Origin: Naegleria gruberi
Lineage: Eukaryota
DNA: 64,000 nt
Assembly: GCA_000004985.1 (NCBI GenBank)
Contig: GG738922.1
Direction: 5' to 3' (one strand)
Position 1 is the stretch's first letter. Every line of letters begins with the position of its first letter. The notes beneath the pieces are model-generated. The model made no database searches, was not told the DNA's origin, and saw only the letters and a program-made list of their open reading frames with translations. Below, piece after piece: positions 1-64,000 of this stretch. Both the position numbers and the translations under genes were made by a program.

Positions 1-346
1 TCATCTTCTTGATGCTATTACTGTTTAAAATATTGTCACGTTTTTACTTAATTATTGGCACAGTTCAACTCATTAAACGAAAATATAGAAGCATGTGAAG
101 AAACAAGGTCCCAGTACACATTACAGATTGTATTATTTGATATATCTAGAAGTTTTAACTGAAATATAGTTTCCGCAAGTAGATACATTTTTATACCAAA
201 TTTGAATTTAAATAATTTTATTTTCTTGAACCAGGTGGTAACAGGTACGAATCTTGCACAATAAATATGTTAGCTTTCCCAGACTTCTGAACTTGAGTTT
301 ATTAATAGAATTTAATAGATCACAAAAAATAATTATTATAAAAAAA

Positions 347-1090
347 ATGTCAGCAACATCTTCATCATCTGATCAACACAATGACACTTCATCATCATCT
401 GATAATAATTTAAATAATAATTTAAATATTTTAAATAATTTAAATATTAAAGAAGAATATAAATTACCTTCATTAATAGAATTTAATAATCCATTATTTA
501 AAGAAATACATTATGGACCAACAGATACATCTAATTGGTTAATACCTAATCGTATTTTAATGTCAGCCTATCCAGGTGATTTAAATTTAGAAAAATCTAA
601 AATTAAAATATCACAATTATTAAAAAGTGGAATTAATTGTTTTGTTTGTTTACAATTAAAAGAAGAATTAAATAGATTTATACCATATAAACCATTAATT
701 GAAGAATATTGTTTATTAAATAATTTAAATATTAATAATTTTACATATTTACATTTAGAAATACCTGATAATTATGTTACAAGTGATGAAAAGGTAATGA
801 ATTTTATAAATCAAGAATTATTACCACAAATTAAAAAAGAAGAAAGTAAATGTTTAATTCATTGTTGGGGTGGACATGGTAGAACAGGTACAATATCAAG
901 TATTTTACTTAGTCACTTGTATCAATTAAATTCACAACAAGCCTTGGAAAGAGTTGCTAAAGTACATTCATGTAGAATTATTAGAAAAAGTAGAGCACCT
1001 CAATCACCTTCTCAATTTAAACAAGTTAAAAGATTATCTTTTGGTTATATTAAAAATAGTGATGATGATAGTGATGATTACGATGAATAA
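347..1090 (+). CDS. Protein-tyrosine / dual-specificity phosphatase-like protein with CX5R P-loop HCWGGHGRTG; Asn-rich N-terminal region
   Basis: ORF 254..1090 begins at TTG; the first in-frame ATG is at 347 in an A-rich context (aaaaaaaATG). The catalytic-loop motif HCWGGHGRTGT is PTEN/DSP-like. Codon usage is TTA/AAT-rich. Confidence 0.7.
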   Translation: MSATSSSSDQHNDTSSSSDNNLNNNLNILNNLNIKEEYKLPSLIEFNNPLFKEIHYGPTDTSNWLIPNRILMSAYPGDLNLEKSKIKISQLLKSGINCFVCLQLKEELNRFIPYKPLIEEYCLLNNLNINNFTYLHLEIPDNYVTSDEKVMNFINQELLPQIKKEESKCLIHCWGGHGRTGTISSILLSHLYQLNSQQALERVAKVHSCRIIRKSRAPQSPSQFKQVKRLSFGYIKNSDDDSDDYDE

Positions 1091-1167
1091 ATTATTTATC
1101 AAAAAAGTAAATTAATCGGAAGAACTTATTAAATTGAATAAATTTTATTAAAATTTAAAATAAAATT

Positions 1168-2412
1168 TTATTTAAACATTAAATCAGTTTTTAAAGTATT
1201 ACTTCTTTTTAATTCAACAGCCTTTTTATAAGGTGGATTAGTAGGAGGTTGAATAACAGGAATACCCAATACTTCATTTGTTCCAATTGAATAAGTTCTA
1301 TCTGAATCAAATCCAGATAAATCACCACATGCTAAAAATGGTACTATATATCTATCTGTTCCTAACATTGGTCCTCCATTATTTTCATTATTTTCATTTA
1401 AATTATTATTATTTTCATTATTTAAATTATTTTCATTATATTGAAAATCTAAAAGTGGATCTACCATTCTAGGAATATAATTTTTAGGTAATTTAAAACC
1501 TTTACAAACAACAAAAGATTCCAATGAAGAATTTCTAGAAGATTTAGGTTTAGCACAATAAACTCTTTCAAAGAAAATAGAACATTGTGAATATAATAAT
1601 GTTATATCTTTGCCTCTAAATATTTTAGATACAAAACTACCTCCCTCTTCTAATACATGACTTGTTATATTTAATGCTGCTAATATTAATTGTAATTGTA
1701 TATATTCATCTATATCATGCATTCCCTATTATTAATTAAATATTAAATATATTATTGTAAAATATTATTAAATATTAAATATTAAATAATATTAAATTGT
1801 AAAGTATTATTAATTAAATATTAAATAATATTATTAAAAACATACAGTAACATCAGGAGCACCATCACATACAACTAATTGAGCCTTTTTACCTTTAAAA
1901 TGATGAACAATTTCCTCTGCAGTTTTTTCACTTGTAATATCTCCTTGAATTTCAATAACTCCTTCCAATGGTGCCATTTCTTGTAAATCAACACTTACTA
2001 TTATAGCATCTTCTTCTTCTATTGTTGTTGATGATGATGTTGTTGTTATTGTATTATTAGTATTATTAGATGATGAATTATCGGATATTATTGTTGTTAT
2101 TAATTTATCATCACTATCATCATTTGTATTTATATTAATTTCATCATCATCATTATTATTTAAATTAATATCATCATTGTTATTGTTATTATTTTGTTCA
2201 TCTAAATGTTTAAATTGTTTTAATAATTTACGTTGTAATACTTGTGACCATGAACCTGGTGCAGCACATAAATCGACTGCTCTCTTAACATTTTCAAATA
2301 TATTAAATTCCTCATCAACTTGTAATAATTTAAAGGCTGATCTTGCTCTCCAACCTTCTTGTTTGGCTTTTCTATAGAATATATCTCTTTTTTCTCTTGA
2401 ATTTCTACCCAT
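1168..2412 (-). CDS. tRNA/rRNA 2'-O-ribose methyltransferase (FtsJ / TRM7 / FTSJ1 family), 2 exons: join(1846..2412,1168..1725)
   Basis: Exon 1 ([36 protein letters not shown]...VCDGAPDVT) and exon 2 ([29 protein letters not shown]...) are together collinear with TRM7/FtsJ. Donor GTATGT at 1845, acceptor aatAG at 1726, 120-nt AT-rich intron. A poly-Asn/Asp insertion sits inside exon 1. Confidence 0.85.
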
Positions 2413-2891
2413 ATTTATTTATTATTATTATTATAATGATGATGATGATGTTTGTTTGAATGTAATGTTGTTATTACTATTAAATATAATACTAGGCTTG
2501 TTATTATTATGTTGATGAAAAAGGCTTGTTGTTATTGTGATGGTGATGATGAAGGTTGGTTCTCGACAAAATTTATTCCAAAAATGCAAAATTTTAATGT
2601 TTTTAAAAAAATTAGCAAAAACATTGTGAAACTAAATGAATGGAATTTAAATTGTTAATTTAAACAAATTGATATTATAATAGTAATTTGATAATGTAAT
2701 GTTAGGATGAAACTATAGTCAACAATATTTTTGACAGTAATAACATGAACAATATATTTAGCCTTCATGTACTTAAAGTTCATGAACAATTTATCCTATC
2801 AATTGAAAAAAAGGATATTAATAATTCACAACATTAAAAAATACATCATCATCATTAACCCATATATTCTCATAATAACAATCACAATAAC

Positions 2892-4541
2892 ATGATGTGC
2901 AACAATTATAATTCAACTTCATCATCATCATCTTGTAAACAAGAACTACAAGAACAAATACAAATACCCAATGATATATGTTATGAAATATTATGTTATT
3001 TAAATTCACAACAAATTATTAAAAGTTGTTTATTAATTTCCAAACAATGGTTAAATGTAATTCTTGAAAGAATTAAAAATTTACAATTTTCATTTTTTAA
3101 AAGAGATGATTCTCCATTTTGGTTTTTAAATAGACAATTATATACTTTTAAATTTAATAACTTTAATAGTTTATTATTTAATAATATATCCTCATTGACT
3201 ATATATGGTAATGAACAATATAATTTATTTTTACCATTATTAAAATATTTTAAAAATTTAAAAATATTAAATGTTAATTGTAATCAATTAAGAGATGAAG
3301 GTACTAAAATTTTAGTTAGTGAAATAGATCAATTAACATGTTTACATTTTTCAAATAATTTTATTACTATAGAAGGAATTAAATATTTAACAAGAATGAA
3401 AAATTTAACATTTTTATCATTAGCATCAAATGCAAATAATTTAACATTAGATTCATTTAAAATATTAAGTGAAAATATGTTAAATTTAAAAATATTAAAT
3501 TTATCTGATAATTATTTATGTCAAGAAGAAGTATTTTACCAAATTAGTAAAATGATAAATATTACTAATTTAGATTTAAGTAGAAATTCTATAAAAGATT
3601 GTGGTATTAAATATATAAGTGAAATGAATGAATTAATATTTTTAAATATAACTAATTGTGAAATTAAAGAAGGTTCAAAATATTTAATCAAATTAAGAAA
3701 ATTAAAAAATTTAATAATTGAACAAAATTGTATTGGAGATGACGGTATTAAATTAATTTCTAACAATTTAAAACAATTAACAAATTTAAATATATATTAT
3801 ACTAATATTACTATAAATGGTGTTAAATATATTTGTAATGAATTAAAAGAATTAAAAGAATTAGATATTAGTAATAATAAAATTGGATTTGAAAGTTTAT
3901 TAGAAATTTCAAAATTAAAAAATTTAACAAGTCTTTCAATTAATTCTATTATTAATAATAATAATAATATTTATAATAATAATAATATTGATTGTAATAA
4001 TAATATTGAAAATATTAAATATATAAGTGAAATGAAACAATTAACATATTTAGATATATCATTTAATGATATAGGTGATGATTATATTAAATTTCTAAAT
4101 AATTTAACAAATTTAACACATCTCTCTATAGCACGTAATAATTTAACACATGAAGGTGTGAAATTTTTAAGTGAAAATATTTTTAAAAATTTAACACATC
4201 TCTCAATTGGATATAATTTAATTGGTATTGAAGGTGTTAAATTAATTACTAATAGTAGTATTGAAAATATGAAATGTTTATATATTAGTAAATCAGGAAT
4301 TGATGATGAAGGTGCTAAATATATTAGTAAATTAACAAATTTAAATAGACTTTTAATTGATGGTAATTATATTACTGAAATTGGTGCTAAATATATTGGT
4401 CAATTGAGTGAATTAACACATCTTAATATTAGTGAAAATTTTATTAAAAATGAAGGAGTTTCTTATTTGAGTAATCTTTGTAAATTAAATACTATTGATA
4501 TTAGAAGAAATGGATTGAGAAAGGAGAAGAAGAATAAATAA
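2892..4541 (+). CDS. F-box-like / leucine-rich-repeat protein (RNI-type LRRs), 549 aa
   Basis: N-terminus IPNDICYEILCYLNSQQIIKSCLLISKQWLNVIL is F-box-like. It is followed by more than 15 LRRs with L..L.L..N.I.D.G motifs typical of ribonuclease-inhibitor-like repeats. ATG at 2892. Confidence 0.8.
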   Translation: MMCNNYNSTSSSSSCKQELQEQIQIPNDICYEILCYLNSQQIIKSCLLISKQWLNVILERIKNLQFSFFKRDDSPFWFLNRQLYTFKFNNFNSLLFNNISSLTIYGNEQYNLFLPLLKYFKNLKILNVNCNQLRDEGTKILVSEIDQLTCLHFSNNFITIEGIKYLTRMKNLTFLSLASNANNLTLDSFKILSENMLNLKILNLSDNYLCQEEVFYQISKMINITNLDLSRNSIKDCGIKYISEMNELIFLNITNCEIKEGSKYLIKLRKLKNLIIEQNCIGDDGIKLISNNLKQLTNLNIYYTNITINGVKYICNELKELKELDISNNKIGFESLLEISKLKNLTSLSINSIINNNNNIYNNNNIDCNNNIENIKYISEMKQLTYLDISFNDIGDDYIKFLNNLTNLTHLSIARNNLTHEGVKFLSENIFKNLTHLSIGYNLIGIEGVKLITNSSIENMKCLYISKSGIDDEGAKYISKLTNLNRLLIDGNYITEIGAKYIGQLSELTHLNISENFIKNEGVSYLSNLCKLNTIDIRRNGLRKEKKNK

Positions 4542-4748
4542 ATAAAATCTTTAGAAAAACCTTAATATTTGTTTAATTGACTCTTATAACCTTAATGTTT
4601 TATAATCTTTGCAAATGAAATTTAAATAATAATAATAAAATTATTGTTTTTTGAAGTATCAAACATTCAATAATTGAAAATGATGAACCTAACCACTAAT
4701 AACAATTAATAATCTGTTAATTCATGTGTGTGAATAAACTAAAAAAAA

Positions 4749-6062
4749 ATGAAAGAAATTCCCTTCACATCTATTGAAGGTATAATAGTAGGACATTGTA
4801 ATGAAGGTAATAGTGGATGTACAGTTGTGTTGAGTGAAAACTCCGAAGGATTTGGATGTGGTGTTGATTGTAGAGGAGGTGCAACTGGTACAAGAGAAAC
4901 TGATTTATTAAAACCTGGAATGTTAGTTGAAAAAATACATGGTGTATGTTTTATGTATATATTTTCTTAATATATTTAATATTTAATTAATATATTTAAT
5001 TTATTAAAAAAGTGTGTAATTTCAGGAGGAAGTGCATTTGGATTAGATGCATCTTCAGGAGTAATGAAATATTTTAGAGAAAAAGGAATTGGATATCATA
5101 CAGATATATTAAATGTTCCAATTGTTTGTCAAGCTGTTTTATATGATTTACAAATGTTAAATAAGAAAGATAATACATCATTATCATTATCATCCAATGA
5201 TAATAATAATAATAATACATCATCAACATCTAATAATCAAAATAATTCAATAATTGATTTACCAAATTATTTTGAATTAGGATATAAAGCATGTAAAAAT
5301 CCAATATCTAATGATATAAATGGAAATATAGGAGCAGGAAATGGATCTACAATTGGTAAATTATTAGGAGCTAAACATTCAATGAAAGGTGGATTAGGAT
5401 GTTATGCAATTCAAGTTGATAATGAATTAAAAATTGGTGCAATGGTTGCTGTTAATTGTTTTGGTGATGTTTATGAAAATGGAAATTTAATTGCTGGATG
5501 TTATAAAATTAATGATGTTGATTCAACATCTGATTCAACAACAACTAATACATCATTATTATCTGATTCAACTATTAGTACAAATAATACTGATGATACA
5601 TCATTTAATTCTAATAATTTTAATAATTCTTCAAATGATAAATTAGTTGAATTTCTTGATAGTGAAAAGATATTAATTAAAGAATATTTACAATCTAAAG
5701 AAGAAGCCAATGCATTTGAATTATCTAAAAGAAAGCATGATATAACAAATACAACTATTGGTATTGTTGTTTGTAATGGAATATTAGATAAATCTCAATT
5801 GAATAGAATTGCAATGATGGCGCATGATGGATATGCACGTTCAATGAAACCATCTCATACTTTATATGATGGTGATACTATTTTTGTAATCTCAACTGGT
5901 ACTATTAATGTTAAACCTCCTACTAATTTAATTGGTACTTTGGCTGCACAAGTTGTTGAAAAGGCAGTTGTTAATGGTGTTAAACATGCTCAATCCATGA
6001 ATGATTTCATTTCTTTTAATGATTTAAATAATATTATTTCTACTAATAATAGTAATAAATAA
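4749..6062 (+). CDS. Peptidase S58 / DmpA (L-aminopeptidase D-Ala-esterase/amidase) family protein, 2 exons: join(4749..4941,5026..6062)
   Basis: Exon 1 IEGIIVGHCNEGNSGCTVVLSE...GVDCRGGATGTRETDLLKPGMLVEKIH plus exon 2 GGSAFGLDASSGVMKYFREKGIGYHTDILNVPIVCQAVLYDL matches the DmpA/S58 consensus. Donor GTGTATGT, acceptor tttcAG, 84-nt intron in phase 1. Asn/Ser/Thr-rich insertions present. Confidence 0.8.
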
Positions 6063-6100
6063 TAAACTCTTAGTTGTTAATAATTTGATTCAATGATTTT

Positions 6101-7147
6101 TTAATCTATTTCAATGATGGTTATATTGTTAAGATGATTATTAGTAGTGTTGTTAATGTTCATCTTTTTAGTAATGTTAGTGTTGATAGTAGTGGTATTG
6201 AGTAGATTAAGAGTGTTATGTTTCAATATAGTTGGTAATGCTACAAGCTCATTGTCATGATGTTGTAATGTGGATTGATTGAGTTTAGAATGAATTGGTT
6301 CTTCCTCAATAACATAATAAGGAATTTCATCTTTGACTATTAGAGGTGTTGGTGATGTATGAGTCATTTCTTCACTGTTAATGTTAGTTGTATCAAAATC
6401 TTCATTATCTTCATCATCTGATTCCGATTGACCAATTAAAAGAAATAATGAATGTGTTGATGGCTTTTCAGATTGTGATATCACAATATTATTAGTAGTA
6501 TCACCATTATTGATAATGACATTAGTAGTGTTAGTAGTATTATTTGTGTTTTGTGAATAATCCAAACTATCTTCACTAGTTGATTCCTGAGTTGTATCAT
6601 TACTCTCTGTAAAGAGTGCACTCAATATTGATGAGGAAAATGATGGTACAATATCACCATCACAACCTAACAAGCCTAATGGTGGTGGAAGTGGTGATGA
6701 AGGTGGTGGTGCTTTCTCTTCTTCTTGACTTGAACCACTAATTAATGCATTATGTGGTGGTAGTGGTGTAGTTATGAATGATTTGGAAGGCTTTAATTTG
6801 TGATGTAAAGTACTATTATTCTTTCGTTTCTTTCTTGGTATTTCAATTAATTCTTCTTCATCATCAGTTTCATAATCCTTATAATTGATTCTTCTTAATC
6901 CCTTTCGTTTCGGATGTTTTCTATTGGATTCGGATTCTAATTCTTCATCTTCTTCCTCATTGGATGAATATTCTTCATCATCATAATCTGAAGAACTACT
7001 ACTATCATCATCAGAAGTGGTGTCAAAATCGTCTTGTCTTATTTGTGGTAATGTATCTTTCCTAACCCAATGATCAGAGCCTTCATTTGATGTTACTACT
7101 GCTACCTTTTTACTTGTTGTCTGACTTCTGGTTACTCTTTGAGACAT
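6101..7147 (-). CDS. Hypothetical acidic Ser/Asp/Glu-rich low-complexity protein, 348 aa
   Basis: Long ORF with ATG at 7147 and Dictyostelium-like codon usage. It has poly-acidic and poly-Ser tracts with basic KR patches suggestive of nuclear localisation. No recognisable domain. Confidence 0.6.
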   Translation of the reverse strand: MSQRVTRSQTTSKKVAVVTSNEGSDHWVRKDTLPQIRQDDFDTTSDDDSSSSSDYDDEEYSSNEEEDEELESESNRKHPKRKGLRRINYKDYETDDEEELIEIPRKKRKNNSTLHHKLKPSKSFITTPLPPHNALISGSSQEEEKAPPPSSPLPPPLGLLGCDGDIVPSFSSSILSALFTESNDTTQESTSEDSLDYSQNTNNTTNTTNVIINNGDTTNNIVISQSEKPSTHSLFLLIGQSESDDEDNEDFDTTNINSEEMTHTSPTPLIVKDEIPYYVIEEEPIHSKLNQSTLQHHDNELVALPTILKHNTLNLLNTTTINTNITKKMNINNTTNNHLNNITIIEID

Positions 7148-7308
7148 TTTATTTGTTAAGGTTTATTGTAGGTAATAAAATACACAGACTTTGTTAGCCT
7201 GTGACTAATTGTAGCCTTGTAAAATCACAGCCTTGATTGAAGGATGAATGTTCTTGTGAATGATGGAAATTATTGCAATCAGTGCCATCCATCAATTCTA
7301 AAAAAAAA

Positions 7309-10300
7309 ATGAGTATTAATAATAGTATTGTTACTACACCCACTAAATCATCAGCATCATCACCAACTGATGGTACATCATTAACACCATCTCCATCATC
7401 ATTATCAACACCTCGGAATAATGTTAGTAGTAGTAGTATTACAACACCATCATCTACAACATCATCAACTTTATCAACTCCATCCACTCCATCTTCATCT
7501 TCTAGAATGACAACAATAGTTTCATCAGCTCCTATTATTAAAAAACTACCAAAACATTTACAAGATACCTTAAAATCTGGAACTAATATATCATCACTCT
7601 CTGATTGTATTAAAGAATTAATAGAAAATGCACTTGATGCACAAGCCACTAATATTGAAATTCAATTACAGGGTAAAGAATGTATCATTATTAAAGATAA
7701 TGGTCATGGTATTCATCAGGATAATTTTGAAACTCTATGTAAACGTTATTATACTCATAAATTTATGAATCATTTTAATACTTTTAATGATAATGATAAA
7801 AATGTAAATAATACCACTGATAATTTAAATAATAATGAATCATCATCTAATAATCATTCTCATAATAATAATGAAAATAATAATTATTACTATGGATATA
7901 AAGGAGAAGCATTAAATAGTATATGTAATTTAAGTAAACAAGTACATATTAAAACTAAATATGGAGATGAATCTGAATTAGGAACATATTTAATATATGA
8001 TACAAGAGGTGAAATTGTATCTAAAACATTAATTAGAATGAATAGAGGTACAATAATAACAATTCAAGATTTATTTTCAACCATTCCAGTTAGAAAGAAA
8101 TGTTTTGTTAATCAATTTGATTCACAATTTACAGATTTAAAAGAAATGTTAAAACAATTAACTTTAATACATTTTAATATTAGATTTACTATTAAGGAAG
8201 GTGAAAAAATATCATTTATTAAAAATGGAAATATTAAAAATTTAAAACAATCATTAAATACTATATTTGGAATACCTAATTTATATGATCATTTATATTT
8301 ATATTCAAATATAATATTAAATGAAGAAAATGAAAATAATATATTTTTAAATAATTTAAATTTATTTAATAATGAATTTTTATTACAAATTCATGTTCCA
8401 AATTATTCAAGTATTGTAAAATCAAATCAAATTGATTCAAATGAAAAGGAAATTAACAAATTTTTTACCACAACTAAACCTTTTATTTATGTTAATAATA
8501 GAATGATTACTAAATATGAAGAAATTCAAAAAACAATGAAAAATATTTTTTCAAATTTTNNNNNNNNNNNNNNNNNNNNNNNNNNNNNNNNNNNNNNNNN
8601 NNNNNNNNNNNNNNNNNNNNNNNNNNNNNNNNNNNNNNNNNNNNNNNNNNNNNNNNNNNNNNNNNNNNNNNNNNNNNNNNNNNNNNNNNNNNNNNNNNNN
8701 NNNNNNNNNNNNNNNNNNNNNNNNNNNNNNNNNNNNNNNNNNNNNNNNNNNNNNNNNNNNNNNNNNNNNNNNNNNNNNNNNNNNNNNNNNNNNNNNNNNN
8801 NNNNNNNNNNNNNNNNNNNNNNNNNNNNNNNNNNNNNNNNNNNNNNNNNNNNNNNNNNNNNNNNNNNNNNNNNNTAATGATTATTCTGATCAAGTTATTG
8901 ATAATCAATTAAATAATACAAGTTTAATTTCTAATAATAATAATACAAGTAAATTAATTTCTAATAATACAAGTTTAATTTCTAATAATAGTAGTAGTAG
9001 TATTATTACACAATCATCACCTTCTTCTTCTATTATGAATAATAGCAATAATAATAATGAAAGTGGTAATCATTATACATCTAATTATAGAACACCATCA
9101 CCTCAATCTAAAAGCCTTATTACCACTCTTCATAATAGTAATCATTCTAATAATACAACAACACCATCACCACCTATATTTAATAAGAGAAGTGTTATTG
9201 TAAATAATAGTGGTGGTAGTAGTGGAAGTGGTAGTGGTGGTTATAGATCTACTATTAGTGGAGGTAGTAATAGTACATCTAATTATAGTACTAATAATAA
9301 TAATAATAATAGTAGTAGAGGTAGACATATAGAATTAGATGATTCATTATTGGATGCTATGGATGATTTAATAGGTGTACCTATTTTACCAAAAAATAAT
9401 AATAATAATTCAACAATAGATTCATCTATTAATAATAATATTACTAATAATAATGGAAATAAATCTAATAATAATAATATGAATTTAAGTGATGATGAAG
9501 ATACAATAATTAAAACAGGTTTAAAAAATACATCTAACAAACAAATATTAATAACTAATAATAATAATAGCAATGATAATAATAGTACTATTAAAACAAT
9601 AGTACAACCCATTGATATAAATAAATATAAAAGTACAACACCTAATAATTCTAAAAAAAGAAAAACAATTCAAACTAAATTAACATTAGATTCATCTCAA
9701 CAACAACAACAACAATATAAATATAAAAATATAGAAATTGAAAATATTAATGAAGAATTAATATTTAAAAAACGTAAAATTTATTCAAATAATGAAAAGA
9801 AAAATTTAAAATTTGATAATGAAAATTATAAAATTAGTAAAAATGATATATTTACAAATATAGAAATTATAGGAGAATTAGAAAATAAAATAGGAATAAT
9901 ATATCATTTAAAATATTTTAAAATATATTATATTAATTTAAATATAATTAAAAGTGATTGTATTTTTAATAATTTAATGAATACATATTCATTTAAAGAT
10001 TCAATTATACCTTTACAACAACCAATTAATTTATTATTATGTAAAAATGAATTATCAAATAAGAATTTAAAATCAATTTGTGTTAAACCTGAATATCAAA
10101 ATATTTTTGAAATGAATGGTTTTAAAATTGAATTTGAAAAACAACCTTTACCAAATGAACCTACTAGAAAGAAAATTACAAAATTAAATTTAATTGGAAT
10201 TATTAATAATAATTCTTTTGGAACAAGAGAACATTATAATTATGGTTTACAAGATTTTATTGAAATTTTACAAAAAATTGAAACTTTTGAAAAGGATTTA

Positions 10301-10663
10301 TTAGAAAATGAAATTATTAAGAATATTTTAAAGGAAAAGAAGGCAACTAAATCTGAATTAATTTCGCAAGCATCAATTCAATTTAGACCCAATACAATGA
10401 TTGAATATTTTAAGAATACTGCTAAACATACTTCTTCATCTTTAGGTACAGATAGAAAATCAATTCATGAAATTTTAATGGACTTGAAAACAACTTGCTT
10501 CTTGAAATTACATCAATTTATGAGTAGACATACAGATGAAAATTTTGATGAAATTATTAATGATATTACTGGTTATTTTCATCCAATGGATTTGGGAGGT
10601 ACTAGTAGTGATACTAGTGCTGATAATAATGGAGATGTACCAAATATTGAAGAAATGATTTAA
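7309..10663 (+). CDS. MutL-family DNA mismatch repair protein (MLH/PMS-like), interrupted by scaffold gap
   Basis: The N-terminal GHKL ATPase motifs IKELIENALDAQATNIEIQL and IIKDNGHGI match MutL. ORF 7273..8877 starts at TTG; the first in-frame ATG is at 7309. The reading frame stays open on both sides of the N-run and continues to 10663. Extensive Asn-rich insertions. Confidence 0.75.
8570..8874. other. Assembly gap (305 N)
   Basis: Run of N characters inside the MutL-like CDS. Confidence 0.99.
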
Positions 10664-13600
10664 TCTTTAATAAATTGAATAGTCTTTTGCTTTGGAACTT
10701 GTGGTGATGGATTACTTGGTCTGAGTACTGGTAATGGATTGAATTTGATAATTTCCTGTGATGAAGAGCTTATCGATGAGGAAGGAGCTGAAAATTTGAG
10801 AATTGATTTTCTTATCATGTTCGTATTATTGGATTGTGCAGCTATTGTTGTTGATTGAGATGGAGAGAATAATTTTGGATTAAAATCATCTGCAATTAAA
10901 TCCTTTCTTGTTGATTCATTCATATCAGCCCATTTCAATGAATTATTCTGATTATCTCTTTTCAATAATTTTAATTTGGAATTATAACTTGGTGAACTAA
11001 CTTCTGTTGGGAATTCAAAATCGTCAAATTTACGTTTTCCTAATTGATTTAATTGATTCATTAATGTATTATTTCTAGTTGTTGGTGTATTAATTAATGA
11101 TTGATTTGAAATTGAACTAATATTTGACTTGGTTGGTGTTATAGAACTTTCACTTATTGAACTCAATGAATTTAATAATGGAACAGGTGAAATAAAAGAT
11201 GAATCTAAATTTGATGATGTTTTCATTGGTGTTTGTTCTCTCTTTGAAATTCTACTCTTAGGTGAAAGTAATAAAGATGAGGATGATAAATCATTTGATT
11301 GTTTTTGTGTTCTAGTTGTTGTTGAACTATTAATCATCATTCTATTTGAAACTAATTTAGAAATACTTGGTGATAAAATAAAACTATCTTCCTTTCTAGT
11401 ATTACGAGTATTAAATGATGGTTTTGAAAGAGGTGATGGTGAAAACATTGAAAATAAACCCAATTCTTTTGTTGATGGAATTGTTTTAGGTGTTCCAATT
11501 AAATCTAATTTTGAAATATCAAATTCAGAATTTCTTCTAGTAATTACTTTTGGTGAATTAGTACTACTAATATCATTCATATTATTATTATTTGTAATAA
11601 TAGTATTATTATTATCAATAGTTGATTTCTTTTGAATCCAATCATTTTGAATTTGTTCAATTGCTAAATCTTGTTGATTTAAAATTTCAATTTGATTCTT
11701 AATTTCATCATCTGTAATTTTATCATCAATATCAAGTAAAATCTTTTGAGTTTCCTCTTTTTGTTTTTTAATTAAAGGTTCAAAATCTAAAACTCTACAT
11801 GTAGAAGTATCAAATAAATCTTTTTCATCCACTTGTTCATCATCTTGTACATCTTCCACTTGTTTTAATTCTTCATTGAAATATTTTAATAAATTATTAT
11901 TACTTTCAAACTCATTTGATGATGCTATATTACTAATACTACTAATATCTGTTAATATATTATTATTATTATTATCAATATTATTATTATTAGCAGTATT
12001 ATTATTAGAATTATTATTAGTATTATTCAAATCATTCTTATGATTCATACTATTATCAATATTTACAACCATTGATGACTCTATAATACTATCATCACCC
12101 AATTCTTCTAATACATCTTCTGTTGTTGTTGTAATTGCTTGTGCTACTTCGCCTGTACTAATATCATCAATTACATCAAGAATATTATCCTCCTCTTCTT
12201 CTTCTTTCTCTGATTGTTTCGTTTGACTATTATCACTTAAAGATGATGAATCTGATAATGGTGATTCAGATATGTTTGCTTCAATATCTTCATTTGTTGC
12301 ACTTGTTATTTCCTTAATGATTTCATCAATTTCATCTGTTTGATCATTCTCTTCTTCAGAGAATTCTTCAATAATCTTTGGTTCTTGTTCTTCAATAATA
12401 TTTTCAAGTTCATTGTCTTCCTCTGAAGATTCCTCAATAACCTTTGGTTCCTGTTCTACAATGATATCATCATCACTTTCTTGTTGTTCCGATTTAGATT
12501 CAACAATTTGTTCAGTAGTTGTCTCTGGAGTTTCATCTTCACTATCAACCATTTCAGGAGTTTCATCAGTTTCATTTTCAATAACAACTTGCTCTTCTGC
12601 TACTTGTTCTTCATTATCAACAACTTGCCCTTCAACTACTTGTTCTTCAGTTGTAGAGTGAGCTATTACTTCTTCTTCTACTACGACCGATGGAGGCGAT
12701 AATATTGGAATTTCTTTATCCACTTCATTATTATTATCATTAACAATATTAGATGATGATTCAATTGATTCTTCGTCTTTTTCAATTGTTGTTGTTGTAG
12801 GTGATGTTACAGTAGTATTAATATTACTATCAATATTAATAATTTTACTTTCTTTAGCAAATTCTTCTTCTATTGTTGGTATTGTTGATTCACTTTCATA
12901 TTCTTCTCTGTTTCTCTTTAATGAATTTTCAGATTCAATAATGGTAGTATTATTATTATTATTAGATTCATTATCATCATCAAATTTAATTTCATTCAAT
13001 TCATCTTCATTTTTCACTATATCAATATTATTATTTACTACTACTTGTTCATTCAACTCCTCTATAATCACATGATCAGTATTTTCTACTTGTTCTTCTT
13101 GTTTCTGAATTAATTCTTGTTTTAATAAATTTAAATTTAATTTATAATCCTTTTCAATTAAATATTTTCTCATCATTGATTGTAAAGTTAAAATTGTATT
13201 TAAATCATTTTTTAAATTTACTTGTTCCATTTTACTTTTTAATAAAGATTGAATTATTAAAGTTGATTCTTTACAATCATTTAAATATTTTCTATTCGAA
13301 TGTCCTTCAATTAAATTTTCTAAATTATTTAATAATTTTAATTTTTCATTCTTTTCTAAATTAGTAAATAATCTAATATGATGTCCATTAAATATTGATT
13401 GTAATGTTGTTATACTTTCATTTAATTGTTTTCTGTTATGTAAAACTAATTGATTTCTATATAAGGATTGAATATTTTCTGAAAATTCTAATTTTGAATT
13501 AAATTCCTTTTTAATTAAATAATTTCTAATTAATGATTGTAAAATAATAATATTATTATTAATATTATTAAAATTAGTATTTTCTATTAAATTTCTAAAT

Positions 13601-14558
13601 TTAGATTGTAATATTATTACATTGAATTTTTCATCGTCTAAATTTTTACGTTCCAAATAATTTTTACATAAATTTTGTAATGAAATTAAATGTTCAACTT
13701 GTTTATCCATTTCATGAATTGAATTATATTGTCTAATTATAGATTGAATACTTGTTATATTAATTTCCTTAGAATTTTCCAAACTTGTTGATTCCGATAC
13801 TGATTCTACCATATTACTAGCATTATTATTTATAGTAGTTTCAATTGTAGTTGGTGTTGATGATATTTCTGTTGTATTAATTAATTCTTCATCATTTGAA
13901 GGCTTTGAATTTTCATTTTCAATTTTTTCTTCCGAATTTTCATTACTTGAATCATTAATTAATTGTTCATCGCTTGAAGGCTTTGAAATTTCCTTATTTT
14001 CTTCTTGATTAGATGATTCCTGTTGTTGATTATTTTCATCTTGTTCTTGCTTAGACGATGATTCATCTTGTTGTTTGTTGATGGTTCTAATTCTGTTTGT
14101 TCTTCATGTTCAGAACTATTTTCATCTTCCTGTTTAGATGAAGAAGAGGAAGCCTTTGGTTGTTCTACTTTTTTTCTTCTCCTTGATGATTGAAGCCTAG
14201 ATCTAACAGGTGTTTTAATAATCTTTTCTTCTTCCTCTGGTTCGGTATTTGCAGTCAAGTCTTCATTTACACTTTTAGATTGATTATTCTTCGTTTTATC
14301 AATTTTCTTACGTTTTTGACGTTCCTTTACTGGTGTTTTTAAAATGTTTGAAATTAATGATGAGGCTGATGATAATGTATTAGAAGAGGAGGCATTTGTT
14401 GTTGTACTATTAGATGTTTCATCATTGGTTGTTGATGTGGTTGAGGAAGAAGAAGTAGCATTTGCCTCGGTATTTGCTGTTGTTGTATTTGATGACCTTG
14501 TATCATCGGAAGGTGATGAAGGAGATAATAATTTTTGTCTTCTAGTTTGTACTGGCAT
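10660..14558 (-). CDS. IQ-motif-containing, acidic low-complexity protein; two ORFs (14558..13959 and 13812..10660) probably one gene disrupted by a frameshift
   Basis: ORF 10660..13812 carries at least five IQ-like calmodulin-binding motifs (ILQSKFRNLIE, LQSLIRNYLIKKEF, LQSMMRKYLIEKDY) followed by long acidic/Ser-rich tracts. The frame that contains Met-13812 stays open upstream to about 14100 with the same acidic repeat style (SKPSSDEQLINDSSNENSEEKIENE...). It overlaps the 3' out-of-frame tail of ORF 13959..14558. Confidence 0.5.
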
Positions 14559-14689
14559 TTTTTTTTAAAGTTTCAATTTAGTGATGTAATACTGATTGTT
14601 TCGAAATGGTAAATAATACTATTTACCAAAGAACTACATTTGTCGTGCACGATTAATAAAACAAATAAATCTCAAGTTCTAAACCAGTA

Positions 14690-14880
14690 TGAGTTTAAAT
14701 TCTATTTTTTGGGACAAAAGCGAGGGAAATACTGTGGCCCACCGGCCTATTGGCGTGATAACACTGCCGTTTGTTGCCGGTTCGAACCGAAGCTACTGCA
14801 TGCGTTTGTTAATACATGCACCCAGAAATTGGGCGAAGTAGAGAGTATGCAGTAGATGGAAGTCGGTCACAGGTTTCTCT
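14690..14880. ncRNA. GC-rich structured island, candidate small ncRNA or Pol III element (identity unknown)
   Basis: Local GC is far above its surroundings. There is a nested inverted repeat CTACTGCATGCG...GTATGCAGTAG enclosing CCCAgaaatTGGG, plus palindromes GGCCcaccGGCC and CGGTTCGAACCG (B-box-like GGTTCGAAcC), with a T-run at 14866-14876. The only overlapping ORF is short and atypical. Confidence 0.25.
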
Positions 14881-14930
14881 TTTAAACATACAACCAATTA
14901 AAATTTTAATGTTTGTAATTTCTATCAGAC

Positions 14931-14943
14931 ATAAAAAAGTAGA
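14931..14943 (-). terminator. Pol III oligo-T terminator downstream of the tRNA
   Basis: TTTTTT run 1-8 nt after the discriminator base on the tRNA strand. Confidence 0.5.
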
Positions 14944-15032
14944 AGGCGACTGAGGGAATTGAACCCTCGACCCTCAGTTATCTCAGCATTACTGCCTACA
15001 AGACTGATGCACTGCCACTGTGCTAAGCCGCC
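14944..15032 (-). tRNA. tRNA gene, anticodon UGU (Thr) with a putative 17-nt intron 3' of position 37
   Basis: The reverse complement folds as GGCGGCU/AGUCGCC acceptor stem (one G-U), GCAC/GUGC D-stem, UCAGU/ACUGA anticodon stem with loop CUUGUA[intron GGCAGUAAUGCUGAGAU]A, variable loop GGGUC, and T-arm GAGGG-UUCAAUU-CCCUC. A T6 run (TCTACTTTTTTAT) follows immediately and serves as a Pol III terminator. Confidence 0.6.
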
Positions 15033-15154
15033 TTACGATTATGATTTTTAAAAATACAATACTGTAATATTCCTGTGCGTTAAGTAATGTGTCACCAAAA
15101 TAATAACACAATTAATATTAATATTATTATGGCGCCAAAAAGAAATAAAAATAC

Positions 15155-15358
15155 ATGACTGCAAGAATTGATGAAACAACAAATAGGTTGGCTGCTACTC
15201 TTGATCATGTTCAATTTAATAATCATCTCAATAATGATATATTCCGATTAATTATTTCCTTTCTAGACATTAAGGATTTATGTCGATTCGAACAAGTAAG
15301 CAAGAATAACCTTCCAATTTGTAAAGTGTGCTCAGAAGATTCTGACTTTTGGAATTAA
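15155..15358 (+). CDS. Small F-box-domain ORF (67 aa)
   Basis: DIFRLIISFLDIKDLCRFEQVSKNNLPICKVCSEDSDFW is a complete F-box-like motif. ATG at 15155, TAA at 15356. The ORF lies 5 nt upstream of the GTPase ATG. Confidence 0.5.
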   Translation: MTARIDETTNRLAATLDHVQFNNHLNNDIFRLIISFLDIKDLCRFEQVSKNNLPICKVCSEDSDFWN

Positions 15359-15363
15359 ATACA

Positions 15364-16246
15364 ATGGTTTCGAAATCTTACAATTATAAAATTACTGAAA
15401 CAGATCGTCAACAAATTGGAATGCTCTTGAAGAAAACTGAAGATTTTAAGAAAACATTGAATCTCGCCTTTAAAATTGTAAATGACATTATTGAACGTAA
15501 TTTCAGACAGAGAATGGAAGAATTGGAAGACAGTATACTAAAATATAACAAAAAAGCTGCAAAGAATCAATTCATGACTAGGGATGAATTACTTAGTGTG
15601 GATATTTCAAATTGTGAAATACCGTTAGATGAAAAGCCTTTCAAAATTATTGTAATGGGTTAGTTTGTAAAATTTAACAATTAATGATTAATTTTCAATA
15701 GGGGATGGAAATACTGGAAAAACATGTTTATTGGAACCTTTATTGAAGGGTCAATTCATACAAGATTATGCACCTACTCTTTTCAAAAAAGAGTTTGCTG
15801 ATTTTAATTGTGGAAATTTTCAAGTTACTTATACTGATATTGTAACAGACATTGATTTCCCAAATAATAGATCTCAATTCTATCCAAATACTAAGGCATT
15901 CATTGCAATGTTTAATGTAATGGAAGATTACACGCTCAGTAATTTATTCACACGATGGATTCCAGAAGCAAGACAATATTGTCCAGAAGCAGCAATTATT
16001 GTTGTTGCTTCCAAAGTTGATTTAAGACATGATTTGAGTGCAGTGGAGACATTGAGGAAAAACCATTTGGAAAAACCAATTTCATTCGATCAGGGAGAAA
16101 GAGCATCTACAATTGCCAACTGTTCGACCTATATTGAAACAAGTTCCCTGCAAAACATTGGATTAGGTGATTTGACAGAGTTGGCACTAAAGGCCTATTT
16201 TGTAAATATTTCAAAGGAAAGAAAGAAAAATTGTTTTTTACAATGA
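15364..16246 (+). CDS. Atypical Rho-family small GTPase with N-terminal extension and C-terminal CAAX-like CFLQ; join(15364..15658,15702..16246)
   Basis: Exon 1 ends ...KIIVMG. Donor GTTAGT, acceptor caatAG, 43-nt intron in phase 1. Exon 2 starts GDGNTGKTCLLEPL (P-loop). The Rho-like regions TRWIPEARQYCPEAAIIVVASKVDLRHD and PISFDQGERAS are present. The DTAGQE switch-II motif is replaced by TDIVTDIDF. Confidence 0.7.
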
Positions 16247-16266
16247 AGGTTTTATTGAATTATTGA

Positions 16267-17394
16267 TTACCATCTTCTTTTATATCTTCTATCAACCATT
16301 TTAGATGAAATTGAGGTATAGATTTTGTGTTTAGAAGATAATGAATAGAATTGAATAACAGGTTGAGGTTCAGGAATATCACAAAAGTCAACTATTAATG
16401 ATTTCTTTGGAATTTGTTTAAGTAATGATGATAAGTCTGCACTTCCATCTTCCAAATAATTGTCATCAGACAAATCCAATCTCAACGAATCCAATCCATG
16501 TATTATACCAGAATTGACAATTTTCTCAACTGAGAAGAATGGAAAGTTCAGTAACTCTAAATGTTCCAACTTTGGAAAGTAGGTCCTATTCACATGATCC
16601 AACAATTTTACGTCTATTACATCATCCATAAATTGAACCTCTGATCTGAGAATTAGCAATCTTACATTAGGAAATACAGTGTTCAATTCTTGCATTTCAT
16701 TGAATGAAATATCCAGAATTAGAATATCCTCATTTACATGACTAACATTTGATTCATGTCCATTTAGACCTATTTTCAACACAAAATCACAAGCTTGATC
16801 GATATTTTTTGTTGAATTCACAAGTAATTGATAACTCTTCACTAACCACTTTGTAAATAAATCATCTTCATCTTGATCAACACAATTCAAGAAATTGAAC
16901 TTTTGTTCAATAAATTCTTCTAAATCAACAAGAGTTTCATTCAATACTTGATCGATTTCTGGATAATCAAATAATTCATCCTTTCCAATCAGCTCTTTTA
17001 AAGATCTTTCAATTCCAATCTCTTTCCATAAAACCAATTTACCAACTCTAACCATCATATTCTTCTCATATCCAACTAAATCTCCATCATGTACATGATC
17101 CATACTCTTTTGATTATATCCATTCAATAAGATGTGAAGTTGTTTATCGGCAGCAAAGAGAGCATTTCTCCAAAATGTGGCGTAACCTTGAAATCTAATA
17201 CCACAACAATTTACCAAATTCTTCATGACCAATAAATTGTCAAGACTTGGAATTGTCAAGTTTTCATTGTTGTTTTGAATAAAATTCTTCCACCATCCTA
17301 TGGTTTTTGTTTTGGAATGGAAATCTCCGATAAGAAACCTGAAAATTTCTTGCAAAATATCATCTGACAGTAAGGTGAAATGGTGTGGAGACAT
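16267..17394 (-). CDS. F-box domain protein, 375 aa
   Basis: N-terminus LLSDDILQEIFRFLIGDFHSKTKTIGWW is F-box-like. ATG at 17394. Single exon. Confidence 0.7.
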   Translation of the reverse strand: MSPHHFTLLSDDILQEIFRFLIGDFHSKTKTIGWWKNFIQNNNENLTIPSLDNLLVMKNLVNCCGIRFQGYATFWRNALFAADKQLHILLNGYNQKSMDHVHDGDLVGYEKNMMVRVGKLVLWKEIGIERSLKELIGKDELFDYPEIDQVLNETLVDLEEFIEQKFNFLNCVDQDEDDLFTKWLVKSYQLLVNSTKNIDQACDFVLKIGLNGHESNVSHVNEDILILDISFNEMQELNTVFPNVRLLILRSEVQFMDDVIDVKLLDHVNRTYFPKLEHLELLNFPFFSVEKIVNSGIIHGLDSLRLDLSDDNYLEDGSADLSSLLKQIPKKSLIVDFCDIPEPQPVIQFYSLSSKHKIYTSISSKMVDRRYKRRW

Positions 17395-17797
17395 TTTTTT
17401 TTCTGGTTCAAAATGAAATGGTCACAATTGACCATTGTGGAATCTCATCAAAGTTTCTTTATTTAAACCAAAGCTGCAGAAATACTTTGCAAATGCAAGA
17501 AAGAGTGGACTGTAAATGATTTGCGTAAAATGATTGAGGGTTTTCAAATTAACCCAGGCTTTCAATTTTTTTTTATTGGAATCTCTTTTATTCGAAATAA
17601 GTATTCTTTAAATTGTATCAATTATTCACCAAGCTCATCCGTTATTTCTAAATGGGCTGATTTAACATCTCCATTGACTATCAATTAATCAATTAAATCT
17701 TCAATTCAATATCATCACTTCTTAACGTTTTTTCTCTTCAAATTCAAAAGTAAAAAATTGACATTGTCGTTAAATTATTAAATCATTTACATAAAGG

Positions 17798-19948
17798 ATG
17801 ATGGCTTTAGAGGCAGCTTCATCACCACCTCAACCACAACAACAACAACAAGGTACCTATGGCAATGGTTCGGAGAGTCTACTAGCAAATGTTCTTGTTG
17901 GTAATTCAGGTCTCCATACAACAACAACATCGAAGGCTTCATCAACTTTATCCCTAGGGAAGGGAACAAGTAAGAAGAAGACACAAAGTAAATCATCAAA
18001 ACATTACGGATCATCTAATAGTAGTAGTAGTAGCAACAACAATAATAGTACTACTCATGCTGGATCGGCGATACAAGAAAGAAAGGATGAGGAAATTTAT
18101 TTAGAGAATTTTGTCAAGTGTAGGTTTAATATATTATTATAATATATATTGACAATAATCAACAATTAATGTTTTTATATTGTCATCATCATGATGGAAT
18201 TTTAATTATTTGCTGATGGTGCAACTTAATAATTGATGATGAATAATTACGTTACTTTTATGATAATGTTGTTGTTACTATGTGGTAATAATGTCATTGA
18301 CGGAAATGATATCATTATCTTAGCAATTGAATATTTACCGACAGAAATTAGGAAAGATTTGGGGACAATCAAGGAATTGGATAAGAAAACATCAAGTATG
18401 TGTTTAATTTATTCATATCATGTAGATTCTTACAATTTTGTGCCAAATATCTTGAATGATTTAAACATTGATAATGATATTTCATGATATTTAATGTGAA
18501 TAATAATCATAATCATAGAAAATGTAACTTTATCTACTGAATTAGCAAGTGATTCATCTAAATCTAATGCTGATAGGAGTGAAGCAATTCGTAAATTAAT
18601 GGACGAATCTATTAATTTGAGTACTGAAAAAGTTGACATTTCACAAAGAACACTCAATAAGATTATTCTTCATATGGAAGATTTGGAAAAGAAAATTGAA
18701 GAATTATCACAAAATATTCAACAAAAACCACAAAATACTCTCAAACTAGAATCGCTCTACATTCCACAACTTTCTGAAGATAATCAAGTTCACTATTTCA
18801 CTCCATCAGATCCTAGTTTACAATCTAGTTCATCAAAGAGTAATAAGAGATTGGTTCAACATTCAGAAAATTTAAAAACACTTAAAAGTGGATCTCTCAA
18901 ATCATATCCAGAAAAGGAGATGCATGCTCATGTATTTAATCACACTCCAGAACAAGAAGGAATTGTCAGAGGAAATTCAACTACAACAAGAAGCTATGCC
19001 AGTAGCAGTAGTTCTACAAAGAAGGCAACAGAAAAAGAACCTCCATCTCAAATTACTGTCAAGACATCAACAGGAAGTGTCATTTCTGTACCAAATGATA
19101 GAATTGGAAATGCAGACATTACACTTGCCTCAATTTCATCTGAACAAAAAATTAAGAAACAGAAAAAGACCTCTAAGCCAGAAAATGCCCCTGTAAATTT
19201 AACACCACTCTCTATTAATACTACCAATACTACTATTAGTAGTAGTAGTACTAATGGTTCTAGAAAGGAGAAATATTCCACTAGCTCTATACCAAAAGAA
19301 AATACTCTTGCTTCATCTGAAATCTCATCAATCAAAATACCAAAGAAAGATTCATCTCACACTTCATCAAGTGCTGCCTCTAGTAGTAACAATTCTCACA
19401 CAACCACTCAATCCTCCACTAAGAAATCTAGATCAGCTGCCAGTAGTAGCAGCAGTGGCTCAACTTCCAATGTCGGCAGCAGTAGCTCAGCATCCACAAC
19501 TACTGCTGCTTCTGCTGCAACATCTACAAGTGGTGAACAGTCAAAGAGTGGTAAGAAGAGAAAAGCAATTGCATCCTCAACTACAAGTGGAAAAACCAAA
19601 AAGCAAAAACAATCATCTGCTGCCTCCTCATCCTCCATTTCAACAAGTGTTGCTGCCACTCCTTCAATAAGCGACCAACAAGCTATTCCATCAGCAGCAG
19701 ATGCTGCTGGTTCAGATGAAAATACTCTCATCTATGAAGAGAATTTACAAGATCCAACACCATATTGCTATTGTAAGAAAACTATGGCTGAGGATTCTTC
19801 TGAAATGGTTGGTTGTGATTCTCCAAAATGTCCAAATAATGGGTGGATTCACAAACATTGTCTTCATCCAGGTGAAGATCCAGATGCACCACAATTTTAC
19901 TGTCTCAATTGTAGTAAAACAATGAGCAAGAAGAAAAAAAAGAAATAA
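17798..19948 (+). CDS. ING-family (inhibitor of growth) PHD-finger protein; join(17798..18119,18324..18395,18519..19948)
   Basis: The ING N-terminal region EIYLENFVK|S|IEYLPTEIRKDLGTIKELDKK is reconstructed across two short introns (GTAGGT..cttAG and GTATGT..catAG). The C-terminal PHD finger is YCYCKKTMAEDSSEMVGCDSPKCPNNGWIHKHCL...YCLNC, followed by a polybasic tail KKKKKK. Confidence 0.8.
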
Positions 19949-19949
19949 A

Positions 19950-20649
19950 ATGTCCATTATTAGAGCAAAGACACCCATCTCATACACACAATCCTATGGA
20001 GATAAGGAATATTGGGATCAACGTTATTCCAAGTGAGTACACTATTCAATTAATTGAATTTGGAAATATATTAAGGTGAAAAAGACAATCGGAACCATTT
20101 GAGTGGTATTTTAATTTTAAGGCTTTGAAACCATTCATTCTCAAATACTTTAAGGAGATGGACTCTCATACTTTATATGTTGGAGGAGGAACATCACAAG
20201 TTCCTTTCAAACTCTATGAAGAAGGATATAAACGTGTGACAACAATTGATTATAGTGAGGGAGCAATGGAATCAATGAGGAGAAAGAATACAAATCCCGA
20301 TTTGGAGTTTTTAACAATGGATGCAAAACATACCAATTTTCCTTCATGGTATTTTGATTATATTGTTGATAAGGCTTGTTTTGAATCGGAATTTTGTGCT
20401 GATTGGACTCATGGAGCAAAAACCTACTTGGATGAAATCAATAGAATTCTAAAACCTGGTGGAATGTACATGATGATTTCACACTTTTCTCCAGATAAAC
20501 GATTACCCTTACTTGAAGTGGACTATTTGCAATGGACAGTACTTGTGGAAAGACAAAACAAACCAAATTTCAGTACAATACCAAACGATGAGAATGACAG
20601 TTTCTATTATTTGTACGTTTGTAAAAAGGCAGACGTAAATAAACGGTAA
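19950..20649 (+). CDS. Class I SAM-dependent methyltransferase, EEF1A-KMT4 / ECE2-like; join(19950..20032,20085..20649)
   Basis: Exon 1 is MSIIRAKTPISYTQSYGDKEYWDQRYS. Donor GTGAGT, acceptor aaaaAG, 52-nt intron in phase 2. Exon 2 is KQSEPFEWYFNFKALKPFILKY...LYVGGGTSQVPFKL...ILKPGGMYMMISH, carrying the methyltransferase motifs. Confidence 0.75.
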
Positions 20650-20710
20650 TCTTTCATGAACTAATCTCAACCATTGTGAAATATTTAAAAATGAAAATTA
20701 AATGATTTAT

Positions 20711-22287
20711 TTAATATCTGTAGTGATCAGCCTTGTATGGACCATTTTGAGAAACACCAATGTAATCAGCTTGGGAGTCAGTCAACTTAGTCAATCTAGC
20801 ACCGAGCTTTTCCAAATGGAGTCTAGCAACTTCTTCGTCCAAAACCTTTGGCAAAGTGTAAACACCAACAGCATAAGTATCCTTCCACAAGGAGATTTGA
20901 GCCAAAGTTTGATTAGTGAATGAAGCAGACATGACGAAAGCTGGGTGACCAGTAGCACAACCCAAATTGACCAATCTACCTTGAGCCAACAAGAGGATGG
21001 TGTGACCATCAGGGAAGACGAATTGATCGACTTGAGGCTTAATGTTAATTTCCTTAACACCTTCACAGGTCTTCAAACCGAGGACATCGATTTCATTGTC
21101 AAAGTGACCAATGTTACAGATGATAGCAGTATCCTTCATCTTCTTCATGTGATCAAGAGTAATGATATCCTTGTTACCAGTAGCAGTGACGTAGACATCA
21201 GCAGTTTCCAAACAATCTTCAATAGTCTTGACAGTGTAACCAGCCATACAAGCTTGGAGAGCATTGATTGGATCAATTTCAGTAACAATAACTCTAGCAC
21301 CTTGACCCTTCAAAGCTTCAGCACATCCCTTACCGACATCACCAAAACCACAGACAACACATTCCTTACCAGCCAACATGACATCAGTAGCTCTGTTCAA
21401 ACCATCCAACAAGGAGTGTCTACAACCATAAATGTTATCGAACTTGCTCTTAGTGACAGAGTCGTTAACGTTAATAGCAGGGAACAACAAAGTACCTTGC
21501 TTTTGCATAGCATACAATCTGTGAACACCAGTAGTAGTTTCTTCAGAAACACCCTTAATGTGTGGAACAATAGCATGGAAGAAACCTGGTTCTTCCTTCA
21601 AAATTCTCTTCAACAAATCATTGACAATTCTCAATTCTTCAACACCACCATCACTTTCCAAAATGCTGGCATCCTTTTCGGCTTGATAACCTCTATGGAC
21701 CAACAAAGTCATATCACCACCATCATCAACAATCAATTGTGGACCCATGTTTGGACCGAACTTGAGAGCCTTCCAAGTACATTCCCAATATTCAACCAAA
21801 GTTTCACCCTTCCAAGCGAAAACTGGGATGTTAGCAGCAGCAATAGCAGCAGCAGCATCATCTTGAGTTGAGTAAATGTTGCAAGAACACCATCTAATGT
21901 TACCACCAACAGTCTTCAAAGTTTCAATGAGGACAGCAGTTTCAACAGTCATGTGGAGAGAACCAGAGATTCTGACATTGTTGAGTGGCTTTTCTTCACC
22001 GTATTTAGCTCTACAAGCCATAAGACCTGGCATTTCCTATATATTAAAATAATGATAATTGATTGTGTGGTGATTATTATGAATATCCATCGGCAAGGGA
22101 AGTTGATGGAAATTGAGCATGATCAAATATTGGATCAGTAGAAATAACAAAATTGTTAGAAATCATTAAAATTATTCTCTATAAAACAAACCTTTTCGGC
22201 CATTTCAATTCTCTTACGACCCAAGGAAGCTTGGCTGATATCCTTGACTTCATAATCAGTAGCAGTAACAGTGACGGTTTGGCTCAT
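20711..22287 (-). CDS. S-adenosyl-L-homocysteine hydrolase (adenosylhomocysteinase), long form; join(22192..22287,20711..22036)
   Basis: Exon 1 is [32 protein letters not shown]. Donor GTTTGT, 155-nt intron, acceptor tatatAG. Exon 2 is [18 protein letters not shown]...[10 protein letters not shown], a near-complete match to SAHH including the NAD-binding motif [10 protein letters not shown]. Strong translational codon bias (TTG, AAG, GGT, GCT, AGA). Confidence 0.95.
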
Positions 22288-22740
22288 CTTGTTGTGGAGT
22301 GTTGTTTTTTTTCAAAAGACAAATTTTTGTTGAGCGTCATGCTGGGCGATTTAAGTCGTTGGCGAGTGTAGACTTGAAAGATTCAATAAGCCACAGCACA
22401 ACAATCGCACAAGCTTCAACGCTGCACAATCCCGAACAAGATTTTCTTCACCGTTGAAGACGCAGAAAAGATTCTTCAAGCTTGTGCACGCCAAAAACTC
22501 GCTGGGACAAGTCTAGAGAAAATTGTAAAAAATTGAGAATGCATCGTTTTAGGGAGGGATCCTTCGCGTTTTCAAGTTTTGCTAGGTGTGGTCAAGCCAA
22601 GATTTGCCAAGCGCCTGTGTGCTTTTGATTGGACAAAAATGAAGTGATGATGCTGGCAATTTGGATTTTACAATGACAAGTTTTATGGTGTGGTAAACAT
22701 GTTCTGCGAATTATTGTGTGGATTGGTTCGGAATGTTGGT

Positions 22741-23137
22741 TTTTGGAAGTATAATAGTATACACATGTTTGAGTAGACGAGGTTTTATATTCGAATCCTT
22801 ACCTTATGGGTATGGCTATTGTGTGGAGTAGTATTCATTGGTAGATTATCGATTAAATGGAGTTGACTGTAATTCTTCTCAATGACCTTTAGGGAAATTG
22901 GAGTAATTGAAAAAATCTAACTACAGTTTTCTCAAAACGAAACCAACAAGAATGATCACAACCTCTTCGGATGAAGATCTTGCTTCAACTTTCTGTAGTG
23001 CTTCCATTACAATTTCACGAATCTTTCGTGTTGTTGAATATTCAAATCAAGAAGGAGAATATTTGGTATTCTTTCTTCAATGAACCAAATTGAATAATTC
23101 GTTTATTATGAAGTATAATAGTATATACATGTTTGAG
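22741..23137. repeat. Pair of about 29-bp direct repeats (AAGTATAATAGTATAyACATGTTTGAG) about 365 bp apart in a large GC-richer intergenic spacer
   Basis: 22741-22770 and 23108-23137 share 27 of 29 nt. They flank a non-coding stretch containing tATTCGAATCC (B-box-like). Confidence 0.5.
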
Positions 23138-23416
23138 GATTACTTCAAAAGGTTGCTTTTCTAGTTGATACCGTTAAATTGTTTTTTTGGAGAGCTAACT
23201 TATTGGGTTGGATTATCAGGTTTAATCTTATTGGAGAAACACATGTACAGTGAGAGAAATCATTTAATATTAAATTTAATTTTTAAAAAAATGTCTATTT
23301 TCTCAAGGGACCTTGAATTATTTTCAAGTTATGCAATAATATCATTCCGATGATTATTTTGCTTGAAGACAAATATTCTTGTTTTCTAGAACAAAGTGCT
23401 ATTTTTGTTTTCATAA

Positions 23417-25999
23417 ATGGGAGCAAACAGTATCACGTTTATTAGAAACAAAAAAATGCAATCATTCCTCTTCTCAAAAACCACTAAAATAGAGAATCGA
23501 TTGAATTCTCTAACTGATTTACAAAATTATCATGGCAAAATTAAAACCTTCATTAGATCAGAGGTTGATAAGAATTTGATCACTTTTCAAAAAAGCCAAA
23601 ATTGTATTACAAAATTATTACAATGCTATGAATTTGATAGTAAACCATTCATAGATGAAGAATTATTCTCTATCAATCCTAAAGATGATAGAAAATTAAC
23701 TTGTATGAAAATTATGATTCTAATATTCCACTTTGATATGATGACTAAATGTGAGAGAATGATTCGTACATTTGATCCATTCTATTGTTTTATTGAAGAT
23801 GAAGCGATTCCTCAAGTATTTGATTGTGTAAAAAGAATAACTAGTTTTGAAAATGATCCAAACTTGCAAAGTCCAGTTTGGTTTGATACTGAATTGAGTT
23901 CTTTAGAAAGGTGGCAACAATTTATTTTGCACCTTCTTATTCGAATGCAGGTGGATGTTTTGAAATGCTATACAAATATTAATTGTTTGAAACATAAGAG
24001 CTCGTACTTTGTACTGGTAATTGCAATAATACTATTGAAATACTTTTATGAAAAGAAGAGGAAATTCTTAAAGTGGAATAGTGGAGAGCTATGGGAACAA
24101 TCCAAGGCAGATTGTAAATTGTTAAATTGTCTCATAGATTATTGGTATCTATTTATTCTTTTAAAAAAGAATTCGCCACGTTTCAATATCATCGTCGAGG
24201 TTTATGGTTATGTGATTACCTGCTGTTTGTACAGCTTTGCAGAGGTGAATGAAGAGAGAGAAATTGACAAACACTCCCATAGAGTAATTCAAACTCTTTC
24301 AAATAGCTATTACTTCCTTCCTGAAGTTTATTGGAAAACTTATGTTGCACTTCTAGTTAGTGATTGTAGATGTTATCAGCATTTGAATGATAATATTACC
24401 ATTATTTCAGATACAGATTTTGGAAAGAATGTATGGGTAATCAAGTACAAATTGCTAGCTTGTATCTGTTCTTTATCAGAGTTGAGATTTATGCTTAATG
24501 ATCTTTCATTATGTGATAGAGCAAGGCACTTTATATCACTTTATCAATTGGAATTGAGAATGAAAGATTTCATAATAGAAAGTTTGAAAAGAGAAGGTGA
24601 AACCAAGTACACACAATGGAAGTTTGGTTCTATAGATACATCTCTTGCTGTTGCATCAATAGATTATTTAAATTATGTTGTTGATATTGGTGAGCATGAA
24701 GAATTTATCAGATCAGTGCTGAACCTATGGAAAGGTTATCTATTTTCAAATAAGGGATTTAGGATATGGATCAATAATACAATTGCAGGTTTTCTCGTTT
24801 CTAACGAGTGTCCTGATGATTTATTAGAAGAAATTATTAGAGCTCACCAAATTAACTTGATAGAAAACAAGAGTTATATTGCCATTCTGAAAGGGGTTGT
24901 TAAAACTTTGAATAGAGAAAATTGTAATCAAACCTTATTGGAGAGTTTCAAAGAATTAGTCATCTATTTGTTTGATTTTTATATTGAGAATGAATCAATG
25001 GATTATTTACAAACATTGAACGTTTCAAATGAGGATTTGGTGAAGATTCATCAACAGAATGTAATTAATTGTTTCAAATTAGTGGGATCCTCTTTCCAAA
25101 TCATTATGGATTGTGGAAAATTGGAAACTATTCTCTCAGAAATTAAGAAAAGGACAGAGATTATGTGGGATAATAACATCTTCAATCACAAGATGATATT
25201 CTCCTTTATTGGTATTCTTGAAGAAATTATCAAATATGTTGATTTTGATAATTTAATGGATGTGTTTAACAAGTTGAATTATAATTCATTTATTATAAGA
25301 TTAATTCATTCCATAATATTTCAACATGAAAGATGTGATGATATTAAACAATCACATAGGAGAACATTTATTGTATTCTTAATTGATAACCCAATTTTGG
25401 GAAATGAATTATTACATGACCATATATCGCCATTTATCATTAATCAATCAATGTTGGCTCTGGAATATTTGACGAATTTACAAACGATTAAGAAAGATGA
25501 TGTTAATATTGAGACATTCGAATATAATATTTGGGCTTTGAGAAGAATGGTTCAAAGTGTGGTTACTAATGGATCTAATCACATTGATTTACATCACTTA
25601 TTAGATTGCCATTTATCAAAATTTATTCCAATCATGGAAAGAATTCAAACACTAAAAGGTGAGAAAATTGAAAATCTATCTGAAACTATTCTAAGTACAT
25701 GCTTAATAATAGGTCAATCACGAATGAATATAATAGCTCCACAATTACTCAAATTCATTCATTTAATTTGCGAAATTTCATTTTCACTCTCCATGGAAAA
25801 TGATGAAGATATCTTGATATTGACTTGTATCTTGAATTTAATTGAATATTTAATTGATAATGAAATGTTAAAGATTGAAATTGGATGGCTAGAGGAATGG
25901 ATCAATGATGAACATCTAGTTGCCTTGATTCGACATTGCACAACATTTCACAAAATCCTATATAGGAGAATACATTGTAAAATATTAATCTCTCAATAG
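23417..25999 (+). CDS. Hypothetical protein, 860 aa, no recognisable domain
   Basis: Uninterrupted ORF with ATG at 23417 and the codon usage of the second compositional domain. Confidence 0.7.
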   Translation: MGANSITFIRNKKMQSFLFSKTTKIENRLNSLTDLQNYHGKIKTFIRSEVDKNLITFQKSQNCITKLLQCYEFDSKPFIDEELFSINPKDDRKLTCMKIMILIFHFDMMTKCERMIRTFDPFYCFIEDEAIPQVFDCVKRITSFENDPNLQSPVWFDTELSSLERWQQFILHLLIRMQVDVLKCYTNINCLKHKSSYFVLVIAIILLKYFYEKKRKFLKWNSGELWEQSKADCKLLNCLIDYWYLFILLKKNSPRFNIIVEVYGYVITCCLYSFAEVNEEREIDKHSHRVIQTLSNSYYFLPEVYWKTYVALLVSDCRCYQHLNDNITIISDTDFGKNVWVIKYKLLACICSLSELRFMLNDLSLCDRARHFISLYQLELRMKDFIIESLKREGETKYTQWKFGSIDTSLAVASIDYLNYVVDIGEHEEFIRSVLNLWKGYLFSNKGFRIWINNTIAGFLVSNECPDDLLEEIIRAHQINLIENKSYIAILKGVVKTLNRENCNQTLLESFKELVIYLFDFYIENESMDYLQTLNVSNEDLVKIHQQNVINCFKLVGSSFQIIMDCGKLETILSEIKKRTEIMWDNNIFNHKMIFSFIGILEEIIKYVDFDNLMDVFNKLNYNSFIIRLIHSIIFQHERCDDIKQSHRRTFIVFLIDNPILGNELLHDHISPFIINQSMLALEYLTNLQTIKKDDVNIETFEYNIWALRRMVQSVVTNGSNHIDLHHLLDCHLSKFIPIMERIQTLKGEKIENLSETILSTCLIIGQSRMNIIAPQLLKFIHLICEISFSLSMENDEDILILTCILNLIEYLIDNEMLKIEIGWLEEWINDEHLVALIRHCTTFHKILYRRIHCKILISQ

Positions 26000-26368
26000 T
26001 CCACATAATTTTCAAACAAATTCAAATTGAGATAATTGTTACAAAAAATCAAAGTTGTTGGATAACAGTAAATTCGGAATTTTCAAGTCCGCCCGATGTT
26101 ATCCAAAACAAACACCTCAATAAATATTTGAACAACCATTTCACAAAATTTTCCAACAAGCTTTTTACAAACTTGCATAAACCATTCCATCCTCAAAATC
26201 TTGCCATTATTATTTTTTCTATTCGATCCTCATGATGTCCTCTTAGTTTTAGATCGTTGGTTAGGAGATTTAAAAAGAGCGCCAACAGCAATCTTCTTTC
26301 AAAAAAACAAAATCACACAACACTCTGCATAAAAACTAACTGACCAGACCAGGAGAGTGTTGAACAAG

Positions 26369-27616
26369 ATGACAAGTCAAAAAGACCAAAAAGAACAAAA
26401 ACAAGAAGGAATGTTCGGAAGAGGTTGCATACTTTTTCTATTAACATGTTCAATAGTGTTTTATTTGTGTTTTGGTTTCTTTGTATATCATGCCATGTTT
26501 AGCTTGTCTGATAATTTCTACATTGAAGGCTATATGAAGAGTAGAAATAATACAATATTTGGATTGGAAACTTTTATAAATTGTAGTGATTGGACTCATT
26601 CAGTGAAAGAAAAACCATTCTTACAAGAATTGATTAGACATTCTAATTCTATTAAAGATAGTATCAATATTACTGATATTAAATTTAAAAGTAGAGCTAC
26701 AAGTGACATTCCATATGAATTAGAAATGAATGGTAGATTATATCAATTACCTAAAAAGAGTAAGAAACTTATTTTACTAGTTCATGGATTTAGAATGAGA
26801 CAAAATCACTATACTATCATTATTCCAATTCAAATGTTATTGAAAGCATTCCCTGATGGTGAATATGATTTCATGACTATGGAATATAGAAATCATGGTT
26901 TTTCACAAAAAGAATATCCAAGTAATCTTCTTCCAGATAAATCGTACAGTACTTATGGAAGTATAGAATATGCTGATGTTTTGGGAGCTATTACCTATGC
27001 TAGAAATCTTGGATATGAAGAAATTGGCCTATATGGTCCATCAATGGGTGGTGCTACAATTATGAATGCCTATTTGAGATCAAATTCACAAGATAATATT
27101 AGAGCTCTATTCTTGGATAGTCCTGCTTGTGATATTGAATTCACTTTACAATCTAATTTATATAGAGTTTTGGGATATGCTCTTGGTCACTCGGATAAAT
27201 TATATGTTGAATCAAAGAGAATGAAAATTGGTCAATACTTGTTGTGGCCAGCTGTCAAACTTATGGGTACAATTTTGAAAGGAAATCATCCACATGGTCC
27301 TTATCCTCCATTCCTCAATGATGCTTATCATTTATGGGTTAAAGAAGCAAAGAGTCCAAGATCATCTGACAAGTCAGTTGCTCTTCATTTTGATCATCCT
27401 GAAAGTGATATTCTCGTTCCAAAAGAAAATTCTGAAAGATGCTCAGCTCTTGCCTCCTCCATCTCAAATCTCAAGGTTACTTCATATTATGGAACAGTTA
27501 ACTCTAAAGCTGCCAAGAGAACATTCTCTGAATGTAAAGACCATTGTATCTTACCATTATCTGAGCCTGAACAATATTATGAAAGATTGGTTAAATTCTT
27601 TAAAGAAAATTTATAA
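26369..27616 (+). CDS. Membrane-anchored alpha/beta-hydrolase fold protein (GxSxG = GPSMGG)
   Basis: ORF 26357 starts at GTG; the first ATG is at 26369. There is an N-terminal hydrophobic segment ILFLLTCSIVFYLCFGFFVY, then LVHGF...GLYGPSMGG, typical of the serine hydrolase fold. Confidence 0.7.
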   Translation: MTSQKDQKEQKQEGMFGRGCILFLLTCSIVFYLCFGFFVYHAMFSLSDNFYIEGYMKSRNNTIFGLETFINCSDWTHSVKEKPFLQELIRHSNSIKDSINITDIKFKSRATSDIPYELEMNGRLYQLPKKSKKLILLVHGFRMRQNHYTIIIPIQMLLKAFPDGEYDFMTMEYRNHGFSQKEYPSNLLPDKSYSTYGSIEYADVLGAITYARNLGYEEIGLYGPSMGGATIMNAYLRSNSQDNIRALFLDSPACDIEFTLQSNLYRVLGYALGHSDKLYVESKRMKIGQYLLWPAVKLMGTILKGNHPHGPYPPFLNDAYHLWVKEAKSPRSSDKSVALHFDHPESDILVPKENSERCSALASSISNLKVTSYYGTVNSKAAKRTFSECKDHCILPLSEPEQYYERLVKFFKENL

Positions 27617-28969
27617 AACCAAGTAAAATAGATGGCTTTCATCCTTGTAAACAAAATCAAAGAGTGTTGAATGCTTGACACTCTCTCCATCTTTTGTTTC
27701 CTTTAAAATCTTGGCAAATGAATCTCTTACTCTCGGTAGTTCACTTCCTAACTTGATTAAAGATAGTAAATTCTTAGTTATTGGCTCACAAAACTCGGCA
27801 TAGTCTTTAGAGTGTGTTAATCTGTACAGTATAGAGTGTTTGTCTCGTAATAAATTAAGGCATTTACAAATGATAGGAACAGAGCTAATGACATCCCTTC
27901 TAGAGTCAGAATTATTAATGTTATGCAATAGGAATTCTTTGCTTGCTTCAAATACAAGGATTGCTGCCAAAGCTCCTGTTGAATATTGAAGAGCTGATAA
28001 CAAGTCAATCGCATGAATATCTCTTTCTGGAAGACCTTCAATATCTAAATTATCAATATGCTTTAAGCAAAATTCTATTACTCTCCCTAGTTTAGGAATT
28101 AATTCCTTTGAATACTTTTTCCCTTCGCCGTCGAGAGAAACATTCCAGATTAATAAACATGCATTTGAAATTAATGAGATTGGGTAGATCTCAAACATAT
28201 CAAGAATAGATGAGAGTGAGTTGACAATATTTAAACTGGCTGCTCTTTCTCTTCCTTTTGGGTTAACCTCACAAAGATTAGAAATTGTTCTAATGCACCA
28301 CTCGCATAAACTCTCATTAGTTGTTTGAGTTATTGTGTAAATAAGAGTATCCAGGACCTTATTGTGATCCGTCCTCTCATCATCATACGATATAATTACT
28401 TTACAACCTTCATGGCACATCGTAAATTGACACAATGCCATAGCAGCAGCTATTTTATCTCTATAGTGGGTGGTGTGTTTCAGTTTTGTTGAAGAACCTT
28501 TCATAATATCTCCAGTTACTATATGAACAAGAGGTAAAACTAGTGGTTTAAGCATTTCCTTAAAGGTTGAAATGTAAGCTAGAGTTTGTACTATTTTACT
28601 TCCCCACTCATTGATGAGAATTCTGTGGGAAACGGTCGATATGGTATTTTGAAAAGTGGATCCAAAGATATGTGCAAGTCCATCTACAATATTAAATTGT
28701 GTCATTGCTCTTGCTTTTAGATCGGGATTTGTACATGAATTATAAATTAATTTTAAGGCTTTGATCCTCTCCTCGTTGGAAAACTTATTGTCCTTCAGAA
28801 TATTAATATTCCTTTGAAGGCCTAAATAACCATAGGAATCGTAGGCAACATTTTGAGGTCTTTCATTGAATGGAATTTCCTTGTAAGGATACCGTTTAGC
28901 AAGTGCTTCATCAACTTTAAATACGGATTGATGAGAGCCTAGCGATTGCTGCACGGTTGCCCTTAACAT
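27611..28969 (-). CDS. Hypothetical ARM/HEAT-like helical repeat protein, 452 aa
   Basis: Uninterrupted ORF with ATG at 28969. Its stop overlaps the 3' end of the convergent hydrolase gene by 6 nt. Confidence 0.6.
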   Translation of the reverse strand: MLRATVQQSLGSHQSVFKVDEALAKRYPYKEIPFNERPQNVAYDSYGYLGLQRNINILKDNKFSNEERIKALKLIYNSCTNPDLKARAMTQFNIVDGLAHIFGSTFQNTISTVSHRILINEWGSKIVQTLAYISTFKEMLKPLVLPLVHIVTGDIMKGSSTKLKHTTHYRDKIAAAMALCQFTMCHEGCKVIISYDDERTDHNKVLDTLIYTITQTTNESLCEWCIRTISNLCEVNPKGRERAASLNIVNSLSSILDMFEIYPISLISNACLLIWNVSLDGEGKKYSKELIPKLGRVIEFCLKHIDNLDIEGLPERDIHAIDLLSALQYSTGALAAILVFEASKEFLLHNINNSDSRRDVISSVPIICKCLNLLRDKHSILYRLTHSKDYAEFCEPITKNLLSLIKLGSELPRVRDSFAKILKETKDGESVKHSTLFDFVYKDESHLFYLVL

Positions 28970-29158
28970 TTTTTTTAATTATTAAAAAACAACAATATCA
29001 AATTCTGGCGGGCAAAAATTTACTGTTTCATTTTGGCGGGAGAACCTCATAACCTTTAACTGGACTATTGACATTTTCAATTTTACTATTTTAGAACTAT
29101 TTACAATTAATTGAGATCAATGTTTATTGAAAATCCAATTAAAGACAAATGTCAGAAC

Positions 29159-30691
29159 CTATCTAACAGCACGGTTTGAAATATTTACAAGTGCACCATC
29201 CAATCTTTGTATCGATTTGGCGCGCAAATCATTATGATCTGATTTCTTTACAATTCCAACATTCTTATGAAGATTTCCCTTTGATAATGCAGGTTTTTTC
29301 ATTGCTTGATTCGATTGCTTATTGACTGGTTCTTGATTTACATTTTCCTTATTTGAAACCTTAATATTATTTGTATTTGAAGATTTCAATGTTGATGTCG
29401 AGGATAATGCAGGTGGTAATTGAACAGGATTGAAATCTTCATCATTGGTTGGAGTTTGTGGTGTCATGAATGGAGTGGAGCTTGTTGTGGTTGAGCATGA
29501 AATGTTAGAATTATCATTGTGTTGAGCTAGGGCATTTTGTAATGGAGATGGTGAAACGTAACCTTTCATTGTGGTTGGATTGAGTGAATTCTTTCTCTTT
29601 GGTGTTCTTAGGGTGTTGGAAGTACTTGGTAAATCTCTTTGTCTATTAATCATTAATTTTGGAGTTGTGGATTGAGTCAATTTGGTCATTGGCTTTGAAT
29701 TGTCCAAATCCAAATTGAGAATATCAATTGCATCCAATCCAAACACGTCATCATCCAAAACTAATTGAATTCCATCATCTGCCAAAATATTGAGTGCTTC
29801 TTGTCTTGTCATGATTTGTGGAGGTAGAAGATTTGATAATCTTGGTGGGGAAGGAGGTAAATCTTCCAATTCATATTCTTTCATATTCGAATGCAGATTA
29901 TTTGGATCGTATGGTTGAATTGGAGATGGTAAAACAAATACCTTCTTAATTAAATCATCATCTTCATCAAAGAGTGAATTATTTACCATAACATCATCAT
30001 CCAATTGAATATCTGTACAATCTAGTATATCTATTATATTGTGTCTTGTATTCGAAAGCACAACAATGGACTCTTTCTTATTCGAATGTTTGTCAAGTTG
30101 CAAATTTAATGGAGTCAATTCCATAAATTTGTTTAAATCTGCAAATGGTTGAAGAGATTCTCTTGTAATTGGATTTCTCTTAACAGTAGGTGATCTTGGA
30201 TCAAAGAAAATTTCATCAATGTCATCTTGTGGTTGACTCTTAGGTTTGACAGGTGCATTTTGACTTAATTGATCTAGGTCAATATTTAATTGAGGTGTTA
30301 TAAACATGTTAGCAATTAAATCTCTCTTCAATTGTTCATTATGCGGAGTAACTGGCGTAGTGCCATTTGGCCTAGAATTTGTTGCATTACCATTTTGTTT
30401 AATATTTTGTAATAGAATATCATTAATAGTATTCTTTTGTATAACATTTAAATTTCTATTGATTGCTGCTGTTGAATCCTTGTTGTGTTGTAAATCTACA
30501 ACAATGGGTCCACTATTGACGATATGGAAATCACCATTTGTATTCATTGGATATGAGGTAACCATTATATTCGAATCTAGAGTTTCGGCTTGAAATAATT
30601 GTTTCAAATTCTCTTTTGATGATTGTACCTTCTCCTTGAATGATTTACCCTTCTTCAAAGAGTTTTTAGATGAAGATTGTTTATTTCCCAT
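29159..30691 (-). CDS. Hypothetical Ser/Asn/Pro-rich protein with N-myristoylation consensus (MGNKQSS), 510 aa
   Basis: Long ORF with ATG at 30691 and low-complexity sequence. Gly2/Ser6 fits the NMT substrate rule. Confidence 0.6.
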   Translation of the reverse strand: MGNKQSSSKNSLKKGKSFKEKVQSSKENLKQLFQAETLDSNIMVTSYPMNTNGDFHIVNSGPIVVDLQHNKDSTAAINRNLNVIQKNTINDILLQNIKQNGNATNSRPNGTTPVTPHNEQLKRDLIANMFITPQLNIDLDQLSQNAPVKPKSQPQDDIDEIFFDPRSPTVKRNPITRESLQPFADLNKFMELTPLNLQLDKHSNKKESIVVLSNTRHNIIDILDCTDIQLDDDVMVNNSLFDEDDDLIKKVFVLPSPIQPYDPNNLHSNMKEYELEDLPPSPPRLSNLLPPQIMTRQEALNILADDGIQLVLDDDVFGLDAIDILNLDLDNSKPMTKLTQSTTPKLMINRQRDLPSTSNTLRTPKRKNSLNPTTMKGYVSPSPLQNALAQHNDNSNISCSTTTSSTPFMTPQTPTNDEDFNPVQLPPALSSTSTLKSSNTNNIKVSNKENVNQEPVNKQSNQAMKKPALSKGNLHKNVGIVKKSDHNDLRAKSIQRLDGALVNISNRAVR

Positions 30692-31762
30692 TCGAAAGTT
30701 CTATAATTCAGCAGTTTCTTCTTGTTGTATTAAGGAAGATATTGGAAGTTTTTTTGTGTCGGCTTTTAATTATTATTTGATGCTAAATGATTATTGTAGA
30801 AGAAACAGCTACAGTAATGTGCATCTTCCTTTCGTACCAGTTAAATTCAGTTTGACAGAGATGGACGCCTTAATTGATGACTTTTGAAGTGTATAATGAA
30901 AAGGTCTGACAAGGAGAGCCAGCAAATACAACTTTTAATAACTGCCTTTAAAGTTGTTTATTACATCTAAGAATGATGAAGATGACTTCTTTTAGCTTGT
31001 CCAGTGTAATTCATTTCCATTATCTTTGGAAGATTTGAAATTCTGTTAGAGTTATCAAAGGATAATGAGCTGAAACAATACAAATAGAATCCAAATAGTC
31101 ATCGTACGTAGGTCAAAGTAATTCTGTGAATTTGGTGCAATCATTGTCATGTTGATAATCTTCCTTAATTAAATGCACACATAACATTATTCCTTTGTTT
31201 CCAAATCATCATTCAAAATTTAATCAAAAACAATTAAATGTCTTTAGAATCATCCTTGATGGATTCCAATGCTCGTTAATTCACGGGCCAAATTAGCAAA
31301 GATTATGTAAGCAAAACCACAAATAATCAGCTTACCAAAAGACTACAAGTAAGTTCAAAGCTGTGTTTAGTATACTAACCCAACTAGCAACAAGGGATTT
31401 TTGGATATTTTAGAATCTTTTGGTATGACCTTTGCAAATTTGAAATTCCCTTGTACCATATGGACTTGAAAGATACAAGCTCTTTTGCCTATCATATCTA
31501 TCAATGTATTTTTTCAAATTTAACTCCACTGATTATTTCAGATATTTCCTATGAAAACTGTTTTGATTCTGAATTAATAACAAATAGCAAAACATTGAAA
31601 AAGTTAAGGGAATTGGATATTTCTGACATTACCATGACAAGAGACTTTTCAAAGGAAGAATTACAAAGAAATTCAACCTTTGCAAATTTGAAACCTCTTT
31701 AATTACCTAAGGAATAATGAGAAAATAATGAAATAATAATGAAAAACAATTGCCAACCTTAA

Positions 31763-32422
31763 TTATTTCAAATTTGCCAAACGAGCTCTCAATACATCAT
31801 CCTCTGCATTTGAAGAATGTGATGATGATAAATTACCCATCATCACATTGTGAGAATAACTATCACTTGGATAAACAATTGGCATTCCCATCTTTTCCCT
31901 AACAATTTGTTCCCAATCATCTTCCTCATCTTCATCGCAACATTCTGGAAAATCATCCACTGTGTACTCTTCTGATGAAGGGATCACTGAAATAGCATCA
32001 CTACTTCCTTCCATAAATTCATGAATAATTCCGTCCAACAAGTTTGGTGTATGGTTATTCGTCTTGATCAATTGAGTCAAGATTTTGTTCATTACTTGTT
32101 TCATTTCGTCACCATTCGAATAATTGATCGATTCAAATTTCAAACAATGAACCTGCAATGAAACTTTTAATTCGTGCATTTTCCTGGATAGTTTTCTCAA
32201 CTTCATGATTTGATGGGCGATGGATTTTGTTTCTGGGATTTGAAACCGATTGACTGATCGTTTTAATTGTAAGGTACTTGATGCTTCTTCTCTTTCTAAT
32301 TTTAGACATTGTCTTTCAACGAATCGAATAGTACGTTGGATATTTCGTTTGTTTGTTTTGTGCTGAACAATATCAGGATCGGGAGTATTTTGATTGAAAA
32401 TGAGTTGAACAAGTGCAGACAT
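31763..32422 (-). CDS. ESCRT-III (Snf7/CHMP)-like protein with C-terminal MIM1-like motif
   Basis: Basic helical N-half and acidic C-half ending EDDVLRARLANLK, matching the MIM1 consensus (D/E)xxLxxRLxxL(K/R). 219 aa. Confidence 0.45.
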   Translation of the reverse strand: MSALVQLIFNQNTPDPDIVQHKTNKRNIQRTIRFVERQCLKLEREEASSTLQLKRSVNRFQIPETKSIAHQIMKLRKLSRKMHELKVSLQVHCLKFESINYSNGDEMKQVMNKILTQLIKTNNHTPNLLDGIIHEFMEGSSDAISVIPSSEEYTVDDFPECCDEDEEDDWEQIVREKMGMPIVYPSDSYSHNVMMGNLSSSHSSNAEDDVLRARLANLK

Positions 32423-32471
32423 TTTTTTTGAACTTTTTTGTAATGGTTTTGTAAAAAATATTTAAAAAAAA

Positions 32472-33428
32472 ATGTCTGAACTGTTGCATCGAACCCTTTC
32501 GCACGATGCCCTGATCGACATTCTCATTTTTTGCCACGACGATTTAAAATCAGTGATGAATTTGGCATCAACTTGTACAACACTTTATGCTGCAATTACA
32601 GAATGCTCTGAACGGTTGTGGATTTACATTTTGAATAAGAAGTTCATGGGTAGTAGAAGGGAGAAGAAGGGATCCAACAAGAGGAAGAATAGAAAGCCAT
32701 TGGTAAAAGAAAAGACACTTTCGATATTGGAAAATAGTACTGGACTTTCGGATAGAAGTAAACAAATAATTTCCATAATAAGAACACAAGTAAGATTTGA
32801 AAGGAAACATCAAATTTTGAAAGGATATTATGAGGAAAGAGATTTTGCTAAATACAAATACTTTTCAAATTTGAATATTAAGGATGATTATATTTGGAAA
32901 TTGCTTAAAAGGGAAATGGTAGAATCTAAGGCAATTTACTCACCAGAAAATATAATTAAGGAGAAATTTGGAAATTCACCAATTCAACTGATTTATTTAT
33001 ACTTTAACGGTAGCATGTACACTGTGAAAGAATTCATAGATGCCATATTTAGGAAAGAAAATGCTCATCTTGAATTAAATATTCATAACAGAACCATTTC
33101 TTCATATCTTTACGATTATTGGAAAGAAAACCGCAAGTCAAAACTGGATTTCAACCAGGAGCTATCCAACTTTATACGTTACACACGTATTTGTCAAGAC
33201 ACCAACGATTCTTTATTATTTATCAAATTAATCTATTTAGAATTTCCAAATGTAATGAATGGTTCAAATCAAGAAACAGCATACGAACAAGAGAAACACA
33301 CTAAAGGAAGTTTCAAAAACACATTACTCTACTTTAAAAATTATCTTGCCAATGTGCAAGAGGCAGTGAATATTTTCGCAAAGGAGCTCTATGGAAACAA
33401 TATTGATTTAAAAGTTTACAATCGATAA
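32472..33428 (+). CDS. F-box domain protein, 318 aa
   Basis: N-terminus LSHDALIDILIFCHDDLKSVMNLASTCTTLYAAITECSERLW is F-box-like. ATG in aaaaaaaaATG context. Confidence 0.7.
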   Translation: MSELLHRTLSHDALIDILIFCHDDLKSVMNLASTCTTLYAAITECSERLWIYILNKKFMGSRREKKGSNKRKNRKPLVKEKTLSILENSTGLSDRSKQIISIIRTQVRFERKHQILKGYYEERDFAKYKYFSNLNIKDDYIWKLLKREMVESKAIYSPENIIKEKFGNSPIQLIYLYFNGSMYTVKEFIDAIFRKENAHLELNIHNRTISSYLYDYWKENRKSKLDFNQELSNFIRYTRICQDTNDSLLFIKLIYLEFPNVMNGSNQETAYEQEKHTKGSFKNTLLYFKNYLANVQEAVNIFAKELYGNNIDLKVYNR

Positions 33429-33495
33429 ATTTGTTCTAAATTAATTGGACAGAGTAACAGAGATATTGTTGTTTTATTCCTTTGAATAATACCAA

Positions 33496-34341
33496 TTAAT
33501 CAGCTTCTTCTTTTTCTCCATCCTCACCTCCTTCTTCTTCATCATCATCTCCTCCAAGTCTCAGCTCAATTGAGACACCAACAGCATGATACAAATAGGA
33601 AGCAATAAATCCAATCAAACAAGTGATGAGCATACTTCTCATAATTGTTGGATAATAATATCTAAAGAATGAAATCTTTCCATCCAAATTTCTTTCAAGA
33701 TCATCAATAAAATCCAATGTTACACTATCAATTTCACGCAACTTATCGTGAATATCCATAGCCAAATATTCCTTTGACTCTTTCAAATTTTGTAAATGAT
33801 AACCTTGAGCATCAAGTCTATATCTCAATGAATCAATAATTTCATTTGTTTTGGCATATCTGAATTCATTCTTGAGATGAGAGACCACCATTTCAACATG
33901 GAGAATATCACAACCCAAGTTTTCTAATTTAGCTTCCATGGAATCAACTTGATATTGCAAACGATTAGCCTTTTGATTAAATTGCATCTCCATGCGATCA
34001 AATTCCTTCAATTCAAACTCTAATTCATCAATTTCTTTCTTTAAATACAATTGAGAATGATCATATGAATACATGCTTTTAAGATTGTTCAATCGGGAGG
34101 TTAAGTCTTCTCTATATTGTTGATAAATCCAGAAATATCTGTGGAAGTGTAATCTATTAACATTGTTAGAATCTACAATGGATGATTTTGTTATTAATGA
34201 TACATGGAAATTTGATTGTTGTTGTTGTTGATGACGATTATTTAAAAATCTATTTTTTATGATGATATTATTGTTTGATGATGATCTAGAACTTGCCTTC
34301 ATGAGGGAAGACAAGATTTGCTTGGCGCCAAATCTTTTCAT
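33496..34341 (-). CDS. Coiled-coil protein with C-terminal transmembrane segment and acidic tail (tail-anchored type), 281 aa
   Basis: Gln-rich N-terminus, heptad-rich middle, then hydrophobic ITCLIGFIASYLYHAVGV and DDDEEEGGEDGEKEEAD. The ATG lies only 116 nt downstream of the CCT gene stop. Confidence 0.55.
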   Translation of the reverse strand: MKRFGAKQILSSLMKASSRSSSNNNIIIKNRFLNNRHQQQQQSNFHVSLITKSSIVDSNNVNRLHFHRYFWIYQQYREDLTSRLNNLKSMYSYDHSQLYLKKEIDELEFELKEFDRMEMQFNQKANRLQYQVDSMEAKLENLGCDILHVEMVVSHLKNEFRYAKTNEIIDSLRYRLDAQGYHLQNLKESKEYLAMDIHDKLREIDSVTLDFIDDLERNLDGKISFFRYYYPTIMRSMLITCLIGFIASYLYHAVGVSIELRLGGDDDEEEGGEDGEKEEAD

Positions 34342-34457
34342 TTTTTGTATTTTTAATAACTTTTGATTTTTAACAACAGTTCATCATTATGAAGAGATTG
34401 ATACATTTCGAATAACAAGTTATCTCGATTAATAATTAAATAGGTTTTTATAATAAT

Positions 34458-36160
34458 TTATTTCTTTTCCTTAGGTTTTAATGAAGACAAAACATCATCA
34501 ATACGGAGAATTAAACAAGAAGATTCAATAGCAGTCTTCATAGTTTGGACCTTAACTTCATATGGTTCCCAAATCTTGAGTTCAGCAGTGTCAGCGATAA
34601 CACCCTTGACACCATCAACACCCAAGTTGAGGTTTTGGTCATTGGCATGCTTGGATCTCAATTCAGTAATAATACGAATAGTATTAGCACCACAGTTTTC
34701 AATCAAAGTTCTTGGTATCACTTCCAAAGCAGTAGCAACAGCTTGATATGGGAGTTGTTCAATACCCTTGATAGACTTTGACTTTTGCATCAAGTGTTGT
34801 GAGACACTCATTTCAACAGCACCACCACCTGGAACAACACGTGGATCAACAAAGATATTCTTAACAACGTGCAAAGCATCTTCCAAATTTCTTTCAATTT
34901 CATTCAAAATATCCTTACTACCACCTCTCAAAAGAATAGTACAGGCCTTTGGATCCTTACATTCTTCAATGAATGAGAAGTATTCATCACCAATCTTTCT
35001 AACTTCGAACAAACCAGCACCATTACCAATGTCGGATTCCTTAATTTCTGAAGTTCTAGAAACAATAGTAGCACCAGTAGCACGAGCAATACGATTGTTA
35101 TCAGTCTTTCTAACACGACGGAGACAACTGATGTTATTCTTGATAAGATAATATTGAGCCAAATCAGAACATCCCTTTTCGGTAACGACAAGGTCTGGCT
35201 TGAATTTGATGATATCGTCACAAACTCTCTTAATCCATTCGTCTTCCATTTTAAGCAAAGTTTCAAAGTCTTCTTCCTTTTCCAAAACAACATTAGTTTC
35301 ACTTTCACCCTTCTTATATTCAAGAGGGCAATCCAAAAGCAAAACTCTTGGATTTTCAATTCTTCTTCTCATCTTTGGATGGAGGATATCCTTGTTAATC
35401 ATGACACCATTCAAAACTCGTGATTCATTCAACAATCCACCTGGAATCTTTTCAATACGAGCATATCTCTTAACATCAATATCCTTCTTTCCATTTTCCA
35501 TATCAGTTGCTACAGTTTTAACAGCTTGAATAGCCAATTTACACATCAAATCACTGTAACGATGAGTGAATTTTGTTCCTATACTTGTATTTACGATTTC
35601 AGCAACTTCTTCATAGTTATTTACGTCGATCTTTCTTGACATCTTTTCTGAAATAAAGTCAACAGCGTCTTCAAGAGCCTTCAAGAAACCCTTGACAATA
35701 CGAGTTGGGTGAATCTTACGTTGCAACAATGGTTCGGCAACTGTAAGAATTTCACCAGCAAGAATAATTACTGAAGTAGTACCATCACCAACTTCTTCAT
35801 CTTGTGTTCTACTCAATTCAATCATACTCTTAGCAGCTGGGTGAGTAACATCACATTCTCTCAATATTGCGTTTCCGTCGCTAGTAAGTTGTACAGTACC
35901 CATTTGATCGAGAATCATTTTCAACATAGCCTTTGGTCCTAATGTAGTTCTTACAATAGAAGCAATAGCCTTGGCAGCTTGAATGTTAGCCAATTGGGCC
36001 TTTGTACCTTGTTCTCTCTTGGAGTTACCCTCTATATAACATTAAAAACATTAAATGTTGAAATGATGATGGAAAGGTTATTCATATTGTTATTATTGTT
36101 GTATTCAATATGTTGTTGTAGTGTAAAATCAGTGATACAAAAATGAACGGAAAATTCATG
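34458..36160 (-). CDS. CCT3: T-complex protein 1 subunit gamma (CCT3/Cct3p chaperonin); join(36140..36160,34458..36029)
   Basis: Exon 2 (GNSKREQGTKAQLANIQAAKAIASIVRTTLGPKAM...GDGTTSVIILAGE...) is about 65% identical to CCT gamma over its full length. A putative 7-codon exon 1, MNFPFIF (compare yeast MQAPVVF), joins through donor GTATCA and acceptor tatagAG across a 110-nt intron. Confidence 0.85.
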
Positions 36161-36649
36161 ATGATGAAAATTATCAACATTTCAACAAGTGGTATATTAT
36201 GTATAGTTCGTATACAATCATTCCTACAATTGATAGTTTAATACATACTAAGAACGTAAATTTGTGGTTTGGCTTGGGCAAACATTGTGTGTTGTATTTT
36301 TTTTAATTTTTATTACAAATCACTTCCGCTACCTTTCCGTCTGTTTGACAAGGGTAATCTTCTTGCTACAAAATTGCCTCAAACAACACCAAAGCCAACA
36401 ATACCTAAGAATAATTTCAAATAAGTTGAACAACACAAGTTAAATTATCATTGAAATGTATGGAGACCTATAAAATTGGTTACGGCCACAACTACAAGGC
36501 TTTCAATATTTTTACAAGACAAAATCTGGCAAGTAATTGAACATGTTACCAAAACTATTCTTTGTAAAATTGAGAAAGACAAGTTTACCATGAGGCATTA
36601 CATGATGAAGTTTTGAGAGCATTTCTTCAGGTTTGAAAAGAAACTAATG

Positions 36650-37393
36650 TTAAATAGTACAGTTTTGGTACAACATTTTGAGAAAATAACTTACTTCTCT
36701 TGGGTCAATTGGTGTATTAACATCTTTCTTACTGAATGCTGTATGATTAATCAAATGATTTATGATATATTCTGCATAAGACATGTTACATCTCATTGTA
36801 CAAACAAGTGAATAACAGAATGAACATTTTGGTGGTATTTTCCACATGATTGTATGTGATTCATTATTAATAGTTCTTTGCAAATATCCAGAATTTGAAC
36901 TGAATTCTTCTCCTAATGGTACAGTGAATGAATTTTGAGATTTCCAATCTTCTTGAACACTGCTAATAATTTGTGAAATTACTTGCTTATTGTGTGCTGA
37001 TGGAATTTCTGTATCAATTTCATCAACTTCCACTTTTTCATAAGATTGAGCAAACCAACATGTTCCCTTGTCAATTGAGTGAATTATAAAATATAAAACA
37101 TCTGTAACTCCACTTTGTAATTTTGAAATATTATCATTCATTAATTTAGCATCATGTTTCATAAATTGTAAATATTGTTGTACGTGAGGAGGTATGTGAG
37201 CCTCTGAATTATTGTTACCTCCTGAGGTATCATTTGACATTCTCCGATTATGTTTTGTATCTACAATATTAAATATATCATCATCACGTGTTTGATATAA
37301 ATCTGTTGGAGTTGTCGCCGAGGAAATACTCTTTGGTGAGAGGGGAGTTGTTGGATTTGATCGTGATGGAAATGGTGTGTGAGGTTGTTGCAT
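36650..37393 (-). CDS. Hypothetical protein, 247 aa
   Basis: ORF with ATG at 37393 in caaaaaaATG context, 63 nt downstream of the DLIC stop codon. No recognisable domain. Confidence 0.5.
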   Translation of the reverse strand: MQQPHTPFPSRSNPTTPLSPKSISSATTPTDLYQTRDDDIFNIVDTKHNRRMSNDTSGGNNNSEAHIPPHVQQYLQFMKHDAKLMNDNISKLQSGVTDVLYFIIHSIDKGTCWFAQSYEKVEVDEIDTEIPSAHNKQVISQIISSVQEDWKSQNSFTVPLGEEFSSNSGYLQRTINNESHTIMWKIPPKCSFCYSLVCTMRCNMSYAEYIINHLINHTAFSKKDVNTPIDPREVSYFLKMLYQNCTI

Positions 37394-37456
37394 TTTTTTG
37401 TAATAAACACTAAAACATTATTAAATATTGAAATATTTGAAAATAAAAAAGCAATT

Positions 37457-38975
37457 TTATTGTTTCGTAGGAGTTTGTTGAGGAGTTTTTGAAGAGTATC
37501 TTTGTAAAAGTTGATGGAAGAAATGTTCTGCATTCTCAACCTGATCTGATGTTGTTGAGCCTGGTGTGGAAGGTTTTAAAATGATATTTTCTGACGAATC
37601 ACTTCTAAAGAATTCTGGAGTGGCAGGTGTTAAGGCAGGAATTCCAGAAGATCTTGGACTCAGGTCATATTTTCCTCTAGGCGTTTGATTTCCTTTGCTT
37701 GTTCCTCGGTTGTAAGCTCTGAATGGAGAAGACATTGATGATGGTGAAAGTAATGGTGTGATATCAATGTCTGTTGGTCTTTGCATCATGTTTCTCACTT
37801 TCTGTTGCTTTTTGAGAAACACTTCAAAATCCTCGAATGGATCTGAAAATTCAATACTTTTTTCAGACGATGACGATAAATCGAAATCGCTAATTAAGGT
37901 GTCAAAATCTACTCCTTCAGGATCGTTCGTAACTGTTGAGCAATCTATTGACTTTACTTTAGCTACAGTGTCACATCCACTTGGAATAACAATACAAGAA
38001 TGCTCTCTTGATTCCATACATTCTGCAAATTCAAAAGGTGTATTGTAACAAATATTCATAATATATTTCTTCAATAGTAAGCAATTAATATTAGACGAGG
38101 AAGATGTATAAAATAGTGAAGCTCCATCTTGATGATTGAGAAGAATATTAATTTTGTGACAATCAAACAATCTACTTACATCTGTAACATAATTTTCTCA
38201 ATTTAAAAAGTATGAAATTAAGGAAGTGGTGTGGAATGATATTGATAATGGATTTTTTGGTACAGAATGAATCAGCAATTTTCTCTGCCATATCTGATTT
38301 TGTAATTGCAAGCACAATTGGTATTCCAAGATTAGTATCAATAACCGTAAATTCATTTGGATTTTCAGATGTGGATTGCTCTCCCTTCTTGAATGTTGAT
38401 TTTACTCTATCATAACATCTTTGCATTCCTTCTTCCTTCAATTCGGGAATGATTTTTTCATCGATATGATCCTGAAGTATCCTTATCCACTTTTTAGTTC
38501 TCGAAATTATATTCTTTGTGTTTGATATATCTACAGTAATAACTACAACAGTCTTTTCAAATGTGGTAGGATTAATTGCAAAATCCAGCAAGTATGAAAA
38601 GTACTGATTTTCCATTTGATAAATATTAAGATATTTGTCTCTATCATTTCTTGTAGAGTCTGAGAAATCATCATGTTTTGTAGAATCAATTGCTTTAAAG
38701 TATGTATACTCAATAGAAAGGGTATCATGATAAACATCTCCAGCAATTTCCTTTCCCTGAAATCTTCTAACAAGACTCCTTTGACCATTCTTTGCATCTC
38801 CCAAAAACACAATACTATAACTATCCTCAATCCCTTCCTGCAGTTTCGGATCTATTTTCTGTTGTTTCAATAAACTACCCCAGACATTATTTCGTTCCTT
38901 TTGATGATTAGTTGGAGTGCTTGGAGTTGTTTTTAAGGAATTATTGAAGGTTGTTGTTTGTTGAATACTCGTCAT
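37457..38975 (-). CDS. Dynein light intermediate chain (DLIC family); join(38180..38975,37457..38127)
   Basis: Exon 1 NVWGSLLKQ...IVFLGDAKNGQRSL...NLGIPIVLAITKSD...FILFKLRKLCYR joins through a GTAAGT donor and 52-nt intron to exon 2 YGASLFYTSSSS...YIMNICYNTPF...IVIPSGCDT. The whole is collinear with DYNC1LI/D2LIC. The P-loop is degenerate (GDAKNGQRS instead of GxxGSGKT). Confidence 0.75.
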
Positions 38976-39139
38976 TTTTTTGTAGAATGATTGAGCGCCA
39001 AACCTTCATATCTATTAACAATAATTATCAGCTTATTCAAATAATCTTTTCAAATAGATCAAGAATTGGAATCAAAATTCGATATTAATTTTGTTTTTTA
39101 ATTACAAATTTAGTTTTTTATGAGGATAACTCTCGGAAT

Positions 39140-39668
39140 TTATTCTTGAGAAGATGAAACAACCTTGGAGGCCTTCTTATAGTATTTATAAATCTTGCTT
39201 TCCTTTGGTGGTTCAGCAACCATGATAGCACAAGCTGGTCTCTTTGTCAATGTAGCCTAATATTGGTTATTGTTATTATTAATATTATTTTAAAATAAAT
39301 AATTAAAATTTGTGATGACGATGAATGATACTAACCTTGCCTAATTCAACTTTAGATTCAACAAAAACATATTCAACACCTTCGGTACTCTTGATGAGTT
39401 CTGGGAAGTGAGCAATAATATCCATAGGATAACTATCACCAGCCAAAACAACGAATCCCTTGGTTTGTTTTCTGATGGCTCTATTAACGTTCTTAATTCC
39501 TCTATGTAAAACATTCTTTTCCTTTGATTGAACAGCTTTAGAAATTACTTTGAAGATCTTGCTAACATCCTTTTCTGATGAGACCAATGGTGAAGCAAAT
39601 GGCAGCAGAGGAAGTCTAATTTGTTGTTCAGTTGATGTTGTTGTAGTTTCAGTTTCAGAGTCACTCAT
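39140..39668 (-). CDS. NHP2: H/ACA snoRNP protein NHP2 (L7Ae/L30e family); join(39336..39668,39140..39256)
   Basis: RGIKNVNRAIRKQTKGFVVLAGDSYPMDIIAHFPELIKSTEGVEYVFVESKVELGK joins through donor GTTAGT and an 80-nt intron to ATLTKRPACAIMVAEPP. ATG at 39668 in aaaaaaaATG context. The ORF-track upstream Met at 39695 is less likely. Confidence 0.8.
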
Positions 39669-40156
39669 TTTTTTTGTTGAACGAAAAAAATTCAAAAAAC
39701 AAGAGCAAAAAAGTTTTATGACCTTCAGATAGTCTGTTTAGTAGTACAAGCATTGTTATATTGTGTTATTGTGTGCAGTGATCACTGTGCATGAATATAG
39801 GAAGGATAGGAAGGTGAGCGAAAAGATTAACTAGAGGTGAAAAAATTGCAAGGAACGATAAAGAATTGCGAGCGTGTGAATTGGTTCATCAAATATTTTT
39901 AACATTTTTGAGCTTCAATGAAGTGAAAATTATCAGAAGTGTTTGAGTAAAAGCCAATTTTAGAGTAAGGATGAAACATTTGCTCTCATGGAATGAATTT
40001 ATCTTCACAAAGAATAATATGATGAGATAACAAATCGATTGAATTGATTAAAATTTGTAAAATTTTTGAAAGATATCTCTGCAACAATTAGTTCAATGAA
40101 ACTTGAGTTTATTGAAAAATGATTCAGGATTGGAATTGAAACTCTATTAGAAATAA

Positions 40157-40747
40157 TTATTCCTCTTCTTGATCAAATTCTTCTTCTTCATCGAAGGCTT
40201 CCATGATAACTTCATCAGCAAGATTATCAAAAATTTCACTGGATGAATCACTTGCAGAATAAAAAGATGGACAAAGGCTTTCAAAGTAAAGAATATTCTT
40301 GGACTAAACGCTATTAGAAATTAAACTATTTTGAAAAACAAACCTTGTGGGCAAGACAAATTTGTTGTCTCTTGACACAAACACTTCTGGACAATTGATT
40401 TACATGCTAATGATAACGGCATGTTTAATTTCGAATAATTCATAAAATAAACTTACTCTATTAGAATCAGAAACACATTTTGGAATCTTCTTGAGACAAG
40501 TATATTCAATATGAGCAGCCAAACATTCCTTTGAAACATTTTCAGGTGAGGCAGCAAAAGCAGCAATTTCCTTGCAGACACTTCCTTCTAAATCCTTGAT
40601 GTAATCAACATTGACTTTAAAATCAATATTTGGACAACAAGAGAATGAATGAGCAACACATGCATTAGTAGGGGTATAAATTGCTGTTACTTGAGTAACA
40701 ACAAATAACAAAACAACAAGGCAACCTGCCAAAAACAAATTCTTCAT
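40157..40747 (-). CDS. Small secreted Cys-rich protein with acidic C-terminal tail, 3 exons: join(40457..40747,40344..40406,40157..40303)
   Basis: Signal peptide MKNLFLAGCLVVLLFVVTQVTA, then 10 Cys in exon 1. The GTAAGT donor has a 50-nt intron; exon 2 is 63 nt; the GTTTGT donor has a 40-nt intron. Exon 3 ends in the acidic tail DEEEEFDQEEE. Confidence 0.5.
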
Positions 40748-40960
40748 ATTTTTTTGATGTTTGAAAGCGATACTTCCATTGTGTACAGTTTAAGTAGCTG
40801 ATATAGAATGTTTCATGGTTGGGTTTGTTCATTCGAGTTAGGTCATGATGTGTATGGGTAAATCGGGATTGTTCTTTGATTTTACAATGAAAAATAATAA
40901 TTTTCCTATTTTTCTTCAATTTACAAGAAATTTAAAGATTTTTTTAAATTTAAAGAAAAA

Positions 40961-42109
40961 ATGTCGATAAGTGGGGATGGGAAAAGAATACGGATGGATG
41001 AATTGGCTCCATCATTGAAGAAGATGAAAACAAATGCATCAAAAGCTATAGCTTCTCAATTGTGTCATGATGAAATATTAAATATTTTACAATTTTTAAA
41101 TGTTAAACAAATTGTGAAATGTTTATTAATCAATACGAATTGGAATATTATAGGATCATCAAATATTATATGGAAACCATTATATAATCACTTTTTCATG
41201 AATGAATTTTTCAAGTGGGATCAACAATTGCAAGATATTTCCAAACTCGAAAGTAATACTTTCCTTCCCGAACTTAAATTGCATTCTCACAGGAAGAAAG
41301 AAGATTCAGATATTAAGGATTTGAAAAAAGAAACCAATAATTTATTGGAAAAATTCAAGGATAAGAATGGAAATGTTAATTATTATCAATTATTTCAATT
41401 TGATTGTCATTATCCTCAAATTAATGAATCAAATGTTGATATTGTTGATCAGTTGAGGAATGTTGATTCCATTTCTAATATTGAAACTTTGAAACAATTA
41501 ATCAAGCATATTTGGAAAGATAAAGATAAGTCTGAATGGTACAGAATTATTGGAACATCTGAAATGATTCTTGACAAGTCGAACAAATTGTGGAAAAGAA
41601 AGCCAATTCTCACCTTTATAGCCATTACCTTATTAGTATTATTCAATAAGAAGAGAATTAATTATGTAGACGGAATTATTGTGCTGACCAATGTAAAAAA
41701 CAGTTATACACAAGAGCAAATTTGCGAAATGCCAATTTTGGCTTTTTGTAAAATGATTTCCTCAAACGAGGAAAATATTTCCAAATTATGCTCCAAACAC
41801 AATTATAAGAAAATGACTTTGGGTGCATTTCTAAAAGTTTCTGATAAACAAACAGGTAAGATTTCTTCCAGACATCCACCCAAGCCAGATATAAATCTAA
41901 CAAATCTCAAACTCTGTTTCAGATCAAAGAATGACGAAACATTTATTGCAGTACAATCAGTTTCTGATAACATGAATCCTGATGTGTTAGAGTTTGCTCC
42001 CTCGTTTTTTAATGCTGGAGGAAGTTTACAATGTGTTCAAGAGGTGAAAGCTGTTTTGGTTGAGAATGGAATCAGGTTTGAAATTAAGAATGGAGCTAAA
42101 TATTGTTAA
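40961..42109 (+). CDS. F-box domain protein, 382 aa
   Basis: N-terminus LCHDEILNILQFLNVKQIVKCLLINTNWNIIGSSNIIWKPLY is F-box-like. Confidence 0.7.
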   Translation: MSISGDGKRIRMDELAPSLKKMKTNASKAIASQLCHDEILNILQFLNVKQIVKCLLINTNWNIIGSSNIIWKPLYNHFFMNEFFKWDQQLQDISKLESNTFLPELKLHSHRKKEDSDIKDLKKETNNLLEKFKDKNGNVNYYQLFQFDCHYPQINESNVDIVDQLRNVDSISNIETLKQLIKHIWKDKDKSEWYRIIGTSEMILDKSNKLWKRKPILTFIAITLLVLFNKKRINYVDGIIVLTNVKNSYTQEQICEMPILAFCKMISSNEENISKLCSKHNYKKMTLGAFLKVSDKQTGKISSRHPPKPDINLTNLKLCFRSKNDETFIAVQSVSDNMNPDVLEFAPSFFNAGGSLQCVQEVKAVLVENGIRFEIKNGAKYC

Positions 42110-42286
42110 CTTTTCAAAAATTGTTGTAAAGTTTTCAATATAATTAATATCATGTATTGGTGAAATACGAATTGCTTTGAGTTGTTTCAATGCAACACTG
42201 AGTTTGTATCATAAAATTAATAGCCAATGAAAAGACCTGAATAGTGGAATAAAGAGAGATGGCTGTCACTCATCAAATTTTAAAAA

Positions 42287-45200
42287 ATGTCTAAAGAGAA
42301 CGATGACTTGGACTTTCTTGCCGATGACTATGATCAACCATCACAGTCCCCAAGAACAACATCAACCCGTCGATTATCTACAAGACCTCGTGTCGTCCTC
42401 AAGAAAACCTCCAATTCATCATCAAATTCGACAAGTGGCAGAAGAGACAGCATCAACTCTAATGATGAATTAACTTTAGATCAAATACAATCACCACCTT
42501 CTTCTTCATCATCAGCTACTACTTCACCACAATCAATTTCCTCTCCTCCAGAGCCAACATCAATCAACCCAACAAGAAGTGGCAGCAGTAAAATAATAAT
42601 TGGCTCCAAGATACAAAAACCAATCAATAACAATAATTCAACAACAACAAACAAACCAAGTCTCATTACTGAAAGCTCCAGTAAAGTTCAAACTAAAAAG
42701 TTTATGAGTAATTTATTGAAAAGTGTTCAGACCACACAAAATAATTCATCTCAACCTTCCTCTCCAACCAATGAATCTCAACAACAACAACAATTGAATG
42801 GATCTGGTGGAGTTGCTACTGCTACTACTGCCAATGCTAATAATTCCGAAGGTATTGTTATTGATGAAGCAGAAGAGAAGAGAAGAGATTTTGATGAATT
42901 GATGATGAAATCCTCAAAGAGACAACAACAACAATTATTCAGTGATAATGATAAGAAACAAATTACATTGGATAAACTTGAGAGTTTGATGCAAACATTG
43001 GATAGACATGATAGAGTGCCACTGTTGGATGAAAATATTAATATTGTTGATTTGTATAGTAGTGATCCATCTCAGATTGATGCAAAACAGGGAATTATCA
43101 AATCAAATCCTCCACTCTTTCAGAAACATGATCAACCATTAGATATTGACTTGTTTGAGGAGATTACAAGTTTCAGTACCATTCAGAGAAGATATCTTTC
43201 ACAAGATGAAATGGTTAAAGGTGATTTCAAGACAAGTCATGAATTCCAATTGAAACCAACTGTTGGAAATTTATCAAGTGCAGTTGATGAAGTGAGAGAA
43301 TTTGTAAAGAAAGAGAAGGAACGTCATCAAATCATGATGGGTGGTGAAGAAAAATCAACACAAAATGAATCTTCTTCATCTCTAACTGGTGGTGGTGTGC
43401 CTGGAGCCAGTTCTTCCTCATCTGATTTGAAATCAAATTTAGAAAAACAAGTTGAACATGAATCACATATGGAAAAAGCTAAGAAAATTTTCAGAAAGAT
43501 TGAATATCGACATGTTTTCAAAGATTTAGTTAATAGATTGGTTATGGAAAAGATTGGTATTCCTACAATTTTACGTGTCAATTCAAAATTTATTGCAGTT
43601 GGTACATCGAATGGTCTCATTGTTTTATATCACAGAAAGACTGAAAATCGTTTGGCAATTTTGGGTTCCATTCAAAATGAAGAAATTACAAATTTGAGTG
43701 GTGGAAAAGTTGTTAGACCTATTCAAGTTACTGCTCTCGATTTTGGTTCTAAAATGACATTACCTTATGAAGAGTTTAGTGCCAAATCAGAACAAGATTT
43801 ATTAATGTTATATTATAGAATTTCAACTGATCAAGATGATTATACTGTTAATGCTACAACTGGAGGTGATAAGCAACAAGATGAAGAAAATATTGAAGTA
43901 TTGAGTCAAACTTCACGTGTACTTGTCAGTGGTCATTCAGATGGTTCTATTAACATTTGGAATTTATCAACATTTAAACCTGTCAAACCACTTAAGGGAT
44001 ATTTCACAAAACCTGTTCAGAAAATTGTAAATTTACACAAAACTAGCAAGCAATATAATGCCATTGAATTTTTGGCAGTTGATACAAGTGGTAGAATGAA
44101 ACTTTTCAATGTGAGAAAGATTATGTTTGCTTACTATGTTGATGTTCAACCTATTTTATGGGCAAACATTCCAAAAGAAATGACTTCCTTCAAGTCAACC
44201 AATAATTTAGAAAGTGAAAATGGTGAATCCAATTCTTCTCAATTAATTGCTAGTAGTATGACTCCAGAACAACAATTAAAGATGAAAGAATTAGAAAAGA
44301 GACAACAACAAGAAAAGATTCTTTCCACCTTTTCAGAATTCCAAGTATTACCAAAATCAGAGGGTAGACATCCATTGGATAGATTTGTTTTGGCTGCTGT
44401 TGCTACTGAAAGTGAAGTTACCATTCACTCTGTTAAGCCATCAAGTAGACAAATTGCAACACTTTACAATAATAGTGTTTTAGATATGGCTAGTGGTGCT
44501 GCTTCATCTGCAGGTTCATTCATGAGAAAGAAGATTACTCCAAAGATTGCATGGAAAGCAAGTCAAATGGTTGATGGTGATCATAGAGGATTAACTGTTT
44601 CTCTCAATGATCAAACTAATCCTTATTTGGCAGTTGCTTGGGGCAACAGAATTGCATTCTATCATGTTGAAGTTCAACAACCTTCATCCTTCTTTAATTT
44701 CATGTTTGGAGGTAATTCTAACAGTGCTTCAACCAATGGTCAAGCTAACATCAATGGAACACAAAATGGTTCTTCTCAAAATGGTAATTCAAATGCCAAT
44801 ACACCAAATGGATCATCAAATATGAATGTTAATATGGGAGGAAGTGATTTGCCAAATATTTACTTTGCTTCTGAAATGTTTGTTCCATTCAATATTGAAC
44901 ATATTCACTGGTTGACTGACGATTTATTCATCGTATTGGACTCCAAACAAAGCAAGATGCTATTGATTGATAGAAAATTGGAAAGCTCAACCAATTGGAT
45001 AGAAGAAGTTAATTGTAAAGATTTAATGTTGGACTATATCTCTGATCCAATGATGAACATTCCAAATAATTTGAAAAAGAAATATGGTTTACAATATGGT
45101 GGTGGTTTTACAAGAGGTAGCTTTGATGTTTCTGCATTCCAATATATTGAAATCTTACGTCACTCTTCAATTACTCCACAAAGCTTGAAGCATTCCATGT

Positions 45201-48200
45201 ATAATTCTTCAGATAGTGATGATACTGTCAGTATTCCAAGTACAACTCACTCATTTGCATCCGAAATGTATAGAGCTAGCTATGGAGGTGGTGGCATTGT
45301 TACTGTCAAACATCGTAGTCCAACTATTTACATGTTGGGCGCTTCCGAGTTGAGAGCTATGCGTTGCTTGTCTTGGGATGAAAGAGTTGTTGCTCTTCAA
45401 ACTATTGGAGAGTATGAAGAAGCTTTGAATATGTCTGTTGAAATGTTCAACGATCCAACCTCTATTGGTGCTCTTGTTGGGCTTCCAAACAAGGAAGAAA
45501 TTCAAAGACATCAAGCTGTTAGTGCACTCATTTCTTCTATCCTTGTTGATTACAGAGATACAAAATTGCATCAACTTCAACTTGATAATGGTTTAACTCA
45601 TCAAAAAGTGGAAAGTTTAGTTCAAGTTGCCAGAAATTGTTTACAAAGAGCAATTGAAATTAACGATATTGAATTGATTGAAGGAACTTTCATGTCTTTT
45701 GAACATTATGGTTGCGAACACATTTTCTTCCAATTGTTGGTTGAAGAGCTTATTTTGAACGGTGCCCTATCAAGAATGATGACAATTGACTCTAAGAAAG
45801 CTTCATATGACTTTATTCAATCTCAATTCATGAAGATCAAGGATTTGTACACATCAGATGCTGATCCAGAGAAGGGTGAAAAGGGGTTGATTGATCTTTC
45901 AAGATATATCAAGTATCACAACAATATTGATAACGAAATAGCATACGATTCCAGTTCAATTCATCCACTTTCTCCAAAGGTCAGATTCGAAAGACTCGAA
46001 AGTATTATTCTCAATCTGGATATTTCCAAATTGCAAATTGAATATGAAATTTTCTTGGAATTGAATGAAAAGTGCAAGAGATACAACTTGTACAGAATGC
46101 ATATTTATTCAAACTGTGTATTGAACTCTGATTTCATCACACCAGTTAGAGATTATTTGGAAGACATTACAATCTCTGATTTGTCTACTGTTGAAACAAA
46201 GGAAAAGGCAGATGCAATTTTGGAATACTTTAAGAATATCGTCACAAAGGGAACAATCTTTACTGATGCTTATCACATTACCGATGTTGAAGTATTGAAG
46301 AAGGTTAAACGTTTGATTGTTGACTTTTTGTTTGAACAAACAAGAGTTGTCAGAATGTCGTCTAACTCACAAGAAAAACACAAGAATAATGGAATTGCTA
46401 TGTTGAATTTGGAAAAATTGATCAAGTACAATCCAAAGGAAACATTTGATGTATTGAAATTATACTTTGAAGAAATTGCTGTCGAAGGATCAACTGTTAC
46501 CTCACCATTTTATACCACATTCCCAAGACCAATCAAGAACCCACTTACAAAGGAAGAAAAGGGAAGTATTTTGGAAGAATTTATTGTTACATCCTTTGCT
46601 GATTGTGTCAATGAGGGAACTGGTTCCAACATGTCACTTCGTAAATGGGTTCCAAAGTTGAACCGTGAAGAATTGATTGAGGCAATGAAGAGTTACATTC
46701 TTGATCCTCCACAAGGTGAATTAGATATTGAAATTGATAGTCCAACCTTCACATTGAGAGAAAAGAAATACTTGTACGAATTTTTGGGAGAAATGATTGC
46801 CAGAAATATTTTGGCAGAAGACAAGGGTCAAATTAAGAGAATTTACACTCACTTGTGTCATGACAATGTATTTACCTCTGATGAAACCAAAGAGTTGCTG
46901 AAACAATTCAAGGAGCACGAAAAGGCATCCACTGAAACAAAGAAGGGTAAATCACTCCACTTGACAGAACAAGCAAGACAAGAAAGTGTTGAAAGAATTA
47001 TGAAGCAAACATCATATCTCAATGAGAGAAAGGAATATTTGATCAAAGAATATGATTTCAAACGTCACAGACAAAATATTTTGATGAAAATTCTTGAAAA
47101 ACTTGAAAGTTCCAATGAGCAAACCATCTCAACTATTCTTGTTCGTTTGATTGACTATGCCCAAGAAAATAACTGTTATCAAGCTGCTGTATATTTGAAT
47201 AGAAAGAAGAAAGATTACAAAGCTGTTATTAAGAATTATATTGATGATCTCAAATTGAAGAAAGCAATCGGTCATAGTCAACTTGACACACCTGTATTCA
47301 GTTATATTTCTGAATTGGCAAATGATTCTGAAGTTATTACTATTAGTATTCATGATGCTATTTTGGACCATTTCCTTGATTTGATGAAAGCTGACAGTGA
47401 AGAAATGACATTACTCATTGTGAAATACTTCCCAACTCTCCATCCTCAAGTTTTGAATACTCTCATCACTTCAAGCATCAAACACATTGAAGATGAAAGA
47501 CTCTTATTCAATTACTTGTCAAAGATTATTAATATTTATGAAGGAAATAATGATTTGATTGACGTTAAGGCCAACACTAGTTCTAGTACAATGTCTCAAT
47601 TCTTTACAAGCATGACAAGAACAAAGATTGATGTTGATATGGAATTACAATATCAATACATTAGATTATTATGTAAATTTGAACCACACAAAGTTTGTGA
47701 TTGGTTACAAACTCATCAATTCCCAGGTGAGAAGGCAGAAGAAATTTTAGAATATTGTAGAAATATTCCAGATGCTGTTAGTTTCCTCCTTGAAAGAAAT
47801 GGTGAAGTTATGGAAGCTCTTAACATTGTTTTGAAGAATATTTCAAGAGAAACAAGTATTTTGGAAGAAACTCTTTCGAATATTTCTAAAAAGTTTGATC
47901 CAGAAAATATTAGATTCTCCAAATATAGACATGTTAAAGATATCAAAGAGAGAACAAGACTTCAAAAGGGTGTTACTTATACAGATGCTGAAGAACAAGC
48001 AGAACAAAAGGGTATCAAATTCTTTAATGTAGAACGTATTCTTGGTTTGGTTGACTTGGAAGAAATTCCACTTGATGTCTATTTGGAAGCAAGAAGAAAA
48101 GTCTTAGATGGACGTGGATTACTTCCAAATACTTCTAATGTAGATAAGGATGATGCTAGTGTACACTCAGTAAATCCTCTCCATTATGGTTTGGATGAGG

Positions 48201-49624
48201 AATTCATTGGACGTGGATCAATCTTCCTCCAAGTTGAAGATTTGCCAGAATCTAAAAAGATTCGTAAGGAATTAGCTGTTGCTATTTCAATGTGTAAGAG
48301 AAATACTACAAGAAAGACAGTTGATGAAAAGCAAGTCAAGCAATTGTGGTTCAAATTATTGGATCAATTCAATCTTCCATTCAGTGAATATTTCAAATCT
48401 TACAAACTTGGTATTGAAGATTCATCAGTTTCAATGAAGAGAGATGATGAAGGTGGTGAAGGAGAAAGACTTCAAGCCAATGAAGAAACCGATGTTGAAC
48501 AATTGAAATCCAAGATTGAAAAAACCAGAGAAGCAAGAAAAACAAAGGAAAATGAATTGCTTGAAAAGGAAAAGGAGCTCTCTGAATGTGTCGATGAAGA
48601 AGAAAGAAAGGGACTTCAAAAGACGGTTGAAAATTCAAAGAAATATATTGCTCAGCAGATTAAGAAAGAAAAAACAATTCAAAAGCAAATTCAAGACATT
48701 CGTGATAAGAGCAAGATGGAAAAGGAGAAATCTAATCAAATGCACAATTTAGCCAAGTTGTGGCTCCAATTATTGGAATTCAAATTATTGAGAGTTGTTG
48801 TCTTGTCAGCTATTGGCAGTTTACCAATTCCTGAAATTTTGAAGAAATTAACCAAGGAAAATGCCAAATCAGATTTCTCAATGTACAGACAAATTTTACT
48901 TCATTTACTTGACAAGTACAAGTATGATTTGAAATTGTTACAAAATGCCAACAATGTGGTTGAGGAAGACACTTTCACATTGAGCAAGAAATTCACTGAC
49001 AGATTAATGAGAGGATTATGTCCAACCGTTCCAAAATGTATGCTCACTGATACATTACTTACACCTGAAGTAGATGACAATGAAGATGAAGAAAAGACCA
49101 ACTCAAAGAAGGGAAGAAGAGAAAAGAAGTTTGATGTTATCAGATTATTTGATACTGGATATGGTTATAGATTATCTGCTCTTGGTAATGTGACACGTTG
49201 TCCAACTACAACCACCTCTGTAAAGAAGAAGAAATTCGAAGTTGAAAAGACAAAATCAATTACAGAAGTTAAAAAGATCACTAACGAATTGTCAAGACTT
49301 TCACAAGTTGAATCTCAAGTCAAGAAGAAGCCAACTATGAAACTTTACAGAACTGCTCTCAAGGAATCTCAAATGGTTCGTTCTTCTACAAAGAAAGCTG
49401 GATCACTCGATTTGGTGTTCAGTGGACTTGACAGACCATTACTTCCTCCTATTGCCGAAGAGTTGACCAATATGGTTCCTAATTTGTTTACTACCACAAC
49501 ATCTAGAGATATTTCTGCTTCCAATGTTGAGACTAATGTTGAAAATTCAATCGTTTTTGAAGGAAGATATGTTTCACAAGAACAAATTATTGACTCTTTA
49601 CTTGACAATGCCATTCAATTCTAA
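42287..49624 (+). CDS. Very large (2445 aa) single-exon WD40 / alpha-solenoid / coiled-coil protein, possibly vacuolar-sorting (Vps8/Vps41-like) or Rav1-like
   Basis: Uninterrupted 7.3-kb ORF. WD40 signatures include LVSGHSDGSINIWNL, followed by long helical-repeat regions and a C-terminal coiled coil (KSKIEKTREARKTKENELLEKEKEL). No C-terminal RING. Confidence 0.8.
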   Translation: MSKENDDLDFLADDYDQPSQSPRTTSTRRLSTRPRVVLKKTSNSSSNSTSGRRDSINSNDELTLDQIQSPPSSSSSATTSPQSISSPPEPTSINPTRSGSSKIIIGSKIQKPINNNNSTTTNKPSLITESSSKVQTKKFMSNLLKSVQTTQNNSSQPSSPTNESQQQQQLNGSGGVATATTANANNSEGIVIDEAEEKRRDFDELMMKSSKRQQQQLFSDNDKKQITLDKLESLMQTLDRHDRVPLLDENINIVDLYSSDPSQIDAKQGIIKSNPPLFQKHDQPLDIDLFEEITSFSTIQRRYLSQDEMVKGDFKTSHEFQLKPTVGNLSSAVDEVREFVKKEKERHQIMMGGEEKSTQNESSSSLTGGGVPGASSSSSDLKSNLEKQVEHESHMEKAKKIFRKIEYRHVFKDLVNRLVMEKIGIPTILRVNSKFIAVGTSNGLIVLYHRKTENRLAILGSIQNEEITNLSGGKVVRPIQVTALDFGSKMTLPYEEFSAKSEQDLLMLYYRISTDQDDYTVNATTGGDKQQDEENIEVLSQTSRVLVSGHSDGSINIWNLSTFKPVKPLKGYFTKPVQKIVNLHKTSKQYNAIEFLAVDTSGRMKLFNVRKIMFAYYVDVQPILWANIPKEMTSFKSTNNLESENGESNSSQLIASSMTPEQQLKMKELEKRQQQEKILSTFSEFQVLPKSEGRHPLDRFVLAAVATESEVTIHSVKPSSRQIATLYNNSVLDMASGAASSAGSFMRKKITPKIAWKASQMVDGDHRGLTVSLNDQTNPYLAVAWGNRIAFYHVEVQQPSSFFNFMFGGNSNSASTNGQANINGTQNGSSQNGNSNANTPNGSSNMNVNMGGSDLPNIYFASEMFVPFNIEHIHWLTDDLFIVLDSKQSKMLLIDRKLESSTNWIEEVNCKDLMLDYISDPMMNIPNNLKKKYGLQYGGGFTRGSFDVSAFQYIEILRHSSITPQSLKHSMYNSSDSDDTVSIPSTTHSFASEMYRASYGGGGIVTVKHRSPTIYMLGASELRAMRCLSWDERVVALQTIGEYEEALNMSVEMFNDPTSIGALVGLPNKEEIQRHQAVSALISSILVDYRDTKLHQLQLDNGLTHQKVESLVQVARNCLQRAIEINDIELIEGTFMSFEHYGCEHIFFQLLVEELILNGALSRMMTIDSKKASYDFIQSQFMKIKDLYTSDADPEKGEKGLIDLSRYIKYHNNIDNEIAYDSSSIHPLSPKVRFERLESIILNLDISKLQIEYEIFLELNEKCKRYNLYRMHIYSNCVLNSDFITPVRDYLEDITISDLSTVETKEKADAILEYFKNIVTKGTIFTDAYHITDVEVLKKVKRLIVDFLFEQTRVVRMSSNSQEKHKNNGIAMLNLEKLIKYNPKETFDVLKLYFEEIAVEGSTVTSPFYTTFPRPIKNPLTKEEKGSILEEFIVTSFADCVNEGTGSNMSLRKWVPKLNREELIEAMKSYILDPPQGELDIEIDSPTFTLREKKYLYEFLGEMIARNILAEDKGQIKRIYTHLCHDNVFTSDETKELLKQFKEHEKASTETKKGKSLHLTEQARQESVERIMKQTSYLNERKEYLIKEYDFKRHRQNILMKILEKLESSNEQTISTILVRLIDYAQENNCYQAAVYLNRKKKDYKAVIKNYIDDLKLKKAIGHSQLDTPVFSYISELANDSEVITISIHDAILDHFLDLMKADSEEMTLLIVKYFPTLHPQVLNTLITSSIKHIEDERLLFNYLSKIINIYEGNNDLIDVKANTSSSTMSQFFTSMTRTKIDVDMELQYQYIRLLCKFEPHKVCDWLQTHQFPGEKAEEILEYCRNIPDAVSFLLERNGEVMEALNIVLKNISRETSILEETLSNISKKFDPENIRFSKYRHVKDIKERTRLQKGVTYTDAEEQAEQKGIKFFNVERILGLVDLEEIPLDVYLEARRKVLDGRGLLPNTSNVDKDDASVHSVNPLHYGLDEEFIGRGSIFLQVEDLPESKKIRKELAVAISMCKRNTTRKTVDEKQVKQLWFKLLDQFNLPFSEYFKSYKLGIEDSSVSMKRDDEGGEGERLQANEETDVEQLKSKIEKTREARKTKENELLEKEKELSECVDEEERKGLQKTVENSKKYIAQQIKKEKTIQKQIQDIRDKSKMEKEKSNQMHNLAKLWLQLLEFKLLRVVVLSAIGSLPIPEILKKLTKENAKSDFSMYRQILLHLLDKYKYDLKLLQNANNVVEEDTFTLSKKFTDRLMRGLCPTVPKCMLTDTLLTPEVDDNEDEEKTNSKKGRREKKFDVIRLFDTGYGYRLSALGNVTRCPTTTTSVKKKKFEVEKTKSITEVKKITNELSRLSQVESQVKKKPTMKLYRTALKESQMVRSSTKKAGSLDLVFSGLDRPLLPPIAEELTNMVPNLFTTTTSRDISASNVETNVENSIVFEGRYVSQEQIIDSLLDNAIQF

Positions 49625-49661
49625 AATAATATTCAAAAATTGTAAAACAAACATAAACATC

Positions 49662-52039
49662 TTAATTTTTAATAGAAGTAATGAGTTTTGTAAGAGTTTT
49701 GTTTGCAAATCTGAAAAGTGATAGAGCAAATGGATGTAAGAATTCATTCTCATTGTCGTTAACTGGAATTTTCAAAAGTCCACTCTCGGCATGGTAATAT
49801 TGTTTTGTTCTATCAGTAATTCTTTTCATTAATTCTTCTGCATCAACCCAAGAAAGATCAACCTTTTCAGTAAAAGGAACAGAGCTATCAATTATTGATC
49901 TTTCTTGAATTTCTTCGCTGGTAAGATACTCGAGCTCAGTAATAAATAAATTATACTTTCCATTTTCGAAATAATATCCCTCGGAGGTTGACAATTTGTC
50001 ATAAATGTTGCCAAAAGCAGCCTTCGTTTCTTCGTAAAATTCTCTTGCAGCTGTTTCTGCAGAGTTGGTATCAGCCTTTTCCCTCTTTCCACCGAATTCT
50101 GACCATGTAAACATTTGCTTGGCAATCTTGTATGGACTCAAACCTTTCTCAAAATTGATATTAGGATTTACATCGCCCTTTCCTCCTCTATTTTCTTTTC
50201 CAAGAAGGAAATAAACTTTTCCTTGGTGGATAGAATATGCAATAACACCTGCTGACTTATAATTTTGTTCAACTACAGGATCTCTTTCAATAATATCAGT
50301 ACTTTCTTGATTGGCTGCAATATCATAATGTGGTGAGTAGACTGGTTGAGTTGGATAGAATGAAGGATAATAACTGTAATAATTTGGCATTGGTGGATAA
50401 TATCCTGCAGCTGGAGCATAAACATTATGTTCTCCTGGTATAACTTCAACATAGTATGGGTAATAATAGACAGGTGGTTCTGGTTGATATGGATATCCAT
50501 AAACTGGTTGTGGAACATTCTCATGTTCAACATAGTTTTCTTCATTTTGATAGTTGGAACCTTGTTTAAACATTTTTGTCAAATTTCTTTGACGGGATTG
50601 TAAAATCTGCTTGATAAATTCATCTGAGGAATTAGCATTATCTATTCTCTCTTTATGATCGCAATCTCTACATTGAATAGTGAAAAATGTAAAATCATCT
50701 AAACGTTCAATTAATTGTTCTTCTTGATATTCTGTCAACTCATCAACATTATTATCATCTTTGAATTCTTGTAATATTCTTTGTTGTTGATCATGATCCA
50801 CAACTATTGGATTGGTTGTCTTGATCGACTTACAACTTGGACATACCATGTAATTTGAAATATATGATTGTAAAACTTGATCAATTAGTTTTGACATTTG
50901 ATTTTCTTCGTTCATAGAGATGGTTCCTCCATTCAATGTTTTAACTTTTACATCTTTTTCTTCATATTTTCCATTATTTTCTGTGAGTTCCTTTTTAACT
51001 TCAGAAATATGTTCATGAAGAATATATCCAATTTCATCATTTACATCAAAAAAGCATGTCTTTTCTGTTTTGAATCCGATATATTTCATAAGATCTTTGA
51101 AATTCAAATAAATATAAAATTATTATGAAACAACTTACATTGAGCTCTTCTATTCATTAAATTGGCAATTTCTGCCATATTAATAATTGATGTCTTTTTC
51201 ATTGTCAACTCTTGTTCAGCCTGACCCTCGGAATCTAAACACTTGTATTTTACAACTTGTGAAAAGTTTACAGTAGAAACTTTTGACCTAATCTTCTTTA
51301 ATAATTGTCTATGTGTTGGAGATTTAGACTCCTGATTATTAACATGAATTTCCTTGTTTGTAGATAATGTACCCTTCTTCTTTCTATCGACGAAATTTTG
51401 TTGTTGTTGACCAGCAGTACTTCCTCTCAATGATCCAGCCTTTGAATTGGTACCACCCACTATTGTAGTAGTAGAATTGTATTGATTATTCTTTGAGGTA
51501 GAAGATGATGATGATGAAACAGAGGAGGAACGTGATGTTGATTGTTGCTTATTTTTTTTGGAGGCTTGTTTTTGATTGTTATTGTTGTTGTTGTTGGTGT
51601 GATGATTGGAAGAAGAAGAGGCTGATGCTGATGAATGGTTATTTGATGATTTGTTATTGTTGTTGTTATTACCATTTGAAGGATGGTTAGATCCCTTTGA
51701 ATGATGAGCAGCATGATTAGTATTGTTGCCATTGTTATTACTTCTTGTGGATAATGGAAGTGAAGAGTTATTGATTGAATCATTGTGTGGTTGTTGTTGT
51801 TGATCGGCAGCAGTAACACTTCCATTATTGTGATGATTGTGCATCGCTATTGATGAACCATTGTTGTTGCTATTATTGTTAACACTGGAAGTAGCAGTCG
51901 TAGTGGTTGTGGTAGATAATGATGAAGAGGAGGACTTGTTTTTTCTCTTACGTCTATTCTTCTTTGAAGGACTTGTTGCTCCTCCATTGGTAGAAGAATT
52001 AGAATCAATACTTGTAGTAGATGTTGATGATTGTAACAT
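49662..52039 (-). CDS. Nudix hydrolase, Dcp2-like (candidate mRNA-decapping enzyme) with long N-terminal Ser/Asn-rich extension; join(51139..52039,49662..51094)
   Basis: ORFs 51104..52039 and 49662..51107 join in frame through donor GTAAGT at 51138 and acceptor caaAG at 51095 (42-nt intron, phase 1). The downstream part carries the Nudix box GGKREKADTNSAETAAREFYEETKAAFG. A Tyr/Pro-rich low-complexity insert is also present. Confidence 0.6.
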
Positions 52040-52354
52040 TCTTTGGTGTCAAATAGAATTTGATCATCAAATAGTCTGTTGTGATTGATCAATTCGTCAC
52101 GTAAATTGTGTACACACGACTGTAAACAAATGACAAGGGATGAAAGGATAAAACTAATTTGAAAATTTGTGAATTGTAACAAACAAGGAATGTGTGTAAA
52201 GTTGTTGAATATCAATCAATGCACAAACTCTTCACAGCAATGAAGAGAGATTGATGAGATCAATTTTTTTCTTTAAAAATAGGTGAAAAGTGCAAATTTG
52301 TTGATTTGAAAAAGTATGGCGCCACTTTACAAAAATTGAATTGTGAAAGATCTT

Positions 52355-55300
52355 TTACTTTTTCTTTCTCTTCTTCTTGTCGTTATGTTTCTTCTTGTTT
52401 GATGCTGATGATGAGGTAGTAGTAGTTGATGGACGTATTGGAAAAGTATATGGTATCTGACCATTGATTTTCCACATGAGAGGAATATAGGGCATTATTT
52501 GGGTTTCTGTTATTGCTCCATGCTTCTCATAGTCTGAGTGAAGATCATAGTAGAATTTCTGTGGTAGCCCTCTCGGAATGTGGTCAGGAGTTGATTTCCT
52601 GTATTCAACAAGCAAATGAACCAAGGACTCATTAGGCATCTTTTGAATTAAAAATCTGTAGTCCTTCAAGTTGAACTTTTGGAAGAGGGTGATCAATTTA
52701 GTCACTTCTGTTAGAATTCCATAAACCATTTGTACAGATAATTGAGGTTGGAAACCAATATTGGACCCTCCAAGCACAGCCAGTGAGGATAAGTTTGAGG
52801 TTAACATATTGGACCAATATCTTTCATTTTCTTCTTCTTCATCTTCATTGCTTGGAAGAATGTCTTTGATTCTTTTGAATTCAGTTCTGCAAACTCTGTT
52901 CTGGGCTACATCGACACGAGTGAGTACAGCTGCAGAAGCTGGCCTCATGAAAACAACAGACCACCACTTGGCAAGTTCACTCTGTGTAGATAACTCTAAA
53001 CCTTTTTCAGTTTGATATTCCAATTTGGTCATTAGCTTGATAGCAGTTGGCCTATCCGTTTTTACATCCATATTAGCTCCATCGAGTTTGGTTCTGATCA
53101 ACAATTTCAAATTTGCAAGTGTAAACAAATTGTAAGTTATTGGCTCTCCATCTCTGTGTAAGAGTTCATATTGTGAATAACTATCATTCTCATTGTATTC
53201 AGCCTTAGAAATGAGTGGATTGCAAGGTATGTGTATGAGTGGTTCCTTCAATGCAAGTGTCTTAATTGTGTATTTGTAATAAATTTGATTGTTATCTCTG
53301 AGAGTCCAGGCCTTTTTAATCATGGGCTTGTCAATAAATACTGTGAACTGTGATTCATCTGATTTTGGCTTGGCAATGACAGGTAAGCACCACTCCTCAG
53401 AAAATGTTGGGCCTAGTGTGTTGATCATTGCAGTGAGAGCACTGCTAGCACAAACGAAATCAATATCTGTGCATTGAGGAAGGATGGATTGTAAAATGAT
53501 AGGATCCTCGCTTACATTTGGAAGAATACGATGATGATAAAGGTTGGCTGTTGGTGTACTCTTCTTTTTTGATTCCTCAAATGGATTATATACATTTTCT
53601 GTAGGTGGAACAATTAATTCTTGTGTTTGATCTTCTAAATTATTTGGATTTAAAGATGGATCATTAACTTGGTAAACATTTGTTCCTATTGGGAATTTAG
53701 GAAGCTTTACAGGCTTGGAAGGTGTTTGTGTCTCAGATTCCTCATTGTTATCTTCATCAGCTGAGGCAACATCTTCATCTTGTGCCTGGTATAATATTTG
53801 ATTTCTGTGGAATTGGAAATATTTATCTGTGGTCTGATAAATGAGTTTTGAAAATCGAAGAATAGGGTCAGCAAATGAATTTCCAAGGGCTTGCTTGGTT
53901 TGTTGGAGTTGAGCAATACCAAGTGTTTGCCAAAGTTCAAAATGTCTTGGTAGGGCTCCAGTATTTTCCAAACTGGTTGCATTTGTGGGTAAAATTCTTT
54001 CAAATTTTCTCTTCTTTTTCATCTTGTCCACTTGATCAGAAATATATGGATCAATAAAAAAGTATCTAGTTTGTCTATTATTCCAAGCATCGTCAAATAG
54101 AGCTTTTCTAAAGGCAGCTTGCTCTTCCTCAACAACTTTCTTTAATTTGAAAAAGTATGCAGATGGAGGTGAAACCTGTTTTGAAAGGGCATTCTGATTT
54201 TGGAATAATTTAAATTGTTTGAGTCCCTTCATGTAAATATCTTGGTCATTCTCATCCAAACTTGATACTTTGCCTAGGTGAAAGAGTGGATTCTTTTCAG
54301 GTTGAAGAGGTTTCTTCTTTTGCTTCTTCTCTTTCTTGTTCTTTTGTGATTTGGATGAATTAGAATTTGGCTGTTGTGATTGGGGTTGTTGAGCAGGAGT
54401 ATAGCTATCAATAATAGGATTAGATTCTTCGGCACTATTTTCTTTCTTCTTTTCCTTTTTCTTTCGTTTCCTTTTCTTTGAATTACTTTCTTCCACTTTC
54501 TCTGCAACAATAGGTTGAATAGTTTGCTGAGTTTTTAGATTGAAAACAAGAGGTGCTGGAGGAGGTTTCGTCCTTGCAAGAAGTGGAATAAGTGGATTAT
54601 ACTCAATAATTTGATTCATATCTTTTTCTTCTACTGGTTTAGTTTCAGTAATAATTGTTTGAAATACCGGTTGGCTTGAGATAACCTCCTTATTTGGAGT
54701 ATTCTGTTCTGTAACTATTTTCAAGGGAACAGATTCTCTTTCAGTTGGCTCTAATGGTGGAATAATTCTAGTTTGCTCTGAAAGAGTTTCAATTCTATTC
54801 TCCTGATTATTAGATACTATTGGTGTTAGTTCATCTTGAACTGAATCAAGCCCTCCGATTTCATAATTGTCATCTATCATGTATAAATTCTCTGGTTCCT
54901 CCTCACTATCGGAATCTTGTGATGAAAAATCAACTCTTTCTTGTTGTTTAATATTAGTAATATCACTCCTTTCCTCATCAGTTATTAAAGTATGAACAAG
55001 TTCTTGTTCCTGAACGATTTCCTTCTTCTTTAATAAATCTTTAGAATATTCGAAAAGCCTTTCCAATTGTTGCTTTCTATCTGGTTTTAAAGAAGGCTCT
55101 ATTGAGAAATGTTTCAACAATTTACTTTCCATGTTTGGTGTTACATCTTCAATATAGTTATGCTCCTGACTATAATTCATCCAATGAAATAAATATTTAG
55201 AATTTGATGCACTCGAAGCTGTTGAATAATTTCTTGTTAATCTTTTAATTGGTTCCACATTCGGTAAATCAGACAATGATTTTAAATAATCAAAGTCAAC

Positions 55301-55525
55301 CTCATAATTTTCAACATTTTCCAATTTTTCCTCGTTACTATTAGAATTAAATCCGTTAATTGTTCTTCTAATACTTTCGCTTGGTATTTCCAAATTTGCT
55401 GGCAAAGGAGAGAGTACTCTTCTTCCTTCATTCATTAGTTTAAATTCACTAGAAATTTCCTCTAAATTAATTATCATCTCTCCATTATCTTCCGTTCTAT
55501 GATTTGCTTCATCCTGACTCATCAT
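52355..55525 (-). CDS. Large hypothetical protein, 1056 aa (basic KKRK-rich middle, conserved-looking C-terminal half)
   Basis: Uninterrupted ORF with ATG at 55525. Contains a polybasic NLS-like stretch. No confidently recognised domain. Confidence 0.7.
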   Translation of the reverse strand: MMSQDEANHRTEDNGEMIINLEEISSEFKLMNEGRRVLSPLPANLEIPSESIRRTINGFNSNSNEEKLENVENYEVDFDYLKSLSDLPNVEPIKRLTRNYSTASSASNSKYLFHWMNYSQEHNYIEDVTPNMESKLLKHFSIEPSLKPDRKQQLERLFEYSKDLLKKKEIVQEQELVHTLITDEERSDITNIKQQERVDFSSQDSDSEEEPENLYMIDDNYEIGGLDSVQDELTPIVSNNQENRIETLSEQTRIIPPLEPTERESVPLKIVTEQNTPNKEVISSQPVFQTIITETKPVEEKDMNQIIEYNPLIPLLARTKPPPAPLVFNLKTQQTIQPIVAEKVEESNSKKRKRKKKEKKKENSAEESNPIIDSYTPAQQPQSQQPNSNSSKSQKNKKEKKQKKKPLQPEKNPLFHLGKVSSLDENDQDIYMKGLKQFKLFQNQNALSKQVSPPSAYFFKLKKVVEEEQAAFRKALFDDAWNNRQTRYFFIDPYISDQVDKMKKKRKFERILPTNATSLENTGALPRHFELWQTLGIAQLQQTKQALGNSFADPILRFSKLIYQTTDKYFQFHRNQILYQAQDEDVASADEDNNEESETQTPSKPVKLPKFPIGTNVYQVNDPSLNPNNLEDQTQELIVPPTENVYNPFEESKKKSTPTANLYHHRILPNVSEDPIILQSILPQCTDIDFVCASSALTAMINTLGPTFSEEWCLPVIAKPKSDESQFTVFIDKPMIKKAWTLRDNNQIYYKYTIKTLALKEPLIHIPCNPLISKAEYNENDSYSQYELLHRDGEPITYNLFTLANLKLLIRTKLDGANMDVKTDRPTAIKLMTKLEYQTEKGLELSTQSELAKWWSVVFMRPASAAVLTRVDVAQNRVCRTEFKRIKDILPSNEDEEEENERYWSNMLTSNLSSLAVLGGSNIGFQPQLSVQMVYGILTEVTKLITLFQKFNLKDYRFLIQKMPNESLVHLLVEYRKSTPDHIPRGLPQKFYYDLHSDYEKHGAITETQIMPYIPLMWKINGQIPYTFPIRPSTTTTSSSASNKKKHNDKKKRKKK

Positions 55526-56487
55526 GGAGCATGTCTATTGTTTTATTTTTTTGTGAAGTTTTTTGCTTCATCTTCAATTTTAGGATTTGCTTTTTGGAGA
55601 GTTGTTTGATGATTCCAAACAAAAATCACTAGTAATAGTAAATAGATGATGTTGTGAAAAGTTTGGTAGCTTCAGTATGTTAAATAATTGAAACCACTCG
55701 AAGAACTCGAAGAATCATTAAAGTACATCCGTACTTGATGTTGAAATGTTTTTTTCATTTTCTTCTTTATTCCATTAGACCTTTTACAATCACAACCTTA
55801 CCTGTCAAATCTGATGATTTCAGTAACTCTTCATTGAAATTAGACCTTTAAAATACATTCTAGCAAACTTAATGCCAACACTTTCATTTATGAATTTGGC
55901 TTGTTCTATAGAGTCATTAATGGATTTTCAAAATCTAGTCTGCTTCGTTTGATCATTTTTTTGACAGTTTTCTTCGTCATACAATTATTAAGAAATAATC
56001 AAAGTGGTTGCCCTTCTTATAGTTTCCTGTGATTTCTCGCTCTGTTAAATAATAAAAACCACTTTTGAAAAACTCTCAAATTGACTAACACACATTTCCT
56101 CTCAATGCTAAATGCACAACAATAACAGAGGTTAACTAAAAAACACAGAAAATAAGGAAAAAAAAGACTACAGCACCACAGGTTCCCAAGTTGTCTCCAA
56201 CCTCAGTACTGATGTGGCTCGACGATGCTTAACTTCTCAAATCGGACGGGATGAGGTGCATTCATCGTGATATGGCCGTAGCCATTTATTTCCTTAATGC
56301 GATGAATAAAAAGAAGTTTGTGACACAAAACAAGAAAACATGAACTTATCAAGCTTGTTACAGCTACACAATACTCTCGGTTTGTCAAATTCTTCAAAAA
56401 CTGGCTTGTCCTGAGCTGAATTGCAAAGATTGGGAGCAGTAAATTGAAAAATTAATTTGGTGTTTGGTTGAAGAGGAATGAAATAAT

Positions 56488-57954
56488 TTATTCATCATAG
56501 TCTTCATCTTCTTCATCTTCATCGTTGGAGTAAACTTCATCTTCGTCATCTTCATCAAAGGTTGGAATCTGCTCGGGAGTTGTGTTATTTTGTAAAGATT
56601 TCAAACCCTCCAAATCATGCAAGTAAATGGAAAGCAGTTCATCATTAGCCTCAATACATGAGTTGTGGTTTGGATTACTCGAGTTGATTGTTTTCACAGA
56701 AGGCATTGTAAAGCATTGAGATTGTGAAAATGGACAAATGTACTTCTTGTCAATGAATTCTTCATACTTGTTTTCCTTATTCTTGACAGCTCTAGATTCG
56801 TCATCATCTTCATCGTTTCTGTTAGAGTTCATTAGGGGTGAGCGAATTTGTACTGTTCCAGCTTCCTTCTTCTTGTTAAATAAGGTGTATTCATTGTAAG
56901 GACCTGGAGCATTTAGGAAAATGATAGTGTCTCTTTTTGAAAGAGAATCAGACCACATGGTCAAGTACTTTCTTGTCTTGAGTTTAAAGTGTTCTTCTTG
57001 CATTCTACGAATTTGACTACCAACGGACTTGGCTCTCTTACTTTGATCTTTGGAAACTTGTCTTTTTCCTTGCTTTTTTCTAGTGACATACTTGTGGAAA
57101 GTTTTGTGTACAGTGGCGACCATTGGCTCTGCATTCTTTTGCTTTCTTCCATTTTTCTGGAACACACAACCACTGAAAGAACCACCATGACAGAAAATAA
57201 CACAAAATCCCTTCTCCAAAAAGTGATTCTTCAAATCTCTCAAAAAGAATTGGAAATCGTGATGATAATTCAAAGACATGATCATCTTGATACGATCTGT
57301 TGAATTTTCAAACACTTCTCTCAGCTCAGTGTCCATTCTCTGGTTGATTGAATGATTTTTACAATCTTCATAAATATACTTGAAAATTTCATAATAAATC
57401 TTGAAACATGAAATAAATAGTGGAATTTGTGTATCAACTTGCAAAACAATTTTTGTCTGATTTACGCCTGAAATTGAATGAAACTTGCAAGGAATCTTCA
57501 AAAGTAATGATGATGTTGAACAGAGTGGATTCTTACCATAGAAGGAATTTTCAACACCTTCCTTCATCAATTCATATAATTGATGATGAGCAGATACTAA
57601 TTCATACCATTGCTTGTTCACCAGAATTAATGAAAGTAATTCTTCAGATATTTTCTTTTCGGAAGCCTTTTTCTTCTTCTTTTTCTTTTTTACTTCCACT
57701 TCATTATCATCATAAATTGAAAAATCCATCAAATATAATAATATATGATTAATCACTCTCCGATTATGAGACAAAATTAAACCCTTTTCTTTACGTTCTT
57801 CCATAAACATGAATGTTTTTTGTGAGGGAGATTGATCAAAATCCTCATCATCATCGTCCTTGTATTTGATCCTCTCTCGCATCAGAGTAAATTGTTTACG
57901 GTCATAGGTTTTATTCACTCGATCGACAAAATTTGATAAATGTTCAAAACTCAT
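56488..57954 (-). CDS. VLRF1-domain protein (Vms1/ANKZF1-like peptidyl-tRNA hydrolase of ribosome quality control) with F-box-like N-terminus and acidic tail
   Basis: VIFCHGGSFSGCVFQKNG...VHKTFHKYVTRKKQGKRQVSKD...GSQIRRMQEE aligns to the Vms1/ANKZF1 catalytic core (HAGrFAGaiF ... HKTFHRYTVRAKRGGSQ ... LRRYNE). The N-terminal LLYLMDF...ISEELLSLILVNKQWYELV is F-box-like. ATG at 57954 in aaaaaaaATG context. Confidence 0.65.
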   Translation of the reverse strand: MSFEHLSNFVDRVNKTYDRKQFTLMRERIKYKDDDDEDFDQSPSQKTFMFMEERKEKGLILSHNRRVINHILLYLMDFSIYDDNEVEVKKKKKKKKASEKKISEELLSLILVNKQWYELVSAHHQLYELMKEGVENSFYGKNPLCSTSSLLLKIPCKFHSISGVNQTKIVLQVDTQIPLFISCFKIYYEIFKYIYEDCKNHSINQRMDTELREVFENSTDRIKMIMSLNYHHDFQFFLRDLKNHFLEKGFCVIFCHGGSFSGCVFQKNGRKQKNAEPMVATVHKTFHKYVTRKKQGKRQVSKDQSKRAKSVGSQIRRMQEEHFKLKTRKYLTMWSDSLSKRDTIIFLNAPGPYNEYTLFNKKKEAGTVQIRSPLMNSNRNDEDDDESRAVKNKENKYEEFIDKKYICPFSQSQCFTMPSVKTINSSNPNHNSCIEANDELLSIYLHDLEGLKSLQNNTTPEQIPTFDEDDEDEVYSNDEDEEDEDYDE

Positions 57955-58410
57955 TTTTTTAAATTTGTTTTTTGAAATGTAAAAATAGAAAACTCTCAAG
58001 ATTATCCTTGAAATTGAAATAAATGTTAAAGTATTTTTAGATATTCATGTTCACTTCTAAAGTTGAACTCTTCATTTCCAATTGGAATAAAATTATAGAA
58101 ATCATAAATTCCAGGTTCTAATAACATTTAACATTTGGTCAACCATGTTTGACATGAGTTTCATCTTCACAATTTAATTATAATGTGTTTCAATATTAAC
58201 ATTATAATTCGTTAAATTGCTTCTTGTTAGAATGAAATTAAAACTGTTCTTTATTAGTGCTGATATGTTCCTGCTGTAAGAAAAGGTCGAGCTATTTATT
58301 TTTAACAATAACAGTCATTATAATCAATTGCGTCCAAATAATCTATTGGACAGGCAAAATTAAACTCAACGAAAGTAGACTATTGAACGGAGCCATCTTT
58401 AAAAAAAAAT

Positions 58411-60944
58411 ATGAAGTTATCCTCAAGATATTCTCTTGCCATTGCCTTGGCAACGATTCTTGCCGTCTGTTTGACATGTTCTTGGTCACTTCGTGCAGTT
58501 CACGCCTCTCGTCAACCTATTCGTTACGAAGCTTTCCAAGAATTATTCGAACCTACTTCTGATGCTTGGTCAAACGAAGCATTTATGGTAGAAATGGCTT
58601 CACATCCATCCTTTGATGCTCATTTAGATAACGTTCTTGCTGATTTACAAGATTTTGAATTTGATATCGAGTCAGATGATGCCATTCTCGAATACATGTC
58701 AACTTTATCTGATTCACAAGCTAGAGCTGAATGGAGAAGATTTAGAAGAGCTTTTAGAAGAGTTGGAAGAGCTTTCAGAAAGGTAGCAAGAGGTGTTGTA
58801 AAGGTTGTTAAAAAGTATGGAGCTATTATTGCACCAATTGCTTTGACAATTGCTACTGGTGGTCTTGGTGGTAAGTTTATTATTGTTATTGTTATTGGAG
58901 GATTGATTCAAATTTTGAATATTGAATTTTAAAATAACCTTCCTTCTCATTGGATTGTTAATAATTCTGTCAATTACTATTTTTGGAATATAGCTCCTTC
59001 TTTGGCTGGAAGTTTGGGAAGTATTGGAAGTACTGTTGCAAAGGGAGCTGCCATGTTGGCTAAAGTTTCTTCTATTGCTTCAAAGGCTAACATGGTCATT
59101 GGTGGACTCAATGCTGTTACAGGTTTGTTATCTTTAATTTTCTTTTTATGGTAACAATTGAAACATTTTGAAAATTAGGTGGTAAATCTAAACTCCTCAA
59201 CAAGCTTTCCAATTTTTCCAATAAGGTTACCAATGTTTTGGGTAAGGGTGGTATGATCTTGAATGCAGGTGGTTCTATTGCTAAGGGACTTTCTGGATTG
59301 AGTAATTTGAGTGTTAAGGGAATTGCTGCTCAACTCAAACCAGGAAATTTATTCAAGGGAGCTACATTGTTGGAGAAGGGTACAAACTTTTTGAACAAGG
59401 CCTCTGGATTTATTAAGAAGGGACAAGAAATTACCTCCTCATTGAATAACTTGACAGGTAAGTATTTTAATTGATTATTTCTTATGTAACGTTGATGATG
59501 TGTTATAGGTGGTAAAATCAAGGCACTTAATAAGATTTCTTCAGGTTTAGACAAGGCCCAAAAGATTGCCGGAATTGGATCTGGAGCTTTGAATGGATTG
59601 GGTAAAGGATTGGATTCTCTCAAGAATTTGAAGAATTTTAAGAATATTGATATGAAGAAGTTGTTAACTTCTGAAAATATCAAGAAGGGTTTAGGTAAAC
59701 TTGATTCCACTATTGGAAAGACTAAGGATATCCTTTCCAGTGTTAATGAAGTCACTGGTGGAAAGAGCAAAAAATTGAACAAGATTATTAATGCTCTCGA
59801 TAAGACTCAAAATATTGTTTCTGTTGGTTCAAACGCAGTTGACAGAATTAAAGGTATTAAGAATTCAATTGCTGATTTGAAGAATTTCCAAAGCTCAAAG
59901 ATTAAGGATCTCTTCACCAATGAAGGAATTCAAAAGGCATTGGGTAAGCTCGATAATTCCTTGGGTAAAGGAAAAGATTTCCTCCAACAAGTCAATGCAA
60001 TTAATGGTGGAAAGAGTAAGACTTTAAATAAGTTAATTCAAAAATTAGAAAAGGGTCAACAAGCAGTTGCTATTGGAAGTACTGCTGCTAAAAGATATGA
60101 AGGAATCAAATCATCAATTGAGAAATTATCCAACATGAAGTCAGGTGATTTGAAGAATCTCTTGAATTTTGAAAATGTTCAAACTGGTTTGGGAAAGGCC
60201 AAGAATGCTATGGCTAACGCTGAAGATTTTGTTTCTCAACTCAATACATTCACTAATGGAAGAAGTAAGACTTTGGTTTCCCTTGTTGAAAAGTTAAAGA
60301 AGGGTCAAAAAGTCACATCTGTCACATCTAAAATTTTAGATGGAGCCAAGGGTATTAAGGGAAGTCTTGAACAATTGAAGAATCTCAAGAAGGAAGACAT
60401 GCAAAAGGTATTAGATGCTGAACATCTTCAAGGAGTTTTGAACAGAGTTGCTGGTGCCTTCTCAAAGGGAGAAAATATTGTCTCTGAATTGAACGAAATT
60501 TCCAATGGAAAGAATAAGAATCTTGCCAAGTTATTACAATCCTTGAGAAAGGGTCAAATGATTGCCAATACAGCCTCATCTGGTGTTGGTACTTATAAGA
60601 GCGCTAAGAATTCAATTGAAGAAATGAAGAAACTCAAAGGAAAGAATTTGGAAGAAATCTTAAAATCAGACGAATTGAATGAAGTTATTGATTCATGGAG
60701 AGGAACCATTAAACAAGGAAAGGAATTTACTTCTCAATTTAAGGAATTGAAGAATGAATTAAAGAAGAAAGAAACTCCAATTGAAGATGAACCAGCTCCT
60801 GTAGATGATGCTCAAGGAGAACCATCCAATGAAGAACCAGTTGATAGTGCACAAGGAGAACCAGATCAATCATCACCAGTTGAAGAACCAGTTGATAACA
60901 ATGAAGAACCAGCTGATTTTGATCCATCTACTGCTATGGGATAA
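58411..60944 (+). CDS. Secreted Arg/Lys/Gly-rich tandem-repeat protein (about 767 aa), 4 exons: join(58411..58870,58994..59122,59179..59457,59509..60944)
   Basis: Signal peptide MKLSSRYSLAIALATILAVCLTCSWS; acidic pro-region; cationic amphipathic RRFRRAFRRVGRAFRKVARGVVKVVKKYG; Gly/Ala-rich hydrophobic glycine-zipper stretch. Then six repeats of about 84-93 aa, each starting GGKSK/GRSK/GKNK...LNKLI...KGQ..V..GS.A..R.KGIK.SI..LKN, and an acidic Pro/Glu tail. Three introns (GTAAGT/GTTTGT..AG) are all in phase 1, at the Thr-Gly junction that precedes the Lys-rich repeats. Confidence 0.7.
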
Positions 60945-61220
60945 ATAAAATGTTTTTACTTTTGTAAAGTATTTTAACAAGTTTAGTCAACTTGAAAAAC
61001 ATTACCTTCCAAATCATACACAATGGATTGATTTCGATGATAGGCCGAGAACTGAATTTTTATTATACTATGATCAACTGGGTTAAATGTTCAATATACA
61101 ACGATGCAATGGTTGACAAGTTTTTGTGTTCCTTGACACAAAATTTAGAACTCGAGTTGATTTTGCATTCAAATTCTATATTAAAAATTGGAAACTGGCA
61201 AACTGATCAAAAAAAAAATC

Positions 61221-62645
61221 ATGACCATGATTCGATCAATCACCAGAAGAAAACATCAAGAGGAAGCATTCTACAACTCTCTCAAGCAATTTCCAACCGA
61301 AATTATACTCTACATTCTGTCATTTGCCTTTCCAGATTCTGCTTTGATAAGATTTAAATTTTCATATCCAAACTTTAAAATTTGCAACCTTATTAGAACA
61401 GTTACTATATCACCAGAGGCTAACATTGCTGGTCTGAAACGATATCCCTTCCTAGAAACTGTTGTAATTACAAGAAATGGACCCAATGATGATGATGTAT
61501 TGAGTGAACGTGTACATCCAACCAAGGTTGTCGATATTACTCAAGATGGAATTGATATGACAGATGAACGGGTAGAATATCCAGAAACTGTTAAGAATTT
61601 CGAAGTAGAGGGTGTTGACTTGGAAGAGATTCAAACATTTCCTCCAAATATGGAAAGACTTTCAATAATTTGCAATTATCACCATAGATTCAAGCTTCTC
61701 CAACTTTCAAATCTTAAAACGTTGAAATTACATAGAGTGAAAATAATAGGTACTAATCTCGATTTTAGTAGTATTGAGGATTTGGAATTGGTTAATATTC
61801 AAATATCATATCCACTTCGTTGGAGAGCTGTTGGTTCTTCAAAACCTGTGCTAAAAATTGTAATTTCTCCAAATACCAGGAGGCTTGTGCTTTTTGATTT
61901 CAAAATTATCAATATCCTTTTTGCAAAATATCAACTACTGGATCATTTGAAATATCTGCATGTTGAAGGTAATGAAACAAAAAAGGTAAATCTTACTAAA
62001 TTAGATGCGTCAGAATTAGAGACCTTGATAATTAATAGAATGACCTCTGTAAATCTTAATCTTAATTGTTACAACAAGTTGAGAAAACTTCAAATTACCA
62101 AATGCAAGAATATAGAACAGGTGAAAGGTATTGATACATTGAGTCAATTGGAATGTGCTGTACTGAAGAATAGTCCTTTTGAATCATCTCACTTTGAAAG
62201 CATGTCATCTTTAGCCCAATTGAAATTTGTTGACCTATCCTATACTAAGTGCACTAACTTTGATTCCATCAAGACCATTTTTAAATTACCAAAGTTAGCT
62301 GTATTGTTGTGTGTCTCAGAGCGTTATGTTAATGTTCACGACACTAAATCCAACAAGTTACTGATGAGAAAAGGTTTAGAGAACCACAGCAATCTCAAAC
62401 TCTTCACTTTTAATGCCTCATGGATTAAGGAGAAGGAAAAGGGCAAGGTTTATCTTGAACTTCCAATGGATTCTGAGGAGAGAGCACAAGTTATTGATCT
62501 ATTGTTTAACAAGCCAACACATCCAAGAGTGGACGAAACTTTCCAAGTCCCACCCACAAACTTTTGGGATAATTTTCATTACAAAGACAATGACTATTAT
62601 TATACCAATAGTATCCTTGATAAATATAAATCACAATTCAAATAA
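61221..62645 (+). CDS. F-box / LRR-like protein
   Basis: ORF 61188 starts at TTG; the first ATG is at 61221. FPTEIILYILSFAFPDSALIRFKFSYPNF is F-box-like, followed by repeated L..L.L motifs. Confidence 0.65.
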   Translation: MTMIRSITRRKHQEEAFYNSLKQFPTEIILYILSFAFPDSALIRFKFSYPNFKICNLIRTVTISPEANIAGLKRYPFLETVVITRNGPNDDDVLSERVHPTKVVDITQDGIDMTDERVEYPETVKNFEVEGVDLEEIQTFPPNMERLSIICNYHHRFKLLQLSNLKTLKLHRVKIIGTNLDFSSIEDLELVNIQISYPLRWRAVGSSKPVLKIVISPNTRRLVLFDFKIINILFAKYQLLDHLKYLHVEGNETKKVNLTKLDASELETLIINRMTSVNLNLNCYNKLRKLQITKCKNIEQVKGIDTLSQLECAVLKNSPFESSHFESMSSLAQLKFVDLSYTKCTNFDSIKTIFKLPKLAVLLCVSERYVNVHDTKSNKLLMRKGLENHSNLKLFTFNASWIKEKEKGKVYLELPMDSEERAQVIDLLFNKPTHPRVDETFQVPPTNFWDNFHYKDNDYYYTNSILDKYKSQFK

Positions 62646-62743
62646 ATTCCAATCACTGCGAGTATTCCTATTGCAATTCATTGACTTTATTCCAATATTT
62701 TGGAAATCAACTTTCCACAAAATTCTAAAAAAAATGAAAAAAA

Positions 62744-64000
62744 ATGAAAAAACACAAGTCTGTTACTTCATCAAAGAAAAAAGATAAATCATCAAAGGCA
62801 TTGAATAAGGAGGACGATGGTGATCAGTGCCATGCCATTTCATGTGTTCGCTGTCGACGTCTACATAAAAAGTGTAACAAGAAATTGCCTTCTTGTTCAA
62901 AATGTATTTCCGATGGAGTGGAATGTAGTGTATGTTTGGATTAGAATACAAAATTATATAACTGATAATTGTGTTGTGGGACCGATTGTAGTATAGTGCT
63001 CCTTTAAAAAGAGGAAAGGCTTCGGAAACCTATTTGAAAAAAGTAATGAACAAGTCATCACCCTCAGCTGATACTAGTAATACAACAACTGATTTGGAAT
63101 CACCAAGTACAGAGGCAATAATTCCTCAAACTATTCCATTACCACCATCAAATCAAATAATTGAAATTTATTTTACGTTTTTATGTGGTGTTAATCCGCT
63201 GATTGAGAAGGAAAAGCTAAAATATTTCACTAATAATTATTTATTTCAAATTGATGAGGAAAAAATTGAATTGGAAGAAAATGAATGGATAAAATCTAAG
63301 GAGGAAATGAAAAGTGTTCATTGTTTCTACTTGGCCATATCAGCCTATGCTAAGCAAGCAACGGAAGGTTTGGATGAAACGATTTTGAAAAAAGCAGAAA
63401 AAGAATTTGCAATAATGTCAATGGACTATTCAACAGAATTTTATTGGGCCGCCAGTGCACTCATACTTTTAATTGTATATATCGGTGAAGGTAATCTCTA
63501 CAAATTGAATTATTATCTAGCAATTGTTAATTTTTACATTGAGAATAATAAGGATTGTAAGGAACACAAATTTTTCAAACCACTCGAAAGGTATCGCGAT
63601 CAAATTGCAAGCAGATTTAAAAATAATGTTCAGAGCTTGGGAAATACTTTAGAGAGTCTGAGCAAGATATTTTTCCACTCAACCTCAATGAAATTGGAAG
63701 ATTTTCTTTTACCTGGTGTATGGGAGCATATGAAAACTTCCCCAGTAACTCCACAAAATTTTATTCTTTTCAAACAGGTGCTTGATATTATATTTCAAAC
63801 AATGGTGAAATTTAAACAAACAGTGACTGAATCTCTTGTTGATTGTCATAACGAAATATTTTTTCAATCTCAGCGTTTGTACACAACCATTATAACAGAA
63901 GGATATATACTGTTATTCTTGAAACAAATCCAAGAGGTGTCATTCCCTGCAATGGAGGAAATTGCATTGAAAATTACACTACTAACTGAGAATGAATTAT
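62744..64000 (+). CDS. Zn(II)2Cys6 binuclear-cluster transcription factor (partial, runs off window); join(62744..62929,62992..>64000)
   Basis: CHAISCVRCRRLHKKCNKKLPSCSKCISDGVEC fits C-x2-C-x6-C-x6-C-x2-C-x6-C. A GTATGT donor after ...ECS and a 62-nt intron lead to the acceptor ttgtAG, then YSAPLKRGKAS (compare Gal4 RYSPKTKRS). The frame stays open for 1 kb to the window end. Confidence 0.65.

What the first reader, a model, noticed from the sequence alone, without database searches (positions are those of the whole stretch)
58411..60944. Secreted cationic repeat polyprotein with AMP-like and glycine-zipper segments and phase-1 symmetric exons
A four-exon gene encodes a signal peptide, an acidic pro-region, an Arg-rich amphipathic helix (RRFRRAFRRVGRAFRKVARGVVKVVKKYG), a roughly 60-aa Gly/Ala-rich hydrophobic stretch (AIIAPIALTIATGGLGGAPSLAGSLGSIGSTVAKGAAML...) and six Lys-rich repeats of about 84 aa (GGKSKxLNKLI...KGIKxSIxxLKN), ending in an acidic Pro/Glu tail. 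All three introns are phase 1 and fall at the Thr-Gly junction that starts each Lys-rich repeat module, which points to exon duplication; the later repeats are fused into one exon. There are no cysteines and no obvious homolog. The architecture resembles antimicrobial or pore-forming polyproteins, or LEA/apolipoprotein-like amphipathic repeat proteins, but the combination is not a described family to my knowledge.
Basis: seen in the sequence. Interest (0 to 1): 0.8.

Follow-up and report, generated by a model that had tools for sequence, protein, structure and literature searches.

The report
Naegleria-only secreted cationic helical repeat protein
This is a real, already annotated but unstudied gene of the amoeba Naegleria gruberi. 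It encodes a probably secreted, very basic, all-helical repeat protein whose front end looks like a masked antimicrobial peptide; the family occurs only in Naegleria, including the brain-eating N. fowleri, and its function is untested.

Summary
The four-exon gene at 58411-60944 (+) is real. Its 767-aa product is identical to the deposited Naegleria gruberi model XP_002669783.1 (NAEGRDRAFT_82029, "hypothetical protein"). The splice model is backed by a paralog with the same three phase-1 introns and by a N. fowleri ortholog that encodes all three junction peptides without interruption.

- signal peptide;
- acidic pro-region;
- +12 amphipathic helix;
- 60-aa Gly/Ala/Ser hydrophobic stretch;
- six repeats with an 83-aa period;
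- acidic Pro/Glu tail.

- Only introns 2 and 3 lie at a Thr|Gly-Gly-Lys boundary.
- Two cysteines occur, both in the signal peptide.
- Homologs exist: two N. gruberi paralogs, a N. fowleri ortholog and Naegleria-like metagenome copies. None was found outside that group, and there is no Pfam or PDB match.

The repeats show heptad-like hydrophobic periodicity (3.46), not the 11-mer pattern (3.67) of LEA or apolipoprotein repeats. A strict glycine zipper is absent. Nothing supports cleavage into a polyprotein.

Best reading (about 0.4): a secretory-pathway, membrane-active defence or attack protein. Its acidic propiece masks a helix-hinge-hydrophobic-tail module that converges on BMAP-28/SMAP-29. 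Function is unproven. AlphaFold models were poor (pLDDT about 42).

The parts
58411..60944 (+). Whole gene (ATG to TAA), N. gruberi NAEGRDRAFT_82029; 4 exons, 767 aa
   Evidence: The product is identical to deposited XP_002669783.1.
58411..58870 (+). Exon 1 (aa 1-153 plus the first base of codon 154)
   Evidence: The donor is G|GTAAGT.
58871..58993 (+). Intron 1, 123 nt, phase 1. It splits Ala154 inside the hydrophobic stretch, not at a repeat boundary.
   Evidence: It contains an in-frame stop (the exon 1 ORF ends at 58932). The homologous intron is present in paralog 62234.
58994..59122 (+). Exon 2, 129 nt, phase 1-1 symmetric (aa 154-196). It encodes the second part of the Gly/Ala/Ser stretch and is weakly similar to the last helix of a repeat.
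   Evidence: The BLASTP second HSP aligns this segment of the N. fowleri ortholog with a repeat end. The repeat HMM gives a partial hit (iE 2.8e-4) in the corresponding N. fowleri region.
59123..59178 (+). Intron 2, 56 nt, phase 1, between Thr196 and the first Gly codon of GGKSK (start of repeat 1)
   Evidence: The same position and phase occur in paralog 62234.
59179..59457 (+). Exon 3, 279 nt, phase 1-1 symmetric; equals repeat 1 (93 aa)
59458..59508 (+). Intron 3, 51 nt, phase 1, between Thr289 and the first Gly codon of GGKIK (start of repeat 2)
   Evidence: It is conserved in paralogs 62234 and 64326.
59509..60944 (+). Exon 4: repeats 2-6, the acidic tail and the stop codon
58411..58506 (+). 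Predicted cleavable signal peptide (aa 1-32: n-region K2/R6, 17-19-residue hydrophobic core, VHA|S site). It contains the protein's only two Cys.
   Evidence: Sequence inspection. Approximate Hessa-type dG is about -1 kcal/mol. The motif is conserved in homologs. No SignalP run was possible.
58507..58728 (+). Acidic pro-region (aa 33-106; net -14) with the conserved core SHPxFDxHLxxxLAD..FDIExDDxxLxYxSTLSD
   Evidence: Identity is 47-78% to paralogs and ortholog. dN/dS is 0.15.
58729..58818 (+). Cationic amphipathic helix (aa 107-136, EWRRFRRAFRRVGRAFRKVARGVVKVVKKY; net +12; hydrophobic moment up to 1.10). It is built from 7-aa (21-nt) units.
   Evidence: (21-nt tandem periodicity at 58735-58792). 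Its length varies from about 25 to 50 aa among family members.
58819..59121 (+). Gly/Ala/Ser-rich hydrophobic stretch (aa 137-196, interrupted by intron 1). It has small-xxx-small runs and is among the best conserved segments.
   Evidence: 59-78% identity; dG +3 to +5, not a typical stop-transfer helix
59122..59456 (+). Repeat 1 (aa 197-289, 93 aa; net +11, 15 Gly); interrupted by intron 2 after its first base
59457..59756 (+). Repeat 2 (aa 290-372, 83 aa); interrupted by intron 3 after its first base
59757..60005 (+). Repeat 3 (aa 373-455, 83 aa)
60006..60254 (+). Repeat 4 (aa 456-538, 83 aa)
   Evidence: Paralog 64326 has a phase-1 intron at the start of its repeat 4.
60255..60503 (+). Repeat 5 (aa 539-621, 83 aa)
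60504..60764 (+). Repeat 6 (aa 622-708, 83 aa plus a 4-aa extension)
60765..60941 (+). Acidic Pro/Glu-rich tail (aa 709-767; net -17) ending in the conserved P-[SA]-T-A-[MA]-G

Best explanation
The gene encodes a secretory-pathway protein specific to the Naegleria lineage. The mature protein is Cys-free, very basic (pI about 9.6) and predicted all-alpha. I think it most likely acts on membranes or other anionic microbial surfaces, as a defence or attack effector of a bacteria-eating amoeba.

Proposed mechanism (shown = the sequence features; inferred = everything they are said to do):
1. A cleavable signal peptide takes the protein into the ER and vesicular system.
2. The conserved acidic propiece (net -14) sits next to a +12 amphipathic helix and neutralises it during transport, as in many cationic peptide precursors.
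3. Once unmasked, by proteolysis or a change of pH or ionic conditions, the helix binds anionic lipid surfaces.
4. The adjoining KKYG hinge and the Pro-containing Gly/Ala/Ser hydrophobic stretch then insert into the bilayer. This stretch is too weakly hydrophobic to be a constitutive transmembrane anchor.
5. The six 83-aa Lys-rich repeats are heptad-type helix-turn-helix hairpins. They keep the hydrophobic element soluble, add polyanion-binding avidity, and may promote oligomerisation.
6. The acidic Pro/Glu tail partly balances their charge.
For: - Gene model and identity to the deposited protein.
- The N. fowleri ortholog has no intron at any of the three junctions and encodes all three junction peptides contiguously.
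- Purifying selection between paralogs: dN/dS 0.21 at dS 0.75, and 0.10-0.35 in every segment.
- The same architecture occurs in two N. gruberi paralogs, N. fowleri and a divergent Naegleria-like metagenome species.
- The cationic helix keeps net +11 to +19 and hydrophobic moment 0.87-1.14 in all five, despite R-to-K replacement and 7-aa-unit length changes. Benchmark antimicrobial peptides on the same scale give 0.51-0.89 and +3 to +9.
- There is local similarity to BMAP-28 and SMAP-29: KKYG, then II-x-P-I (Smith-Waterman score 53; 0 of 2000 shuffles reach it; peptide sequences verified).
- An independent HMM hit of the cationic helix to an unrelated eukaryotic polyprotein that looks like an antimicrobial-peptide precursor, in which acidic spacers alternate with cationic peptides (P0018, E 3e-4).
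- Approximate dG for the hydrophobic stretch is +3 to +5 kcal/mol, against about -1 for the signal peptide.
- The hydrophobic stretch and repeats 1-2 are the most conserved segments.
- Heptad-like periodicity of 3.46 in all four proteins, roughly 6-12 times the strongest shuffled peak.
- All-helical prediction with the repeat-boundary motif in inter-helix turns.
- Codon bias: Nc 33.5, with a strong AAG and GGT/GGA preference. Most other nuclear-type ORFs in the window give 36-46, three give about 33, and the S-adenosylhomocysteine hydrolase (SAHH) housekeeping gene gives 27. This hints at substantial expression.
- From established knowledge: Naegleria already uses secreted or lysosomal pore-forming peptides made from multipeptide precursors (naegleriapores; cited).
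Against: - There is no functional, localisation or expression data for any family member.
- UniProt ID A0A6A5BIA2 of the N. fowleri ortholog is absent from the complete secretome tables S5 and S6 of PMC11964265. The protein is therefore not an abundant constitutively released trophozoite product, or is retained, or is stage-specific.
- No processing site is identifiable between the propiece and the helix.
- The BMAP-28/SMAP-29 resemblance was chosen post hoc, and the KKYG motif is not conserved in N. fowleri or the metagenome species.
- AlphaFold confidence is poor (pLDDT 41.5 and 42.2), so no fold supports the model. Foldseek found nothing.
- Two-thirds of the protein, the repeats, has no demonstrated role in this scheme.
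- No signal-peptide or transmembrane predictor could be run. The dG scale values were taken from memory.
Confidence: 0.4

Rival explanations
1. It is an extracellular structural, adhesive or cyst-wall matrix polycation. The secreted Lys-rich coiled-coil hairpin array would bind acidic polysaccharides or substrates and self-assemble, and the N-terminal module would serve in assembly rather than lysis.
For: - The signal peptide, the very high pI (9.5-10) and the Cys-free repeat array with heptad periodicity are typical of fibrous or coiled-coil assemblies.
- The protein is absent from the soluble trophozoite secretome of N. fowleri, which fits stage-specific or matrix-bound deposition.
- Strong codon bias fits an abundant structural product.
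Against: - It gives no reason for a conserved acidic propiece next to an extremely amphipathic +12 helix and a conserved hydrophobic stretch.
- There are no lectin, chitin- or cellulose-binding or cross-linking (Cys/Tyr-rich) features, and no Pfam match.
- The few N-glycosylation sequons are not conserved.
Confidence: 0.2
2. It is a LEA-, apolipoprotein- or perilipin-like amphipathic repeat protein. It would be disordered in solution, fold onto lipid or dried surfaces, and protect membranes during encystment or desiccation, or carry lipid.
For: - Lys/Gly/Ser/Asn-rich, low-complexity, helix-prone tandem repeats.
- Very low AlphaFold confidence despite uniform helix prediction, as is often seen for conditionally folded proteins.
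- A weak perilipin Pfam hit (E 0.12).
Against: - The hydrophobic periodicity is 3.46 (83/24), with essentially no power at 11/3 = 3.67, the value that defines the 11-mer repeat class. This holds in all four proteins.
- No LEA, apolipoprotein or perilipin Pfam model reaches threshold in any paralog.
- The hydrophobic stripe is narrow (a/d positions only).
- The protein carries a signal peptide and a propeptide/cationic-helix module unknown in those families.
Confidence: 0.12
3. It is a true polyprotein. The precursor would be cut at the conserved T-G-G-K-S-K junctions, and at the propiece boundary, into an N-terminal peptide plus six cationic hairpin peptides of about 83 aa, by analogy with naegleriapore multipeptide precursors.
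For: - The junction motif is the most conserved element of each repeat.
- Each unit would be cationic (net +5 to +11).
- Naegleria processes other multipeptide precursors (established knowledge; cited).
Against: - The junction has no dibasic or other recognisable convertase site, and no conserved dibasic site lies between the units.
- In the low-confidence AlphaFold models the Gly-Gly motif lies in a helix-helix turn.
- The hydrophobic pattern stays in register across the whole array (a single sharp 83/24 harmonic), as expected for one continuous folded array.
- Repeats are individually orthologous across paralogs (r1 to r1, and so on), which implies position-specific roles.
Confidence: 0.1
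4. It is an integral membrane protein. The Gly/Ala/Ser stretch would form one or two transmembrane helices that anchor the protein, placing the repeat array on the cytosolic or lumenal face as a membrane coat.
For: The 60-aa uncharged stretch is predicted helical and flanked by a highly basic segment. It is among the best conserved segments.
Against: - The best 19-residue windows give about +3 to +5 kcal/mol on an approximate Hessa-type scale and Kyte-Doolittle means of about 1.1, below usual transmembrane thresholds.
- With a cleaved signal peptide, the +12 helix would lie on the lumenal side of such an anchor, against the positive-inside rule.
Confidence: 0.1

Closest known systems
Alpha-helical cathelicidin peptides BMAP-28 and SMAP-29 (a cationic helix, a Gly hinge and a hydrophobic tail, made as precursors with a propiece)
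   Same: - A strongly cationic amphipathic helix is followed by KKYG and a Pro-containing Ile/Val-rich tail (KKYGAIIAPI against KKYGPIIVPI).
- Charge and hydrophobic moment are in or above their range.
- It is made behind a signal peptide and a non-cationic propiece.
   Different: - There is no cathelin domain, no Cys and no homology. I read the resemblance as convergence, and it is absent in N. fowleri.
- The module is embedded in a 767-aa protein.
- The hydrophobic part is 60 aa, not about 10.
- Release by proteolysis is not shown.
Naegleriapores and amoebapores (saposin-like pore formers made from multipeptide precursors)
   Same: They come from the same organisms and are secretory or lysosomal, repeat-built precursors with a membrane-active, antibacterial and cytolytic role. 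This is a functional analogy only.
   Different: The saposin-like (SAPLIP) fold has six conserved Cys per unit. The mature protein here is Cys-free, and no saposin Pfam model matches.
Amphipathic repeat proteins of the 11-mer class (LEA group 3, exchangeable apolipoproteins, perilipins, alpha-synuclein)
   Same: Lys-rich, low-complexity, helix-forming tandem repeats that are poorly modelled by AlphaFold.
   Different: - The periodicity is 3.46, not 3.67.
- The unit is an 83-aa helix-turn-helix, not 11 or 22 aa.
- No family model matches.
- It carries a secretory signal and a propeptide module.
Glycine-zipper membrane segments (for example the VacA N-terminus; from my own knowledge)
   Same: A Gly/Ala/Ser-rich, weakly hydrophobic helix with small-xxx-small runs along one face.
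   Different: The defining GxxxGxxxG motif is absent from all four full-length family members.
N-PFP, the 66-kDa membrane-associated pore-forming protein of N. fowleri (Young and Lowrey 1989; to my knowledge never cloned)
   Same: The predicted mature N. fowleri ortholog is 65.3 kDa. It has membrane-active features and comes from the same organism. N-PFP is described in the review read.
   Different: Only the size coincides. There is no sequence, composition or antibody link, and the original paper could not be read.

Membership tests
Cationic alpha-helical host-defence peptide precursors (a functional class, not a homology family) | N-terminal signal peptide | tested here: met
   The n/h/c regions and small residues at -3/-1 are conserved in five members, by inspection. 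The hydrophobic core scores about -1 kcal/mol. No SignalP run was available.
Cationic alpha-helical host-defence peptide precursors (a functional class, not a homology family) | Anionic propiece adjacent to the cationic peptide | tested here: met
   aa 33-106 have net -14 and lie directly before aa 107-136 with net +12. The arrangement is conserved.
Cationic alpha-helical host-defence peptide precursors (a functional class, not a homology family) | Cationic amphipathic helix with a high hydrophobic moment | tested here: met
   Hydrophobic moment is 0.87-1.14 and net charge +11 to +19 in five members. Benchmark peptides give 0.51-0.89 and +3 to +9.
Cationic alpha-helical host-defence peptide precursors (a functional class, not a homology family) | Proteolytic release of the peptide, and antimicrobial or membranolytic activity | not testable with these tools
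   This needs mass spectrometry of the native protein and peptide or liposome assays.
Cathelicidins | Cathelin-like proregion with four conserved Cys | tested here: not met
   No cathelicidin Pfam hit. The mature protein has no Cys.
Saposin-like pore formers (naegleriapore, amoebapore) | Saposin B-type domain with six Cys | tested here: not met
   No SapB Pfam hit. There are no Cys outside the signal peptide.
LEA group 3 / apolipoprotein / perilipin 11-mer repeat proteins | 11-residue (3.67 residues per turn) amphipathic periodicity | tested here: not met
   The spectral peak is at 3.45-3.46 in four proteins. Power at 3.67 is 0.0-0.8, against 24-43 at the peak.
LEA group 3 / apolipoprotein / perilipin 11-mer repeat proteins | A match to the family profile above the curated cut-off | tested here: not met
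   Perilipin scores 11.8 bits against a cut-off of 33. No LEA or apolipoprotein hit appears in any paralog.
Glycine-zipper membrane motif | GxxxGxxxG | tested here: not met
   The motif is absent from all four full-length proteins. Only [GAS]xxx[GAS]xxx[GAS] runs are present.
Polyprotein (multipeptide precursor) | Conserved processing sites between the units, and released products | tested here: inconclusive
   The junction TGGKSK is conserved but not dibasic, and no conserved dibasic site lies between units. Released products cannot be tested here.
Repeat array built by exon duplication | Symmetric same-phase introns at equivalent positions of successive repeats | tested here: met
   Phase-1 introns lie in the first Gly codon of GGK at repeats 1 and 2 in this gene and in paralog 62234, and at repeats 2 and 4 in paralog 64326. 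Caveat: the codons ACA GGT form a CAG|GT proto-splice site, so repeated intron gain is not excluded, and N. fowleri lacks all of these introns.

The most novel reading that the evidence does not exclude
The family would be a new, cysteine-free, all-alpha class of pore-forming or cytolytic effector specific to Naegleria. A masked helix-hinge-hydrophobic module would be delivered on a coiled-coil repeat scaffold. Its N. fowleri member (FDP41_007167; predicted mature mass 65.3 kDa, pI 10) would be the 66-kDa membrane-associated pore-forming protein N-PFP described in 1989, whose gene, to my knowledge, was never identified.
Probability: 0.07. Interest if true: 0.8.

Novelty: new variant of a known kind. 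Interest (0 to 1): 0.45.

Why it matters
Naegleria feeds by killing bacteria, and one species, N. fowleri, destroys human brain tissue. The known lytic effectors are saposin-like naegleriapores and proteases. A 66-kDa membrane pore former reported in 1989 has, to my knowledge, never been assigned to a gene.

This family occurs only in Naegleria and is conserved under purifying selection. It has three copies in N. gruberi and one in N. fowleri, and nobody has studied it. Its N-terminal module is a testable candidate membrane-active element. If active, it would add a second, structurally unrelated class of amoebic membranolytic proteins and offer a genus-specific marker or target.

It is also a clean example of a repeat array whose intron positions in paralogs record growth by exon duplication followed by intron loss.

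If it turns out to be a structural or cyst protein, it is simply a lineage-specific orphan of modest interest.

Tried and rejected
1. Pfam scans of this protein, both paralogs and the ortholog gave only sub-threshold hits that differ between proteins (HAMP, COG4_N, Ribos_L4_asso_C, Perilipin, Dad2 and others). I rejected them as coiled-coil or compositional noise.
2. PDB sequence searches found nothing meaningful. I used the full protein, an 18-sequence repeat profile and the cationic/hydrophobic segment. The best result was E 0.04, to a Lys-rich stretch of ribosomal protein uL4.
3. AlphaFold2 was run on the full length with a 2-row alignment, then on repeats 2-4 with an 11-row alignment that used other repeats and paralogs as pseudo-homologs. 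Mean pLDDT was 41.5 and 42.2. I use only the secondary structure.
4. Foldseek of the second model against the PDB gave no hit below E 0.8 and TM-scores below 0.3, to generic BAR or coiled-coil proteins. I discarded these.
5. An exhaustive HMM search of 1.84 billion representative proteins found only Naegleria-type sequences, one low-complexity false positive (P0017) and one analogous polyprotein that looks like an antimicrobial-peptide precursor (P0018).
6. Literature searches for every locus tag and accession found nothing. Supplements of three N. fowleri secretome or vesicle papers also found nothing. The two vesicle papers hold almost no supplementary text, and the whole-proteome table S1 of PMC11964265 is truncated.
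7. The N-PFP paper could not be read, and a follow-up search gave no further properties.
8. A tblastx synteny check between the N. gruberi and N. fowleri loci found no convincing conserved neighbours.
9. There is no paralog elsewhere in the 64-kb window.
10. The antisense 150-aa ORF at 59330-59782 and the other short ORFs in the region are mechanical by-products of the list.


Full report
**What is there.** The window is AT-rich eukaryotic DNA, about 0.33 GC over most of its length. The sequence at 58411-60944 (+) reads as four exons: 58411-58870, 58994-59122, 59179-59457 and 59509-60944. The three introns are 123, 56 and 51 nt, all GT..AG and all phase 1. Read-through of each intron ends the reading frame early; the exon ORFs stop at 58932, 59154 and 59474. 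The spliced product is 767 aa. It is letter-for-letter identical to the deposited Naegleria gruberi protein XP_002669783.1 / NAEGRDRAFT_82029 / UniProt D2W1G0, annotated only as a hypothetical protein. The gene is therefore already in the databases, but no paper in the searchable library mentions it, its paralogs or its ortholog.

**Is the splice model right without transcript data?** Yes, with high confidence.
- The N. fowleri ortholog (FDP41_007167; 637 aa; 41% identity over 571 aligned positions) has a single, different intron, phase 0, inside the cationic helix. It encodes the peptides spanning all three N. gruberi junctions without interruption (GGAGAPVLG, LNAVTGGKSKF, LNLITGGKSKF).
- N. 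gruberi paralog NAEGRDRAFT_62234, recovered on a metagenome contig, has the same three introns at the same codon positions and phases (104, 56 and 49 nt).
- Between these two paralogs dS is 0.75 and dN/dS is 0.21. Every segment lies between 0.10 and 0.35. These are old, selectively maintained coding genes, not alleles or pseudogenes.

**Anatomy.**
- *aa 1-32, signal peptide.* Basic n-region, a hydrophobic core of 17-19 residues, and a small-x-small site. The site is conserved in type in all five family members (VHA|S, VQA|S, VNG|Q, AFA|Q, TYA|Q). The protein's only two Cys lie here.
- *aa 33-106, acidic pro-region.* Net charge -14, with a well-conserved core (SHPxFDxHL..LAD..FDIExDD..L.Y.STLSD).
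- *aa 107-136, EWRRFRRAFRRVGRAFRKVARGVVKVVKKY.* Net +12. The hydrophobic moment reaches 1.10 on the Eisenberg scale, the highest in the protein. The DNA shows a 21-nt tandem periodicity at 58735-58792. The segment changes length in 7-aa steps between relatives, from about 25 aa in N. fowleri to 45-50 aa in the two paralogs. It is Lys-rich rather than Arg-rich in a divergent metagenome species. Charge (+11 to +19) and moment (0.87-1.14) are nevertheless preserved. Both are at or above the values that BMAP-28, SMAP-29, LL-37, magainin 2 and melittin give on the same scale.
- *aa 137-196, Gly/Ala/Ser-rich uncharged stretch.* Together with repeats 1-2 this is the most conserved part of the protein (59-78% identity). 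It has runs of small-xxx-small residues but no strict GxxxGxxxG in any member. On an approximate Hessa-type scale, with values from memory, its best windows score +3 to +5 kcal/mol, against about -1 for the signal peptide. It therefore looks like a conditional membrane-inserting element, not a constitutive anchor. Its second half (exon 2) weakly resembles the last helix of a repeat.
- *aa 197-708, six repeats.* The first is 93 aa and the others keep an exact 83-aa spacing, at 25-47% pairwise identity. Each repeat is orthologous to the same-numbered repeat in the paralogs, so the array predates the gene duplications. Both AlphaFold runs predict each repeat as two long helices with the conserved (T/N/S)GG(K/R)SK motif in the turn. 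Net charge and Gly content fall from repeat 1 (+11; 15 Gly; 2 acidic residues) towards repeats 4-6 (net +5 to +7; 7-8 Gly; 7-10 acidic residues).
- *aa 709-767, acidic Pro/Glu tail.* Net -17. It is poorly conserved apart from the terminal P-[SA]-T-A-[MA]-G.
- *Mature protein.* 78.6 kDa, pI 9.6, Cys-free, with few and unconserved N-glycosylation sequons.

- Intron 1 splits Ala154 inside the hydrophobic stretch. Only introns 2 and 3 fall between Thr and the first Gly of GGK.
- The junction peptide is GGLGAPS, not GGLGGAPS.
- Two Cys exist, both in the signal peptide.
- The repeat period is 83 aa, not 84.

The exon-duplication idea gains support. Paralog NAEGRDRAFT_64326 keeps the repeat-2 intron and has an additional phase-1 intron in the first Gly codon at the start of repeat 4. 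This suggests an ancestral pattern of one intron per repeat, with later losses; N. fowleri has lost all of them. There is a caveat: ACA-GGT forms a CAG|GT proto-splice site, so repeated intron gain cannot be excluded.

**Relatives.**
- An exhaustive HMM search of 1.84 billion representative proteins, using the N. gruberi plus N. fowleri profile, returned 14 hits. Twelve are Naegleria-type sequences or fragments. One is a low-complexity false positive.
- The last hit is an unrelated eukaryotic polyprotein that looks like an antimicrobial-peptide precursor. It matches only the cationic helix.
- Cluster look-ups show three paralogs in N. gruberi (82029, 62234, 64326), one gene in N. fowleri, and further copies in soil, marine and other metagenome or catalogue data. 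Among these is a complete gene in a 39%-GC Naegleria-like organism.
- No Pfam model reaches threshold, and the weak hits differ between paralogs.
- PDB sequence and profile searches are empty.
- AlphaFold confidence is poor (mean pLDDT 41.5 and 42.2), and Foldseek finds nothing.

**What the repeats are not.** The hydrophobicity spectrum of the repeat region has one dominant peak at 3.45-3.46 residues (83/24). It appears in all four full-length proteins and is roughly 6-12 times the strongest peak of shuffled sequences. There is no power at 3.67. That is heptad-type packing (a/d stripes), as in coiled-coil hairpins and helical bundles. It is not the 11-mer pattern that defines LEA group 3 proteins, apolipoproteins, perilipins and synucleins. 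Nothing supports cleavage into a polyprotein either. The junction motif is not dibasic, no conserved dibasic site separates the units, and the hydrophobic pattern stays in register across the whole array.

**Most likely mechanism (confidence about 0.4; sequence features shown, function inferred).** I read this as a secretory-pathway, membrane- or polyanion-directed effector.
1. The acidic propiece masks the +12 helix.
2. Once unmasked, the helix binds anionic surfaces.
3. The hinge (KKYG in N. gruberi) and the Pro-containing hydrophobic stretch then insert.
4. The Lys-rich coiled-coil hairpins keep the hydrophobic element soluble and add avidity or oligomerisation.

The N. gruberi sequence GVVKVVKKYGAIIAPIAL resembles the bovine and ovine cathelicidin peptides BMAP-28 (…RAWKKYGPIIVPIIRI) and SMAP-29. 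Both peptide sequences were verified in the literature. The Smith-Waterman score is 53, reached by 0 of 2000 shuffles. This comparison was chosen post hoc, and the motif is not conserved in N. fowleri. I therefore read it as convergence on a helix-hinge-hydrophobic-tail design, not as homology. Codon bias (Nc 33.5) is stronger than in most other nuclear-type ORFs of the window (36-46; three give about 33; the SAHH housekeeping gene gives 27), which hints at substantial expression.

Against the model:
- No family member has any functional or localisation data.
- The N. fowleri ortholog is absent from the complete secretome tables of PMC11964265.

**Rivals.**
- A structural, adhesive or cyst-matrix polycation (0.2).
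- A LEA- or apolipoprotein-like protectant (0.12, weakened by the periodicity).
- A true polyprotein (0.1).
- A membrane-anchored coat protein (0.1, weakened by the low hydrophobicity and the positive-inside rule).

**Most novel reading not excluded.** The family could be a new Cys-free, all-alpha class of Naegleria pore formers. The N. fowleri member (predicted mature mass 65.3 kDa) would then be the 66-kDa membrane-associated N-PFP of Young and Lowrey (1989), which is described in the review read and, to my knowledge, was never cloned. Only the size coincides, and the original paper was not available. I give this about 7%.

**Verdict.** It belongs to an uncharacterised family of secreted, cationic, helical repeat proteins found only in Naegleria, with an N-terminal module that looks like a masked antimicrobial peptide. 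It is not a member of any described family. The LEA/apolipoprotein, strict glycine-zipper and polyprotein labels are not supported. It is a reasonable experimental candidate, but its function remains inferred from sequence alone.

Noticed in passing
window 1-14000: The left end of the window differs sharply in composition. GC is 0.15-0.29, and the long ORFs have GC3 of only 0.05-0.10 (one, at 6101-7147, reaches 0.18), against 0.20-0.37 elsewhere. These ORFs carry LRR, HATPase_c_3/HATPase_c, Peptidase_S58 and IQ domains (2892-4541, 5064-6062, 7309-8877, 9035-10663, 10660-13812). Possible causes are a foreign or recently acquired segment, a distinct compositional domain, or an assembly join.
   Followed up: partly
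window 58735-58792: The coding DNA of the cationic helix has a 21-nt (7-aa) tandem periodicity. The same segment differs in length by multiples of about 7 aa between paralogs and species. It seems to evolve by unit slippage while keeping its charge and amphipathicity.
   Followed up: yes
L003 590-680 (N. gruberi paralog NAEGRDRAFT_64326): This paralog has an extra phase-1 intron in the first Gly codon of GGKSK at the start of repeat 4. The window gene has no intron at that position.
   Followed up: yes
P0021 (NAEGRDRAFT_62234), N-terminus: The deposited model of this paralog starts 16 codons upstream (MLDNQVTSEKPSIKKI-) of the Met that aligns with the start of the other family members. That upstream start would bury the signal peptide, so it is probably mis-annotated.
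   Followed up: partly
P0018 / P0027 (ENA contig of 4.98 Mb, unidentified eukaryote): This is an unrelated secreted polyprotein. Acidic spacers alternate with two kinds of cationic peptide (for example RWRFGRRIRKFFKKFGKKIRKIGRGVCKAIY), repeated about four times. It looks like a precursor carrying several antimicrobial peptides and matched only the cationic helix of the query.
   Followed up: no
window 20711-22033 (-): An S-adenosyl-L-homocysteine hydrolase gene with the strongest codon bias in the window (Nc 27.1, GC3 0.37). I used it as an informal benchmark for a highly expressed gene.
   Followed up: partly
window 56488-57954 (-) and 61221-62645 (+): These are the immediate neighbours. The upstream, divergently oriented gene has a VLRF1 (Vms1/ANKZF1-type peptidyl-tRNA release factor) domain. 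The downstream ORF has no Pfam match. No conserved neighbourhood with the N. fowleri locus was detected.
   Followed up: partly
L002, L003 (ENA ERZ929261, run ERR1078381, PRJEB11402): A public assembly labelled as a metagenome holds contigs whose coding sequence is 97-100% identical at protein level to the N. gruberi paralogs (L002). These let me read paralog gene structures even though the reference genome was not indexed.
   Followed up: no
L001 6343-6559 and L004 about 3693-3735: The N. fowleri gene has one intron, phase 0, inside the cationic helix. The divergent Naegleria-like species also has an intron there, apparently phase 1 by my reading of the junction. Neither matches any N. gruberi intron position, so intron positions in this family turn over quickly.
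   Followed up: partly
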